From positions 1,116,001 to 1,180,000 of the forward strand of contig JBLWGC010000104.1 in the NCBI GenBank assembly GCA_048772705.1: a stretch of 64,000 bases of DNA. Direction: 5' to 3'. Of the stretch, positions 1 to 64,000 are shown one piece after another. The translations under genes and the position numbers were made by a program. Positions within the stretch are counted from its first letter, which is position 1. Each line of letters starts with the position of its first letter. The notes below the pieces were generated by a model, which was not told the origin of the DNA, did no database searches, and worked only from the letters and a program-made list of their open reading frames with translations. This DNA is from Leidyana gryllorum EB-2025a. Lineage: Eukaryota; Protista; Apicomplexa.

Positions 1-1685
1 CGCGCCTGGACTGTGGGCCAATTACGCCTGCACCAGTCACTGTAAGTCACTTCCGAAGCCAATATCTCGAAAGATTTGCCGAATTCTGGATATCCTTTCA
101 TGGTGGCCCACCTCGTTGCCTGGGCAGTTGGTGGCTGACAAACCTCAACCTCCGCCCACGAGTATTCTCGCTGACTATCGATTCGCGATTCTGGAAAGGT
201 GAAGAAAGTTTCTTCCATCCTCTGCATCAAGTCTTTCGAAACTTCAGTCTTGTGCCACGCAGATGAGGGAAGTGTGGAGAGAAGTTGCCACGCTTCTGGT
301 TGCGCCGAGCCGTCGGATGCTGAGCTATCGAATTCGAGGTGGATACTGTTGAATTGTTGTTGTACAGTTCGTGCCACGATGGTCGTCGGACCATCGCATC
401 CAATATAGCCATTGTTGATGACTGTGTTCGTCAATTTGGTGGGCGACTTGCGCTTCAACTCTTCCGGTGATCGTGGCTTTAGTAAATTGTCTCCATCGTC
501 CACTCCATCGGCAGGAATGATGTGCAGCTCCTTCTCAACATACAAATTGCCATAGTTCACGAATTTCGAGGCGATTTGAATTTGGGCGATTCCACCAAGC
601 TCTGTGCCGTCTTCGGGGTCCAGCACGATGATGTCCCCACCATCCGACACCCTTCCACCGTTCTCAAAGGAGTCGCTTATAGTCAGTAAATTGGAAGTCT
701 TTACGCGTCCGGTGTTCGTCACTTTGTGTCGAGGGCTAACCACATCAACCTCACCGCCCTCGATGAGACCACGCAGTGTGATGGGTCCCTCATCAGCGAA
801 TAAGAGCACCTTTTCCGTGGTCGCGAGTTGTCCGTTGAGATCGATCCCCTCTCGCCCCCACCCAACGATAACCAGATCAGTGCTCAACCGCAAGTCCGAA
901 TCGGCTGAGGTCCACGGGGCCTCACATTTTATGAGGACGAGACTCAGATGATTGTCGCTCGACTTCGTGGCCAGGGGTGCTAGATGGGATTCGATGTCGA
1001 CCCTCTTCGTCTTGGCGGTTGGGGACAGTTCCATATGAAGGTGCCGACGTTGGGCGTCTGAGGGGTCAGCGGTCCAGTGGTAAGTGTTACCCTGGCACAC
1101 GATAGTGAGGTCGTCCATACAGTGAACCTTCTCAAGGCCTCGAACTCCGCTTCCGCCCTCCACCTTCCAGGCACAGTGACGTCCCGTAGTGTCATGCTGC
1201 ACAAGTCGTAGTAACTCATGGACTAGCGTCGCATCCAGGGCTATCTCTTTGCTAATGCGATAAGTTATAATATCGGTATTCTCCGCTCCTCGTTCAAGTT
1301 GCATTTCTTGAATGAAGGCGACGACCGTCTTTGGATTTGTATTGAAATGGCCATTTTGTGGCTTAGTGATTCTAACAGGGAGCTCAAAATGGAAAGGAGC
1401 CCCAGCGGTCCACTCGGGGGCGACCACAGATATAGCAAGTTTCACTGTGCGAAATTGATTGCGATGCATTAAAGACGTCAGATACGCTAATTCAACGAGA
1501 TCGAGCGTCGATTTAAATTGAATGTTCATAATCCACGTGCCATCTTTACGTGTCCAGTGTGTTCCAGCAGCTGCAGCTTCCAGAAAGGAAGTGCCGCGCT
1601 TGTCATTTTTCACTTCATTTGATAGGGGTACGAGAGAAGTGAACACTTGCAACAACTCTATCAATTTAGAACCAAACATCGTCAT
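1..1685 (-). CDS. Large uncharacterised FHA-like repeat family protein, member A (5' part; runs off the left edge)
   Basis: Missing from the ORF track because it has no stop in the window. My translation from ATG 1685 (MTMFGSKLIELL...HWTRKDGTWIMNI...WKVEGGSGVRGLEKVHC...VTNTGRVKTSNLLTISDSFENG...REYSWAEVEVCQPPT...WATMKGYPEFGKSFE) is open to base 1 and collinear with 7098..10553. Confidence 0.85.
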   Translation of the reverse strand, partial: MTMFGSKLIELLQVFTSLVPLSNEVKNDKRGTSFLEAAAAGTHWTRKDGTWIMNIQFKSTLDLVELAYLTSLMHRNQFRTVKLAISVVAPEWTAGAPFHFELPVRITKPQNGHFNTNPKTVVAFIQEMQLERGAENTDIITYRISKEIALDATLVHELLRLVQHDTTGRHCAWKVEGGSGVRGLEKVHCMDDLTIVCQGNTYHWTADPSDAQRRHLHMELSPTAKTKRVDIESHLAPLATKSSDNHLSLVLIKCEAPWTSADSDLRLSTDLVIVGWGREGIDLNGQLATTEKVLLFADEGPITLRGLIEGGEVDVVSPRHKVTNTGRVKTSNLLTISDSFENGGRVSDGGDIIVLDPEDGTELGGIAQIQIASKFVNYGNLYVEKELHIIPADGVDDGDNLLKPRSPEELKRKSPTKLTNTVINNGYIGCDGPTTIVARTVQQQFNSIHLEFDSSASDGSAQPEAWQLLSTLPSSAWHKTEVSKDLMQRMEETFFTFPESRIDSQREYSWAEVEVCQPPTAQATRWATMKGYPEFGKSFEILASEVTYSDWCRRNWPTVQA

Positions 1686-2026
1686 TGAAATGGAAGATAT
1701 ACACACGCAGATCTTTTGCGCAGATGCAAATCGTTTCGGGCTGTCAGGGGCAGCGAGGTTTCGCAACGCCACAAGTAGGTGGCGAAATTTCGGAGACGTC
1801 GCCCTATTTACCTGTCTATGAAGCGGATCAGCGTTGCTTTGTAACATTATTGAGACGTTCTCTCGCGGTTCCGCACTTTGCTGCTGTGGGAAGAGGTCTG
1901 TGAAATGGGGACTCAGTGTAGCAGATCACTACATGTTTTTGATGTGCGATCGTGTCGACACACCTAGGCGTGCGGCAGATCACCCTCACTCGAGATCTTC
2001 TCGCCCTTAAAATTTGGTATACTGGG

Positions 2027-5000
2027 ATGGAGGCCAGTGAGCCGTCGTGGTACCGTGGAATACGAACAGAGAGGCGGGTTGCTCTGTGGCTATCTGAGTG
2101 TTATCCAGAGACGTTGATCACGAGACATGGTAGGGAGACTCACATTCATTTGACCTTCAGAGGTGTTGTCGATCTCACGAAACTCGGGCACTATACGTAT
2201 GTTATCAAAACGCGTAAGCCCGCATACATAACTTGTTCTATAGTTGTGACGGCAAAGAGCCTCAACTGGAAAAGCCCTACTCACTTTCATGTTAATTCAC
2301 TTGTATCCATTGAACCCGATGAGAGTAAACTACGGAGGAAGACCTGCATGAACTCGATTGAGACCCTGAGTTTGACTGGGAGTTCTACCGAAGGCGGTCA
2401 AGAGACACTGAGACTCACAACTTTCCCAGGCGCAACATTGAGTGGTCGCTTTTTGAGCCACCTCAGTCAATGGATCCAATGCCAATCCCCGTCTCCTAGT
2501 GATTGTCGCCTCGAAGTCCACGCTTACAAGATCGTTCAAATTAACTATTCCTTGTGGATACGGCCTGCGACTTTCTACTCTCTGAACGGTTTATTTGGTG
2601 AATGTGAAGTTTCTCGCATCCTCACTTTGGAGAGATCGGTATCGGTGGAAGTGTGCGGCAACACCGCAGTGACTAACTCAAGGCTGAGAACGATCATCGA
2701 GACTGTGATGAGGTATCAGGAGCCCGGAAAAGCCTCGAGCCCTATTACTGTAATTGCCGATCACTTTGCCATATCCGGCTCGAAACCCTTCAATATATCA
2801 ATCCCCCTCACTCTGATTGCCTTGGGATCAAAGGGAATCCGATTAGAGGGCACAATCAGCGTTCGTGATGCCTCTTTCGTCTGTGATGCTCTGATCGGGC
2901 CCATTGTAATTGCTGGTTCGCTCCGTGGCCAAAACATCGAGCTGCGTGCCCCAAACAACGATGTCACCAATCATGTTTCCAGTAATTTCGAAAATTCGGC
3001 AATCTGTATTGTTGCACGAACAGTGAAATCGGCGACATTACGCATCTGTGATGCCTCTTGGATCGACCCCGGGTATCGTATTCGGCAATTTCTCAATCAA
3101 TGCAAACGACAGCGATGGATGCCATACCAGGAAGGGCGCTATCGCTGGGGACTGGAGTTTCCAACAGATCTCAACTTATCGGTGCTGGGTCACCTCACCG
3201 CATGTTTGAAGGAACACCTGCAGAAGGATACCCTCTCAAAAGTCTCTATTGAGGCAACGGCTCCGTCCTGGAGCTTGAAGGGCCCGTGCCACTTTCACGT
3301 TCCAGTTGTCATCCGAAAATTGAGAGACCCCGAAAACCAATCGAGAGACTCCGAAAACCTTGTGAAGACGGATGTACTGAACATGATGGACTCCATCGAG
3401 CTGGTGGGAGCTGCAGAAGGGAACCACCAATCTCTAACGCTCCGCACGGACTCCAAAGAAGACATTGATTTAGTCGAATTGGCGAAACTGAGTCTGTGGA
3501 TTCAGTCAGAGAGCTCACCAGACTCGTGCAGTCTCGTTCTCTACGCTGCTGGAGGAAAAGGCGCCGCCTCTTGTTACTTTGCACGTGACTTTGTTCTCCA
3601 CCACAACGTTGTGACATGGAAATGGGTTGCGGCGAGAACGGGAGGCGACGAACGACACTTGTGTATCGAGTGGTCTGATCATGCGCAGCTGTTGAGGATA
3701 TCAACGTTTCTCGCCGTCGCCACGGAGCGCAGATCTGTCAACAAGATCGACAAGGTCGTCCTCAAAGCGAAATACTTTGACACGAGCGAAGAGACGAAGA
3801 CGAATCGTCAAAAGATGCATGGAGACAGTGCACTCGGAGGAGTCAACAGTGATCAGAGAAGCTTTGCCATCGACTGTGGAATCCCATTGTCTCTGATAGC
3901 GGCTGAAGCTGGCGGCATCACTCTAACTATACCGTTGAGGGTGACGGAAGTATTAGTGTGTTGTGCTAAGAAGGGGCCCATCAGACTGGAATCTCACATT
4001 CGGGCAAACTATGTGGAGCTGTTAAGTCCTACGAGTCGAGTGGTCAATATCGGTGTGTTGGCCGTCTCGCATCTGGAGGTTACTGCTCGAGTTTTCCACA
4101 ATTCGTCGCAGGACGCCCGTAATGGAACAAAAGCTAAGGGTAAACGGCCCGAAGTCATAGTTCTCGACGACGACGGAAGAGGAGTGGCCATTTTTCGCGT
4201 ACTTTCCTTCCTCAATTATGAGGGCAGCATTTACGCTAATCATTCTCTGATAATCTCCACCTCCTGCCTCGATGAAGTGGAAGATGGCCCCTATGGCATA
4301 TATATTGAGGATGAGCTTCGTGGAGCAGTGGTGAATTCGGGATACATCGCTTGTCGCGGCGAGATCGCCGTTTCTGCCAGTCGACTCGTCATGGAGTACG
4401 CGAAGATTGGAAGTGATCTGAGAAGACTGACGAGCTCTACTTGGAGAGGCGACTGGGTCAACTTGGCAGAGGCCGTTACGCCTGAACACTTTTCGGCACA
4501 ACTTAAACGGAGAATCGAACAGACCCACTTTATATTCCCCACCGAGAATGGCGACAGTGCACATTACACATGGTCAGAAGTCGGAGTGAATTTTCCTCCA
4601 ACACAAGATGCAACAGCGTGGGCAACAATTCGACGTTATCCGGAATTTGGAAAGACTTTCTCTGTTGTGGCTGATACGACCACTTGGACTGAATTCGTTG
4701 CACGCTGGCCCAGGATCGATTGGGCTGAAGAGGAGATGGCTTTGGTGGATAAAATTTCCTCAGCCTTCGCACCCAAGTGTGGCAGCGGGATGGTGCTCTC
4801 CACCGTGGAAGGCAAAGTATTCTGGGCGCGCTCCGGCACAATTGCTGGTGTGTACACCTCCACTCCTTGCCGGAAATGCACCTTCTTGAAACCTCTTCCC
4901 CGCAACGATGTCGCCTTGATCCGACAGGCCGACGACAAAGTGTTACACTCAAAGTTTGTGGAGGTTGAATATCATCATGCCGTCCCTGACTTCCGCGCAC

Positions 5001-6448
5001 TCACTCAGTCCCAGGCGCACAAACTCCTCGCAGCTCTCGATCCTTCTGAAGTCCCAATGCTGTTTGCCGGTGGTGATCTGCTTCTGGAAGTAAATAATGC
5101 AAAGATCACTGCGGGCATCATATGCTCCAAAGGGGGTCAAGTGACAGCGCCTCTCCTCAACCTCCAGAACCATATGAAGGGGCTCGATGTGACAGTTGAT
5201 ATAGAGGAAGTGGAGCGTCGTCATCAACATCGGGGGTGCACTCATCAAGTGCCGACCTTCTCGAGCTTCATGTCCTGGCTCTTTACACCGCCGCCGACGT
5301 TACGTTTCTCATCCACCAACGATCGTCACGAACGCCCAGCGAAGCCACAAATATCCCTCAACTTGGGAGACTACTTTCAGACCAAATCCGAGACGGGCCT
5401 CAGGACGGGCCTGGAAGATCGCCTGAGGATTTGTCAAAGAGTGTACGACAGAGTGATGGGTGCATCGAATGCTGGCGAGACGCCGGCCCTCAACGCTCAA
5501 GCGGAGAGGGCGTGCGAAGAATTGGACGAACGTGGCCGTCTCATGCGGACAGTGCTGCAACTCCAATTTTCCACGATCCAGAACTTGTTAAGAGTAGTCT
5601 TCGAGATCACTGTGGCCTCCCCCTCGGACTGGCCCCAAGTCCTCGACAAATTACGTTCACCACCTTCACTGCAGGACCCCCTCACTGCTTTAGGAGAGCA
5701 ACGACTGAGAAGAGTTCTCGATCGCATGAGCTCTCTCGAGAGAGACACCATGGTTGGCATAATGATCTCGTTCTTCTTGTCCTTTCCTTCACCGCACCAG
5801 GTGTGCGTCCCGAACTCTCGATGTTTCGTTGGTCTCAAACGACTGACTCTTTGCGCCCAACAACTCCGTTCGAGTTCCCGAGTGCAGAAGGAATCAAATC
5901 CTACTGCTACAGACGTCGCCCAGAACGGTTGGTGCACCTACCGTCTGAACAGTCGACTTACGATTCGACCGGAAGATTCCGATAATCAGGTGTTTGAGAT
6001 CTGGCAGCAGAACATCGCGTCGGACACTCTGGCTGACGCTTATGCATACTGCTTCAGACCTGTGCTTGAGCACCAAGGTGTACAGACTACTCTTCCGCCA
6101 CTTTGTGACGAGAAGTTGAAGCCTCTTCCACGACCCAGAGGCTTACATCCAGATCTGCGAGAGAGTGAGATCGGAGCGTCAACTGGGAACACCGAGGTGG
6201 GAACAAAGTACACTATCCCCCCGCAAGTGAAAGATGCAACACGGCGGTGTATTAAAGCTGTTGGTGCCTACTTGGCTTCGGCACTCCTTTGTTTCCTCGG
6301 CGTAGAAGCGCCGGGTGCAGCGGCCGCTATCAAATTGGCTTCTGGCCGCGATCCCGCCAAAGCGGGAGGCGACCTCCTTTGGTTCATTTGTCGAACCGCT
6401 CTCAGCATCTGGCGGTCTGACTTGGCTGAGCAGTTCGATTCAGCGTGA
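2027..6448 (+). CDS. Large uncharacterised FHA-like repeat family protein, member B (about 1473 aa, duplicated N-terminal module)
   Basis: Single intronless ORF (open from 1952, first ATG 2027). Shares YTWSEV, WATIRRYPEFGKTF, TPCRKC, YHHAVPD, CFVGL and AYC.PV blocks with 7098..10553. Confidence 0.88.
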   Translation: MEASEPSWYRGIRTERRVALWLSECYPETLITRHGRETHIHLTFRGVVDLTKLGHYTYVIKTRKPAYITCSIVVTAKSLNWKSPTHFHVNSLVSIEPDESKLRRKTCMNSIETLSLTGSSTEGGQETLRLTTFPGATLSGRFLSHLSQWIQCQSPSPSDCRLEVHAYKIVQINYSLWIRPATFYSLNGLFGECEVSRILTLERSVSVEVCGNTAVTNSRLRTIIETVMRYQEPGKASSPITVIADHFAISGSKPFNISIPLTLIALGSKGIRLEGTISVRDASFVCDALIGPIVIAGSLRGQNIELRAPNNDVTNHVSSNFENSAICIVARTVKSATLRICDASWIDPGYRIRQFLNQCKRQRWMPYQEGRYRWGLEFPTDLNLSVLGHLTACLKEHLQKDTLSKVSIEATAPSWSLKGPCHFHVPVVIRKLRDPENQSRDSENLVKTDVLNMMDSIELVGAAEGNHQSLTLRTDSKEDIDLVELAKLSLWIQSESSPDSCSLVLYAAGGKGAASCYFARDFVLHHNVVTWKWVAARTGGDERHLCIEWSDHAQLLRISTFLAVATERRSVNKIDKVVLKAKYFDTSEETKTNRQKMHGDSALGGVNSDQRSFAIDCGIPLSLIAAEAGGITLTIPLRVTEVLVCCAKKGPIRLESHIRANYVELLSPTSRVVNIGVLAVSHLEVTARVFHNSSQDARNGTKAKGKRPEVIVLDDDGRGVAIFRVLSFLNYEGSIYANHSLIISTSCLDEVEDGPYGIYIEDELRGAVVNSGYIACRGEIAVSASRLVMEYAKIGSDLRRLTSSTWRGDWVNLAEAVTPEHFSAQLKRRIEQTHFIFPTENGDSAHYTWSEVGVNFPPTQDATAWATIRRYPEFGKTFSVVADTTTWTEFVARWPRIDWAEEEMALVDKISSAFAPKCGSGMVLSTVEGKVFWARSGTIAGVYTSTPCRKCTFLKPLPRNDVALIRQADDKVLHSKFVEVEYHHAVPDFRALTQSQAHKLLAALDPSEVPMLFAGGDLLLEVNNAKITAGIICSKGGQVTAPLLNLQNHMKGLDVTVDIEEVERRHQHRGCTHQVPTFSSFMSWLFTPPPTLRFSSTNDRHERPAKPQISLNLGDYFQTKSETGLRTGLEDRLRICQRVYDRVMGASNAGETPALNAQAERACEELDERGRLMRTVLQLQFSTIQNLLRVVFEITVASPSDWPQVLDKLRSPPSLQDPLTALGEQRLRRVLDRMSSLERDTMVGIMISFFLSFPSPHQVCVPNSRCFVGLKRLTLCAQQLRSSSRVQKESNPTATDVAQNGWCTYRLNSRLTIRPEDSDNQVFEIWQQNIASDTLADAYAYCFRPVLEHQGVQTTLPPLCDEKLKPLPRPRGLHPDLRESEIGASTGNTEVGTKYTIPPQVKDATRRCIKAVGAYLASALLCFLGVEAPGAAAAIKLASGRDPAKAGGDLLWFICRTALSIWRSDLAEQFDSA

Positions 6449-6531
6449 AAGATTGTCACCTGGGAACTCCCGCTGCCGCGATCGATGACATAAAATGTCA
6501 CGAATGTTTGATCCAAAAATCAGACTCGTGG

Positions 6532-6939
6532 ATGCTGGAGGGAGAAGGGGAAGAGTTGATGAGTGGGCTGAGACCACCGGTAGTCCACCGCCCAGACACC
6601 GGGCTTCGAGCTCCTTTCTACTCAGTCTGTCCGGAGACGGGCTTGCATTGGCGTCAAACATCACGCAGTCTTCTAAACTGTATCGCTCCGAGCTGCGCTC
6701 ACCGAAACCGCCGCTTCCTACTGGATAGAATGTCTCTTTCCAGTCCAAAGACGGCATTCCTATCGATGACGGGATGTCTCGATGTCTTCGATATGAGCTA
6801 CATTGATTGGGATAGAGATGTTAGGGACAGACTCTATCTCACCGCCAACTACAGAATCCCCACTGTGGCCCGTGAGGACTCTCTCGCAGATCCATCATTG
6901 TACATATTTGGTTCCAAGGCATTTGAGTACAGAGAATGA
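6532..6939 (+). CDS. Hypothetical protein (about 135 aa, Cys/His-containing)
   Basis: Only ORF filling the gap between members B and C; no recognisable family. Confidence 0.3.
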   Translation: MLEGEGEELMSGLRPPVVHRPDTGLRAPFYSVCPETGLHWRQTSRSLLNCIAPSCAHRNRRFLLDRMSLSSPKTAFLSMTGCLDVFDMSYIDWDRDVRDRLYLTANYRIPTVAREDSLADPSLYIFGSKAFEYRE

Positions 6940-7097
6940 CGAAGGGGGGACATAGCAAAATAAACTTTGTTCAGTGGCATTCTCACTCCCTCCCGATGGG
7001 GGGTATTCACATCAGCAGGGACTCGATCACTCTCCGCCCAATTTCTGCCCCAATCATATTACTCATTCGCTCCGGCTGAGTTTTGCTCTCCTCGAGC

Positions 7098-10000
7098 TCA
7101 TCTGGGGTGAAACCTTTGCCTTCCCATAGATTCACAACATTTTTGCACAAGATGGCGACGATCATGGCCTGAGTCAAGTACCCTCCACACGGCAGAAGCG
7201 GTGGCTGGGCATTTCTTGCAGACAGTTTTCGCAAGCTGTAGTGTCACCGCCATGAGAACGCCACGCTCCAAACACAGCGACACTCGGGCCCAATCAATGC
7301 CGTCTTGGCTATCGGTGGGGGCCGTTTCGCTCATGAAACCACGCTGTTTACGAGTTGGAGAGACTTTCTCGTGACGCTCGGTGGGACGATCGAGAAGCGC
7401 CCGCTGGCCTGCTCTCGGACTCGACTTCTTGTGAAACCGTCTGTCAGTGACCACGGGATTGTAGCAGTAAGCGAAAGAATCACTGAAAGTCTGATACTCC
7501 TGGTTGTGTTGCCATATTCTGATCACCTCGGCGGCTGCATCCTCTGCGCGAATTTTGATTTCATACTGATAGCGCTGTAAGACCCAATGGAGAGATGTAT
7601 CGAGATCTCGAGGTTGAAGCGACTCATTGATCTCGCAAACTTGTCGGAGTCCTACGAAGCATACAGTGTTTGCTTCGCAGTATAGAGTGGGATCAGTGGA
7701 GTCCAAGAAGTATCTTTTCAGAATGAGCTCCACGGCGACTCTCTCCTCAAAGCTGAGGGACTCCAGCCAGATTCGAAGTCGTTCATCCTCAGACGTCTCG
7801 ACGGCATCGTTGAGTGTTCTGACGCGCAGACGCTTCTTCCATTCATTATCCAAATCCCATGTGATGTTATAGACGGCGTGTAAGAGTGGTGGCAACAGGT
7901 TCGTTTCCAACTGGTCCAAGGTCCACTCCAATTGCTCGATACCACACTCCCCATTGTTGATGGTCTCCACTGCTGTCGACGACGAGGACTCCTGGATCAT
8001 CTTAGAAGCCAGAGCCTGATAGAGGTCAACCATGTCCTGCAACAAAGTTCTCCGTGCCGCATCGGGCCCCCGCAAAAAGACCTCTCCAAATACGACAGAA
8101 ATACGTGACGCTGAGTCCGTACCATTATGCCCGCGTCCCTCCTCCTTGGCCCGTCCTCGAGCCCTTGAGTTGACCACGTATCTATAGCCTGCTTGTGCCC
8201 CTTTGATAACGAAGGGCGCAGCCATGACTACTGCCGCGGTTGGGGCACTCCCCAGCAATAGAACCGTGCTGGTGGCAGCCATGGCAACAGGTGTGAGGAA
8301 CCTTGTAGGATTTCGGGAATGAGGGCATACGGGATGTTCTTTCTCGAGGCACATCTCGATTACGGGCACTTTGATCGTTGCACGCTCGGTGAGACCCTCT
8401 TGTGTGCTAGATCGTGTATAGGGATAGGTGATACGTGTGTTGGACCACACAATACCAGCAACAATTTGGGCTTTTTCCACCGTCAGGGTCAATACACCTC
8501 CCGTGAAGATAGATGGAACGCGTGTGTGACGAAGTTGTTCTCGACGGAGCCGTTCCATCGCCTTTTTGGATGCACATCGAAGGTCGGGTATCGAATGGTG
8601 ATACGCCCGCTCGATAACCTTGGAGTACGGGCGTGGAGTCCCGCCGTACGCCTCTCTCTCTATACGTGGCCACATGAAGCGGCACTGACGGCAAGGTGTG
8701 TTCTCAAAGGTATCAATCAAACTCGTAGACACCCAGAAGCGTTTGCCCGACTCTGTTTGCAGGACCGACCCTGCACCAGAGGGTTGAGGCTGATTTTGCT
8801 CCAAATAAGAAGTCACAGTGCTGTCTCCGCGTCCGAGCGCGAATCTCTGACCCTCACCGCAATCAAACTTCCCCCTGTCGCTCCAAATCACTTTTGACCC
8901 CACAACCTCAAAGGACTGGCCGAGCTCAGGGAATCCTTTCAGCGTGGCCCATTTTTTCGCCTCCGGTGTCGGTGGTCGGCAAATCTCCACCTCCGACCAC
9001 GAGTACTCGCGCTCACTGTCGATCGGCGACTCAGGAAACTTGAAAAAGGTTTCCCTTCCCATCTGCGACAGCCATTTGGGGAGGTCACACCCGTCCAACG
9101 CAGATGAAGGAACTGTAGACAACAATTGCCACTCCATATCTCCAACCTCATAGTCCTCCATGTCGTCGATATCGAGGTCGATGCTCTCGAACCGTTGCTC
9201 CAGATCCTTAGCGATGATCAGGGTGGGGCCATCGCAAGCAATGTTCCCCATGTTGGTGACGGAGTTCCGCAAATTAACAGGTGATGTTGACGTCAAGGAT
9301 CGCAGAGATCGGTGTCTCGTCAGTCCTTCTGCCTCTGAAATGTCTCCAAGAGGAACGATCTGCAGCGTTCTCTGTGCGTAGATATTCTTGTAGTTTCGGA
9401 AGCTCGTGGCGACCTGAATTTGGGCGCATCCACCGGCTTGTTTGCCGTCTCCCTGGTCGAAAACGAGGATGTCGCCTCCATTGTTGTCCAGTCTCGTGTC
9501 TTCGCCATTTTCGAAGCAGTCTGCTATTATCAGCAGTTTAGAAGCCTTCAGTCGTCCCATATTACGCACTTTGTATTCCGGACTTATCAGGCCAACGTCT
9601 AACCCTGTGAGAGAACCAGTCACCACAATGGGTCCTTCCTTGGCGAGCAACATTACATTCCCAGTCGTCGTCATATCTCCGTTGAGACCAATCCCTTCAG
9701 ATCCGCTTCCAATTACGATGAGATCGAAATTCACCTCCAACTTGGTGCCTCCATCAGTCCACGGCAGGGAGCATTGAATGGTCACCAGCTTCACGCGATT
9801 GATGTCCCGACTCTTGGCAATGGGGGCCAGATGGTGTTGCAAATCTGTTCGCATATCTTGGGAATATCTGTCGAGTTCGATACTGAGATGTCGACATCGA
9901 GCGTCTGAGGGGTCAGCAGTCCAGTGGAATGTCTCTCCCTGACACACGATGGTAAGATCGTCCGTACAGTGAACCTTCTCAAAGCCTCGAACTCCGCTTC

Positions 10001-10553
10001 CGCCCTCCACCTTCCACGAACAGCGACGTCCCGCGGAGTCATGCTGCAGAAGCCGTAGTAACTCTCCAATTACTGCCGCATTCGCTGAAAAATCATCATA
10101 AAGGCGATAAGTGATAATGTCGGTGTCCTCGGGCCCCCGTTCTAACTGAATTTCTTCAACGACGTCGGATGTGTTCTCTGACTCCACTTTGAGAGGCCCA
10201 TTTGGGGGCTTTCTGATCCGGAATGGAAGCTCGAATTTGAGCGAAGTACCAAACTTCCATTGGGACGCCAATACAGATACCATAACATTCACGTTGGGAG
10301 AGAGATGTCGACTTATCACTGCCGTCAGATACGCCAAGTCGGCAAGGTCGAGGAACTTTACTGATTCGATCTCCATTGTCCATGTACCATCTTCGTGCGT
10401 CCACTTCGGCGCAGCAGCCGCGGCGCCCAGGAAGGCACTGCAGCGTTCGTCATCTCTCACTGCGCGTTTCACGAGTCGCAGGTTACTCCAGACTCTCCAC
10501 CAGCCCACAAGTGTCCGCCACAACTCGACCACCGCCCAGAAGAGGCCCACCAT
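7098..10553 (-). CDS. Large uncharacterised FHA-like repeat family protein, member C (1151 aa)
   Basis: Intronless ORF and full-length paralogue of A and B, with N-x-G-x-[IL]-x-A type rungs (VRNMGRLKASKLLIIA, FRNYKNIYAQRTLQI, VTNMGNIACDGPTLIIA). Confidence 0.9.
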   Translation of the reverse strand: MVGLFWAVVELWRTLVGWWRVWSNLRLVKRAVRDDERCSAFLGAAAAAPKWTHEDGTWTMEIESVKFLDLADLAYLTAVISRHLSPNVNVMVSVLASQWKFGTSLKFELPFRIRKPPNGPLKVESENTSDVVEEIQLERGPEDTDIITYRLYDDFSANAAVIGELLRLLQHDSAGRRCSWKVEGGSGVRGFEKVHCTDDLTIVCQGETFHWTADPSDARCRHLSIELDRYSQDMRTDLQHHLAPIAKSRDINRVKLVTIQCSLPWTDGGTKLEVNFDLIVIGSGSEGIGLNGDMTTTGNVMLLAKEGPIVVTGSLTGLDVGLISPEYKVRNMGRLKASKLLIIADCFENGEDTRLDNNGGDILVFDQGDGKQAGGCAQIQVATSFRNYKNIYAQRTLQIVPLGDISEAEGLTRHRSLRSLTSTSPVNLRNSVTNMGNIACDGPTLIIAKDLEQRFESIDLDIDDMEDYEVGDMEWQLLSTVPSSALDGCDLPKWLSQMGRETFFKFPESPIDSEREYSWSEVEICRPPTPEAKKWATLKGFPELGQSFEVVGSKVIWSDRGKFDCGEGQRFALGRGDSTVTSYLEQNQPQPSGAGSVLQTESGKRFWVSTSLIDTFENTPCRQCRFMWPRIEREAYGGTPRPYSKVIERAYHHSIPDLRCASKKAMERLRREQLRHTRVPSIFTGGVLTLTVEKAQIVAGIVWSNTRITYPYTRSSTQEGLTERATIKVPVIEMCLEKEHPVCPHSRNPTRFLTPVAMAATSTVLLLGSAPTAAVVMAAPFVIKGAQAGYRYVVNSRARGRAKEEGRGHNGTDSASRISVVFGEVFLRGPDAARRTLLQDMVDLYQALASKMIQESSSSTAVETINNGECGIEQLEWTLDQLETNLLPPLLHAVYNITWDLDNEWKKRLRVRTLNDAVETSEDERLRIWLESLSFEERVAVELILKRYFLDSTDPTLYCEANTVCFVGLRQVCEINESLQPRDLDTSLHWVLQRYQYEIKIRAEDAAAEVIRIWQHNQEYQTFSDSFAYCYNPVVTDRRFHKKSSPRAGQRALLDRPTERHEKVSPTRKQRGFMSETAPTDSQDGIDWARVSLCLERGVLMAVTLQLAKTVCKKCPATASAVWRVLDSGHDRRHLVQKCCESMGRQRFHPR

Positions 10554-10607
10554 GATACAATGGAAAAAGTTTTAAAACTGGATCTCGATCAGGGGGATGG
10601 GTACAAT

Positions 10608-11190
10608 ATGATTTTTGTTGTCGCTAGTCTCATCTTCGCCCCAGCAGACAGCATCAGCACCAGCCAGGGACGCAAAAGTTTAAACCTTACAGATCCGGAT
10701 GGAGGCCTCCGTTGACGGGATCCATCGTCTGGTTACGAAACATGCACTGAATGTGGAAATGAGTTACAATCTGGATGCTCCGTACGTGTCTCGCCTCTGG
10801 ATACATCTCCGAATGCCACCATCCGAGTGACTGTGCCATCAGTGCAGTGACGAGGTGGTAGAAAATGGAAGGTGGGTAATTAGCCTCGCAACAGACTTGA
10901 TCCCCGCTCAGGGGTGCCTAGCGTTGGGTCCCAGCGGCACCGAGATCCGTACACAGGGAGGAGACAGAAGAGAGACGACGGCTCCACACAAAGTACCACG
11001 AGCCCTCCACCGAGCAGTTGTACAACAGTTTCGGGTCCCATGGAATTCGCTATCTGCCAGGTGGACGGACACCTGCCGAGTGGAGAAGAGCGGATGGACT
11101 CCACATCCGCACAGCAGTGTGAGCGAGAGAGACGCCGTTCTATGTTCTCCAAGCGCTTTCCCCGGAGACGAAAGTAGGAGGAGGAGCTGA
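10608..11190 (+). pseudogene. Possible decayed relic of the same family
   Basis: Stop-interrupted fragments ENGRWVISLATDL (cf. EGRYRWGLEFPTDL) and ATIRVTVPSVQ*RG (cf. SVRITAPSLSWTG). The similarity is weak and judged by eye. Confidence 0.2.
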
Positions 11191-12154
11191 GTCCATCGAG
11201 AAGCATCGTGGGTAAGATCAAGCAGAACCCATGTGCACTAATTGTGGCCGCGACAGTAGACACAGGACGTATATGGCAACGACGGCATAACTCCCACCAC
11301 ACACCACTTCAAAAACGAGTCGCATTTCCGTCAATGTCACATTCGACTCGGATATATATGAAACTCGACTAAGAGAGTAGGAACACTCCTGTAGCTGGAG
11401 GAGACATGAGAAAACACAACAGAGGCCTCGGCAATCGCTACGAACTAAGAGTCGGCGCGACCGTCATAAGAGAAGAACGCCTTTCGAGTTCGAGACGGAT
11501 ACATCACCTCAACCAAAGGCGCTCAGATATAACTCAGACAACCACTTACCGTTGGTAGAACAAATGTCGCCCAAAAGATGGAGTGTGCTCCTCAGCCGAC
11601 TGTTTCTCCGCGCCACCTCAGCCTCCAGCGCACCTTGTGGAGTGATAATTCGCCAGTGTACTGTCGAGCACAAGGCTCCAAAGAAATTGTATTATTACTT
11701 AATGGTCGCTCACTGCACCATCTAGTAAAAGGCGAGATGGTGATAAGCGCTGAGCAGCCACATGACATATCAGAAGTTTTTAAAGTTCATTGAGGGGAAT
11801 GTTCTGTCTCCAAAACCCGATGTCCCACTATCCGTCTTGGAAGAGGGCGTGTGACTGTTTTCTCGCACCCGTTGAGTGATTGTCTCGGCATTTAATAGCA
11901 ACTACAAACACACACGCTTTGTCACCAACCGCTTGTTGAACACTGAGTGTGATGGACTTATCTGCTCAGCCTGCAGCGGGGAGAATGGACACCACATCAC
12001 GATCCCTGCAGTCTCTTTTAATAAAGTCGGTGGCTTTGAGATTGTTGAGTGGCCTCTGCAAATGGTTGTCACACTCGTAATCAACAGTAATTGAGCTGCT
12101 TTGAAAGTCAGTCGTGCGCCCATTTCAGGATTCATTGAGTCATAATGTTCTAAT

Positions 12155-13030
12155 TCATATGAGTATCACTCCAAGACTGGGGGGATCACAGATAATTGAG
12201 TCATTTTCAGTAACACGAAGGAAACTTGTGGTCTGAGGGCAAACCAGCCGCAGGCGTATATCGGCAGAGAGGATACTAGCAACCGCCTTCACCTCCTCTT
12301 CATGGGTGTCATTGGGGGATCGCTGTAGAAATTGGGAATGGATCGTAATCTCCCTCAAACGCTTGTGTTTATCGTAGTTACACACCTTGTCACTGCCAAA
12401 GTGGGCACGAAGCGCCGAAAGAGGCACTCTCTGAGTGCCGTCAATGGGTCTCAATGCTGCGGTTCTATTGTGAATGTTGACCGAGCAGCTGAGAACCCAT
12501 GTTGGTCCGTCTAACTCACATACAAGGAACGCTGCGTACGGATAGAACAAGGTGAGCTCGTGTAAGAGCGCTCGTAGAGACGTCACGGCCCCTTCGTTCA
12601 GCTCAGTGCATGGGAAGGTTCGGATCGCCAGCTCCGCTCTCGTCTTATCAGGAACCCTTGCTGATGACACTTCTCTAACGGCATTGAGGAGGTAATGGGT
12701 AGGATCAGCCATCTCAGTGATAATGACGTCGGTGGGGACATAAAAATAGACTCTCCCAGTCCAGCTCAATGATGGGGCGGTGATTCTCACCGAGACTTCG
12801 ATCCCTTTTGGCGCGAATTCTGCCACCAGCCGTGTGTAACGCTGCACTTCATCGAAGACGATTTGCTTCGCGAGGAACCATTGAATTAGTTGATGTTTAC
12901 TATCATTTTGAGTCCAGTGAGAATGGGTCGCAGAGCTCGCGAAGCCTGTTGCCTCCAGCACCTTTTCTTTTTTGTGCCAGTCCGGCAGCAGCAACTCGTC
13001 ACACGAGTTGACTGGAACATCGCTCACCAT
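12155..13030 (-). CDS. Short family member D: stand-alone N-terminal module
   Basis: VSVRITAPSLSWTGRVYFYVP...NAVREV...LAIRTFP matches the module motifs VSIEATAPSWSLKGPCHFHVP and SIVVTAKSLNWKSPTHFHV...LRLTTFP. Confidence 0.65.
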   Translation of the reverse strand: MVSDVPVNSCDELLLPDWHKKEKVLEATGFASSATHSHWTQNDSKHQLIQWFLAKQIVFDEVQRYTRLVAEFAPKGIEVSVRITAPSLSWTGRVYFYVPTDVIITEMADPTHYLLNAVREVSSARVPDKTRAELAIRTFPCTELNEGAVTSLRALLHELTLFYPYAAFLVCELDGPTWVLSCSVNIHNRTAALRPIDGTQRVPLSALRAHFGSDKVCNYDKHKRLREITIHSQFLQRSPNDTHEEEVKAVASILSADIRLRLVCPQTTSFLRVTENDSIICDPPSLGVILI

Positions 13031-13288
13031 TGCAGATCTCAAAAGTACTCAGTTCTGCCATGGAGAGGAAAGACATATCCACAACGTTCGTCTTGCAGCG
13101 ACACTCACTCACTCACTCACACATACGGTCGATTATTCCGGATCGAGGGCGTATGAAGGTCGCACATCATGTTGCTCAGATTGCCCCCGTTGGAGGCGAC
13201 AAGTTGGTGTCCGTCCAGGATCTCATTGGTGCTTTATCGGTAGTTAGCTACAGAGGTACGCAAAACACACGATCAATAGGACTTTTGG

Positions 13289-13590
13289 CTATGCAACTTT
13301 GGTAGCTTGAATGAACTTGACAGCCTTGTTGGAAGCCTCCGCCCACGGCTTGAGCGCACTGTCGATAGCGTCGGCCGAGAATGTGTCTGCCGGCGTATAT
13401 GTCTTAATGACCACGCGTTGGGCGGGCACGTCGCAAGCCACTTCGGTAACTCCTTCCACCTTCTTCAGAATACGCGTGACGGCTAAGACCATTGTGTGTG
13501 AGAGTCTCAATCTCAATATTCGTGGTTACCATTTGCACAGCCATCACAAGACATCTCGACCGAATAGGTATATGTGCCAGTTACCCCCAT
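13289..13590 (-). CDS. ATX1: Copper chaperone, ATX1/ATOX1 family (HMA domain), 1 intron
   Basis: Spliced product YTYSVEMSCDGCAN|AVTRILKKVEGV with the MxCxxC motif and a gtaacc...cttag intron. Confidence 0.88.
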
Positions 13591-13661
13591 GGGCTGCTGA
13601 ATGAGCTGAGTGCCATCTGGATTGACAGCTACGGGCGGCGACATTTGGTGTAAAAGTTTTC

Positions 13662-14027
13662 TTAGGAGATGGTGAGGAAGGAAATGAGGTGAAAAGTCCT
13701 CCCAGGTGTGGCGCTCCACACTTGAAAAACTTCCCGGATCAGTCTCCTCGCTCCATCGGCTCCCTCGATTGAGTTTGTTGTCCTGACCTCAACCTTTTCT
13801 TTGTCATCATCCACTATAAGATCTCCAAATCCTGGTATGCCCGACAGTAGGGTGTGGAGGTCTGCTCGAAGACGATAGCTGGTATATGGCGGATGTATTC
13901 TCTGCTTACCAGCAATGTCCCTATCGGAGCTAATTTGGATGGTGAACGAAAAAGAGTTACAGAGATCGGTCTCAGCATCCCGGCCCTCGACGGATGTGAG
14001 AAAAGAGCAACAAGGCCTGCTCTCCAT
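13662..14027 (-). CDS. Degenerate HMA/ATX1-like protein lacking MxCxxC
   Basis: LHTLLSGIPGFGDLIVDDDKEKVEVRT...IREVFQVWSATPGRTFHLIS aligns with ATX1 VTRILKKVEGVTEVACDVPAQRVVIKT...IDSALKPWAEASNKAVKFIQ. Confidence 0.5.
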   Translation of the reverse strand: MESRPCCSFLTSVEGRDAETDLCNSFSFTIQISSDRDIAGKQRIHPPYTSYRLRADLHTLLSGIPGFGDLIVDDDKEKVEVRTTNSIEGADGARRLIREVFQVWSATPGRTFHLISFLTIS

Positions 14028-14038
14028 TCAAGAATTTA

Positions 14039-16537
14039 TCAGAACTGCCCCCTCCAGTTGAAAGTATTCGACCGAACCCAGTTTTGGAAAGTCAGATTCC
14101 GGGTTTGACCTTCAGACCATCTCTCTTGGTGTCCCAACGCCTCAATAACCGGCTGGACGACCTCGTTGAAAAGTTCTGGGTCATAATCGCAACAGCTCGC
14201 CCACGGGTAACCAGGGCATAGTGATGAGTCTTCGGGGAGCGCCGCGTTGGCTATCCACCGGTGCAGCACAGCACAATCCTCTTGTTTTCCATCAGCCCCG
14301 GATGATTCCAAACAATCCCCATACGCTCTCGTAATATCAAAATGGCCTTTGAGGTATACCGAAAGATCCGTCCACTCTGTCACACACCACACAAATGGCA
14401 CCACCGGATGGGGAGGAGGTGACGCTGATCCCACAAACCCAACATAAGGATGAGACGCTGGACACATTGTTTGCTGTCCTGTCAACAGCTTTGCTCTGCT
14501 ACATCGCTCCAAATGCCATATGGGGGTAATACGCTCTGGGTACTCTTGGCTTTCAAGCTGTTGTAATCGCACTTGTGTAGGGATCAATTCGAACTTGCGT
14601 AGATTCTCCCGCAGTTGACTCACAAATCGCAGTTTGCTCCGATCATCTTTTATCGCCGTTAATTCAATCACATTCCAGTCCATTCGCCCCTCACTATTCG
14701 CCAGCTTCCCGTACTTGCTTTCACCCGCTCTCCACCGATGCTCCTTGAGAATTCGGGACTCCAGACTCCGGAACATGTGGTGGTCCAATCTCAATTCTGT
14801 CAGTACACTCACGGAACGAGTTGGTGCCAATGTCTTATGAGCACAGTGGTGAATCCACGGTTGGCCACACTCCACAGCAAAGCCTTTGTGGTCAACAGAC
14901 CACTCCGGATCGAAAACTGCTCTTGGAACACGACGATGCTGACTACCACTCTCCCCCTCCATCAACGCCGAATTCAGCTCCCGTGACTTCGCCGGATACG
15001 CTTGCCCCTGCAGTAGCCCGCCCAATTCTGTCTTCAACCCAACTGAGAAAGACGCAGGCGGGTCAAACCGCCTTCCCGTCCAGATGATACTCTTCCCGAC
15101 GTTTGTCACTTGACTGGGCAAATTCCCCGGCACACAAACGGCAGCCGGCGGAGTTCCCAGCTGCTTCAGCCGTTTCGCCGTGTTCACCTTCTCGCGAAGA
15201 GGAGCGTTCGAAGGCTTCAGAAGTTCGTCCACATAAGCTTTGCAAATAGGATACAGATCGACCACTGTAGCTGCCAACTCGGCGTAAGAATCACCGTAAT
15301 CCAGCGAAGACATCCGCTTGGTTTGAGACTCTATCACCAGAGGAAAACCTTCGGCTGTGGCCTGCCACACCCAATCAGTCAATCGTTTTTCTCCCTCGTA
15401 CTCCAGATCCCTTGCATACTTCCGCAGCTCACTCCAGTCCTCTTCCGTCAACTTCGCGTCAACAGATCCCTCCTGAACCCGCGACGGATCGTACTTCTCC
15501 AAGAAGGACTTGAACCATTCGCGGCGTGCCTCCACCGACATCTGAGGGAGACTGTCGGCAGTCTCCTTGAGCCATGGCAGAATCGAGCTGAGGTCGGTGT
15601 CTTTGTTACCGAACCGCGGGTCATATAAGACCTCGACTTCCCCACGGGCCGCCGATGGAACGAGTGCCACCTTGTTCTCAAACGGATTACCGTTCGCCAG
15701 CCCGAAATTAACCGGCCATACGTATAATGCCGACAAGTTACCATACTGATATGCCAGGGTCGTCGAGGTTCTGTCAATCTCCCCCGTGGAGGGTCTTATG
15801 GGTGGATCTCCGTACAGAGACAGAAAATAGTCTGTGAGGGTGTCGTGCGAGGGTGAGTAAAGGAACTCGTCAATATCCACAAGAGCTAGCCACTCGGTCT
15901 TCGCCTCATAGCGAGCAAAGCAATGTTTCAAGATACTCTGCTGAGCCAATCTATGCATTTGCATACTTGCGAACGGCGCCTTTGTTCGATTCAGAAACGT
16001 GTTTGCTCCTTCGCCGAACACAGCTTGAGCTGAATATATATCAATCAGTTCCGTCAAACCCAACTTCTCCTCGTAGAGCCTCGGAAACCAGTATAGCTGA
16101 TTGGAATGTATCCGTCTGTCGCCTTCCACGGGCATGTCATCAGCGTACAATACGAACTTGGTGACCCCTTGGATACGATGGAACTCCAGCCACTCCAACA
16201 GATACGGGCTCTCATTACCCACTTTCGCACATATTGTGATCCGGTGATCCACACCATAGGGATTGTGTGTCCAAGCAGACTGCTCCCCGATTGACGCTGA
16301 TTGCCAAGTCTCGGATGAACTGGAGATAAGATCCAGATGCTCATGACCTGGATCACTTGGTTTATGGATCGCCAGTATGTCAATGTCACTCCCCGTCAAA
16401 GGAGTGGGGGGAGGGAAGTTCCAAACCGCAATGGAACAACATGCCACAATTAACCATAGTGTTGAAAGGCCAAATATAATGTAGACGAGGAGACGAATAT
16501 CGACCCTATTTATGATGGTGGGACGGGAGTGCGGCAT
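14039..16537 (-). CDS. Type II membrane glycosyltransferase, GT92/GT2-like
   Basis: N-terminal TM anchor; ICAKVGNESPYLLEWLEFHRIQGVTKFVLY and EWLALVDIDEFLY (DxD) motifs; Cys-rich C-terminus. Confidence 0.8.
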   Translation of the reverse strand: MPHSRPTIINRVDIRLLVYIIFGLSTLWLIVACCSIAVWNFPPPTPLTGSDIDILAIHKPSDPGHEHLDLISSSSETWQSASIGEQSAWTHNPYGVDHRITICAKVGNESPYLLEWLEFHRIQGVTKFVLYADDMPVEGDRRIHSNQLYWFPRLYEEKLGLTELIDIYSAQAVFGEGANTFLNRTKAPFASMQMHRLAQQSILKHCFARYEAKTEWLALVDIDEFLYSPSHDTLTDYFLSLYGDPPIRPSTGEIDRTSTTLAYQYGNLSALYVWPVNFGLANGNPFENKVALVPSAARGEVEVLYDPRFGNKDTDLSSILPWLKETADSLPQMSVEARREWFKSFLEKYDPSRVQEGSVDAKLTEEDWSELRKYARDLEYEGEKRLTDWVWQATAEGFPLVIESQTKRMSSLDYGDSYAELAATVVDLYPICKAYVDELLKPSNAPLREKVNTAKRLKQLGTPPAAVCVPGNLPSQVTNVGKSIIWTGRRFDPPASFSVGLKTELGGLLQGQAYPAKSRELNSALMEGESGSQHRRVPRAVFDPEWSVDHKGFAVECGQPWIHHCAHKTLAPTRSVSVLTELRLDHHMFRSLESRILKEHRWRAGESKYGKLANSEGRMDWNVIELTAIKDDRSKLRFVSQLRENLRKFELIPTQVRLQQLESQEYPERITPIWHLERCSRAKLLTGQQTMCPASHPYVGFVGSASPPPHPVVPFVWCVTEWTDLSVYLKGHFDITRAYGDCLESSGADGKQEDCAVLHRWIANAALPEDSSLCPGYPWASCCDYDPELFNEVVQPVIEALGHQERWSEGQTRNLTFQNWVRSNTFNWRGQF

Positions 16538-16574
16538 TTAAGTAGGATGACGATAAAAAATGGATAAAACGGGA

Positions 16575-17358
16575 CTACCTTTGTCTATTATATCTGCGCT
16601 TGAGGATGGCAAACAGCCCAAGCCCAGAAGTGATCAGGGTGAAGACCAGACAAATGACTGCTGTTATCAAGAAGGAAGTGGTCAGGAAACGACCCAAAGT
16701 GAAACTCCACAACAACTGGAGTAAAGGGGTCGTCACCTCCAAAACATCTGGAGCCATCGGAGGCCTGGGTATCACTCCTTCTCCGGTCATGAGATAACCC
16801 TCTCCAGACAGGAAAGCTTCGACCCGTATGCGAGTCATTCCCTCATCGTCCGTAAGATTCTCATGCTTGAGGGAAAGAGAGTAATCTGTCTGGTCCTTAC
16901 GTGGGGCGGGCAACTCTCCAGCCAGATACGATGTATCGGCTTCCCAATCACCATTCTTCTGCCGTATGAAAGTTAAAGGCACTCTGGAAGCCTCGATGCC
17001 ACTGGCGGTCAAGCCGCAGTTCATTATCACTCCCGGATCGCGATAAGGGGCGCCTGCCGTCCACACCTGAGCTACATCCCGGACCACAGGAGCCAGCAAG
17101 GTGATTGTAAAGATCCGATTCCCGCGTGTCCAGCATCAGCCCATAGAACTCCGGAGGCAATGACATGACCACCAGTGATTGATCCGGGACAGACCACCCA
17201 GCCACCTCCTCCGCCCAGTGATAAAACTCATATTGACAGTACTTGTGAGGGTGCTTCTGAAGGCATACTGCTAAGCTGTCCAATGACTGATGCTCGATTT
17301 TTCCGCAATGGGTTTCGCACGTGATTGCGCACCCATCCAAGGCTACAGCACGATTCAT
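16575..17358 (-). CDS. Hypothetical membrane protein (exon structure unresolved)
   Basis: Two overlapping ORFs in different frames; the C-terminal TM is followed by KRR. Confidence 0.4.
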
Positions 17359-17471
17359 CCATTTTGGAGGGTCCAGAGGTACATCCTCTTTTATCTAGCA
17401 GTCAACCAGATAGCGGCTGTCTCGATCGCCATTGAAGTAGGAAAGGTGATCCATCACAAAACAAAAATCCC

Positions 17472-20371
17472 ATGTCAGCCTCAAGCGGTAAGTACCACGT
17501 ATATGCGAACTCAGCTACCTAACTGCTGACTAGTGATTCCTCCGCCGGCACGCGGTGATGTTGGCGACCTTGGGCGTCATCGAATAGCTTCAAACAATAA
17601 TGAGTCTTCCGCCGCGGCGGGGGAAGCGGCTGATGGTAGTTTTACGACTGATGAGGAACGCCGCACGGGAATGACGACCTGGGCGGTATCACCTGCACAG
17701 CCATATGAGGGGGAAATCAAGAGACTGTTCCGAGTATTCTTCGATTTCTTCCTCTGTACCGATGAGCGGAAGGAGCTATTTGAAACACTCCCCCCGCCGC
17801 CAGACTCGTCCAAACAGGGATTCTATCGCCGAACACTTGAACTTATATGCGCCGGGAACGTGAAAGCACTCCATAATCTAGATCGCAGCCAGAGTGCAAT
17901 CAGCAAGGCTACAGGGTTTCTATCATTCCCGATCAGAGTGTCAGATATAGCCGCTTTCGGCGACGCCTTATCCAAATGGGTAATAGAGTTTCCCGCTGAT
18001 GTCCTTGTATATGCTGATGAGGAAATGCGCACGGTAAATGGATTAGAATTCAAAGCTTGTGCGTTTCACGCCAGAGCACTGCCAGATGATCAATCAAGAT
18101 ATTCTCCCGGCCTTGGGAACTACACAACCACCCTTCGCTGGCATTCGAGTTTGTTTCTGTCATCATCCAAATGTGTGTGCTCTGCGCGATCTTGACCCCA
18201 CTAACCTTGAGCGACTTGTTGCCATTCAAGGGACGGTTATTCGCGTATCACACGTGATTCCTGAAATGCAAATAGCTGTGTTCAGATGTACGAATGTGAT
18301 GTCTCAAGGGCTTCACACAGGACCCTGCAACAATGAGGTCTCCGAAGTTGTGATAAACGGCAATGTTACGGAACCAAACCTGTGTCGTAGATGTCAAAAT
18401 CGTCACTCTTTTGTCCTGGTGAGGCCCGTATAGTGGCTTTGTATCGGAATCACTGGAACCATAGGTACACGATAAATGTGTCTTCGGCAGCAAGCAGTTG
18501 ATGAAGGTTCAGGAGAATCCGGAGTCCATACCAGAAGGCGAGACACCCCAAACATGTGAGTACCGATTGCGCTGAGTAAAAAGGAGGACCCACCCAGTAT
18601 TCGTGTACATGTATGACTCTTTGGTGGATTGTGCCCGTCCCGGCGACCGCGCCGTTGTCACTGGCATCTTTCGTGCGACATCTGTGCGGAAGAACGTGAG
18701 AGTGCGCTCGTTGAAGGCAGTGTTCCGAACGTAAGGAGCGTTGATCCCATCGAGACGTCAAGGTCTGCAGGGCTATCGATGCAATACATGTGGACAGCAA
18801 AGCGGGCTCTGGATTGGAGCTGGATGAAGGGACTGGTAAAGATGCAGCGGTGCCCACAGCGGATGATGAATACGACAATCATATGAATAATCTGTTGGGT
18901 GCGCCACAGCTGACCTTTCATCCGTCCTTTCTGGCTCGAGCCAAGGCTCTGGCTGACCAGCCCAATGTGTATCAGATGCTGATTGACTCATTCGCGCCCA
19001 ATATTTGGGAGCACGTCGACGTCAAGAAAGGTAGGGCTTGGGCAAGGGGGCGGAGTGGAGGCTACAAACTGTTGTTGTCTTCTTTCTGCAGGCTTGCTTT
19101 GTCAACTCTTTGGGGGATCGTCGGAAGTGATTGTGGGTCCAGATGGAGTGAAGAAGCGTGTGAGGTCCAGAGGAGACATCCACGTGCTGCTATGTGGAGA
19201 TCCCTCCACGGCCAAATCTCAGTTTCTGCAATATGTTCACAAGATCGCTCCTCGGGGAGTTTATGCAGTCGGGCGGGGCACGAGTGCCGCTGGTCTCACT
19301 GCAACTGTCACTCGAGATCCGGAGACGAAAGAATTTGTTCTCGAGTCAGGAGCGGTGGTACTCTCGGATCGGGGAATTTGTTGTATCGATGAGTTTGACA
19401 AAATGGACGACTCCACACGTGCCATCCTCCACGAAGTCATGGAACAGCAAACTGTGTCACTGGCGAAAGCGGGTCTGGTATGCAGTCTAAACGCCCGAGC
19501 GGCCATATTGGCTTCTGCGAATCCTATTCAATCTAAATATGATATAAGAAAATCGGTCATTGAGAACATTAATCTCCCATCCACTCTTTTGTCGCGATTT
19601 GATCTCATTTATCTCGTTTTGGATGCTCAAAATGAGGAGCTTGACCGACGGCTGGCGGAGCACCTTTGTGGGATGTACACCAAAGATGACCCAACAGCAG
19701 CTCGCAAAACTCCCCCGCTCGACAAGAGCTTCATGACACAGTACATCTCCTACGCTCGCAAGTAAGTTCACTGCTGTAACCCTCGCGTGTCTTGAGATCT
19801 GCGTGGTGATTGAGTGATGGCTGGCTGACCGCTGTTTGGAACCTATGTTCGCAGGACCTGTTTCCCCGAGTTGACGAAAGAGTCTACCGACGAGTTGGTA
19901 AACACTTATCTCACCCTACGGCAGTCAGGGCGGGGCGGGTCGCTGGCAGCCACCCCTCGACAACTTGACTCTTTGGTCCGTTTGAGTAGAGCACTGGCAA
20001 AGATGCAGTTGAGTAACCATGTGTTAGAGAGACACGTCAAAGAAGCGGCCCGTCTCATCCGAGCTGCCACCTATCAAGCGTTGGTAGATCCACTGACTGG
20101 TCGCATCGACTTTGAACAGTTGCACCAAGGCTTATCGGCGGCACAACGCGCCCGTCAAGCTCTGTTGGGCAACTTGGTGGTGGACATACTGGAGGAAGCT
20201 GGGGACAGTGTTGCTCGCGAAGTGTTGGTGACAGGTGTTGAGGAGCGGTTGGCTGTCGCGCAACATCCACGTCTGCAACGGAAGGAGCTGGAGAGAGCAC
20301 TGGAACACTTTGAGCAAACGAGACTGGTGGCGAAGGTTCAAGGTCACAAGTACATTCGCGGTTCGGACTGA
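17472..20371 (+). CDS. MCM4: DNA replication licensing factor MCM4 (multi-exon)
   Basis: GDPSTAKSQ, CCIDEFDKM and LHEVMEQQT motifs plus the SRFD Arg finger. MCM4-type QENPESIPEGETPQT, LESGAVVLSDRG and ATPRQL...VDPLTGRID. Several GT-AG introns. Confidence 0.9.
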
Positions 20372-20472
20372 CGATCTGCGATAGAGGATCGATCAATTGA
20401 ATGATATTATGTTAATTTCTTAGACTTGACGTCGGCTTTTTTGCTAAAATTTGAAGCATCTTTGTGCCAACA

Positions 20473-21711
20473 ATGAAGCAGCAAAGTCTGTTATCGTTCG
20501 AGTCGACTGCGGCACCGTCTTCAGGACAAAATGATTACCTGTCGAGTGTTGACACAAGCAGTGTGAACAGTACGTTAGTCACCATCCCAAAGAGGGTGGT
20601 TGAGAAGACTGTGTCGAAACCAGTTATTCAACAAGTTGAAAAGGTCGTTGAGGTACCTCAAACTGAGTTTCAAATGAGAGAGTCTGAAGTTCCCCTCTTC
20701 CAAGACAAAATCATCTACAAACCCCGAAAGCAGATCATTGAAGTGCCCAAAGAGGTCGAACGCATAGTCCGCAAGCCCCTCATCAAACCTGTGGAAAAAA
20801 TTGTACACGTCCCAGGACAAGTGATTGAAGTGCCTCAGCCGTACCGTGTGACCAAAGAAGTCGTTACTCCCATCTACCAGGACAGACTCATGTACACTGC
20901 TGTGTCTCAGACTCTCAAGCCCGTTGTAGTAGAAGGAGCTTTCACTAAGGAAGTCGAGTGCATTGACTATCAACCTGAGATTCACGAGGTTGTTATCCAC
21001 ATTCCTAAAGTCGCGCGCAACAACATGGAGAGAGGTCGCGAGACACAGTCCCACCAGGTCGTCGATATCCCGGCCCCACAGTTCAACGCTCTCCTCATCA
21101 AACTGAATCCACATATCCCTATTGGAGTGGATCTTCCATTCCGTCGTGACGAGAACGGCGACATTATCACTTTCCGGAAGGGAATCCCCATCGGGACTCC
21201 CATCGGTCCAGTCGACGCCTCGACCAACACCGCCCCGATTCGTCAGGCGACGGGCACCGCGCCGCCCTCCTCCTCCACCTTGGCGTCCAACACATTCGCC
21301 GAAGCCAGTCAGAGGATCTCTGTTCCCAGAGCTTTTCCATCAGGCGCTGTCCTCGCGCCCTCGCCACTTGCGCCGTATGTCGCGCCAGTCCAGCGCCGAA
21401 CGGAGTTGCCCACCTACACACCGCTGCCTCATCCTCACAACGGGCTGCTCGCTCACAATGATTTTGCAGTTGGACGCGAGATAATGCCGGTTGTACTCAC
21501 GCCCGCCAATGAGACAGTGTTGCTCAGAGGTCATCCGGAGACTGACACGGAAGGCGAGGACGAGATTGAAGACAATGTCACAATAATAGAGTCCCGTAGC
21601 ACAGTCTCGAGTGTCCAGCGGAGGAGTCCCCACAAACCGCGAAACCCGTTTTTCTCCTGCTGCAGCGTCCAGAGGACCACTCCACGAGACACAAAAGTCT
21701 GCTCCTGTTAA
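20473..21711 (+). CDS. Alveolin / inner membrane complex (IMC1-family) protein
   Basis: EKVVEVPQ, KQIIEVPK and EKIVHVP alveolin repeats; terminal Cys motifs (FFSCC, VCSC). Confidence 0.85.
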   Translation: MKQQSLLSFESTAAPSSGQNDYLSSVDTSSVNSTLVTIPKRVVEKTVSKPVIQQVEKVVEVPQTEFQMRESEVPLFQDKIIYKPRKQIIEVPKEVERIVRKPLIKPVEKIVHVPGQVIEVPQPYRVTKEVVTPIYQDRLMYTAVSQTLKPVVVEGAFTKEVECIDYQPEIHEVVIHIPKVARNNMERGRETQSHQVVDIPAPQFNALLIKLNPHIPIGVDLPFRRDENGDIITFRKGIPIGTPIGPVDASTNTAPIRQATGTAPPSSSTLASNTFAEASQRISVPRAFPSGAVLAPSPLAPYVAPVQRRTELPTYTPLPHPHNGLLAHNDFAVGREIMPVVLTPANETVLLRGHPETDTEGEDEIEDNVTIIESRSTVSSVQRRSPHKPRNPFFSCCSVQRTTPRDTKVCSC

Positions 21712-22058
21712 GAGACGACGACGACGTAGTGGAATGATATTTGATACTGTATATCCATCACCCACGACGCACACGGAAGGTCAGAGTCAGAACTGATAGC
21801 CAGACATCCTTGATGATAATCGTGTATGATGCGTGAGGCGTTGATGTCTTAGCTAACCATCGACCGATATTTGATACTGGATAGATTATCAGTCAATCAG
21901 GTCAATCAGATCAATCACTCAATCAGTCCGCCGGTCAACCGAACAAACAGACGATTCGCCAGTCATTTCCGATGCAGACGGGCAGTGTCATGTAGTTTTG
22001 TGTGTCGCAGCAGATATATGTTAACTAAGCCGGCACCACAGTCTCGAAATCGTACTCC

Positions 22059-24879
22059 TCACTCATCGTCTTCGTCCATAGCTTCCTCGTCTCGGTCCAC
22101 GTCATCATCGAAACTGGGCTTTGGAGCATCGATGAGGGCTTGCATGGTGGGTAACGCGGGCATTTCCGCCACACCGCCCGTGAACGAAGCGTTGGCTGCA
22201 GCTGTAGCCGCTGCTCGGGCCGCCTCGCGACCCGCTCTCTCTAATTCCTCCATCTGCTTCAACATTTGAGGCACATGGCTCGCCAACTCCGGATTGTACT
22301 TGGTCGAAGCCATCTTATCTGTGTTACATTCTGGACGGGCCAAGTCGCGATCTAGATATCGCTTTTCAGAAAAGAAATCCGCCCGCACTTTACGACCTGA
22401 AAACCGCCGTCCATTGAGTGCCTGAGGAAGGAAACATTAAATACTCGCCGGCACATTCTCTCAAGTACATCAGCGCACACGCGGATCGCAATGTCCGTTG
22501 ACAAAATCGTACTCGGCTTTCCACACCAACTGACCTTTCGGGTTCGGCAAGCTTCCTCCACCGTGGAGAATTCAACAAAAACAAAGCCTTCACCAGAATC
22601 TCCGGCAGGCTCTTGACCGGGTAGAGGGCGCGGCATTTCGATTGATATAACTCTTCCGAACTTGCGACACTCAACTCGAACATCGTCCAGAATATCGGCG
22701 TACTCCGCATCATCCATCAACTGAGTGCAGAAGAGTTTCAAAGACCAACACTGACCTCAGGCTCAAATCCCTGAGGTGACACGCACACACGCGCACACAC
22801 TCATTTGAGCGCTGCTCAACAAGTTGTTGGGCACCAGATGGGTCAGTGACAAATTGGGTTCAAAAGGACCGCTTACCTCTTCCGGAGTGACCAAATGATC
22901 AAAAAATAGACATCGGGTGGGTACGAGCAGGGGCTTGGTAGCCTCTGCGCGAGGGAGACACGTTTGGAATGAGACTGACAAGGATTTCGATCGCTTACCA
23001 AAGGTCTCCCAGCACTTTTCGTGTATGAGACGCCGCACTATTATGCGCGTCAACTCTTCTTCTGCCAAGGGCTGCTCGGCCGCACACACTGCTGGGCGCA
23101 TCCCAGCGATCTTCATGGTTTCCAACTCATCAGTGAGATTTTGACTGTCCAGAGGATTGTGGTATTCGAAGAAACACACCGATTTCTGTATGTGAATGAT
23201 GAGCGAGCGGCATTATTGTGATCGACGTACCTCTGGGCAGTGTGACAACAGGTCATCAACAAAATATGTTGCTAGTTTGACTGGTTTCCCATCTGTCGGC
23301 AGCGACACCTCTCCTCCCTTATCAGTCATCTTGGGAACAAAATAACCCGCTTCATCAGCGAGGTGCCGTTTATTCTTATACTCCTTAAGCTTTTGTTTGA
23401 CCACTGCATCGCTCGGCATCCCATAATACATGAAGAACTTGAGAGCACCAAAAGCTGTGAGCATTTCGCGAGCCTGCGTCAGGGGATGGGGGACGGCCTT
23501 GCAGTAGTTGGGCTTACCCTATCTTCCGAGAAAATGCTGGGTGGGGGAAGATTACGAATGCACATTGCATCCGGGGGAGGGGTGATGGCTCCAACACTGG
23601 TGATTATGGTTCCGCCAGCTGGCAGTAAGATTTGATGACCGGGCATTACGACACAACTTACTTAATCTGGAACTGGTTTCGTTGAATGCAGCACCCAAAA
23701 GATCCTTGTTGACGGTGGTGCCCAAGGAAACCCCGGTTAAGATTCCATTCGTCACACCGGCTGTCGGAGCCAGAGTACCTGCTTGAGTGACGGCAAGACG
23801 CGCGAGTTGTTCCGGGTAGGTCTTCGGCCGTCCAATGCGAAGACTATAGCCTAAGCAATTGATACCATTGAGAGCAATTCCATTATTTGCTTCTTCCATA
23901 GTACGGAATTCGATGAAGGCAAAGGCACCCTCGCTTGCCCTCCATCCTCGCACCGCTGGCGGCCCCGGTAAAGTATTTCCTTTGAGGGCCAACATGGCTG
24001 CGTTGATGAAGTCCACCAGATGTATCACTTCCATTTGGGGTGGTAAATTCCCGACATACAATTCGCGCCCAGCTTTGATTTGATCAGCCGTCAATCCCAA
24101 TTGTTGCGCGTATAGGTGCAACCGCGATGTTTGAAGCGCAGCGTCACCAGCAACGATAGTTGTGAACGCACTTGCCGGCTCGGGCGCCGAATAAACCGCT
24201 GCAAACAGACGGTATCAATCGACCAAAGATCGTTCACGCATCAACACAGCACCCAAATAAGGCCAATTAGAGCCACGGTACAGACCCATTGAGGGCGGAG
24301 ACGTAAGACGAAGTGCTCACCTGCTCCCTCTCCGGGAGGTCCTGAAAAGCCGGAGGGCTTTGACTTTGAAGAAGTTTCCGATGGGGCCGCCACCGAAGCG
24401 TCAGTAGGCAGTGGGGGAGCGGCTGTCGGCGATTCTTCAACTTTAGTACTCGTCGGGGCGGAGTCATTGGGAGCCGTGGACCATCCGGTACGGCGTTTCC
24501 GAGGCCGAGCGGGGGAGGTTGAGATTCCGGTGCCTCCTATATGTTGTTTGCTCCTTTTCGGCACTCTATCCGAGCTGGGTCGCTCCTCGGCAATTCGTCG
24601 CTCGCCGCCCCTGCCGTTGCGATCGTCATTGGCTTTACGGTCCTCTCCAGATCGGCGCTCGTAATCATGAGTCCGACGATGGTCAGCAGCTCGTCCACGG
24701 GGAACACTTCTGTGCCGATTGCCCCCAACCGGCATCTCCTCATTGTCCTCCTCATCCGTTTCATTCTCATCCACTATTCTGGGACGTCTCCCTGCCGCAG
24801 GAGGCCTTCTGACGACTTCCTCCTCATCGTCACCTTCTGGGAGCAAGCCTACGTCGTCCTCCTCACACCTACGGGGCAT
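22059..24879 (-). CDS. U2AF2: Splicing factor U2AF large subunit (multi-exon)
   Basis: RELYVGNLPP...FAFIEFRTMEEANNGIALNG...LRIGRPKTY (RRM1) and the UHM EYADILDDVRVECRKFGRVISIEMPRP; R/D-rich N-terminus. Start is approximate. Confidence 0.88.
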
Positions 24880-24912
24880 GAAAACACGAAGAATTTTTCT
24901 AAGTCCTCCATC

Positions 24913-25643
24913 ATGCGGCCCCTCACGAAAGAAGAGACCGAGAAGGTCTTTGCAAAGCTCATGCAATAGTGAGTCTCCTGCAACCCCAACGCGTCATTGT
25001 CCCCTCAGTATCGGTTCTAACACGCAGAAGCTCATTGATATGGATCCTCCTCACGTTCTCCGCCGCCTCAGAGACAGAGTCTTTTTCCTAAGGTATGCTG
25101 GTACCCTTATCTCTCTCAAAATCATCTCTCGTAGTGAAAAGCTGTTGAGAGCCTCCTCCAGCATCCCTCGCAAGGGCCTCCTATCCATAGGCACATGTCT
25201 GGGGAAATTCACCAAATCCGGAAAGTTCCACCTCCAGGTCTCGGCTTTGGAGTACTTGGCCCATCACGCAATTTATAAGGTTTGGCTCAAGCCTCAGGCC
25301 GAAGGCCCTTTTCTCTATGGAAACAACGTCCTCAAGGTAAGTAATCCATCGCCGTCTGCCCGTCAGCAGCAATCCTCCGCAGCGCTATATTGCCAAAATC
25401 ACTGAAAACGCCCCAGCCAAGCAGGGAGTCATCGTACTCTCTCCCACCAACATTCCTCTTGGATTCGGGCTGCTCAATCGCTCCACTGTCGAATTGAGGA
25501 ACGCAGACACAGAAAGCGTTGCTGTTTTCAATCAGAGTGATGTGGGGCTGTATCTGCGAAAGGAGAGGGAGATTTTTGGGGGTGGCGTCTCCTCCGCCGT
25601 GATGACGAAAGCGAACAATGACGTACCGGATATTGACGCTTGA
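24913..25643 (+). CDS. NIP7: 60S biogenesis factor NIP7 (3 introns)
   Basis: MRPLTKEETEKVFAKL, GTCLGKFTKSGKFHL, KVWLKP..E..FLYGNNVLK, DVGLYLRKE. Confidence 0.92.
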
Positions 25644-25653
25644 TCCAATTCAA

Positions 25654-27316
25654 TCACACCCTGTGCTGAGCAAGGGCTTCTTCCGTCACTTGCGCCAGGT
25701 GGTTCTGTCGATCCAGCATTTCCGTCTCAATATTGGTGATAAACTCGCATTGGGTGTCTCGCCATACTTGAGTTTGTCTCTGCGCTTCCTCAGCCAATGT
25801 ACTGAGCTTTGCTGCCAGTTGTTGCAGATCAGCCAGTTTTGCTTCGGTTCTCTCCTCTGATAGACACACACCGTATTCCAACTCGACACACCGCACACCC
25901 GTGTGCGGTAATGCCACTTACTATCTTTGATCCAGTCTGCCGTATTTAGGTTCAGACGATCAATTTCTGTTCTCATTCGACGCATCTCGTCATTGAATGC
26001 CTTCTGTTGACTGATGAGTTGTCTATCAGTTGATTGTTGGGCGTTCTGCAATCGGAGCATTGCCATATAATCGCCAATCCCTGCCTCACCAATTCATTCT
26101 GAGCCGCTGAGAGCTCTGCCACCAGCCGACTCCGTTCCTCCTCGAGTGTACTTCGGTCCTGCTCAAACTCGGCGATGGCGATATCTTCCTTCTTCTTGAT
26201 GTCGGAGATCTTTTGCTCCGAAGCTTTGACATCCTGAAGGGTCCAATCTCAGACCTGCCAGCCCAGGTCCCCTACTTTCATACACCGTCTCCAGGTGCCT
26301 ATTATCTTTTCGAAGCTCCGTCCGTGCTTCCGCAAGTCAGACTCAGCTTGATTTAGCTGATTAGCCAAATCGAGGGCTTCCATTGCAGCTACGAGCGCTT
26401 GCTCAGCTGCGTCCGCCTCCTCCCTGGCAGTCTTGGTCTCCAGTTTGAGCCGTTCGGGCGAGTCAACAATTTGGTCCTTGAGCTTATTGAGTCTGTCCTG
26501 GTCCGCCCGCAACTCATCGTCAATGGCTTTGAGAGCAGCCTGATGGATAATGTTTAAACCGTTGAAACCTATCAGAACTGAGAGACTCACTTGTTCTTTG
26601 GCCAGACGTGCGTTGATCTTCTTGGTGGCTTCTGTGGTTGTTTGCAGCTCGTTGGCCATCTCTGTGAAAGTTCGATTGGCCTCCTGCTCCTCTTCTTGGG
26701 CCTGCTTCAACTGGGTCTCAAGATCCTGCTCCACCACCGTATCTCTGAGTCCAGCCAGCTGATCATTATATAACGTTATGTCGGCCTCCAAGGCGTCAAT
26801 CAATTGGAGACGATTCTCCACTTCTGTGAAAAGCTCGCGGTGGTGTTCCTGCACACTTTCGCGTAAGTTTACAAACTCTATTATGGCGTCAACGAGGGGC
26901 TCCCATCGTATCGGACGAGCACCTGTGGCACTCCCGCCTCGCGCTACAGAACTTTGTCCTTGCGACGGGGTGGAAGAGATTGACGTCCTTTTGGGGGCTG
27001 TCGTGCCCGGAGCCATGGTACTGAGTAGAAAGTCATGTACATTCCATGTGTCAAATCGTAGCAAACCCATCAGGGCCGCAGTCCATCGAAGAATTCGCAG
27101 TCGCGGAATAGCCTCTAAATATCGAATTCCATTGTCAGGCAACAAACTCAACGTATCCGCGCGAGCCGGATCATCCGGACGGCTCCAAACCTCCTCTTTG
27201 GGAGCATTAAACACAACTTGCACAAGGTTCCCTAGCAGATCCACAAATGCACCAATAGTCTTCTCCTTAGGGAACTCAAGGTTCAGGACTTTGAGACGGT
27301 CAACTCTCACAGACAT
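25654..27316 (-). CDS. NUF2: Kinetochore protein NUF2-like (multi-exon)
   Basis: CH-like end LVDAIIEFVNLRE, a long coiled coil and the QIVDSPERLK signature. Confidence 0.7.
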
Positions 27317-27328
27317 CTCCCAAAAAGA

Positions 27329-29942
27329 ATGTACTCAGAACTAGATCCTTTGGAAGACTTGGAAGAGGAGTTTGCGGACGACGAGGACGCCGAGGAAGAC
27401 GGCCTGGAAGAATGCCACAATGAACAACTTTCGGACAAACCAAGCGAAGAGCCGGATGGCCCGAGCAGTTATAAAGTGGATTCGGCTAAACTCTTGGAAT
27501 GTCTAGGGGACCGCTCAGGTATGGTGGGTTTCGATCGGGCCTATGTCGAGAAGGTCGTCCACGATATGTCAATCGGCTCCTCGTTCTATAAACATGAGCA
27601 AGAACGTACTCGACGACTCCAAGGGACCATTGATGCGCTATTGAAACGTAAAGACTTCTACGAGTGAGGCTTTCAATTAGTCTGTGCTGTATCGCTGCTG
27701 ACCATTCAGCCGCGAGACGTCTCCAGACTTCCGGATGTTGAAGACAAAGGACGGTCAAGCAGTTCTCAGCAAATATATGCCCGCAATCCAACATGTTCCA
27801 CATCCTTTACGGCTTGATATGTGGGTCGGAGACTGCTACGTCCACATAGACCTAGATATGTTCTATTGTGCCTGCGAGATGCAGCGAGACCCATCGCTAC
27901 GGGATGTTCCAATGGCAGTCGGGGGGGCTGGAATGCTTTGCACTTCCAACTATCCTGCAAGAAAGTTCGGAATCCGAGCAGGAATGCCCGGTTTCATTGC
28001 TCAAAAGTTATACAAGGATCTGATCATTATCAGGTGCGGCATACTTAACGTGGGAGATAATTATGGATCTCTCCAGACCAAACTTCCCGGACTACAAATT
28101 AAAGTCCTCGATATTCATGGGGGTAGGAACGCGAGCTGTGTGTGTCAGAATGGAGACACGGGTGTCGGCACACAGGTATGCGCGCAATTCGATCCAAAGT
28201 ACCACTCGCGTGGAATGGATGAGGTTTCACTCAATCTTACGCCATGGTGTCACAACAAAACATTTGAAGAAGTCAATGCGTATGTCCACCACATCCGTCA
28301 GCGGTGCGTCTACCCACCAGGTGCTTGCTGCCAAATGCTGAACGGTCAGAGTGGAGACCGAATTGGGCGGCCTGACCTGTAGCGCGGGCATTGGCTGCAC
28401 CCGAATCTTGGCTAAAATCAAATCCAATGACAACAAACCGAATGGTAGATGATGTCGGCTGGCATGCCGCACTCACAATGTTCCAGGGCAAACAATGCTG
28501 AAGCCTTTCGACAGCTTCGAAGCCGTGGCTGAGCTGAAACTGGGCAAGGTGCCCATGATTGGGAAGGTGAGTGTACTGCCAGACCACATGGTGCCCATAC
28601 ACAGTGATTGCAATTCCTTGTCTTGGGGCATCTTATCGTCTTACTGTAGCACAGACCCGTACCGAGCAACTTGCGGCAATGGACCTGAAGACGTGTCGTG
28701 ACATCTGGAATCGGCCCGATCTGATAGTTTATCTGTACACACCCATTACAGCCGAAAATATCTTGGCGTAAGCTGAGACTGAGGGTCCTTCCAAACTTTC
28801 AAATCACAGATTATCGTGTGCGGTGCTGAATGAGACTGCGAAGGATCGGCAGTCTGTTGGATGTGAAAGAACCTTCAGGTGAGCCGTCGATCCGGGGTAA
28901 TGCGTCTTGAAGGCTAATATGCAGTCCGACATCGGATGGGATTGAATTGCTCAATCGGCTGGCAAGGATTTCTGGTATACTGGCCACAGATCTACACAAG
29001 CTGAACAAGCAATGCAAGAAAATCACGTTCAAGGTGAAAGACGATCGCTTTACGGTTCGCAGCCTCACTGAGTCGTTACCGAGTGCCACTGCTCAGAGAG
29101 AACACATCTTCAATGTCGGTGTTCGGCTATTCCGGTCCTTCCTGCTGCAGTCACTGCCTGAGCCTGCAAGTGGAGCTCTACCGTCGTGGACGAAGATGGT
29201 GGAGTCAATAACACTGACAGAGCCAATCGACGAGGATACAGAGGACGAGCGGACCAATGTTTATCGTCATCCACAATATTTCAAGCCGTTGCCCATCCGG
29301 ATACGTTTGATGGGATTACAAGCCTCGCAGCTCGTTGATCCTGACGCCCTGGGGGGAGAAAAGCCACTCCAGCTACTTTTTCAGGCTGCAGCGCGCAAGA
29401 TACGCCGAAGTGAAGATGTGAAACCGGCCCTCAATGATATAGGGACCATCGACGCCGGTCACACGGTAGGGTCGTCTTCGTCGGAGGTTGAAGTTGAGGT
29501 TAAATCTGACAAAAGCAGTCAGGTGGGAAGCACGAAAAGTCGTGTGCTCGCCGGCAAGGGCTCTGAATCAATGTTACTTCAATGGATGGCGAAAGGCCAT
29601 ACACGAAATCGTAGAGGGCTCGACGATCAGTCCGAAATTTCCAGATCAGATCGCGACCCGGGTGGGATCAATGTGGGCACCCAAGACAACAAAGTGGCTA
29701 AGACGGATCCCGAAGCGGTGGTTGTGCCCAAAAAGATGGCAAAGACGACCATTGGGCCATTAGATCGATTACTAATCACCAAGAGTGAAAGTTCGTTGGA
29801 AGGTAATCGACGTGCTAAAGTCGGTCAAAGCGGACATATTCGTCGTCCGATGGACCAGTTTGTGGTGCCGCGGAAGCCTGGTGGCTTACGATCCAAAGCT
29901 GAACCACGAGAAAATGAGATGATTATAGAGTTGAGTGACTAG
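27329..29942 (+). CDS. POLK: DNA polymerase kappa (Y family, multi-exon)
   Basis: N-clasp region, VHIDLDMFYCACE.RDPSL..PMAVGG, TSNYPARKFGIRAGMPGFIA, MDE and LAKIKSNDNKPNG. Confidence 0.9.
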
Positions 29943-30022
29943 GCTTTGAGTGCCGCGTCGACCAGGGTGGGTCGATCGATCGAAGGTGCGGGTGCCGGCA
30001 ATCGAACACGAAGATCAATGTC

Positions 30023-31183
30023 ATGAGAAAGATTCTGGTATGCCTTGTCGCGGCCGCCCTGGTCCAAGGCCATGGTGGCGGAGGGGGCGCCAAGATGAAG
30101 AAGAAGCACAAGCAGCTTCTTGGAGGAGGCGGCAAAGGGGGTGGCGGCCAAGGTGTTGGGGGCGGAGGCGACGTCATTGTTGTTGATGATGGAGGTTTCG
30201 GAGGCGATCACATCATTATTGACGACGGAGACTATGACTTTGACTTTGATGATGACTACGACTATGATGATTACCCCGACTATGATCTGGATTACCCGGA
30301 GTACGGAGGAGGCGGTGGTGATTACGGAGGAGGCGGTGGTGATTACGGAGGAGGTGGAGGCGACTTCATAGGCGGTGGTGGAGGTGAGATCATTGGTGGT
30401 GGCGGTGGGTACTATCCTGGGGGAGGCGGTTACTACCCAGGTGGGGGTGGGGAAATTATCGGTGGAGGAGGAGGCGTCATCGGAGGAGGAGGCGTCATCG
30501 GAGGAGGAGGCGTCATCGGAGGCGGCGGATACCCTGTGTACCCTGGTGGCGGTGGCGGCTACCCAGTCTACCCCGGCGGAGGCTATCCTGTGTATCCTGG
30601 AGGTGGAGGAGGCTATCCAGTTTATCCCACCTATCCGACATATCCGACCTATCCGACGTACCCTGGAAGACCACCCCCACCGAGGCCGCGGCCTCCTCGA
30701 CCTCGTCCCCCTCCGCGTCCTAGACCTCCCCGACCCCGACCACCCGGAATCCGTCCTCCGCGTCCTCGTCCTCCTGGGGGAGGTGGAGGCGGTGGTGGCG
30801 GTGGTGGCGGTGGTGGAACACGTCCTCCACGCCCTCGTCCGCCTGGAGGGGGTGGTGACGGGAACGGCAATGGGAATGGCAACGGAAATGGAAACGGCAA
30901 TGGAAATGGCAACGGCAATGGAAATGGCAACGGCAACAATGGCAATGGCAACAACGGCATTGGCTGGGGAGTGGGTGGAAGACCGCCTGGGGGCGGTGGA
31001 AGACCACCTGGTCTTAGCAGACTCCCGTCGCGTCGTCTGGAGAATGTGCCTACTGTTATTACTGATTCCGAAGTGCGAGTGGTGGAAGAGGTTGTTCGCT
31101 TCGTTGTGGACAGCGCGGATACTCAAGCGATGGAGAACATTGATGCCGACTCAATCGGCAATGTTGCAGCTATGGCCGCTTAG
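30023..31183 (+). CDS. Secreted Gly/Tyr/Pro/Asn-rich block-repeat structural protein
   Basis: Signal peptide MRKILVCLVAAALVQG followed by D/Y, GGGGGDY, GGYPVYP, YPT, PRPP and (GN)n blocks. Confidence 0.85.
   Translation: MRKILVCLVAAALVQGHGGGGGAKMKKKHKQLLGGGGKGGGGQGVGGGGDVIVVDDGGFGGDHIIIDDGDYDFDFDDDYDYDDYPDYDLDYPEYGGGGGDYGGGGGDYGGGGGDFIGGGGGEIIGGGGGYYPGGGGYYPGGGGEIIGGGGGVIGGGGVIGGGGVIGGGGYPVYPGGGGGYPVYPGGGYPVYPGGGGGYPVYPTYPTYPTYPTYPGRPPPPRPRPPRPRPPPRPRPPRPRPPGIRPPRPRPPGGGGGGGGGGGGGGTRPPRPRPPGGGGDGNGNGNGNGNGNGNGNGNGNGNGNGNNGNGNNGIGWGVGGRPPGGGGRPPGLSRLPSRRLENVPTVITDSEVRVVEEVVRFVVDSADTQAMENIDADSIGNVAAMAA
30300..30960 (+). repeat. Coding low-complexity tandem repeats
   Basis: Units tacggaggaggcggtggtgat, ggcgtcatcggaggagga, tatccgac(a/c/g) and ggaaatggcaac. 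Confidence 0.9.
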
Positions 31184-32064
31184 GTCCCATACTCTGCTCT
31201 GATCTGTTCAGCTTGATATCGCTGCGGAGAATATAACTCATTAAACGGATGTCACTATCTTTTCACTCACAACATCTTCCGTGAATTCCTTTTCTTTTCT
31301 ACGAGATCTATACCTCGCTAACCCAGAAATCAAACAAGCAACTGTAAGCATAATGGCAGCTGCTCAAATACAATACGTTGACGAAGTATGTGTACAGTAA
31401 TTGGCGTACCAACGGTTAGCCAATAACAGATGCTTGGCTGTGGCACCGGATAGTAGTGCTGGTTGTTGAGGATCGAGAAGGCCGATCTGGCGCAGAAGAT
31501 GTACTGAATGAGTGTGGAAAGGATCATCAGTAAGGCAAAGATGAGAAAGCCGAAAACGATGCGCATCGCACGTGTACTCTCTCTGAAGCTGATCAAGACG
31601 GCCATGGTGTGACAAACTGCCGCTGTTGTCATCAGACCAAACGCCTAAAACGATAGGAAAAAGAAGTCTTGCCTCACACAGTAAGCCTCCAAGTTTGTAA
31701 CCTACCACGAAACTGGTGATCATCATCAGTCTATGAGCAGTACACCGTGAAGCCATAGCTGCACACAATCCACTGCCGCAGTTTACCCCAAGAGCCAAAG
31801 CCGCAGCTTCTTCGCAAGCAGCCTCCATCGTCTCCTTATGGGTCCTGGTGAGACGCCCTTGTACATGGAAAAGGCCCCATGACCTCGTATAGGGATAATT
31901 TCCCGGCAGAGGTGAATTCTAACACAGAAATCAAGGGTCAATCTCGTTCGCGATCGACCACTCACTGATAACCAGTCAGGCAAAATGATTGCCACCACCA
32001 AACATGCTATAGCTGCCAAGCCTCCGAACACTCCGAACCAATTGGCTCCGAACTTTTTCGACAT
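31180..32064 (-). CDS. Claudin-like four-TM protein (multi-exon)
   Basis: TM1-PDW...RSWGLF...C..C..C..C loop, three more TMs, YYPVPQPSICYWL before TM4. The inferred last exon RYQAEQIRAEYGT* ends at 31180. Confidence 0.6.
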
Positions 32065-32103
32065 ACTTGTCAAGGGTGCATGCTCACATTCTGCACGTGA
32101 CCA

Positions 32104-33198
32104 ATGTTAAGTGGAGTGCTGTTAGCTGCGGCAGCAGGTCTGGCGACAGGCATCGGAGGACTGCTGGTGGTCATTCACAATGACTTCAGTCCAGTCACCT
32201 TGACCGCGGGAATGTCAATGGCAGCCGGAGTCATGACCTATCTGACCTTCGTGGAAATTTTCCCTGAAGTACGCAAAGTGTTCGATCTGGCGTTGCACGA
32301 TGTCGGTTTCATCAACGCCAAAGTGATCGCAGTCACCATGTCGGGATTCACTTATTTTGTTGGGTGGGCCCTCGCCGAGTGCCTTCACCACGTCCTTCAC
32401 CGATGGTTCGCTCGGTACAACACATCAAACTCGGCCCCCGAGAACTCTATCCCAGAGAATAAAGCGCACCTCTTCGGAAACTCAGAAATGTTCAACCTAA
32501 CGGAACCAAGCGCTTCCAACGGAGACGTCGAGTTGGCTATCAACACCGAAGGTCCCTCACACACGTCCAAAGCAGCGAATCTAGCTTCCACTGACGGGCA
32601 TGACTTGGCTGGATTCAGTGGATGCCGAACGTTGGAGGAGGCCAGCTCAGCTCTGGCCAGTGAGCTCTTTTACAACGATCACATACGCATTTGTAGAGTG
32701 GGGTGGTTCACTACCTTGGCTCTTTGCCTACACAATATCCCTGAAGGCATAGCCACCTATACAGGCTGTCAAGCTTCCCCCAAGATTGGTCTCGGCATTG
32801 CTCTTGCAATAGCGATTCACAACATCCCGGAAGGCGTGGCCGTCGCTGTACCAATGTACTTCGCCACCAGAAGCCGCAAGATAGCGCTACTCACATCTCT
32901 GGTCACAGGTAAGTAGTTAGCGTCTTAACACACATATTTCCTCTCCATAGGTGTTGCGGAACCATTTGGCGCCATATTGGCATGGGCCTTTCTGGGATCC
33001 AAACCCAGCCCCATGACTTTTGGAGCTGTTTTGGGGGTCATTTGCGGCACCATGGGAAATGTCGCTCTCAAAGAATTGTTCTTTGGAAGTGCACGTTACG
33101 ACCCCGTTGACAAAATAGCTACCTCAGCCTTCGTCGGCGGAATGGGGATGATGGCCATCAGCCTTGTCCTTCTCGAGCTGTTGGCGCCGATTGGTTGA
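32104..33198 (+). CDS. ZIP/ZupT-type divalent metal transporter (1 intron)
   Basis: LHNIPEGIA and IHNIPEGVAVAVP motifs, with GVAEP after splicing. Confidence 0.9.
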
Positions 33199-33249
33199 AG
33201 GACTTCCATCCACTCACAAGATCTCGCAACTCAGATGCGGTTGCACCGC

Positions 33250-33991
33250 CTACTGCTCCTCACGCGATTGCAGACGAGCTTTCAAAGCTTCAAGAGCTCT
33301 TCGTCGATGACTTATGCGGTCTTTCGCCTCCTTCGACAGCTCCGCGAAAGTCTGTTCCTCACCATCTGGCAGGAAATTCGGATCCCATCCGAAACTCCGC
33401 GGCCCTCTTGCCTCCACGACACGACCCTGCACTCACCGTGAACTCCACTCTCGGGGTACTCCAACGCCCCCCAATGTCGAAATACATACCTGACACTGAC
33501 CCATTACGACAACAGGCTCCACTTCCGCAGAACCGTTCCAGTATGCGATGTAGTCTCTTGCAAAGGCAGTCTTATCTTCGAACCCCGCAAGCAATTTAGG
33601 AAAATCGTCGTTACCCATCGCCGTAATGAAGTACTTTCTGTACCGCAGTGATCGACCGTCACGACATTATCTTACATGTAGGGACCTGGTAGATCTTTTA
33701 GTGCTTTCAAGCACAAACAGGTGTCCTCCGTAATCAGCATGTCGCCACACTTGATCTTCCCAGCTTTCAACAAGAGATCATAGGCGGTGCTACATTTTTG
33801 CTTTGCAATCTCTTCGGAGGTACCCTGATACTCAGGCACATCCACATTCACGGACTCAAGGTCAACCCATTTGTCGCCCTCATTTAGGATTCGTTCAACT
33901 TCTTTCTTCTTGTTTTCATTGCCAGTGCAGAAATACAACTGAACACATGATGTTGTTTTCAAATTCAGGACCATCAACGACGAACCTTCAT
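33250..33991 (-). CDS. ITPA: Inosine triphosphate pyrophosphatase, Ham1 family (multi-exon)
   Basis: FCTGNENKKKEV, EDTCL, LPGPY, FGWDPNF, SHRRRAL. Start inferred as ATGAAG followed by an intron. Confidence 0.9.
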
Positions 33992-34058
33992 CCTCGTCAA
34001 TGGACACGCAAAAGGGAAGGGATTGAGGATTCGGAAACCCTGACAAAAGAAGAAAAAT

Positions 34059-34838
34059 TCACACAAGTTCTCCTGCAGGTACAGAAGTAAAGGGATAGGA
34101 CTGATTAACGGTGCGAGGATTTGTGTTGGGCGTGCTGTAGGGGGAATACATCATCATCGGGGGGCTTCGCCCCACATTAGGCATTCGGAGCAATTCATGG
34201 CGAGGTGATCCTGCAGATTTGGACTCAATTTGTTGCGCCATTAAAGACGCAAATGGGGGAGGTGGGGAGCCAATCCGATGGGGCGATGTAATTTCAATTT
34301 TGACGGGACCGGGCTGGGCAGGTGTGGAGACTCTCTCAGTCGTCCGGGGAGTTATGTCCAGGCTACTTGGAAGCTCCAATATGTCGCATCCCTCCGACGC
34401 GATAGCCATTTCGGAAGTTGGCTGTTCAACATTTGCCTGACCTAAGACTGCCTTTTGTCCTTGTGCCGCCGTCCAGTGACGCTTTGTTTCGGCTGCTACC
34501 CAAAGTGCAACACCGCCGACCACTGGCGTAGCGAGAAGTAACAGTACTGTGACAGTCTGTCCTTGTGGATAAATGGTCCATGTGCTTTGGCCGAATGATT
34601 GGATGCATAATCCTGCGAACAGGACAATAAAGCTGACGATATGAAAGACTCCAGATAATCGGAACAATAAGGTGACCGGCCAGAATATTGATGCGGCTGC
34701 CAGTAGAGCCGGGAAGACCACTGGCAGGAAGGCGCCGTAACTTCCGCTGAAGAGAGCCACCAGACATAGGGCGGCCTCAGCTCCGGTCAGGCTGATCAGT
34801 AATACGCCAGCGGGTGACGGGTTCCCCTCCCGTAGCAT
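34059..34838 (-). CDS. Hypothetical 4-TM protein with Pro/Ser-rich tail
   Basis: Four hydrophobic segments followed by an SP/TP-rich region. Confidence 0.6.
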   Translation of the reverse strand: MLREGNPSPAGVLLISLTGAEAALCLVALFSGSYGAFLPVVFPALLAAASIFWPVTLLFRLSGVFHIVSFIVLFAGLCIQSFGQSTWTIYPQGQTVTVLLLLATPVVGGVALWVAAETKRHWTAAQGQKAVLGQANVEQPTSEMAIASEGCDILELPSSLDITPRTTERVSTPAQPGPVKIEITSPHRIGSPPPPFASLMAQQIESKSAGSPRHELLRMPNVGRSPPMMMYSPYSTPNTNPRTVNQSYPFTSVPAGELV

Positions 34839-34993
34839 AGAGCATTACCAACCTGAAAGTGTTTGAACGTAAGCACACACAGAGAGACACGGGGGATAGG
34901 TTTACGGGAGTGTCTGAATGGGCACCATGATGGTGCTGACAAGCACAGGAGTCACGTGCATGCAACGGTAGATCGTATAACCCCTCACAGGCT

Positions 34994-35836
34994 ATGGGAA
35001 ACGCGTGCAAGAAGAACGTCGCCGACCAGGTCCAAGAGCCTTCGCCTCGGCCCCCTCCGGCGCCCGCCGCTCGTGCAGTAGTTGAGGAAGACGATGCGGA
35101 GTTGAAGCGACTTCAGGAGCTCAATGATCGTCTCAGGCGCCAGAAAGAGGAGTTGGAGGCAGAATTGGCCCGCTGGCGTGAAGCTCAGAAGGCAAAAATG
35201 GAGAAGGTGCTGGAGGAAATCAAGGATGTGCAGCAGCAAACTGAACAGATCTTGTCCGGCCCCAGCGACGCCGAGATTGAAGGCGCCCGTGAGCGCGCTT
35301 TGGAACAAGTGAAACAAGAACTGGCCGAGGAGGATCAAGCCTACTTGAACGCTCTGCGTCAAAGAGGCCAGTTCCTCGAAGCCGAACTCGCTCGCCTCCA
35401 AGCGGAACGAGAGCGATTGAGCACCATTCGCGCCGATGCTCTGCATGAGTCCGGAAGCCTTCAAGCGCTGTTGGCGAAGCTAACGGAGCGTGAAGACGAA
35501 GAAGACCGCAGCAGTGTTGAGACTACGGACTCCATGCTCAGAGAGCGTTCTATGGCTCGGGTTGCGGAATACTACCGTCCTTTCCCTCGCCCCGAGAATT
35601 GCGCCGAGTTCGTATCTCAATCCCGAATCGATTGCGCAGAACTGAGCTCTCAGACGATCCGCAACATGAAGGCATTACTACATGACTTCAAGACTGGCGA
35701 CGAGTCGTGGTACAAGAGCGTCCCTGTGCGCGGCGCCATGTGCTCTGCTTTCCAATGTGGTGAGCAGCCGCATGACAGATGGCAATGCGCCCTTTGTGCT
35801 GCTCTCGATGTAACCGATGCTCCCTTGTTTATATAA
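34994..35836 (+). CDS. GAP45: Glideosome-associated protein GAP45 family
   Basis: MGNACKKN acylation N-terminus, central coiled coil and C-terminal C...HD..QCALC..LDVTDAPLF, as in apicomplexan GAP45. Confidence 0.85.
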   Translation: MGNACKKNVADQVQEPSPRPPPAPAARAVVEEDDAELKRLQELNDRLRRQKEELEAELARWREAQKAKMEKVLEEIKDVQQQTEQILSGPSDAEIEGARERALEQVKQELAEEDQAYLNALRQRGQFLEAELARLQAERERLSTIRADALHESGSLQALLAKLTEREDEEDRSSVETTDSMLRERSMARVAEYYRPFPRPENCAEFVSQSRIDCAELSSQTIRNMKALLHDFKTGDESWYKSVPVRGAMCSAFQCGEQPHDRWQCALCAALDVTDAPLFI

Positions 35837-35859
35837 GCTTATTTTTTTTATTTGTCGTC

Positions 35860-37627
35860 ATGGACATTGTGAACGTACTATCACGTGGCTGTGGAATCAA
35901 CGTTAAGATCAAGCCCCCTCCAGCCGAAGAAGTGAAGGAAGAGTCTGGGTCGGGATCGATAGTGAATGGCGTCCCGACTTGTAATGATTATGAGGCAGAA
36001 GCAGAAAGACGTAAAGAGCACAAAATCAAGATTTATGAAATCAGTGGTACCGATCTGGTGCCTATGAAAGAGAAGGGATATCGGTGGCTTCCACCCCCTT
36101 TGTATAGCTTTGAGGAGTTGGTGGTTGGATACCATGTTCCCAGGGAGTTAGTGGATGCCATGAAAGAGAATTTCAAGATTGAAAAGATGACTCCGTAAGC
36201 AACAGTGTCCGTCCCAGGATCATCTCGTTGCAGCGTACAATTGCAAGCCATCCCCTTAATCTTGACAAAACGGTCGCTGTGTGTGGCGGCCCCGACTGGT
36301 TCTGGGAAGACGTTAACGTATCTGCTGCCAATGGTGCGGCGTCTGATTGCTGACAAGGCCCCAGTGATTAGTGAAGACGATAGTGGATATTGCCGATGCT
36401 TAGTCGTTGTTCCAACGAAGGAATTAGCTAAGCAAGTGTGAGTTTCCAATTGCTTGGTTCCTTTCCGGCATCATTCTATTACATTAGGGTCCGGCAATTT
36501 CGATTGCTACAAACAGGTTTGAAGACCAGGTTCAGAATCTGTGGGCTGGAGACCATTTTGGACGAGAAGTGTATCGATGTTCTAGTGTGTACGCCCGGCT
36601 TGGCTTGCCGTCTGGACGATATGCATGACAGCATATTGAGGCATTGCGAGATGGTAGTTTTGGACGAGGCCGATGAGTTGTTGAGCACCAATTTCGCGAA
36701 ATACTCCGATAAGATATTGACCTATTGCCGGTCGGATCGCAAGCAGATTGTCATGTTCTCTGCCACCATGCCCGCTCGAGTCTTGGGCATGGCTTCAAAC
36801 TTCATCCACACCAGATTGGTTCTGATGATCGGTGGTCAGAACTATTCCCCGGATACCATCGAACAGCAGATGATCGGTACGGGCACCGAGCAGGGGAAGA
36901 TGCTGGTGATGAAGGAGCTGGTGCTGGAGCACAAGCTTACTCCACCCTGTCTTGTGTTTGTGCAAGACAAGTCACGAGCGGTACAGCTTCATGCTCAATT
37001 AGAGAAATTGAAACTCAAGGTCGGCGTTTTGCACAGTGATCTCAGTGATGCAGAAAGGGAAGAGGCTTTGCAAACATTCAGACAAGGCGGGGTGAGCCAC
37101 GTCAATAACTCGACACTTGTGAACACACACACGTTTGTAGACTTGGGTGCTGGTTTGCACGGATGTTCTGAGTCGTGGTATCGATTGCTATGGCGTCCGG
37201 TTGGTGATTAATTACGACGCACCAACATCTCGAGAGGCTTACATCCATCGGATTGGGCGCACTGGACGTGCTGGATGTCCAGGGAAGGTGAGTCCCGGCA
37301 AGTTGGTAGAGCCCTCGACATTTTGGCTCACTTTAGGCTATCACGTTCTACACCGTGGCTGACGGTGCAACGTTGAGACCTTTTTTGCCCATAGTTAAGG
37401 AAAGCGGCTGTACTTTGCCCGAAGATCTGGTAGATCTGGTTAGTCAGGACGACAAAAGGAGAAAAGCACGTCGCCAAGAGCTGAAGGAGGCGGCAGGAGA
37501 CGCAGCAAAGAGGGAAGCGGCAGAGAAACGAAAGCTAGTGCGATCCCCCCGCAAAAGAACACCGATAGACCAGGATGTAGCCCGTAGTACCGCACAGAAG
37601 AAAGCTAAGCGCGACAGAAACGAGTGA
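35860..37627 (+). CDS. DDX52: DEAD-box RNA helicase ROK1/DDX52 (multi-exon)
   Basis: [15 protein letters not shown] and [10 protein letters not shown] motifs; ROK1-type GTEQGK...[13 protein letters not shown]. Confidence 0.82.
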
Positions 37628-37697
37628 AAAATTCATAGTCGATAAGAAAAGTTGGCTTTTCTGCGTCAACAGCCACCGGATAAGGGCAAAGCCGATA

Positions 37698-38560
37698 ATG
37701 CCTGCGCATCAGGTACGAATTCCAACCTAAGACTCGAAACACACAGTTCAGAACAGATCTCCAAAAAGAAGAAGTTCGTCCGTGACGGAATCTTCAAAGC
37801 TGAGCTTTCTGAGCTTTTCTCTACCACCCTCGGTGAGAATGGATATGCTGGCGTCGAAGTGCGTATGACCCCGGTCAAGTGAGTGACTCGAGTATCACCC
37901 ACAGCTGACGTCTCATTTGCCAGGACTCACGTCATTATCAAAGCCACGCGTCCCCGTGAGGTGCTCGGCGAGCAAGGTCGTCGTATTCGCGAGTTGACCT
38001 CTTTGGTCCAGAAACGATTCGGCTTCCGCCCCGAGCAGGTTGAGCTCTTGGCTGAACGTGTAGAGAACCGTGGACTTTGTGCCATGGCTCAGGCTGAGTC
38101 TCTCAGATACAAGTTGTTGAGAGGCCTTCCCGTGCGTCGTGCTTGCTATGGTGTCCTTCGCAATGTCATGGAGAACGGAGCTAAGGGATGCGAAGTCGTC
38201 GTCGCTGGAAAACTCCGTGCCCAGAGGGCCAAGGCCATGAAGTTCAAGGACGGATATATGATCGCTAAGGGTCACCCCGCTCGCATCTACATCGAGCAGG
38301 CTATTCGGTCGGTTCAAATGCGTCAAGGTGTTCTTGGTGTCCGAGTGAAAATCATGCTTCCCCACGACCCTGAAGGACTCCAAGGCCCCAAGATTCCCAT
38401 CCCTGATAATGTCTTGGTCATTGAGCCCAAAGCTGGAAGCATGGGTGGAGCCCCCGGTAAGAGCTATGTCCTCCGGGTCAACCCTGAGCCTGCTCCGGCT
38501 GCTCCGGCTCCGGAGGGTGCTCCTGCTGCCGTCCCTTCTGAGGTTCAGCCAGTCCAATAG
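37698..38560 (+). CDS. RPS3: 40S ribosomal protein S3 (2 introns)
   Basis: [47 protein letters not shown]. Confidence 0.97.
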
Positions 38561-38843
38561 ACACGAGGCAGGAAAGATTTTGATGTTGTCGCTGCTATGC
38601 TGCTGAACCGGTGTGCTGATATATGTGCGTAAGCGCAATACCAAAAATGAGAGGAATAACTATCTCAAACGAGGGGGGGGAGGAAAGTCGATGACGACAC
38701 AAGAGTGTAGGAAAAACGCTTTGTCTGTCACTGACACGTGTTCGAGTGGCGTTTCTCGGTGGTGTGTACCCGTACCCCTTTGTTTGTGTGTGGGCGCGGC
38801 CAGGGCGGCCGGATGTCTTTTAGTGCTCTTCGGGAGTTAGACC

Positions 38844-39938
38844 CTATCTTTTGACCCAGATAGCCTTGAGACATTCGGCAATTTCATCGATGGGAACAGA
38901 TGTGGGGGAGTCAGGTTCGAGCAACGATTCCAGCGACGTCGTTGTGACGGGTCGTTGTCTGTGCCACACCATAGCTATTCTTCGACGATATTTGAGCGGC
39001 AGGCCGATGGACTTGAGCATCGGTTTGACGTCCGTTGACTCTTCGAACCGCCGCAGCCATTGACGTTGTGAGTTGACCGGCATGTACTGCCCACTAACAA
39101 TCGGCCACGTGAAGGCTGCATAGATAAAGACCGATTTCATCTCTGTGGTCCAGCTGGATTTGCTGTTGATTTGAGCAACGATCGCCTCGAGCCATGTAGA
39201 TACGTTGAAGCGGAAGGGGACGAATGAGGCATATCTCGGGAAAAGAACTTCAAATAGGCCTGAATCTGTGAGTGACGAGTAGAACGTTTTTGGATTTGGT
39301 GCTGATAGCCATAAGTCAGTGACCGCGTCAAAGAGTGGCTGCGGCTCAATTTTACTTATCAGGTGGGCGTGATTGCGGATAGCCATCAGATCAGTAGCTG
39401 AGATATGTAGCTTTAGTCTATTCGCTATCCGTATGGCTCTGAGTAATCTGACAGGCTCGATGTTGTATGTGACGTTTGCAGGGTTGACAGTGGCTAGTCG
39501 GCGTTCCTGTATGTCAGCGAAGGCTCTTGGCAGTCCGGTAACCGTGTGCTTGACGTTGTCATAGTACAATGAGTTGATGGTAAAGTCTCGCCGCATAACA
39601 TCTTGTTCAATGGATTTGCCATAGAGATTTCGATCGCCAAAGACGTTGGAAGGTTGACGTAGCGTTGCAATATCTATAGGCGCACCAGTAGTCCGCACGA
39701 CAACAACTTTAAAGGCAGTTCCGGCCACACAGGTTCGATCGGGGAAGAGTGCGACAATTTGATCAGGGGTAGCATCAGTAGCGATATCAAAGTCCTTAGG
39801 TACTTCGTTGAGTAAAAAGTCGCGGATACACCCGCCAACGAGCCAGGCGGAGTATCTGGCGTTCCGCAGAGTGGTCAGTACGCTTCGCACTTCTTCGGGA
39901 ATGCGTTCCTGGTCTAAGACTAGTCGTCGGGTTTCCAT
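38844..39938 (-). CDS. PcnB-like class II nucleotidyltransferase, copy 1
   Basis: LVGGCIRD...PKDFDIAT, RRDFTINSLYYD, EPVRLLRAIR, FIYAAFTWP; intronless. Confidence 0.9.
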   Translation of the reverse strand: METRRLVLDQERIPEEVRSVLTTLRNARYSAWLVGGCIRDFLLNEVPKDFDIATDATPDQIVALFPDRTCVAGTAFKVVVVRTTGAPIDIATLRQPSNVFGDRNLYGKSIEQDVMRRDFTINSLYYDNVKHTVTGLPRAFADIQERRLATVNPANVTYNIEPVRLLRAIRIANRLKLHISATDLMAIRNHAHLISKIEPQPLFDAVTDLWLSAPNPKTFYSSLTDSGLFEVLFPRYASFVPFRFNVSTWLEAIVAQINSKSSWTTEMKSVFIYAAFTWPIVSGQYMPVNSQRQWLRRFEESTDVKPMLKSIGLPLKYRRRIAMVWHRQRPVTTTSLESLLEPDSPTSVPIDEIAECLKAIWVKR

Positions 39939-39943
39939 TGAAG

Positions 39944-41026
39944 TCAAAGATCAGATAAAACGTATAGTGTTTGCAAAACCTGGGATCTGGGGGTATTGTT
40001 ATTGATTTGGCGTTTGGGCAGAGCACTGTCTATGTCAGATGATTCCGTTTGTTTCCATAGGTCCACGATGCTGGCGCGGACCTTCTTGGGAACACTGGCC
40101 GACACCATTAGGTTTTTCACATAGAGGTCGTCTCCGTCGAGGGCCTGCAGCCATTCACTTCGGTGACCACTGTTGGTAGCGGTCTCGTGCACCGCTGGCC
40201 ATAGAATAGCGGCGATGCTCCATATTGCGATATCGCGATGAGTCTGTAATTTTAAAGACTTATCCGAAGAGGCGGTGGTGAGCACCATTGGGATCCAGCT
40301 GTGCCAGTCAGCTCCTATGAACCGGTCCACACTTGTGACTGGGAATAGGAATGAGAGGAGTCCGGTGTCGATGAGGAGTCGGCTGAGTTTGTGGGGCTTT
40401 CCGGTGGCGAAAATGAGGACCAATTCGTCATAGATGCGTTGAGGGACGACCTCCTTCAAGCGATCTTTGGCGTCACAGATTGCAGCGAGCGTGGCTGCGT
40501 CGAGGTGCAAATCCAGCTTGGCAGCGAAGCGAATGCCTCGGAGAAGGCGTAAGGGGTCTTTATTGATGGTGGCCGATGTCGGGGGAATGAATCTCAGTTG
40601 CCGATCAGCAATGTGAGAAAAACTGGAGGGCATCGAAGTGACCTCTTCAGTCCGAATGTCGTAGTACAGAGCATTGATGGTGAAGTCTCGCAGTTCCCAA
40701 TCGTCTTCAAGGGAGGTACCGTAACTGTCGGTTCCAGTTGTTCTCAGAGTACTGATCTCGTAGCGCTCGCCCGTTTTGAGATGCTGGCTGACGATCTGGA
40801 AGGTCTTACCGTAAATATGGGATTTAGGGATAATTTGAGCAATGTTTTCTGGAGTCGCATCGGTGACAATATCAAAGTCCTTTGGAGGGACACCGAGCAT
40901 CATATCTCGAACGCAGCCGCCAACGAGCCATGCCCGATAGCCACGAGATTCTAATTGTTTGACTATCAGGGTTGCGTTAGCGGGGATCAAATTCTTGAAC
41001 TTATCATAAACAGGCAGCCGCTCCAT
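39944..41026 (-). CDS. PcnB-like class II nucleotidyltransferase, copy 2
   Basis: LVGGCVRD...PKDFDIVT, GKTFQI, LRDFTINALYYD, DPLRLLRGIRFAAKL, RIYDEL; intronless. Confidence 0.9.
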   Translation of the reverse strand: MERLPVYDKFKNLIPANATLIVKQLESRGYRAWLVGGCVRDMMLGVPPKDFDIVTDATPENIAQIIPKSHIYGKTFQIVSQHLKTGERYEISTLRTTGTDSYGTSLEDDWELRDFTINALYYDIRTEEVTSMPSSFSHIADRQLRFIPPTSATINKDPLRLLRGIRFAAKLDLHLDAATLAAICDAKDRLKEVVPQRIYDELVLIFATGKPHKLSRLLIDTGLLSFLFPVTSVDRFIGADWHSWIPMVLTTASSDKSLKLQTHRDIAIWSIAAILWPAVHETATNSGHRSEWLQALDGDDLYVKNLMVSASVPKKVRASIVDLWKQTESSDIDSALPKRQINNNTPRSQVLQTLYVLSDL

Positions 41027-41495
41027 TCTGAAGAGGTCGTTCGTTCGTTTATTGACAGGGACTCTGGATCACAGAGAGACGGCGGAGTCGGGCTGAATAA
41101 ATGGGCTGGTGTAATAATGGTGGGTTTATAGGCGCGAAGCTGGGTCCCAAACTCAATAAACAAACTCTTTCTCTGTCTCTAGCTCACTCTCTATCTCTTC
41201 GAGTGAACTCAGTCAGTCAGTCGGTCAATCAATACACAATGACATTCCAGTCATAATAACACATGCGGTTGGGCAGGATGACAAAATACTCAGGGGGGCC
41301 ACCTCACAAACAGTTTGATGAATCTAATTACAATGGCCTGGTGATGGCGCAGTGGAATTGCGCTCAGAGATCGCTCGGCATCGTCTTCGCCGAGGGTAAG
41401 TCTCACACAAGCAGTCGCTTTTAGCGCTGTCTTCCCTTGGCGGCGCACTGGCTTGCGATCTCAGCTGCGTACGCCAGCTCCTTTTCCGCCCTCGC

Positions 41496-42593
41496 CTAGA
41501 ACAACAGCAGTTTCTGGCATAGGACGCGGAGGGCGTTTGCTTCCTCGGGATATTTGCCATCGGTTTCCTGAATAGGGAAGATCTGTTGTCTCCAGACAGA
41601 GGAAAGGGCTCGACGGTGTCGGAGTGGTAAGCCGGTACCTTTGGTCAATTGTCTATAATAATCGTTATCACTGTCGAGATATTCCCAGACAGAGCCGCCC
41701 CGCTTCGTTCTGCGGATTTCATGGGTCACAATGGGCCATAACAATGCAGCAAAGATGAATACAATCTGGTTGTTTCGAGGAGATTTCAAATCCACTGCTT
41801 CGAGAACACAACGGAACCAAGTTTCTATTGAGACTTGATAGCTTGAAAATTCACGCTTATAGTGAGGAAACAATATATCGAATAGCTGATTGTCTCGTAA
41901 CAACGGGTATATAGTCTGCGGATTCCCCGTTGTAAACATCAACATCAGCTCGGCGAACAAACGCTCCTCTTTAACTTCACACAACAAATGCCGATTAGCT
42001 TGAATCCCATAAGATGTCTCGGGTGGCAATGGTAAGCCCAGACGGCTTGAGAGCCGCAATGCAACCAAGACTTTAAGCGGATCCTTTTGATAACTCTTAT
42101 CGGCCCGGCTTGCCACTCGACAACTTCCACTATCGCTACTATCCCGATCTTCACTATCACCGTTCGTCATCACCCGAGAAGAGCACGAAGATTCCAACAA
42201 CTTTGACACAGAATTGTGATGTGCGTTCTCAAGATTTCGGTCGCGCCGTCGGCATCGGTCCAATTTACGACGATCCAACTCACGTTTACCAATAGAAAAA
42301 GGCCGGCACACAGATATCTTGTCGAATTCACCAGTTTCACCTCTTTTGGACCAAATCACAGCCAATGTGTAAACGCCGTGGTGCTCTCCATACTCCGGAA
42401 ATAATGATCGGACTCGCTCGGCTGGAGCAGAGGTCACGATGTCAATCGCTTTTGGCACTCTTCTCGCTAATATAGCTCGTGCACATTCTTGACCCAGTTG
42501 GGCCTTATGTCCTTCGTTCTGCAATGTGGATAATAAGTTTTGAGTCTCATGGGGAATGAGACTATCTCGTACAGATCTTTGACGGGGGGTCAT
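41496..42593 (-). CDS. PcnB-like pseudoenzyme, copy 3
   Basis: Motif A is degenerate (LGQECARA...PKAIDIVT) and RRDFT is lost, but KDPLK, ERLFAEL and FAALLWP are kept. The ORF is intact. Confidence 0.75.
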   Translation of the reverse strand: MTPRQRSVRDSLIPHETQNLLSTLQNEGHKAQLGQECARAILARRVPKAIDIVTSAPAERVRSLFPEYGEHHGVYTLAVIWSKRGETGEFDKISVCRPFSIGKRELDRRKLDRCRRRDRNLENAHHNSVSKLLESSCSSRVMTNGDSEDRDSSDSGSCRVASRADKSYQKDPLKVLVALRLSSRLGLPLPPETSYGIQANRHLLCEVKEERLFAELMLMFTTGNPQTIYPLLRDNQLFDILFPHYKREFSSYQVSIETWFRCVLEAVDLKSPRNNQIVFIFAALLWPIVTHEIRRTKRGGSVWEYLDSDNDYYRQLTKGTGLPLRHRRALSSVWRQQIFPIQETDGKYPEEANALRVLCQKLLLF

Positions 42594-44095
42594 CGAGAAA
42601 AATATGTGTCTTATTTCAAACCTATCCAACTATCTGATGTGCAACACGACCCAAGTGCTGAGCTGATCGCCGATTGATCCACTAAAACACAAGTATCGAT
42701 CCTACCTTCAGGCACTTTATCATTTCCAAACGTCAGTGTTCTTATCTCAAACAGTCATAGCCAGACCCGTTCCCCCACAAATGATAGCCTATGTATTCCT
42801 AAGGCACTCCCCCTCGACCAATTTCAAGTTATTCACCCCTCAAGACCCCGCAATCATGCACAAGTCCGATGTCAGCATTGTAGTACTCGTGTCTCCTAGT
42901 GTGTGTGCTATGAATGAGTGTTGGAAGAGTCTCAAGTGTCTCCAGAGGTTGGTGGGATACACTTCATTCCCGGAGAATAAACAAGTCCTTAGCTGGATTC
43001 TCTCTCTTCCAACGCTGTTGGGAGTGGTGGTGACTCGGTCAATGGTGAGTCTTGAGGTATCAGATTGCTGCACAGGCCAGTAGCTTTGGCAGAAGTCACG
43101 ATATCCTTGCGTCGGTGGGACTCTGCCATTCTCGGACGAATACATGATCTCATAATGCGTTGGCAAGAGATTGCAGATCTGACAATCCGTATGCCTGGAG
43201 AGGGTTATGACGACCGCACACGGTGGCGATTCTAATTCTGAAGTAAAGCTTTCTGGATGGCGAGGCGTTGGCCTATCAAGTATCAGACGAGTCTGCAGCT
43301 ATCATCATCTCATATAAAAGGCGTCTCAACGACCATCAAGGCTTCCGACTGTGCATTACTGGACTCCCATGAATGGGTCTGCTCAATCTCGTTTCGATTA
43401 CCGACCAAGCCGCTAAAGTGCTGCAGATGGTCCGGATTACGAAGTCTCATACCGTAAGTGAATAAGTACGACGATAACAGACTCATCAGCGGTTCTCGGT
43501 CTTCCTGTCCACCCCGCTTACGAGACCTTAAGGCGGCATCACCCTCTCACCACGAGTTCTGACCTCTCTGAGTTCGCCGAATGCAAGGAGTATCCCTAAC
43601 AACCTGACTGATAGAAGGGCACAACATCTGACTGTTTCCAGAAGATACGGCTCTGTACAGCAAATTTGAGCGACGTACTATGCCGTCGTTGAGGACATTG
43701 GCTGTCTCTTTCCGTTCATACTGTCTCTGTCCGCTTTTGCGGCGCTTGTGTAGACGTACCCAGGAGAGTGAGCCCTGTTGAAGACTCGGAGGTGATCGAG
43801 GTGTCCACTCAAGTGATCAGAAGGTGCAATCACGAAGTCGTTGTGGCAATTGTGCAGAGTCGCAGATGACGGACGATGGATACCGAACGGTAAGAAGAAT
43901 TATCAGCCAGTCATCTGTCCGAAGGAATCTCATTAGACTCCCCGCGACTAGAGTCCGACCATACTGAATCACTGATGGGATGGCATATATGTATGAATAA
44001 TTGTAAGGATGCTGTATACATTCGAGTCATGTCAATGTTGCCACAGCTCCTTTGCAATTTGAGACTCTGTCATAAAAAGTGGCCCAAGAGTTACA

Positions 44096-46106
44096 GTGAT
44101 GTCGCCGAGCCTCAGGGAAGTTGCCCCCCGACATGTCCGACTTGGCGATTGTCTGGACTTCTACGAGCCCGTCAGACATCTTCTGAAGGAGAACAAGCCT
44201 TTGGTTGCCTTCACTCGACCTATACGTTTGAAGCGTGTGATCGACTATGGACTCCAACGTCGCCACATCTTGTGTGGCAGGTTCGAGACGGGTTTGTCTG
44301 CTGATGCGGTGGAGGACAGGAGGTGGTCAGAAAAGCCACATATGCAAACGGTAATTCATAATGCAGAAACCGGGAAGCATCTTCGCTCTTTAGAGTAGCG
44401 GGCATTGACTGATGGATGCGTCGCAAATTGTTTGGTCGGCCGACACCATATATCGGGAGTTTCAAAAATTCGCAGTTGGCATGTCTCCAGTTCTGCTTAA
44501 GCGCAAGCCAGTGGGACGAACGGTGCTCGATTTGCCGTTAGTTCTGGTCGAATCTCTGGTGGTAGCTCCGAGTGATGTGCCGCCCTTCGACACATTCCGA
44601 TCCCTGCTAAGATGGCGGCCGACGGACGTGAACTCGCATTCCCGCCAATCATCCCCGATCACCGATGACCTGATGTTGGTTTACGATGGATGTTTGAGGG
44701 CTGGACCCCACAAGTCATCAACAGCGTGCACAAAGCGGTCCAGAAGCTGCCAGATGGCAACACTCGGACGTGGTTCTTTGATGCTGAGGGTGTGGGGATT
44801 CACAGGCCCTTGAAGGATAGAATATTTCGTTTTATCACAGGTTTAAGCGAATGTAACATCCCATGTAGACATTTAACTGAAGTTCGCTTCCTCGCCGCGC
44901 AGGACCTGCCTTTGTGTGCCTTCTTCACGCCCTCGGGGGGATTTAAGAGGGCAGAGGGCATTGAGGTCGAAGCGGCGCTGTGTTTCTATGACACCCAGAC
45001 TGCGACATTTTACTTTGCAGAACTACGCAGAGACGAGAGAGGAGAGCTGAGTGCCCGAACTCGGACGCTCGGTTAACACACCCGCGACTTTCGAGGACTC
45101 CGAGTGGCCCGAGAGGAGGGCTGACGAGTCTTCTTTATCGGCGACCCCCGAGAATCAGTCGAGTGGGGATCACTCCGGTGGAGGGACCAATCCCACCTCT
45201 GCCGAGACAGCCCACTCTCCAACTGCCCCCTTACCAGTGGAAGTAACAAACACAATCTCCACTTTTTTGGAATCTTACGACAAGAAACTGAGCTCCACAC
45301 TGGGTGAGGGAGACGCACTGTGCACACGAAACATTTGGACGAGCCGCGAGATCCCACAGAGAGTGAGAACAGTCGATGACTTCCACGGCCTCGCGAAGAG
45401 ATACGGCATCGAGAATCTGAAACGTACACAAAGCGAGTGGTGGTCCTTGGATCAGGTGTTCCATACACCCACTCAAGTCCAATTCAAGCCGTGGTCGAGG
45501 TGCCCTTTAAGCCTCTTTGGGTACTCCGAAGAGCGGGGCGGGAGGTGGTTGTATCAACCGGACTTGACGCCCAATGGAGTGTGGCAGTCGACATCCGGTG
45601 ATTTGCTGGGGACGTCATGTGAGGGAGACTTTCATGCACTGGTGCAGGAGAAGTGGAGCGAGTGGGACGTTCAGCATTCCGCTGATGTGAGCGCTAAGCA
45701 GGTTGGAAAGGTACTGACTGGAATCAGCGTACGATACAGTTTGCCTCCCTGGGCCCGAGGGAAGATTACGATCACTTCAGAAGGTGCATGGTTGCTGGCG
45801 ACATTGGATATCATAGGGAATGAAGTGGACGAGGTGGCTGATTTCAAAGTCCTCAAAGAGGAGAATGTCCTGATTGGGATCACTTTCATGCAGGTGTGGC
45901 GGGGAGGCAAACTGCTCGCTATACAACACGACCGTCCAGGATGGTGTAGGATACGGTTCGAAGATGGAGAACATCGTTTCTACCCTTCCGAGGAGCGAAT
46001 GTCGCCATATCAAACACTGAGTGTTGAGAGCGCTATGACGAAAGCTCGCGAGATACTTTCTGAGAGCCCAATCGACGAGCTGCCTTCAGCGACATGTCCC
46101 CAGTAG
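44096..46106 (+). pseudogene. Fragmented unknown gene(s) in successive frames
   Basis: Same-strand ORFs 44096-44398, 44412-44813, 44690-45076 and 45051-46106 abut or overlap without convincing splice sites. Confidence 0.4.
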
Positions 46107-46253
46107 TACTGCTGATGTGTCTTCAGTAGGAATCATTGGTACTCGAATAGGTTTCCAGTTTGTTGTCAGTGAATGAATCCGTGTTCAACAACAAGCAGCG
46201 ATGACGTTTGGACGTTTCGGTGGCTCTCTTTCGTTGTGTGTGTTTCTTGGTGA

Positions 46254-48908
46254 TCAATTAGCAGCAAACTTTTCAAAAAAGGCAGTGAGAGCATCATCAC
46301 AGTCAAGTAGCTGCTTCTGACGGATTTCGAGCTCCTCCAATCCGAGATCCCTCTCTTGAAGCCTTTGGTTCTTGAGCTCGTCGATAGCAGCTTGATCTTC
46401 TTCAGTGATCCGCTGTTTCCACTCCTCAACGTAACTGGCCTCCTCCATCCTCAGGGCTCGGGCATAGTGATCAATACGTTTGGCTTCGGCCCTCTTTTGT
46501 CGGATGAGTTCCTGTCGAGTTTTCTGTTGGTAGTCTTCAACCGCTTGTTCGAAGTCCCTAAAGTTGATCTGTCGAGAGATCAGAGCTTCTGGTGTCAAGG
46601 AACTGACGGTACTGCCACACAGAGTGAAAGTCGAAGTCGAAGAACCTATTTGATTGATGACGTTCTGAATCTTCTTGAAGAGAACGCGGGCACACTCGAG
46701 ACGAGCCGCCTCGGCCTCCTCTTTTCTCTTCATTTGCTGACGTTCTTCAGCCAGTTGTCGCTGCTTTTCCTGTTCCACCTCAGCCTCCCGTTTAGCTTTT
46801 TCTTTGGCCAATTCCTCCAAGTCTTCATCGCGGCGCTTCTGCAGATGTTCCATCTCTGTGCGTCGTTGTTCCAACAGTTGAAGTCTCTCGGCGTTCTTGG
46901 AAGCCTCAGACGCCAATCTCAACTTGAGATCCGTCACCTTGGCTGCAGCACACGGTGGTTTGTTGGCCGCAGTGATTCGCAGAAGGGCTGCACTCAAAGT
47001 CGCCAGGCGCTTGTTTACTATTCCATGTGGATCCTGAGTCTCCTCTTGGCTTAGTTTGATTACCCCCGAGAGATAATCGATCTTGAGATGCAAGAAGCAC
47101 TCGTCGACCAAGCTGACCAGAGAGTGTTCAGCGGCGCTCCAACTCATGAAGCTTTGGGGACAGATCTTAGTGCGGAAGTAATCGATCGAAATTGTCGAAT
47201 ATACCCCCGACAAACTGATTATCAGTTTCCGGAAGATAGCCTCCCTCATATAATTCTCATATTCACCAATGCGACGCCTCAATTCCTCAGCGCTAGCGAT
47301 CTTGGCGTCCCCGTCAGCACCAGTCGTGCTCACCTCCAAGGCTTGCAGCTTGGCCACCAGGTCCTCTTCGATTTGTTTGAAGAGCGGCTCAATCTTTTTA
47401 ACAGCGGTGAGACTCAGGAAGTCCTGGCCCTCGACGATTTGGAACAGTTCTTGCACAGACTTGATGCCGTGTTGCAAGAGACCCCGATCTCTCAGAGCAC
47501 TGACGAGAGATTCACGGGTTGGGATTGTGGGATGACCCAAGAGAGTAGTCAGGCGCTTCTCCTCGTCGTAATTGGCAGTTACAGATCGACCACCGTTACG
47601 AGTCACTGGGACCCCAATGACGGCTAACGCTGCCATAGAGGCCCAAATCTCCAACTCCTCAGTAGACACCTTCTTATACTGACGGGTATGGCCCAACCAC
47701 TTCAACAGAGCCAATGCGTGCAACCCACGATACCCACTCCGACCGAACACTTCTGCGAGCTTCTCATAGTAAGTCGCCAGAGACACCAGCAGAAGTTGAC
47801 GCAACACACCAGAAGTACCCCGACTCTTCGCACCTCCCCTCTTTCCAGCCAGATCAATGATTCCCAACGAATAACTGCTCACACGAGGAGATATTGAAGA
47901 ATTAATCAAATTCGATCACTTACAGATCCTCCATTGTCTGCATGGCCTCCTTCCAGAGGTTTAACTCGGCCGCATTAGTCAATTGAGACAATCGAGTCTC
48001 AATGTGCACTTCAGGAGCGCGCAACTCCTCAATGTCGAGACGGGTAGCGGCATCCGCATCCGGCTTCAACTTGGGCTTCAACAAGGATTGGTAGTGATTC
48101 CGAACCATCTCACACAACCGACGGAACTCGTTCGGCTTCTTGTGTACTCGGCAGAAACCGAAGGCCTTGTGAGCCGTCTCGTGGTACACTTTGTGCAACT
48201 TGGGCGTCGTCTTGACAATGTCCATGATGGTGCGGTACACCTCAAACACCAATCGCATCTGGTGATTGAGATCACGCGCCGCATCTGTGCTGGGGTCCGT
48301 CTGGTGAGCGCACATCATCAACGTCTCAGCCTCGTCGCCAGCGACTTCCGCCTCTGGCGCAATCAATGAAACGGATGACGGTGGTGTTGCTGTTCCTCCA
48401 GCCGCCACCAAACCGCCCTCTCCACCGAGAACGGCAGCTCCATGGGTGCTCAATGCTGCCTTCTCGGCCTTGGCGAAACGCTCTTCGGCAGCCGTGCGGA
48501 ATGTCACCAAGACGCGAATCAAAGGGCCCAACTGGGCAGTTGTGTGCTGACAATGGTTGCGATACTGCAACAAACCTTCACGAACAGCCTTGACTCTGTC
48601 CAATTCAACCGCCAGCCGCGCATACTGAGTCACAACCTCTTCCTGTTGTGTTGCATCCCATTGCATATACCTGAAATGCCAATATCGGGCGGCTCAAGCG
48701 ATGGGCAAATCACATCATCCAGGGATATACTTCCCGCCATGTAAAACCCATTTCATTCCCAAGACTTTTGGGACCACGTCCTAACTTACCGAAATTTGCG
48801 GTCAGTGATCGTCCGGTGGAGTGTTTCGAAGGCCTCTTCGGTCTGGCCGACAGAGCGGAGCTCTGTCGCTCGTTGGAGAGCATTCTTGGGCTGCAGGAAC
48901 TGCTGCAT
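46254..48908 (-). CDS. EIF3A: Translation initiation factor eIF3 subunit A (multi-exon)
   Basis: PKNALQRATEL, REGLLQYRN, YHETAHKAFGFC...EFRRLCE.VRNH, ELNLWKEA, PCI region, IDHYARALR.EE. Confidence 0.92.
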
Positions 48909-48977
48909 TCAGCCCACCCCGAAAATTTTTCCTGTTTTGACGGTTGCTAAATGTGTTTCCAATATGCATTATAGTCT

Positions 48978-49935
48978 CTAACTGGTAGGGGCTGCAGGTC
49001 TGAACGAAGCAATGAACTCAGATAGCTCGGCTTCGGTCAGTGCGGTCACGATTCGTTCCTTTTTGTCGTTCATTTCGACAATGGACACTTCCAGATTCTG
49101 CGAGCCAGGGTCAATCACCTCTAGCAGTCCACTTAAAGCCAACTTGATGGTCTCCGCTCGAGTCATATCCGCCTTCCAGGTCTTCTCGAAGAACCTGCCG
49201 AACGGAATGTGATCAATGCATCCCAATTGTAACATCTTCCACGCATAAGAGCACACATTGAAACTCACTCCTCGACAGTTTTATCGTTCCGTCCCACGGC
49301 ATGAGCCTTCCAGCCAGTTAGAATACCGTGCGGCTCGGTGTTGAAGAGTTGGGGCACACCACTGCTGTCAAATCCCGCGATCAGACACGCGACACCGAAT
49401 GGGCGCATACCGCCTCGCATGGTGAAGCGCTGCTGTAATCTGGCTATATACCGTGCAACATAGTCGGCTGTGGGCTCTTCGTCAGCTGTCAGCCTGAAGC
49501 TTTGGCACTCAACTCGCGTCCTGTTAATAAGAACGCGCCCATCGGCGGACAAACCGGCAAACGCCAGGGCAATTCCGTCGTCCACCATCTCAATCTTTCG
49601 CACACTCCGCATATCTTGAAGTTTAGCTGCCACCTTCCGCTCCACAGCCAGAACAACACAGTCCTTCCCTGAGGACGAAGTGATTTGATCTCATTCCTTC
49701 AATGGACAGGACTCGAGTAACAACAGGTGAGAATTATCAGGGTGGGAACAAGGGGGAGTAACAGGAGTCAGGGAGGGGGACACGCAACACACAAATGCAG
49801 CATGATGACGACATTACACTCACCTTTCACCCCGACAGCGCACAGTCCTCGCTTGACTGCCTCGGTGGCATACTGTACCTGCAACAAATGCCCATCTGGA
49901 CTGAAACGGGTGATAGCACGGTCGTAGTCTGTCAT
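48978..49935 (-). CDS. PSMA7: Proteasome subunit alpha-4 (2 introns)
   Basis: [49 protein letters not shown]. Confidence 0.92.
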
Positions 49936-49979
49936 GCTGAAGGCTTCAAATTGGTGGTCTTTTTTGATTTTTGGACTCA

Positions 49980-51368
49980 ATGAACTTGGCCGCGACAGCG
50001 GTAGATGACAGAATTGACGCATCATTCAATGATGCGGGGACCTTGAAGGCTATATTGGACAACTGGAATGCTCACAAGTGGCAGAAATCGCTAATTGACC
50101 AGCATTGTATCATTGACCCTCGGCTCCGCCTATCAACGGTTCGATCTGCTGAACTCGGCTACTTTGCATCGGCTTCCATCGCAGCGGGCAGAACGTTGAT
50201 GGTAGCCCAACCTGTCCTCCGAGCTCAGGTGAGAGTAGCTGCAGGGTCAAAAGCATGTGACCACAATGATGTTCAGGTGGGTAGTGAGGAAGATCCCGTG
50301 GCAGCTTTGACTGAGGCTTTCTCAAATCTAGTCAACGACAAAGAACGAGACTTAGCTATTGCGGTTTTGAAGAATCTCTGGCCGCGAACAGAAGACGAAG
50401 CAAATGCCTTGCCACCAGCATGCGGTCCTCTCGATGACGATGTCATTCACCGATGCGTTGATCTTTTGGGTGGTGCTGCTACGGCCTCCCCGTCAATGTC
50501 ATTGTCAACGTTACAGCAGAAGATAAGATGGAACCATATCTTATGTATGATGAACGCAGATATGTGCGTGGAGTCTGAGGATAACTATTGGGCCCTATAT
50601 GGCCCAGTGTCGTATATAAATCATAGCTGTGAACCTAATGTGGTTCGAGTCACAGTCGGCTCATCACTGATTATCAGATCATTGCGCCAGATCGAAGAAG
50701 GAGAAGAGCTGTGTATGTGCTATTGCGAAATGGAAGTTTCACGAGATAATGTTCTGGAGCGGCGGGCTCAGTTGGATTTTGACTGTCAGTGCGACCGCTG
50801 TGCGGATGAGTACGCTGAAGACCAGGAGGATCTCTGTGCTCAGACCTATTTCACCATGGAGTTGGATGAACTGGCGCTAACATCTGCTGAGAAGCGAATC
50901 TTGAAACTTGACAGAGACCTCGAAAGGCTTCTCACTGGGCGGCCTTCCACTGCAAGGGATATGGGAACAGCACGGACAGTCGACTTTCTACCTTTAATGG
51001 TCAAAGTACTCAAAGTTCGACAGTTGACTGTAGAACGATTGCGGCTCTTTGACTTGCTCTTCAGTACTTACTTTGTTCTCGGAGCCAAAGCCCCGGCACT
51101 ATTCACCGCCTTAGTTTCCGCCTTTCTCACCCAAGATGCTGATGGACAACGCGTCATACTCACCATCCTGGAGGATCTTCTGGATGCTCAACCTCATCAG
51201 GTCCTGCAAGAAGCTCTTCAGCCCTTCAAGGTTCCAAACTCTACTTTCGTCTCCATTGATGATACCACTTTGAGCCCCATCATACGCTCGCTGAGTCTCA
51301 TGATGGACATTGACCAGCAAGGCTTACAATCTTCAGCCACCAAGCTCTTCGAGTTGTGTTCTAGGTAA
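49980..51368 (+). CDS. SET-domain (SMYD-like) lysine methyltransferase
   Basis: [16 protein letters not shown] and post-[11 protein letters not shown]. Confidence 0.82.
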
Positions 51369-51494
51369 GCCCTTTCGCCCGACGATCGCTTGTCCCATCG
51401 ACGCAATTGTAGACTGCATCATCTACTCTACGGGGGAGGACTCGACTTTCTCAAGCATCGGTACACTGTCATTCTAAACGACCCCTCACACGAA

Positions 51495-53251
51495 CTAGAC
51501 GCCCGTTTCTTGCAGAAACTGCCAGCTGCGCTGACGCTGCTGGATAACTGCGACCGCGACAGACACCATGCATGAAACAGCGAAAATCAGATCAAACTGC
51601 AAATGGAAGCTCTTGAAATTTAATTCAGCCCCATACACCTGCTCCAACTGAATCCTGAAAAGCAAAAGATCTCGCCATTCCAAACCCGATCAGCATATTC
51701 ATGCTCCGCTCCAGCTCGCTGCACCTTACCGTCGATGGTGGGGGAGATTAGTCCTCAACAGCAGAGCACAGGAGCAGAAGTATAGGGTGGCGACCTCTGT
51801 GACAGCTAAAACCAACAGGTCCGGCCCCAACCGGTCTGCAGCAGACTTGACAAAAGTCAGAATACGCGTAGAGAAGCTCTGTACGGTACTGTAGACCAGA
51901 AATCCCACATAAAGCAGGGTCAGATATGAGGCCCATGCCTCAACGTCAATATCGATCTGCACACAAACGCGTGTGCAAACTGACCCTCATCACTCACTTT
52001 CAAGTATTGAAGTGCGGTTTCCACCACCTTGGTGGCCAAGTCCACCTCTGATACTCGTCCAAATACAACATTACCCAACGCCGTCGTGACCTACAGTGTA
52101 CATCCAGTGGCTATCGTGCCCGGCCAAAAGCTTACTCTGTATAAACAAGCTCCTACCATGACCCAAGCGAGCAGGTTGAGGGCTCGGCCTTCTGCCGTTT
52201 GCGCTCTCAAGTACCGGCTGTGAGTAGTTCGCATCTCGTCAAGCGCTGCCACAGGGCATCGCCGGAAGCTGTCACACCACGAACTAACCTTTGACCAGGT
52301 CGTTGGCTACCATCTCCAGAGATGCCACTTCGGCAGCCATTCTGGAGATCTCTCTAATAGCTTCATTCCGTGTCATGCGGCGGCGAGCTGCGTTGGTAGG
52401 CGTTGAAGCGGATATATGGCGTTGAGTATTTCCAGAAGCGTAGAATCCTTCATCTTCGGGGGGAGCCTCTGGATCCATATTTGCACTCAACATTAAGCCT
52501 TCGGGAACGCTGAAGCCTCTGCATATGAATTTGTCACCCTCGGGAGTCCAGGGATTGTCCAGTCCATTTTGAGCACGCAGAGTCTCTATGTCAGTTATCA
52601 GTTGCGCTCGTTGGCGGAGAACGGCCGTGACCTGGGTTTGAAGCTCGTTCATCCTGTCCTGGCTGACGAGACTGAATAGCGACTTTAGATTTGCCAAGGG
52701 GAACTGGATGGACCCGTAGCCGGCAATAGCAGAGCCGATACAGACCCCAAGAGTGGATATGCGAGCCACCATGTGAGCCGGGCGGATGGACCATTTCGGG
52801 ATTCCGATGAGGGCCCCAACTTGGGCAAGGAGGAATGTGTAGCAGAGGATGATTACAATGCTCGAGATGACTTGACTCTGAGTGGTTTTACAGCGCAGTC
52901 CGAGACGGGTTACTCGCCAGATGCCGAGTGGCACCACTATCCAAGCTGCGAGAACCATAGTGGCGAGGTCGAGCTGGAGACCATGAAGCATCACAGCGTG
53001 GCCATTAGGAGGGAACGGTAGGTTCTGGGATACTATCATGAGAAGGAGACTGACGTTGGCCGTGCTGACAGCGATGAATGTCCATTGTGGCCTGGCGGAC
53101 TGGTTGTTGACGAGAGAAAGGGAGAAGGAGGGATTACCACGGCTTGGAGGTGTGGGGGAGGCGGGTTTGTGTGAACTTGAGAGCCCCATAGAAGACAATT
53201 GTATGAATCGAAACAGAAGCACAAAGAGCCAAGAGTGCAGACGACATTCAT
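51495..53251 (-). CDS. GPR89: GPR89/GTG-family Golgi pH regulator (multi-exon)
   Basis: ARISTLGV...AGYGSIQFP, YFCSCALLLRTNLP, LNFKSFHLQFDLIF. Start is approximate. Confidence 0.8.
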
Positions 53252-53288
53252 TCAAACATTGGCAGCAGCGGCAAAAGACGAATTCGGT

Positions 53289-53869
53289 CTATGTTACGAG
53301 GTGCTTGGAGGCCAGTTGTTGCACGCGACGCTCAAAGGCAGCGTTGTACAATGTAGCGTTGTAGTCGTGGAAAGGATTGAGTTGCAGCTGAGATATCGGC
53401 GAATTAGAAGGGCACAGGCTCGATCGATCAGTACCTTAACGACTAGCTCATTCACCTCCGTGAGAAACTGCTTGACACCCTCTTCTGTGCGGGTTGGCCG
53501 GTGCAACAGTAGGAGCTTGGTGTGATTTGCGGACACGAATGCCGATACACAGCCGCGCGACGAGCGTTCTACGGTTCTACAGTACCTAAGGCAGTAGCAC
53601 AATGGACGGAGAGTAGAGAGTGAACACGTATGGGAAGGAGGGAGAGGAGGAGCTCACATGTTGGGTGTTCCCCAAACGGCGAGGTCGACAGCCTCGAGAG
53701 CTGCAAGGCATAGGAACTGGTCAGAAGCTGATCCGGCGAGATCCTCGCGCTTCGGTGCGAGTTGGTGAGCGAGGTTCGTTTCGAACAAAAGGGCATCGCC
53801 CTTGCCGACGATGACCAGAAGCAGTGGCTGTGCCGAGTTGGGTTGGTTGGGAGGGCGAGGAGAGGCCAT
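53289..53869 (-). CDS. TRAPPC2: TRAPP subunit 2 (sedlin/Trs20; multi-exon)
   Basis: LVIVGKGD..LFE, QFLCLAALEAVDLAVW, VSAFVSA, EEGVKQF..EV.EL, LNPF...AFERRVQQLASKHL. Confidence 0.85.
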
Positions 53870-54331
53870 TTTTTTTGGTGGTCAGCAAGGTGTCAGGAGG
53901 GATCGGCGAACAGCGAGCAAAGGGACAAAGGGCAAAGGAGATCGATAGATGGTCAAAGCGAGTCAAATATACGCAGCTGGCGCGCAGGCCGAGGCAAGAT
54001 GCCGGCGGCCGTCAGTAGACAGACGAACAGACAGATACGGGCAACAGAATACGTAAGGCGAGCAGCGCCTGCAGAATAGCGGTAGAGTGAATGAGAGTAC
54101 AGTGATGTAGTCAGAGTCAAAGAGTGAGACGCGTTCTTTTGATTTGACTTCAACTTCGGCTTCGACGCTTCGTCGGTCTCATCCTATCAGCATTAGGGAG
54201 GAGCAACCGTTGCACTTTTGCGCCGATTGTCGCTGTGGAGGCCAGCCGCCCCGGCCGTCCTTGCGGGTTTGAACCGATTGATGCTGCAGGAAGCACAAGA
54301 AGATGGCTTTGTCGTCTCGGGCGTCGTCGAA

Positions 54332-56086
54332 TCAGTCGGTCAGTTTACACAGAGGTGGTGCCGTATTAGTAGTGGGAGAGGTAGCAGTCGAGTCTGTGGA
54401 GAAGAGGCGGCGTATGGCTTGTCGCACTTTTACTCTAAGTCGGCTCTTGGGTTCGACGGACGACTTGCGTGTGTTGACAGTGTTGCCAGCCCCGAGTGAA
54501 GGCCAAGAGCGAAACAGATTAATGACTCCGGCGAAGAAGATAATTATGCAGGTTACGTTATCAGTGCTACTGTTGGATATGGCAGCGAAGGTCAGTAAAC
54601 GAGCACTCCCCCGGCAGAGGCGCAACAGATTTGGTGTTAGTCTCGGGAGAGTCCCGTCGACGTCGGTGGCTTCATATTTCTGTATCAGGTGGTCGGCGAT
54701 CGTTCTGTAGACCGTTTGGGGAGGGAGAACATCCCACAGTCCATCTGAGGCGATCACCAGGAATTCCTCGTCGCCTTGAAGTTGGAACTCAGAGACTTCC
54801 GGCGTAGCAATCACCCATTGTTTCAGGTGTCGATCGCCGATCGCACGAGACACTGACAAAACTCCATTGACGCGGCCGATTTTCCGGCCGCTCGCTCGGA
54901 TGTATTGTTTGGAAACCATTCCTCCCGCGGCCTCCACCCGCCTCCTTTCGTCCGAGCGCAAAGGTTTATGAGGTCGGACCAGTCGAACTGCTCGTCCACG
55001 GGCAAATAACCAGGCTTCCGAGTCACCAACATGAGTGGTCCAAACCTTTCCCGTTCGTGGCTGAGCCAAGAGACATGTGACAGTTGTACCCACTTTGGCA
55101 CTATTGGCGGTTTGGTGTAAGCCCATTGAGACTGTCAGTCGGGCAGTCGCGGCATCAGGTAGAGAATAAGACGGAGGCTGGCCCAACGATCCCGTGGAAC
55201 TAATGGTGGATGGGGAAGACGGACTTGAATGCGACAAGGTGAATAAGCGGTCGGTTTCCAGCATTGCAAAGTGCATCGCATCCGAGATACTCGGTCGACG
55301 GACCAGCTCGTCTGCCAAAATTGCGTGGAAGTGCCGCCGAGCAAAGTCAGCTGCAGCCAATCCCCCATGACCGTCAAAGACAGCGTACATTTGCAGCGGA
55401 CCTCCAAACAGTGGGGACGTCGCACTCATACACGACGAAGATGAAGTTGCGACAGAAACCGACCTCGACCCTACCGAAGAAGAAAGGGTACGCGTCTCCG
55501 TCCGACTGTGACTTTGGCTGCGGCTGCGACTCTGACATTGGCAATAAGCATGTTGTTGGTGTTCGCCGGGGCTCGTTGCCGCGGTCCCGGCTGCGGTGGC
55601 AGTCAAACTGCTCCCGCTGCCGCTGCTGTTCCCAGTGCTGCCCCCGCCTCCGCTCGCCGGAATGCAGGGAGGCAGTGCCGCCGCACTCGGCCTCGGGCGC
55701 CTCTTTCGACGTAGAAGATCCAATACGATGCTGTAGGCGTCTTCAAGTCTGAGTCGTCGTCCGATATCAGACGCCACGTCGTAGCCGATGGGTCCCAGAT
55801 AGTCAGAAACCTCAGACTCGGGCGGCAACAGACTTCCGAAAGGCGCCTCCGCGCGAACACAGTCAGCACACGCCGAGTGCAGCCTCTTTAGAGTAGCCGA
55901 TGTTGTAGTCTGCTCAGCACTCACATCCGACCAACTCGACTGTTGGTGAAATTGGTGCTGCGTCACGCCTACCGCGACCGACTCTTTCTTCGGGACGGCT
56001 TGAGATTGCGCTCGCCGGTGACTTGGATAAGGGAGAACAGAAGGCCGAGTTGGTGCCAACGACCTAGAAGGCTTTAGAACTTCCAT
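54332..56086 (-). CDS. PP2C/PPM protein phosphatase
   Basis: GRR..LED, FDGHGG, GTT, HVGDS, LSVSRAIGD, ASDGLWD, DNVT. The start could instead be 56122. Confidence 0.92.
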   Translation of the reverse strand: MEVLKPSRSLAPTRPSVLPYPSHRRAQSQAVPKKESVAVGVTQHQFHQQSSWSDVSAEQTTTSATLKRLHSACADCVRAEAPFGSLLPPESEVSDYLGPIGYDVASDIGRRLRLEDAYSIVLDLLRRKRRPRPSAAALPPCIPASGGGGSTGNSSGSGSSLTATAAGTAATSPGEHQQHAYCQCQSRSRSQSHSRTETRTLSSSVGSRSVSVATSSSSCMSATSPLFGGPLQMYAVFDGHGGLAAADFARRHFHAILADELVRRPSISDAMHFAMLETDRLFTLSHSSPSSPSTISSTGSLGQPPSYSLPDAATARLTVSMGLHQTANSAKVGTTVTCLLAQPRTGKVWTTHVGDSEAWLFARGRAVRLVRPHKPLRSDERRRVEAAGGMVSKQYIRASGRKIGRVNGVLSVSRAIGDRHLKQWVIATPEVSEFQLQGDEEFLVIASDGLWDVLPPQTVYRTIADHLIQKYEATDVDGTLPRLTPNLLRLCRGSARLLTFAAISNSSTDNVTCIIIFFAGVINLFRSWPSLGAGNTVNTRKSSVEPKSRLRVKVRQAIRRLFSTDSTATSPTTNTAPPLCKLTD

Positions 56087-56088
56087 TG

Positions 56089-57219
56089 ATGGCCCAAATG
56101 CCAAGCGAACTCCATCAGCCATCCGCAGCCCGAAAACTGCCACCAAATAACGCGGCTCGCAGACGACTACACTCCATCTCCATCGCCGATGTTCAACGTC
56201 AACGAGTCACCATCCCTACACCACGCTGTCTACGCCCTTGTGGCCCCTGTTTACTAACTCCTGAAGAAGTACCTCAATTTGTTCTCAACACCACTACTAA
56301 ACAGGTCGAAGCACATCAGGATACTAAAGCGCCCGTTGGCCACACATCTGGGCCTAACCTCTTCCATGAAGCGTCCGCTCCCGATGTGTTATTAGCACCG
56401 AGCAGACGACGACGTCTCTTGCCCACACCGCCCTCTTCTGTCATCAAACTCGCAGACTGCGAGCTTGCAGCCAGTGCCGAGGATCTCCGACACCGCCAAG
56501 CAAAAGAACCTTCTTGCCCTGCTGATGCTCATAACCTTCTCACTCCTCCCCGAGGACGAGGCTACCTGGAAGGGGGCAGGGCTGGAGGCAGAAGCGCTGG
56601 CACTGTGTGGCATCCACGCTTGGCTGCCTCGGCCACCATATCTACAGCACCGGATCAGCACAACCCAATCCGTGTTCCCACAAGAAGCCGATCTCCGCCA
56701 TGTGGTACCCTCACGTCCGTAATCACGGGTGCGATCGCCGCTGGCGCTACCGCGACAAATAGTCGCACTGAATGCGACGCGTGCCCCTATTGTTCAGATC
56801 GATGCATCTGGCCCTTGTGCATCAAATGTCGAATCAAGTTGCAGAATATAGAACCTACTGTTCTCGCTGGTAAGCGAACCTTTAGACTTCCGATCTACTT
56901 CCATCATATAGGGGGACAGCGGACTGCGTATAGTATTTGTGAAGTCAAGCGTCACTGCACAGCGGATAGTTTGTGGATTTGTGCTCACAATCAGGTCTAC
57001 GATGCCACGCCTATTCTTGCTTGGCATCCAGGCGGGGTGAAACTGTTGCTCAAGAAGGTTGGTTTTGACGCCACGGCAGACTATAACTTTCACTCGGAAC
57101 GTGCGCAAAAGAAGGTCTGGGAACCTTTAAAGATCGGAACTGTGACTCCGTGCTACCGGGGAACGCCAACTTATCGACCGCCACCCCAACAAAAATGGGA
57201 GAAATGCAGAATTATGTAA
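56089..57219 (+). CDS. Cytochrome b5-like heme-binding protein with Cys cluster and CaaX end
   Basis: WICAHNQVYDAT...HPGG...DATADYNFHS; CDACPYCSDRC....CIKC; ends CRIM. Confidence 0.82.
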   Translation: MAQMPSELHQPSAARKLPPNNAARRRLHSISIADVQRQRVTIPTPRCLRPCGPCLLTPEEVPQFVLNTTTKQVEAHQDTKAPVGHTSGPNLFHEASAPDVLLAPSRRRRLLPTPPSSVIKLADCELAASAEDLRHRQAKEPSCPADAHNLLTPPRGRGYLEGGRAGGRSAGTVWHPRLAASATISTAPDQHNPIRVPTRSRSPPCGTLTSVITGAIAAGATATNSRTECDACPYCSDRCIWPLCIKCRIKLQNIEPTVLAGKRTFRLPIYFHHIGGQRTAYSICEVKRHCTADSLWICAHNQVYDATPILAWHPGGVKLLLKKVGFDATADYNFHSERAQKKVWEPLKIGTVTPCYRGTPTYRPPPQQKWEKCRIM

Positions 57220-57239
57220 CTTAGCCCTCGCTGCAGCTA

Positions 57240-57590
57240 TCATTCCGTTACGATATTGACATTTTGTTGGTAACATCGTCCGATCGTAGCTGTCCATTCT
57301 GATAGCTCCCGGACGTTGGTCCAATTTGGTAGATTTAGACCGCAAACATATCCACTTGATTGCTGGACACACTCATCCAAGTCTTCCAAAGAACTTGTAG
57401 GACATCCTAGCCAATGTGTTGGACAATACTTGTTGGCGCACTCTAAACTGTCGATCACGTTGCCAGCAGCATCACGCGTCTGTATCAGCTGCATACACAC
57501 GCATACAGCGGCTGACTTGAAGTGATTCGTGGGTGCCGCACCGCCGGCGCACACAACCGCACCCAATATAGATATAGAGCACCAACGCAT
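57240..57590 (-). CDS. Small secreted Cys-rich protein
   Basis: Signal-peptide-like N-terminus with 8 Cys downstream; fills the intergenic gap. Confidence 0.6.
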   Translation of the reverse strand: MRWCSISILGAVVCAGGAAPTNHFKSAAVCVCMQLIQTRDAAGNVIDSLECANKYCPTHWLGCPTSSLEDLDECVQQSSGYVCGLNLPNWTNVRELSEWTATIGRCYQQNVNIVTE

Positions 57591-57649
57591 TCAAAAACCA
57601 AAACTAAATTCATTTGACACACGTGTGCTACATACTATTTGAAATCAAG

Positions 57650-58433
57650 ATGGTGTTCGGACGTCAACGTCGACCTAATGGCTCGGACGGTGGGCTTCGT
57701 ATCAATTAGAGGATGCATATCGTGGTATAGAAAGCGGTCAGGCACTGTCGCCTTTTGACTCCTTCATGACGCCCTTTGGAAGCGGATTCGGTGATAATTG
57801 TGAGTATATGCTGCTCTGCGGTACGACATGATATCAAAGGGTTGTCAAGGTCGTTCTTCGGCCGTGATGATGGCTTTTTTGGCTCTATGAGACCCTTCAT
57901 GGACCACCATCACAGCATGGACGCATTCACCGATCCCAATCGGTTCGCTGATTTCTGTGCTCCAGAGGCACCACAGGGCACTCGAGGACAATATCACAGC
58001 CAAGTAATGGTTATGTCGTCCTCAACAGGCCCTGATGGGAAACCCAGAACTACACGATACATGCAAAGTACCAGTGGCGACGCGGACCGACAACTCCGCC
58101 AAGTACATCAAGCCTACTCGGATAGCGCTACTGGGCTGGACCGTATGGCATTAGAGAGACACGTAGCGGATCAGGGGCGCCGAGTCGTACGTGAAGTCAA
58201 TCGTCGCACTGGCGAAGAGAATCGAACAGACAATTATCGCGGATTGGACGAGAGTATGTTCAGAAGGATTTTGGTTTCCCATTTCTCACGTGTCTACTTC
58301 AGGCCAGCGAGACAACTTTGACACTCTGTGGGCGCAGCAGACGCGCAGCGCTATTGGCGATGCATATTCGCCGCTTTCGCGCGACTACAGGCGACAGCAT
58401 CCTCATCATCAACAGATTAGTGACCGTCATTGA
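57650..58433 (+). CDS. Myeloid leukemia factor (MLF) family protein (multi-exon)
   Basis: SQVMVMSS..GPDG.P, DSATGLDRMALERHV.D.G..V.R..N.RTGEE...Y.GLDE...FD..W. Confidence 0.8.
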
Positions 58434-58799
58434 GTTTGCGCGAAGAGGAGGACTGATGGAGTTCGTTTGTCGGTTGAGCGGATGGTGTGGTTGTGAGCAA
58501 AGCGGCTGACTAGTGATGGCCGATCGAGGTGTTTGACATAGTTTATCTTTCACGTGTTGATGCTTTGGTGTGGATGGCTGGATTGAACAGCCTGCCTTGT
58601 GCTCTCTCTGATTCGAAACTCTCATTCTAACATATGAGCGCTGTGAGACTCTAAGTCTCAGCACACTACACAGTGATATTCTTGATACCGCAAGACACAT
58701 GGTAAAAGGTGCATAACAAGGCAGACACGGCGGATTTGTCGACACAAACACATGTTACCAAATTGATTAGAATTTGTTGTTTGATTCAGGTGTTTTGCA

Positions 58800-60698
58800 A
58801 TGACCACTATCGCTGCCTGCCTTGCTGCGGGTCACCACGACATTGAGGGATGTGTGGTCGGTACAACGGAAGTGGTTCCAGTACCTATAGCCGCGGCGCC
58901 TTCTCTTGGCGCTAAACGTGGCTCGAAGACATACATTGGATCCAAGAGTCAATTGGCAGAATCTTTGCAATTGGCCAGCAAAGAGGACTTATTCCATCAG
59001 CCCCATGTAGCGACCTCTCCAACGGCGCCCATCGCGACATCAATTTTTGACTTGTTCAAAGTCGGTCCCGGTCCATCAAGCTCCCACACAATAGGTCCGA
59101 TGAAAGCATCTTTTGATTTTCTTCAGGATCTGCGTCAACAGTTCGGTGACTCCGACCTTTCACGGAGTAACGGACGTCGATACCGGGTTGAGGTTCATTT
59201 GTTCGGGTCGTTGAGCGCTACAGGGAAAGGACACGGGACCGACATTGCTTTGGTCGGCGGTTTGTTGGGGTGGCTGCCCCCAACGTGTGACCCACACGCT
59301 TTGGCCAGTTTGATGACCAAGCCGGGGCAAGTGTATAGATTGCCAATCTGCACCGAAGCCAATGCATCTCCTTCATCTGATGGAGGCCAATCGAGCGAGA
59401 GTCAAGTACTCCAAGAACTAGACAATGAGGACCACTTCAGCGACAATTCACAAGGTCCGGAGAGAAAAATGACTACGGGATCAAGTAGTGACTATCGAGT
59501 TTACGTAAGTCTCACTCACTGTGGGTGCCGTTGACTTGCCGAATTCTCCGTGCCTACCAACCTGGTGTGTGTGTGTGTCTGATGTGTCGGTGTCGGCGAG
59601 GTCTTGAAATAAGTATTTATGCAGTATGATGTGGATAAAGTGGCAGTGGGGGCGGAGTCATTCGTGTGGCACGACCCCAACGAGGAAACAGGGTACCCAC
59701 ATCCCAACACAGTGGTGTTAAAGTTTATTGACGACTCCGAGAAAGTTTGTTTGGAGGGAGAGTATTACTCCGTCGGTGGAGGTTTTATCCAGAAAAAAGG
59801 ACACAAAGCAGAAGATGCCCGTGATATCATTCCCCCCTATCCGTACACGAACTTCGCTGAGGTGGCCGCCCATATGGCTGCGGATCCCTCTTTGACTTGG
59901 GCTGAACTGATGATGGAGAATGAGATCGCGCTGAGCGGAATGAGCAGAGAAGACGTCGAGACAAATTTGGATTCCATCATCTCCTACATGGAACGCGCGG
60001 TCGAGAGAGGTTTAGCGACACGGGGAAAGCTCCCCGGTCCCATCAAGCTCGATCGCAAGGCAGCGGACATTTATGAGCACGCCCGTCGGAACAATCTGAG
60101 AGCCGACAACTTTCTGAATTTTCTGAACGCGTACTGCTGTGCCGCCAGTGAAGAGAATGCTGCGGGCCATGTGGTGGTGACGGCTCCGACAAGCGGAGCC
60201 TCTGGAGTCTTCCCGGGCTTGATCTACTTCATGAAACATCATCTATTTTACAGTCCCAAGGCGATCCGAGAGTCAATGATGGTCGGTGCTTGCATAGGGT
60301 TTCTGGTAAAGAGGAACGCTTCAATTAGCGGTGCGGAGATGGGCTGCATGGGCGAAGTCGGCACCGCATCTGGAATGGGGGCTGCTATGCTTGCGTACGC
60401 CGCTGGCCTAACCCTCAGACAGATCGAGGCCGCTGCAGAGACAGCCATCGAACACCATCTCGGCTTGACTTGTGACCCTGTTGGAGGCTACGTTCAGGTG
60501 CCCTGCATCCAACGAAACCCCTTCGGAGCGGTCAAAGCATACAACGCTTACATGATGGCTGTGTCGCAACTCACAGAACATCAACTCCTCTCACTCGATC
60601 TCGTTATCAGGACCATGCGCGACACTGGCAATGATATGCACAAGAAGTACAAAGAGACCAGCGAAGGAGGGCTGGCCGCGAACTTTACATGTTGCTGA
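58800..60698 (+). CDS. sdaA: Fe-S dependent L-serine dehydratase, fused beta-alpha type (1 intron, 59505-59624)
   Basis: FKVGPGPSSSHTIGPM, GSLSATGKGHGTD, EENAAG..VVTAPT.G, GAEMGC.GEVG, LGLTCDPVGGYVQVPC, YKETS.GGLA. Confidence 0.95.
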
Positions 60699-60868
60699 GT
60701 ACATTACTACATTTGTGCAGTGTGCAATTGCGCCGTGCGCAGTGCGTTATTTTTTTTGGCAGCGTGCAGACTGCACATTGTGCCCCTTAATGAGAATTTT
60801 AGATCTGACACCAACAGTACAAAAACCGAAATAATTGGCTCTGTCCTTTCTCACTTTGTCGAGCACTC

Positions 60869-62414
60869 ATGGCTGGTTCCGACTCTATCTTCAAGCGACA
60901 GGTCTCATTACAAGTGTTCTCGCGCTTCGGCTCGGCGCGCGATCTACTGCTCCCAAGCCGCTCCCGGTCTGCTTCTAGGGGAGAGAAGCAGCAGGGGGTG
61001 TCGGAGTCAGATCAAGAGACTACAAGTAGCTTCGAGCCCACCAATGTCCCTGCAATCCACACCTCCATAGCTGCATCTTCAAACAAGCTCACTCGACTTG
61101 AACAAGCCAATCTCACTGCCTGCTCGCTTTCTTACACAACCACTCAATTTCTGAGTCCGTTCTCATCCCGCTCTCCTGCTAGCCCTGTCTACGGGAAGTT
61201 ACACAAGCCTGGTAGGCACGGGATCCTCGAATGGGCTCCATCTGCATGCTCCGGTGCCCAGACCGACCCCCTGCTCATCGAATACTTCCCCATTCCTCCC
61301 TTTCGAAATGCTAATACCTGTTATTGCAGCCTTATTAACTCTTATACTTGATCTAGATGAAACCTGTGTTAGGAGTATGATTAATTACAAAGCTGCAAAT
61401 GCTACCGAGGACGTGTCTACGCACACCGACATCGGTCATGTTACTGTCTTTTACAGACCTTTTCTCATTACTATGCTTCGAGCACTTCGCTCTCTGAATG
61501 TGGAAATTCTTCTTTTCACCGCTAGTCACCAAGTAAGCCAATTACCCCCCATGCTGTTCACTGCGCCCGCGTACGCATTAAGTACCGTCTATGTGTGCAA
61601 TGTGCAACTAGAGCTACGCGATGTGCAACTAGAGATGCGCGATGTGCAATCGATAACTGCCGTGTGCGTCCGAAATGTGCCAACAGGAACCGCTATGGAC
61701 GAAATGTGTTCATCACCACGGCACCTTTCAGACTTATTCGGATGCCATATTGGATATTATCGACCCCGATCGAGAACTGATTTCCGAGAGATATTATAGA
61801 CACCATACCATTCCGCACCCAACGAAGCCTAATGTACTTTGCAAGGTAAGGAACAGCTCAGACGGTATCTGGGCACCTTGTAAGCGGCACGGGAACGTGC
61901 ACCCCACAGTATTTCCCAATCAAAGTGTTTACCCCACACACGCACTGTTCCTATGCTGACAAATGGCCCCACAATGTACTGACTTTCGAGTCGATATGTT
62001 GGTCCACAGGACCTTTCAATTCTGGGGAGGAACCTGAATCGGTGCCTCCTGATAGACGACTTGCCAGACACCTCTGTCCTTCAACCGACCAATGTATGGC
62101 CAATTATGCCTTACTCCAAATCTTTGAGGTGTGGTGCGGTTAGCAATGTGGTGGGGCGTCGTCTTCAGGAGGCCCGGTTCAGGAAGTTCTGTGCTCCGGT
62201 GGTGTTGTCGCCGTCGTTGTCGGGGTTGCAGCGTTCAGTCATGGGTGTTCAGCAACCAGACTACGCATTTCTCAACCTTTTCGCTCTCGTCAAGCTCCTC
62301 TTGCGGAGCGGTCTGGACGTACCGACATTCACTCAAAGGTTCCCGGTAAGTCTTTTGCACCATGCTGCACCATGGGCACAATCACTTGACAGAAGGAGGT
62401 CCGCTCGGCGCTAA
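60869..62414 (+). CDS. FCP/SCP (NIF) HAD phosphatase (multi-exon)
   Basis: LILDLDET, YRPF, FTAS..|YSDAILD.IDP, KDLS.LGR.L...LLIDD. Ends are approximate. Confidence 0.8.
61600..61650 (+). repeat. Intronic 21-nt tandem repeat (about 2.5 copies)
   Basis: atgtgcaactagagctacgcg / atgtgcaactagagatgcgcg / atgtgcaa. Confidence 0.7.
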
Positions 62415-62811
62415 CAACTCAAACATCCAAATTGTGGCTTCCCAACCACAAACCAGAGGAAAACAAAGGTTGTCCGACCCCAAACGCGCAAAGATAAATA
62501 TTGTCCGGCTCACACCAATCAAACCAAGATACGGATCTCTTTCTCCTGCTTGGCTCGCTGTCTTTCTCCCGGGGTGTGGAATCGAAACAGCGCGGAGATA
62601 TATTGCTGCTTGTGCGGTCGGTGTGGTGCCGCTTTCCTACTCACTCATCCCCCTTCTCTCTCACTCTTTCACTCGAATTGCACAATTTATGTTGACAGAG
62701 GTGCGCGCGTCACCTGCCCGCTGCTGCACTCTGCTTTCTTCTGCTCTCTATACGAGACTCTTCTAGCGCGTTCAGTACAAATCTTGAGACTTACTAAAAA
62801 ATTATACGGCT

Positions 62812-64000
62812 ATGGAGGCAAAAGGGCTCTTAAATGCGAGGCTCAATACTGCTCTCCTGTTGCTTAAGGGAGCTGTAGTCTCGGGACTTGGTCTACGTCT
62901 GGGTCGCAGTGTACAACGAATCAAGCAAGGCAAAAATGGCAAAGCTTCTCTCATCTTCGGACGTCTGCCCGGAGAAGAGAATGCGCCTTCTCTTGATCAG
63001 CAAGAAGAGATCGCTCACACCCTGAGAGCGATGGTAAGCTCTCACTTCCTTGATCTAAAGTCGTAGTGTCTGTATGCCATGGGTGTGTGGCCAGGTGTGC
63101 GAGTCTCTCTGTGGCGTGTGTGGAGTGTGTGAAGAAGTGTGGCTGTGAATTGATGTGTTTGTTTCTCTCGGTAGATTGCGGAGAATGCCACGGTGCATGT
63201 GATGTTGGTGGAGAGGGGATTGGCGGAGGAACACTACGGCGAGGCAATGCTGGATGAGAGTGGCATTCCGAACACTCTCACCCAGCTGCGGATAGTTTAC
63301 ATATCCAACTTTGTTCTTGCCGCGTGTGGACGAGTTTATCTTACTTCTACTGGTGCTGTTGGGGTTGTGGAGTCACTGAGCTTTGAGCACGACGCTGATA
63401 AAGGTACATTGGAGGTTTCGATCAAGATCGCGGTCGAATATCCTGCAAGCATTGGCTGCGAAGCCGCTGCAACTCCAGCCGAAATGATAACTGCCGCTGA
63501 GGGACTTCCGAAATTGAGGGATTTGGTGAGCGAGAGTACTCAGGAGTTCATTCTCGGCGCGGCTCATCATGCTGGAGATGTCGCTCCAGGTGACGACGTA
63601 GTAACACCTTGGACGGTTCAAGCTGGCTCGAAGGGGGTGGACTACGACAAGTTGGTTATCAGATTTGGTTGTCAAAAGTTGTCCTCGGCGCTGCTTGAAA
63701 GATTTGAACGCGCTACGGGCCGTAGAGCCCATCATCTCATACGACGCGGACTCTTTTTTGCACACCGAGATCTCGAGGCCATCTGTGAAGCCAAAGAGAA
63801 AGGCCTTCCTTTGTACCTCTACACTGGAAGGGGACCTTCATCCGAGGCTCTTCATGTTGGTCATCTTATTCCTTTCATCATTAACAAATGGCTTCAAGAG
63901 GCGCTGGATTGTCCACTTGTCATCCAGCTGACCGATGATGAAAAGTTCTTGTTCGGTCAGAATAAGCCTCTTGAAGAGTACCACCGACTGGGCTATGAAA
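62812..64000 (+). CDS. WARS: Cytosolic tryptophanyl-tRNA synthetase with N-terminal AlaX-like domain (partial)
   Basis: VVTPWTV, VDYDKL..RFG, RRGLFFAHRD, YLYTGRGPSS..LHVGH, IQLTDDEKFL; one intron at about 63034-63174. Confidence 0.93.

Follow-up and report, generated by a model that had tools for sequence, protein, structure and literature searches.

Right-handed parallel beta-helices with narrow rungs and asparagine corners are formed by the TpsA secretion (TPS) domains and the FHA-type regions of two-partner secretion passengers such as HxuA (PDB accession no. 4i84 and 4rt6), HMW1 (2odl), EtpA (8cpk and 8vba), and FhaB (1rwr). Among animals, the teneurins are proteins derived from bacterial Rhs/YD polymorphic toxins. 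A eukaryotic beta-helix is found in the A-domains of Awp1 and Awp3 from Candida glabrata (7o9q and 7o9p), GPI-linked proteins of the wall that have a leader and are secreted, and whose published structural neighbors include HxuA (PMC8746771), and the Tox-GHH domain is listed in metazoa (PMC3482391). We found no published FHA/TpsA-type beta-helix in a eukaryote, and the literature searched for apicomplexans gave none.

Here, we analyze a gene cluster at the beginning of a 64,000-nucleotide stretch of DNA (the window) from Leidyana gryllorum, in which an earlier note had seen a family of large proteins with TpsA-like beta-helix rungs. As judged from sequence comparisons and structure models, the family is new and gregarine specific (lineage restricted), with a predicted FHA-type beta-helix set in a new architecture.

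The gene cluster and its genomic setting

Three long, uninterrupted open reading frames (ORFs) make up the cluster. Member A lies at positions 1 to 1685 on the minus strand, where its N-terminal 561 aa cover the N-module, the beta-helix, and the start of the insert; its gene extends past the left window edge to contig position 1114299 (G000:C104:1114299) and encodes ~1194 aa at full length (L002:1306-4887:-). Both member B (2027 to 6448, plus strand), with 1473 aa counted from the ATG of the earlier note, and member C (7098 to 10553, minus strand), with 1151 aa, were delimited by ORF call and family comparison, and C is the reference for both structure models. A is 47 to 48% identical to C in pairwise alignment, and B is 27 to 29% identical to C. 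A further ORF of 295 aa (12155 to 13042, minus strand) matched the family profile with an E value of 2.5e-6 within the window, at profile positions 51 to 178 only; by this match it is a distant stand-alone N-module and no full paralogue. Thus, while all ORF positions put forward in the earlier note were confirmed, its count of at least four intronless paralogues stands for A, B, and C as long uninterrupted ORFs and falls short for the fourth, which is a remote N-module only. Dead family copies were also considered for the stretch from 10600 to 12150, where the family profile matched none of the six-frame pieces of at least 30 aa.

Five full-length members are present in the genome: A, B, and C inside the window; D, which lies on the same contig but 140 kb upstream; and E, found on contig C208. 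At least 13 shorter genes (contigs C140 and C204) have only the N-module and the first rungs in common with them. Family members diverge considerably (18 to 50% identity). No relatives outside this genome were found in a word-indexed protein collection that includes a Gregarina transcriptome, whether member C or a 19-sequence alignment served as the query. Likewise, the family profile gave only a chance match among PDB sequences (E = 0.65), ESM Atlas feature searches with the whole protein and with residues 820 to 1060 returned no usable match, and an ESM Atlas shape search reached TM values of at most 0.35, too low to be informative.

Eukaryotic genes identified in the window include eIF3a, PP2C, and SET. 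Together with the best match of the PP2C, which falls on a Gregarina sp. transcriptome by a wide margin (47% identity), these neighbors support a gregarine context, in agreement with the apicomplexan source proposed from the sequence. The companion claim that housekeeping genes are intron rich held for the one gene that was spot-checked, eIF3a, which is divided between two adjacent ORFs. The composition of the family is native, with a GC3 of 0.55 to 0.57 that is similar to that of the adjoining genes. That the family members are real, native gregarine genes forms part of the overall explanation given below, which we regard as probable.

Protein architecture and predicted fold

In the models, an alpha/beta N-module of ~150 aa at the beginning of each protein caps a right-handed parallel beta-helix of ~8 to 10 rungs, each of ~18 to 20 residues and with asparagines at the corners. 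The sequences show that this helix is broken by a conserved excursion of ~225 aa, with an invariant CxxC...CxH set, after which come one or two more rungs, a hydrophobic hairpin in some members, and a conserved helical region of ~330 to 400 aa.

In member C (all on the minus strand), the N-module comprises residues 40 to 190 (9984 to 10436; pLDDT mostly 81 to 93), and the beta-helix, assigned from the predicted model and the alignment, comprises residues ~191 to 456 (9186 to 9983). The insert at residues 457 to 679 (8517 to 9185; ~223 aa by alignment, pLDDT below 50) shows the strongest conservation between distant members and contains the invariant C621-x2-C624. Measured from the last N-terminal rung to the (A/T)GG-x-L-x-L rung it spans ~228 aa, close to the ~230 aa noted earlier. 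The rungs after it (residues 680 to 704, IFTGGVLTLTVEKAQIVAGIV; 8442 to 8516), located by string match and model, fall within the part of the whole-protein model that aligns with TpsA structures, with a pLDDT of only 52 to 62. Next comes an HPVCPH motif (8319 to 8336) with C743 and H745 invariant in the alignment, which together with C621 and C624 might form a metal site. A hydrophobic segment at residues 752 to 785 (8199 to 8300) is shared by A, C, and E but missing in B and D. The C-terminal helical region (residues 820 to 1151; 7101 to 8096) is conserved among the paralogues and matched no family or fold.

Member B (plus strand) differs in that its N-module is duplicated (residues about 1 to 362 and 350 to 650). 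Its rung region extends over residues 610 to 840 (3854 to 4546), with individual rungs at 4040 to 4102, 4208 to 4255, and 4328 to 4387, and a post-insert rung, LFAGGDLLLEVNNAKITAGII, was located by string match at 5060 to 5122. Every motif string quoted in the earlier note was recovered, at residues 672 to 692, 728 to 743, 768 to 787, and 1012 to 1032 of B and at residues 682 to 702 of C. The late hydrophobic Ala/Gly-rich segments that it described are present as well, in B as a tail-anchor-like stretch detected by hydropathy (residues 1408 to 1437; 6248 to 6337) and in A, C, and E beyond the Cys/His site.

AlphaFold modeled residues 40 to 470 of member C with five concordant models (pLDDT 84.8, pTM 0.84) as a right-handed parallel beta-helix with rungs of ~18 to 20 residues and with the alpha/beta N-module as its cap; the model of the whole protein is confident only at residues 250 to 450, and model confidence is low for the insert, the rungs that follow it, and the C-terminal half. 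Both predictions derive from shallow alignments, of 5 and 19 sequences, all from one genome. Invariant asparagines (N331, N349, N387, and N434, the last within N434-x-G436) sit at strand ends and are 18 residues apart where no loop intervenes. The six best PDB matches are all TpsA secretion domains, with Z scores of 15.2 to 20.0 over the two models, a resemblance to be read with the caveat that AlphaFold may favor the nearest beta-helix class that it has already seen. HxuA (4i84) leads with a Z score of 18.5 to 20.0 and an rmsd of 2.0 to 2.2 over 184 to 199 residues, ahead of HMW1 (2odl, Z 17.1 to 19.3), EtpA (8cpk, Z 16.3 to 18.1), and FHA (1rwr, Z 15.2 to 15.8). Generic beta-helices rank next at Z scores of 13.9 to 14.7 or less, and left-handed helices align only at an rmsd of ~12. 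For the model of residues 40 to 470 taken by itself, the six TpsA matches score 15.2 to 18.5 and generic beta-helices 13.9 at most. The top Foldseek probabilities were 0.99 for HxuA and 0.57 for FHA; with the low-confidence whole-protein model of C as the query, Foldseek returned noise. The guess of a TpsA-like beta-helix made from the letters alone is thus well matched by the prediction for the rung region, modeled at high confidence as a right-handed parallel beta-helix with TpsA proteins as the nearest solved structures. A helix of this kind was predicted and profile searches assigned the proteins to no known widespread eukaryotic family, the two points on which the earlier note had staked its proposal.

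Sequence comparisons with TpsA, FHA, and CdiA families

At the sequence level, Pfam gave no match for the whole proteins at E ≤ 1 or for the rung regions at E ≤ 10, and NCBIfam gave none. Specifically, PF05860, PF05594, PF13332, and TIGR01731 did not match A to E, all of which lack the NPNL and NPNG(I/M) motifs. The VENN motif is absent, and Pfam detected no toxin domain. Conservation of the C-terminal region (16 to 49% identity across members) is similar to that of the other regions, so this is not a variable, CdiA-style swapped toxin cassette. A TpsB partner gene was not found among the Pfam-annotated ORFs of the window. Genome scans with PF05860 and with the TpsB transporter model PF03865 gave no match, as did the same scans of control genomes. 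What the family does display are FHA-repeat-style rungs (18-residue spacing where no loop intervenes) in which alternating hydrophobic residues come after an N-x-G corner (N434-x-G436), and its predicted models show a TPS-type right-handed parallel beta-helix.

The sole non-self profile match among 1.84 billion proteins was an FHA protein from Chromobacterium piscinae, WP_347788414.1 (P0001; ESPR, TPS, Fil_haemagg, and deaminase toxin), which hit the rung region with an E value of 1.1e-9. Its 164-aa super-repeat aligns with family profile positions 300 to 476, including the N-x-G and IYAQ-like rung features. However, the significance of this match is inflated, because the E value adds up seven copies that are 84 to 88% identical and score 10 to 15 bits each, the best of them 15.4 bits with an i-Evalue of 250 and a bias of 44. 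A profile-profile comparison (hhalign) gave a probability of 20%, a reverse search of the genome with a super-repeat profile found nothing, and the TPS region of the same protein showed no similarity to the family (hhalign probability of 0.8%). The match thus illustrates how a repeat-inflated E value can mimic proof of transfer. Taken together, the family is predicted to be an FHA-type beta-solenoid in fold and is no TpsA member by any sequence criterion.

Elsewhere in the genome, an ORF on contig C7 (C7:413-1756), with remote matches on C33 and C133, scores above the cutoffs of two curated FHA-repeat models, PF05594 and TIGR01731. A PF05594 scan of the genome matched only loci on C7 and C205, which are unrelated to the family, and no sequence link between the C7 ORF and the family was found.

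Membrane features and the origin of the family

None of 18 members has a signal peptide according to a hydropathy heuristic applied to ORF starts as read from the DNA, where an upstream spliced exon is possible. By the same heuristic, B, D, and E have no leader-like hydrophobic stretch within their first 45 residues, and A and C have only weak ones there. Among the shorter N-module paralogues, two start with MGNA[AV]T, which resembles a myristoylation signal, one has a C-terminal tail anchor, and some have coiled coils. Such features, which belong to the shorter paralogues and not to A to E, suggest a position on the cytoplasmic side of a membrane rather than secretion as an adhesin or toxin. 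Combined with the missing signal peptides, they make it most likely that the family, unlike a bacterial adhesin, is not exported but lies at the cytoplasmic face of the pellicle or another membrane system, such as that of an organelle. There, the beta-helix would act as a rigid binding scaffold, tethered to the membrane by hydrophobic helices. We therefore think it probable, taking the explanation as a whole, that the genes constitute a native gregarine multigene family with a TpsA-type narrow beta-helix, serving as a membrane-tethered scaffold on the cytoplasmic face.

Two other explanations have to be weighed against this one. It is tempting to speculate that a bacterial TpsA/FHA (or CdiA) passenger gene was captured and shed its leader along with the TPS motifs. 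Fusion with a parasite N-module and a helical membrane region, and duplication thereafter, would have given the surface adhesin or effector that the earlier note proposed. TpsA proteins are indeed the closest structures by 1 to 5 Z units, the only outside profile match is an FHA/TPS protein and falls exactly on the rung region, the family ORFs are long and uninterrupted while the nearby eIF3a is split, and the C7 ORF indicates that FHA-type repeats exist in this genome. Yet that ORF is not linked to the family, the Chromobacterium match dissolves into its near-identical repeats, curated TPS and Fil_haemagg models give no match, the proteins have neither the TPS motifs nor a signal peptide, and the composition is fully native. 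Moreover, the yeast beta-helix adhesins also neighbor HxuA structurally, and no transfer has been claimed for them (PMC8746771). We consider the capture of such an adhesin/toxin scaffold rather unlikely. The fold may have been inherited from a bacterial gene or may have arisen independently.

Alternatively, the proteins may be home-grown beta-solenoid adhesins for host-gut attachment or parasite pairing, exported via an unannotated upstream signal-peptide exon or by a nonclassical route. Both bacteria and yeast repeatedly use beta-helix rods as adhesin scaffolds, and the family is fast diverging and occurs in clusters. Two related clusters are located no more than ~40 kb from the ends of contigs, a common position for parasite surface families, and in A, C, and E a transmembrane anchor could be provided by the hydrophobic segment that follows the helix. 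However, the complete lack of N-terminal leaders, the cytosolic-type features of the N-module relatives, and the missing central hydrophobic segment in B and D render this explanation quite improbable.

Comparison with known systems

Returning to the membrane-tethered scaffold that we favor, the likeness to TpsA lies in the modeled fold, with Z scores of 15 to 20 and an rmsd of 2.0 to 3.7 over 173 to 235 residues at 12 to 18% identity in two independent models. In contrast to TpsA proteins, the family has a eukaryotic host, no Sec/ESPR leader, and only ~10 rungs in place of repeats that run for hundreds of residues. It also has an additional N-module, its helix is interrupted by a 225-aa Cys/His insert, and its C-terminal half is helical. 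The Awp1 and Awp3 A-domains match the C model at Z scores of 10.9 to 12.8, below those of TpsA, and have no sequence relation to the family.

Teneurins offer a conceptual precedent, in which a bacterial toxin-delivery scaffold was kept as a eukaryotic membrane protein. The link between teneurins and Rhs proteins, however, rests on significant sequence similarity, whereas that between the gregarine family and TpsA comes without it. If the fold was inherited, the family would add a new instance in which a eukaryote domesticated a bacterial delivery scaffold, and if it arose independently, the family would cleanly illustrate how evolution can converge on the same narrow solenoid. Were capture true, it would be the protist counterpart of the Rhs-to-teneurin transition and, with the C7 gene, would show that an early-branching apicomplexan has drawn on bacterial adhesin scaffolds more than once. 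Gregarine biology, for its part, gains a testable candidate family for membrane-associated scaffolding or attachment.

Family members and their genomic setting

Six-frame searches of the 15.5-Mb assembly to which the window (G000:C104:1116001-1180000) belongs yielded five full-length members of the family, namely members A, B, and C in the window, member D upstream on the same contig (C104:976319-979633), and member E on another (C208:277-280 kb). All four window ORFs named in the earlier note were found, and every peptide string that it quoted was located where it had been placed. Member A enters the window with its first 561 codons (window 1-1685, minus strand) and runs on leftwards past the window edge, to a complete length of about 1194 aa (L002:1306-4887:-). 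Member C (window 7098-10553, minus strand; 1151 aa) is 47-48% identical to A and 27-29% identical to member B (window 2027-6448, plus strand; 1473 aa). A 208-nt patch is 82% identical between A (window 1027-1234) and C (window 9874-10081), well above the overall A/C divergence, and could reflect either gene conversion or strong constraint on a segment at the junction of the helix with the N-module, the alpha/beta domain heading each protein. The match of the fourth ORF (window 12155-13042, minus strand; 295 aa) to the family profile is confined to positions 51-178 (E 2.5e-6 within the window), so this ORF represents a remote stand-alone N-module.

The N-module, with one or two initial rungs (turns of the beta-helix) attached, also heads at least 13 shorter ORFs in two clusters, C140:307-345 kb (307000-345000; contig of 346 kb) and C204:167-171 kb (167000-171500; contig of 176 kb), each within about 40 kb of a contig end; in member B, the module is present in two copies. 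The short N-module genes often continue with a partial second module and a coiled coil, the latter in several of them. Two short members begin with a myristoylation-like MGNA[AV]T, and one carries a hydrophobic tail anchor at its C-terminal end.

GC content per codon position in the family genes equals that of neighboring genes. The window also holds genes for eIF3a, PP2C, SET, and the CCA-adding enzyme. The PP2C is much closer to a protein from a Gregarina sp. transcriptome (47% identity, E 7e-79) than to its next matches (at most 39%), which makes the host, on this sequence comparison, a gregarine. The eIF3a gene (window 46254-48666, minus strand) is spread over two adjoining ORFs separated by about 10 nt (47909/47920), a gap that could represent a frame change or a very short intron; the family genes, in contrast, have no interruption. 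Adjoining the cluster is an uninterrupted 832-aa ORF (window 14039-16537, minus strand) that combines a hydrophobic anchor at the N terminus with a glycosyltransferase family 92 domain. Three neighboring ORFs (window 38844-42629, minus strand), each with a poly(A) polymerase/CCA-adding head or RNA-binding domains, are either tandem duplicates or pieces of one split gene, and a bacterial-type iron-sulfur L-serine dehydratase, comprising the alpha chain and the end of the beta chain, lies on this eukaryotic contig at window 59619-60698 (plus strand).

A predicted beta-helix closest to TpsA structures

All family alignments were built from this one genome. When member C was modeled whole from the five-member alignment, the mean pLDDT was 46.6, with residues 250-450 at 74-89; for residues 40-470, modeled from a 19-sequence alignment, it was 84.8 (pTM 0.84), and all five models were concordant. 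The predicted structure comprises an alpha/beta module (residues 40-190) and an all-beta region whose successive strands would end in invariant asparagines 331, 349, 387, and 434, spaced by 18 residues where no loop is present. Exhaustive comparison of both member C models with 48,161 PDB representatives placed entries of TpsA, the passengers of two-partner secretion, in the first six positions for each model: HxuA (4i84; Z 20.0 and 18.5, rmsd 2.0-2.2 over 199 and 184 residues), HMW1 (2odl; Z 19.3 and 17.1), HxuA again (4rt6; Z 18.4 and 17.2), EtpA (8cpk, Z 18.1 and 16.3; 8vba, Z 15.9 and 15.4), and FHA (1rwr; Z 15.8 and 15.2). Autotransporters, lyases, and tailspikes came next (Z at most 14.7/13.9), and left-handed helices aligned only at an rmsd of about 12. 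Foldseek matches were weak (E about 0.02), yet their highest probabilities were to HxuA and FHA. A parallel beta-helix, which the earlier note had guessed and whose absence it had named as refuting, was therefore what the modeling returned, and a family core of TpsA-like character is supported by these predictions.

In the whole-protein model, the TpsA-aligned span, known from its first and last aligned residues only, extends from about residue 222 to about residue 730. Because the FTGG-x-L-x-L strands that follow the insert, an excursion of about 225 aa between rungs, fall within this span (pLDDT there only 52-62), they may rejoin the beta-helix. Between distant members, conservation is highest in the insert (23-31% identity versus 18-26% for the helix). 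A possible metal site would combine an invariant CxxC from the insert with a CxH, likewise invariant, that lies directly behind the last rungs. Beyond this site, A, C, and E carry a 35-40-residue hydrophobic stretch that is missing from B and D; a late hydrophobic segment of B lies 36 residues before the end of the protein.

Sequence searches and TpsA membership

Neither Pfam (at E≤1 for whole proteins and E≤10 for the rung regions) nor NCBIfam held a match for the family, word-indexed searches of 5.8 billion proteins returned no relatives, and a PDB sequence search gave a chance match only (E 0.65). The single match in an exhaustive profile search of 1.84 billion representatives was WP_347788414.1, a 4353-aa hemagglutinin repeat-containing protein of Chromobacterium piscinae with ESPR, TPS, 21 Fil_haemagg repeats, and a deaminase toxin, aligned over the rung region (profile positions 300-476). 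This is exactly the kind of protein expected from the FHA-type sequence link proposed earlier, but the statistics do not hold: seven tandem 164-aa super-repeats, mutually 84-88% identical, score 9.5-15.4 bits apiece with individual E-values of 250-15000, and the total is 53 bits with a bias of 44. Because these statistics fail and three further tests were weak or empty (20% probability in a profile-profile comparison of the family with the super-repeat, no match in the genome for a profile of the super-repeat in the reverse search, and no similarity of the family to the TPS region of this protein), the sequence case for TpsA homology is suggestive at most.

Assignment to TpsA was also considered and rejected. 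The family has no TPS domain or repeat-model match, no NPNL or NPNG motif, no VENN boundary and, since its C-terminal region is as conserved as the rest of the protein, no variable C-terminal cassette. A hydropathy check found leader-like N termini neither in B, D, and E nor in the short members, and only weakly hydrophobic N termini in A and C. Despite its TpsA-looking core, the family should thus not be classed as TpsA.

Separately, a 448-aa ORF (C7:413-1756, minus strand) at the very start of an ORF-poor 58-kb contig of native GC clears the cutoffs of two curated FHA-repeat models, PF05594 (26.1 bits, cutoff 21.5) and TIGR01731 (32.5 bits, cutoff 18). Fragments of it occur on three further contigs (C71, C215, and C62), and C33, C133, and C208 contain remote matches. 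The ORF may thus be a true gregarine gene with FHA-type repeats; no sequence link between it and the window family was detected.

Possible role and origin

On the predicted models and the sequence, the proteins are FHA-type solenoids that an N-terminal module caps and an internal excursion interrupts, and the solenoid might act as a rigid scaffold for interactions that the hydrophobic helices would tether to a membrane. A location at the cytoplasmic face of a membrane system seems to us more likely than export, because a leader is missing from every member and the shorter paralogues resemble cytosolic, membrane-attached coiled-coil proteins. Origin as a captured bacterial passenger that now serves as an adhesin or effector, as the earlier note proposed, appears unlikely to us, and a home-grown secreted adhesin still more so. 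Regarding capture, the available text of a polymorphic toxin survey lists toxin and immunity domains that reached eukaryotes and does not name filamentous-hemagglutinin repeats themselves among the transfers (PMC3482391). The precedent of the yeast Awp adhesins urges caution in inferring transfer from fold, as HxuA is a structural neighbor of these adhesins (PMC8746771) just as it is of the gregarine models.

Follow-up and report, generated by a model that had tools for sequence, protein, structure and literature searches.

A tandem array of PcnB-like nucleotidyltransferase genes, most likely of bacterial ancestry, in the nuclear genome of a gregarine

The window analyzed here, a 64,000-nucleotide stretch of Leidyana gryllorum EB-2025a contig JBLWGC010000104.1, contains three co-oriented minus-strand open reading frames, each free of internal stop codons and encoding a class II nucleotidyltransferase, arrayed between the intron-containing RPS3 and eIF3a genes on a contig of more than 1.18 Mb. 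A first-pass annotation had described three such uninterrupted frames beside an intron-containing RPS3, and their positions are confirmed. ORF1 (38844..39938; ATG at 39938) and ORF2 (39944..41026) code for PcnB-like nucleotidyltransferases of 364 aa and 360 aa, and ORF3 (41496..42593; ATG at 42593) codes for a catalytically dead paralogue of 365 aa. Given their own base composition, the chance that a frame of such length remains open lies between 1e-7 and 3e-9 across the three (P of 3e-9 for ORF3). ORF3 and ORF2 are separated by 469 nt (41027..41495), the presumed site of the ORF2 promoter and 5' untranslated region, and the ORF2/ORF1 junction (39939..39946) consists of the ORF2 stop codon TGA (39946-39944) and a 5-nt spacer, followed by the ORF1 ATG in a different frame. 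Two in-frame GT..AG candidate introns could fuse ORF2 to ORF1 (39961-39909, 53 nt; 39979-39909, 71 nt), but the donors, GTTTTA and GTTTTG, depart from the consensus of local intron examples, and splicing of ORF2 to ORF1 is not claimed. A predicted complex of the ORF2 and ORF1 products scores 0.44, versus 0.39 for a control, which speaks neither for nor against their association.

RPS3 (37698..38560, plus strand) has two short introns, placed by protein homology at 37713-37756 (44 nt) and 37879-37923 (45 nt), and is convergent with ORF1, with 283 nt from stop codon to stop codon. On the other side, eIF3a (46254..48666, minus strand) has a 49-nt intron at 47923-47875 and serves as a synteny anchor. 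The ORFs match neighboring genes in GC content and codon usage, and a search for decayed remnants of the family found none in 42594-46300 or across the whole window. By sequence the host of the array is a eugregarine: over the RPS3 exon, identity is 90% to EukProt Gregarina sp. transcripts and 83% to Protomagalhaensia wolfi.

The ORF1 and ORF2 products contain the PolyA_pol head (PF01743; E values of 1e-25 and 2.7e-23), for which ORF3 has no match, and all three contain the PolyA_pol_RNAbd neck (PF12627); these are the only two families reported by Pfam in the three ORFs, and class I poly(A) polymerase (PAP) families are not among them. By translation and alignment, motif A reads GGCIRD...KDFDI in ORF1 (residues G35-D51, with catalytic Asp residues D49 and D51; 39786..39836, minus strand) and GGCVRD...KDFDI in ORF2 (residues G36-D52, with D50 and D52; 40871..40921, minus strand), and motif B reads RRDFTIN and LRDFTIN, respectively. 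The longer signatures quoted in the first-pass annotation are present, with LVGGC[IV]RD..PKDFDI.TDATP in both ORF1 and ORF2, together with the G..F and RDFTIN[SA]LYYD motifs and the AA..WP and P..R..I..W..Q blocks. In ORF3, motif A fails (GQECARA...KAIDI), motif B is lost, and residues about 99-160 form an acidic/basic insert with a low-confidence fold; the neck and body are predicted to fold with pLDDT values of 85-98. In motif D the Arg is kept, and the Glu-Asp pair reads KD in ORF2 (KDPLR), IE in ORF1 (IEPVR), and KD..K in ORF3. ORF1 thus has Glu in place of the base-contacting Asp, relatives have H or S at this position, and since the residue varies (D, E, H, S) among active-looking copies, adenylate specificity cannot be assumed.

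ORF1 and ORF2 retain the head and its DxD metal site, the ribose motif (RRD/LRD), the neck, and a body of the PcnB type, and their products are probably active, template-independent RNA 3'-ribonucleotidyl transferases. ORF3, as read from its motifs, is a pseudoenzyme in which the active site is destroyed and the reading frame, neck, and body are preserved. Dead copies are maintained, since the ORF3 frame is open with a confident neck and body, and since the related protein P0121 (see below) contains three dead units (u1-u3) within an uninterrupted ORF. The ORFs start only ~32 residues ahead of motif A, which leaves no room for an organellar leader within them, and, as noted earlier, none is visible; a leader encoded on an upstream spliced exon is conceivable. 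The Arg-rich C-terminal leg (PolyA_pol_arg_C, PF12626), which helps define PcnB and is present in almost every listed bacterial match, is missing from all three ORFs, in line with the annotation's remark on the basic leg.

The top NCBIfam model for all three ORFs is TIGR01942 (pcnB), with scores of 201, 203, and 93 bits that fall below the curated cutoff of 305.65 bits; CCA models score 44-137 bits and cover only the head and neck in ORF1 and ORF2, with one reaching further into ORF3 (35 bits). The ratio of pcnB to CCA scores is 1.5-2.1 for the ORFs, compared with 1.75-2.4 for true PcnBs and 0.7-1.0 for CCA-type proteins. The best solved relative by sequence is E. coli PAP I (125 bits over residues 14-325); the Bacillus CCA enzyme reaches 81 bits, and the remaining CCA- or A-adding enzymes lie between 37 and 76 bits (human TRNT1 at 53 bits). 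An AF2 model of ORF2 (pLDDT 88.6) also matches E. coli PAP I best, with a TM score of 0.77 (3AQK/3AQL/3AQM) versus 0.50-0.67 for CCA- and A-adding enzymes. The head and neck are alike to CCA-type and PcnB profiles (scores of 349 and 371), and it is the body that separates the two, the family body matching the PcnB body with an hhalign probability of 96.1% (E value of 2.9e-9) and the CCA-type body, represented in this comparison by Acidobacteria only, with a probability of 0.2%. This signal is weak in single proteins and becomes clear only when profiles are compared with each other: searched one protein at a time, the body segments match nothing in NCBIfam or the PDB except for ORF3, at 19.8 bits to pcnB. 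Sequence, fold, and body-domain profile all point to PcnB, and the proposal that the ORFs are PcnB-like, not eukaryotic CCA1 or canonical PAP, is supported.

The ORFs share with bacterial PcnB (TIGR01942, NF008634) the head-neck-body organization, the motif A DxD, RRD..TIN, an EDxxR-like motif D (with the variable Glu-Asp pair described above), and the PcnB-type body, but they are ~360 aa long rather than 420-470 aa, do not have the Arg-rich leg, have a shortened loop before the DRN.YG element, and retain little of the bacterial N-terminal extension. The gregarine genes also differ in being nuclear and in tandem or fused multi-unit arrangements that include dead copies. With class II CCA-adding enzymes (bacterial 1MIV, human TRNT1 4X4W, and the genome's own CCA1) they have the superfamily, head, and neck in common, but scores are lower throughout and hhalign detects no similarity in the body. 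The genome's own CCA1 (contig C82) is of the eukaryotic AGGWVRD form, has introns, and matches the family profile in the motif B-D region only; canonical PAP (PAP_central) and PAP_assoc genes are also kept elsewhere in the genome.

Members of the family occur as tandem, fused, and single genes in at least three other gregarine-like data sets. A closely related, independent gregarine contig (L010) is collinear over the proteasome and eIF3a genes at 70-76% nucleotide identity, and it codes for two PcnB-like proteins directly downstream of eIF3a; these are only 31-40% identical to the window ORFs, whereas the eIF3a proteins are 81% identical. An exhaustive HMMER profile search of 1.84 billion representatives gave P0121 as its first match and also found P0125 and P0191. 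P0121 is one uninterrupted 1347-aa ORF with four units, on a contig that begins with a SMART template-switch (cDNA) primer, and P0191, a stand-alone ORF1-type protein in another data set, is the closest relative of ORF1. L006, searched as DNA against this genome, gave no match at the nucleotide level. Conserved sequence blocks persist across species in the family alignment.

Among the best 150 of the 1.84 billion representatives and the named matches, there are no eukaryotic relatives beyond gregarine-like contigs. The named hits among the best matches are all bacterial PcnB, topped by Cardiobacterium, and no bacterial identity to the ORFs exceeds 35%. None of these hits is a EukProt or MMETSP entry, and such entries are searchable in the databases used, as the RPS3 matches show. 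Sequence searches with ORF1 and ORF2 are dominated by bacterial PcnB, and gregarine relatives are not among the matches listed. In bacteria and phages, multi-head class II nucleotidyltransferases (P0123; P0122/P0269) resemble P0121 in having several PolyA_pol heads per polypeptide, but their units fall among viral CCA-type sequences, apart from the gregarine family; P0123 carries SLH domains, and P0122/P0269 has an HD domain and lies on a terminase-bearing contig. A phage origin was considered and rejected, as viral contigs match less well (best E value of 4e-38) and group with CCA-type sequences.

Phylogenies were made with FastTree and then under LG+G4 (43 rows) and a C20 mixture (31 and 17 rows), sampled without full-length eukaryotic CCA1 or plant and alveolate organellar PAP-like proteins. 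The gregarine family is one clade, with support of 99/95 under LG+G4 and 97 under C20. In the LG+G4 tree the sampled PcnB clade (support 100/98) excludes the family, which is not nested in any sampled bacterial subgroup; under C20, a tree uniting it with gamma- and betaproteobacterial PcnB is 3 lnL units better than the free tree (AU p of 0.585). The family, PcnB, and CCA-type clades meet at one node, and the family is thus sister to PcnB only if the root is placed among CCA-type enzymes. The genome's own CCA1 groups with CCA-type sequences, away from the family, so that the branching with vertically inherited CCA or PAP enzymes envisaged in the first-pass annotation is not seen, and a tree that unites this CCA1 with the family is not rejected by the AU test (p of 0.139); both are weak tests because CCA1 is split by introns and a single exon fragment was used. 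Tree runs also gave long-branch warnings for the family. Within it, catalytic loss arose at least twice, and the window ORFs, which share 25-33% identity and are no closer to each other than to bacterial PcnB, are not monophyletic. This identity and branching, with relatives in at least three other data sets, point to an older, fast-evolving multigene family of which, by sequence comparison, the array is a local state. Of the acquisition followed by triplication proposed earlier, the bacterial origin stands as the best reading, and the triplication is not supported in that form. Such fast evolution could also reflect relaxed constraint.

We consider it likely, though well short of certain, that this is a gregarine-specific family with a bacterial PcnB-type ancestor, derived by what was most probably one horizontal transfer followed by duplication, fusion, and loss, and acting in RNA 3' tailing. 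A single acquisition from a bacterium would have taken place in an ancestor of several eugregarines, and the tandem duplications, fusions, and losses that came later, together with very rapid change in sequence, would amount to birth-and-death evolution. Transfer is the best reading of the sequences, and vertical descent of an old eukaryotic class II nucleotidyltransferase, such as an endosymbiont-derived organellar PAP or CCA paralogue that survived in gregarines alone and came to mimic PcnB by fast evolution, seems unlikely. The absence of nesting in any sampled bacterial subgroup, the AU test on the CCA1 exon, and the long family branches, which invite artefacts, are all compatible with such descent, but the body domain matches PcnB and not CCA-type profiles, PAP I scores 125 bits where eukaryotic CCA enzymes reach 39-60 bits, and the only eukaryotes among the best database matches are gregarine-like. 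The genome moreover has a eukaryotic-type CCA1 whose match to the family profile is confined to the motif B-D region, and the lineage appears to have no organelle genome for an organellar enzyme to serve. Bacterial contamination or a chimeric assembly is barely credible as the source of the array, even though the ORFs are intronless, closely spaced, and best matched by bacteria, as intron-bearing eukaryotic genes lie on both sides on a contig of over 1 Mb, composition agrees with the neighbors, and identity to any bacterium is low; the contaminant join that the annotation had allowed for is excluded by the eIF3a linkage, which is repeated in the independent L010 data set.

Gene decay and tRNA repair are two further alternatives. 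Extreme divergence, the loss of catalytic motifs in ORF3 and three P0121 units, the loss of the RNA-binding leg, and an ORF1 start 5 nt behind the ORF2 stop, which is awkward for eukaryotic translation, might be expected of transfer remnants drifting neutrally into pseudogenes. This is very improbable given three frames that chance would hardly keep open, blocks conserved across species, confident fold predictions, and, in P0121, a 4-kb uninterrupted multi-unit ORF on a contig bearing a cDNA primer. The active copies could also be tRNA repair enzymes that add CCA, CC, or A, with these activities divided among paralogues as they are in Aquifex, since the head and neck are as close to CCA-type as to PcnB profiles and the templating position of motif D varies from copy to copy, recalling such a division of labor. 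We think this improbable: the body, which in CCA enzymes holds the tRNA, is of the PcnB type, PAP I gives the best match by fold, the genome already has a canonical CCA1, and the rapid divergence beside a conserved eIF3a is unexpected for a housekeeping tRNA enzyme.

Gregarinoidea are reported to be without a mitochondrial genome (PMC8051059), and COX1 was not found in this assembly. The apparent lack of organellar genomes and of a leader points to RNAs of the nucleus or cytosol as the most likely substrates. The bacterial PcnB is a proteobacterial RNA-decay factor whose tails mark RNAs for 3'-5' decay, and, by analogy, a nucleo-cytosolic module of live RNA 3'-tailing enzymes and pseudoenzyme copies may add short A-rich or mixed tails that mark RNAs in the same way. 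Untemplated 3' tailing that feeds decay would be only a functional analogy to eukaryotic Trf4/TRAMP and TUTases, whose Pol beta class I catalytic scaffold is unrelated. A more speculative and doubtful role is conflict-driven RNA tagging, in which live units with diversified nucleotide pockets, suggested by the variable templating Asp (D, E, H, S), would tail foreign or aberrant RNAs, with recurrently arising dead units as RNA-binding or specificity subunits that replace the lost PcnB leg. Distinct untemplated tails would then be placed on viral or transposon RNAs in the gregarine cytosol or nucleus, the extreme divergence between close relatives would stem from an arms race, and fusion into multi-unit proteins would mark a physical multi-subunit machine. 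Searches of ORF1-3, P0121, and P0125 with the PADLOC anti-phage defense models gave no family at an E value of 0.01 or below.

Literature searches found nothing relevant on a PcnB-type enzyme in an apicomplexan nuclear genome. If ORF1 and ORF2 are active, gregarines would have bacterial-style RNA tailing beside their eukaryotic PAP, Trf4-like, and CCA1 enzymes. With members that stand alone, lie in tandem, or are fused, and with both live and dead units, the family provides a compact natural series, which may be used to follow how nucleotide and RNA specificity shifts in class II nucleotidyltransferases, how pseudoenzyme partners originate, and how transferred genes settle in very compact eukaryotic genomes, where the 5-nt stop-to-start junction needs explaining.

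Three tandem, uninterrupted minus-strand genes for class II nucleotidyltransferases lie between RPS3 and eIF3a: ORF1 (38844-39938; 364 aa), ORF2 (39944-41026; 360 aa), and ORF3 (41496-42593; 365 aa). The chance of such long open frames is 1e-7 to 3e-9, given their own composition. The co-oriented triplet at 38844-42593 described in the first-pass annotation is correct as an observation. In NCBIfam, ORF1, ORF2, and ORF3 all score highest against TIGR01942 (pcnB, bacterial poly(A) polymerase I), at 201, 203, and 93 bits, respectively, below the model cut-off of 305.65; CCA-enzyme models score 44 to 137 bits and cover only the head and neck in ORF1 and ORF2. Pfam detects the PolyA_pol head (PF01743) only in ORF1 and ORF2, the PolyA_pol_RNAbd neck in each of the three, and the Arg-rich C-terminal domain PF12626 in none. 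The class II catalytic core is complete in ORF1 and ORF2, which have intact GGC[IV]RD, KDFDI metal site, and (R/L)RDFTIN motifs on a scaffold resembling PAP I and are missing the leg and basic tail. ORF3 has GQECARA and KAIDI at the corresponding positions, has lost motif B, and carries a charged insert in its head; its neck and body are retained without an active site, with a predicted structure at pLDDT 85 to 98.

ORF3 and ORF2 are separated by a 469-nt spacer, and the ORF1 ATG lies 5 nt beyond the ORF2 stop codon (TGA, 39946-39944) in a different frame, an arrangement that in a eukaryote requires an internal promoter, reinitiation, or splicing. Candidate in-frame GT..AG introns of 53 nt (39961-39909) and 71 nt (39979-39909) would fuse ORF2 to ORF1 in phase 0, and their donors (GTTTTA and GTTTTG) are unlike those of the three local introns, which are in RPS3 (37713-37756, 44 nt; 37879-37923, 45 nt) and eIF3a (47923-47875, 49 nt) and have donors GTACGA, GTGAGT, and GTAAGT and acceptors ACAG, CCAG, and GCAG. 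Such very short introns may aid gene modelling in this genome.

The affinity of ORF1-3 to bacterial PcnB is well supported, and the closer resemblance to PcnB than to CCA1 noted at first pass is borne out by both sequence and structure. The best solved relative by sequence is E. coli PAP I (125 bits, residues 14-325). Three CCA enzymes score lower and align over head and neck only: 81 bits for the Bacillus protein, 53 bits for human TRNT1, and 43 bits for the Arabidopsis protein. An AF2 model of ORF2 (pLDDT 88.6) superimposes on PAP I with a TM of 0.77, versus 0.50 to 0.67 for CCA and A-adding enzymes. Reference clades were typed by their ratio of pcnB to CCA scores in NCBIfam; true PcnBs (gammaproteobacterial, verrucomicrobial, chlamydial, spirochaetal, and deltaproteobacterial sequences) score 301 to 483 bits with ratios of 1.75 to 2.4, acidobacterial and viral sequences are CCA-type (0.7 to 1.0), and ORF1-3 have ratios of 1.5 to 2.1. 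Profile comparison of head plus neck is not discriminating (371 for PcnB, 349 for CCA-type), and the body-domain profile of the family formed by ORF1-3 and their relatives matches PcnB with 96% probability (E 3e-9) and CCA-type enzymes with 0.2%.

The window sits on a contig of >1.18 Mb in an assembly of 15.5 Mb and 237 contigs, and the host is a terrestrial-type eugregarine, because its RPS3 exon (37883-38560) shares 90% identity with Gregarina sp. transcripts from EukProt and 83% with Protomagalhaensia wolfi. The further neighbours are genes for a DEAD-box helicase and eIF3a, and all three ORFs fall inside the range of neighbouring genes in GC content and codon usage. A contaminant join, the concern raised with the original observation, is not seen, and this reading is ruled out by synteny in an independent dataset. 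The relative P0125, found by exhaustive HMMER search, lies on contig L010 (Logan ERR10900107), which also bears proteasome and eIF3a genes, is collinear with 46260-50140 at 70 to 76% nucleotide identity, and codes for an eIF3a protein 81% identical to that of this genome. On L010, eIF3a is followed directly downstream by two PcnB-like genes oriented like the ORF1-3 array, which physically links the family to eukaryotic genes there too. The first of these (L010 3848-4738) is short (about 270 to 296 aa) and without most of the body domain, and is a truncated copy unless an intron has gone unrecognised. In this genome, a 3.6-kb stretch (42630-46254) separates eIF3a from ORF3, with no Pfam family in its ORFs (e.g., 45051-46106, plus strand, 351 aa) and no remnants of the PcnB-like family; since the L010 genes begin ∼150 to 220 nt from eIF3a, this stretch is an insertion or replacement here.

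The family is fast-changing. Its top match among 1.84 billion representatives in an exhaustive HMMER search (309 bits) is P0121, a single 1347-residue ORF on a contig (L006) that opens with a SMART template-switch primer and is therefore probably cDNA. It contains four family units, of which units 1 to 3 have lost the DxD site (GYE, RYE, and HYR) and unit 4 has an intact motif and is cut off at the contig end. P0191 (Logan SRR28734874; 340 aa) is stand-alone and the nearest relative of ORF1 (39 to 41% identity), and both have Glu in place of the Asp of motif D. The L010 PcnB-like genes are only 31 to 40% identical to ORF1-3, versus 81% for the adjacent eIF3a and 93% for the proteasome segment. 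In the family tree, the four units of P0121 form a clade (support 94/89), the two L010 genes are sisters (85/77), ORF1, P0191, and P0121 group together (87/81), ORF2 and ORF3 are separate lineages, and catalysis must have been lost at least twice. The triplication proposed in the first-pass annotation does not hold up: the three copies are only 25 to 33% identical, ORF2 is closer by score to a Cardiobacterium PcnB (186 bits) than to ORF1 (172 bits), and relatives are present in other gregarine-like datasets. The pattern is one of birth-and-death evolution with very fast divergence, which a recent triplication does not fit.

ORF1-3 are the only family copies in this genome; of the other class II genes, one is an intron-bearing CCA1 of eukaryotic type (AGGWVRD form) on contig C82. 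Distinct from it is a degenerate class II nucleotidyltransferase-like gene on contig C2 (C2:162480-162695; L004 1294-2177, minus strand), with GSWVRN where GGWVRD is expected, and RDLTIDALYYD. Named proteins among the best matches to the family are all bacterial PcnBs, Cardiobacterium first; viral contigs give weaker, CCA-type matches, and there are no EukProt or MMETSP proteins among the matches, though both sources are in the searched databases. A FastTree built from 144 of the 150 best representatives added P0191 alone to the gregarine clade, and a literature search for PcnB in apicomplexans found no linking paper. The second and third best matches are multi-head class II nucleotidyltransferases; P0269 (L009 8001-11942; 1313 aa) has two PolyA_pol heads and an HD domain on a phage-like contig with terminase, thymidylate synthase, and Cpn10/Cpn60 genes, and P0123 (L007/L008 8001-12362; 1453 aa) has three heads and SLH domains and adjoins a giant SLH/Calx-beta protein.

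Horizontal transfer, as proposed at first pass, is the best explanation and is fairly probable. In an LG+G4 tree of 43 rows, the family forms one clade (99/95), the sampled bacterial PcnBs form another without it (100/98), and all CCA-type rows, among them a single exon from the CCA1 of this genome, lie across a 98/97 branch; a C20 mixture tree recovers the same three clades. As these join at one node, the family is sister to PcnB only with a root among the CCA-type enzymes, as is commonly held for the origin of PcnB. The 98/97 branch sets the genome's CCA1 exon apart from the family, although joining the two is not rejected (AU p 0.139) in what is a weak test on one short exon fragment. Constraining the family with gamma/beta-proteobacterial PcnB gives a likelihood slightly above that of the free tree (AU p 0.585), and a proteobacterial donor is possible.

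ORF1 and ORF2 are inferred to extend the 3' ends of RNA with untemplated ribonucleotides, and such tails, by analogy with PcnB, would speed exonucleolytic decay. Nuclear or cytosolic RNA is the likely substrate, because the whole 15.5-Mb assembly contains no match to COX1, a mitochondrial genome is reportedly missing in Gregarinoidea (PMC8051059), and ORF1-3 have no leader sequence. The canonical PAP, PAP_assoc genes, and CCA1 are all kept in the genome, so the predicted PcnB-like activity would come on top of theirs and does not replace it. Active-looking copies vary at the motif D Asp that contacts the base, with Asp itself in ORF2, Glu in both ORF1 and P0191, and His and Ser in the two L010 genes, and thus copies may differ in nucleotide preference. 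The fusion of dead and live units in P0121 and the recurrence of dead copies suggest the hypothesis that dead units partner live ones by binding RNA or acting as a scaffold. The ORF1-3 array captures a single moment in the history of an older gregarine gene family that evolves rapidly and includes pseudoenzyme and multi-unit forms.
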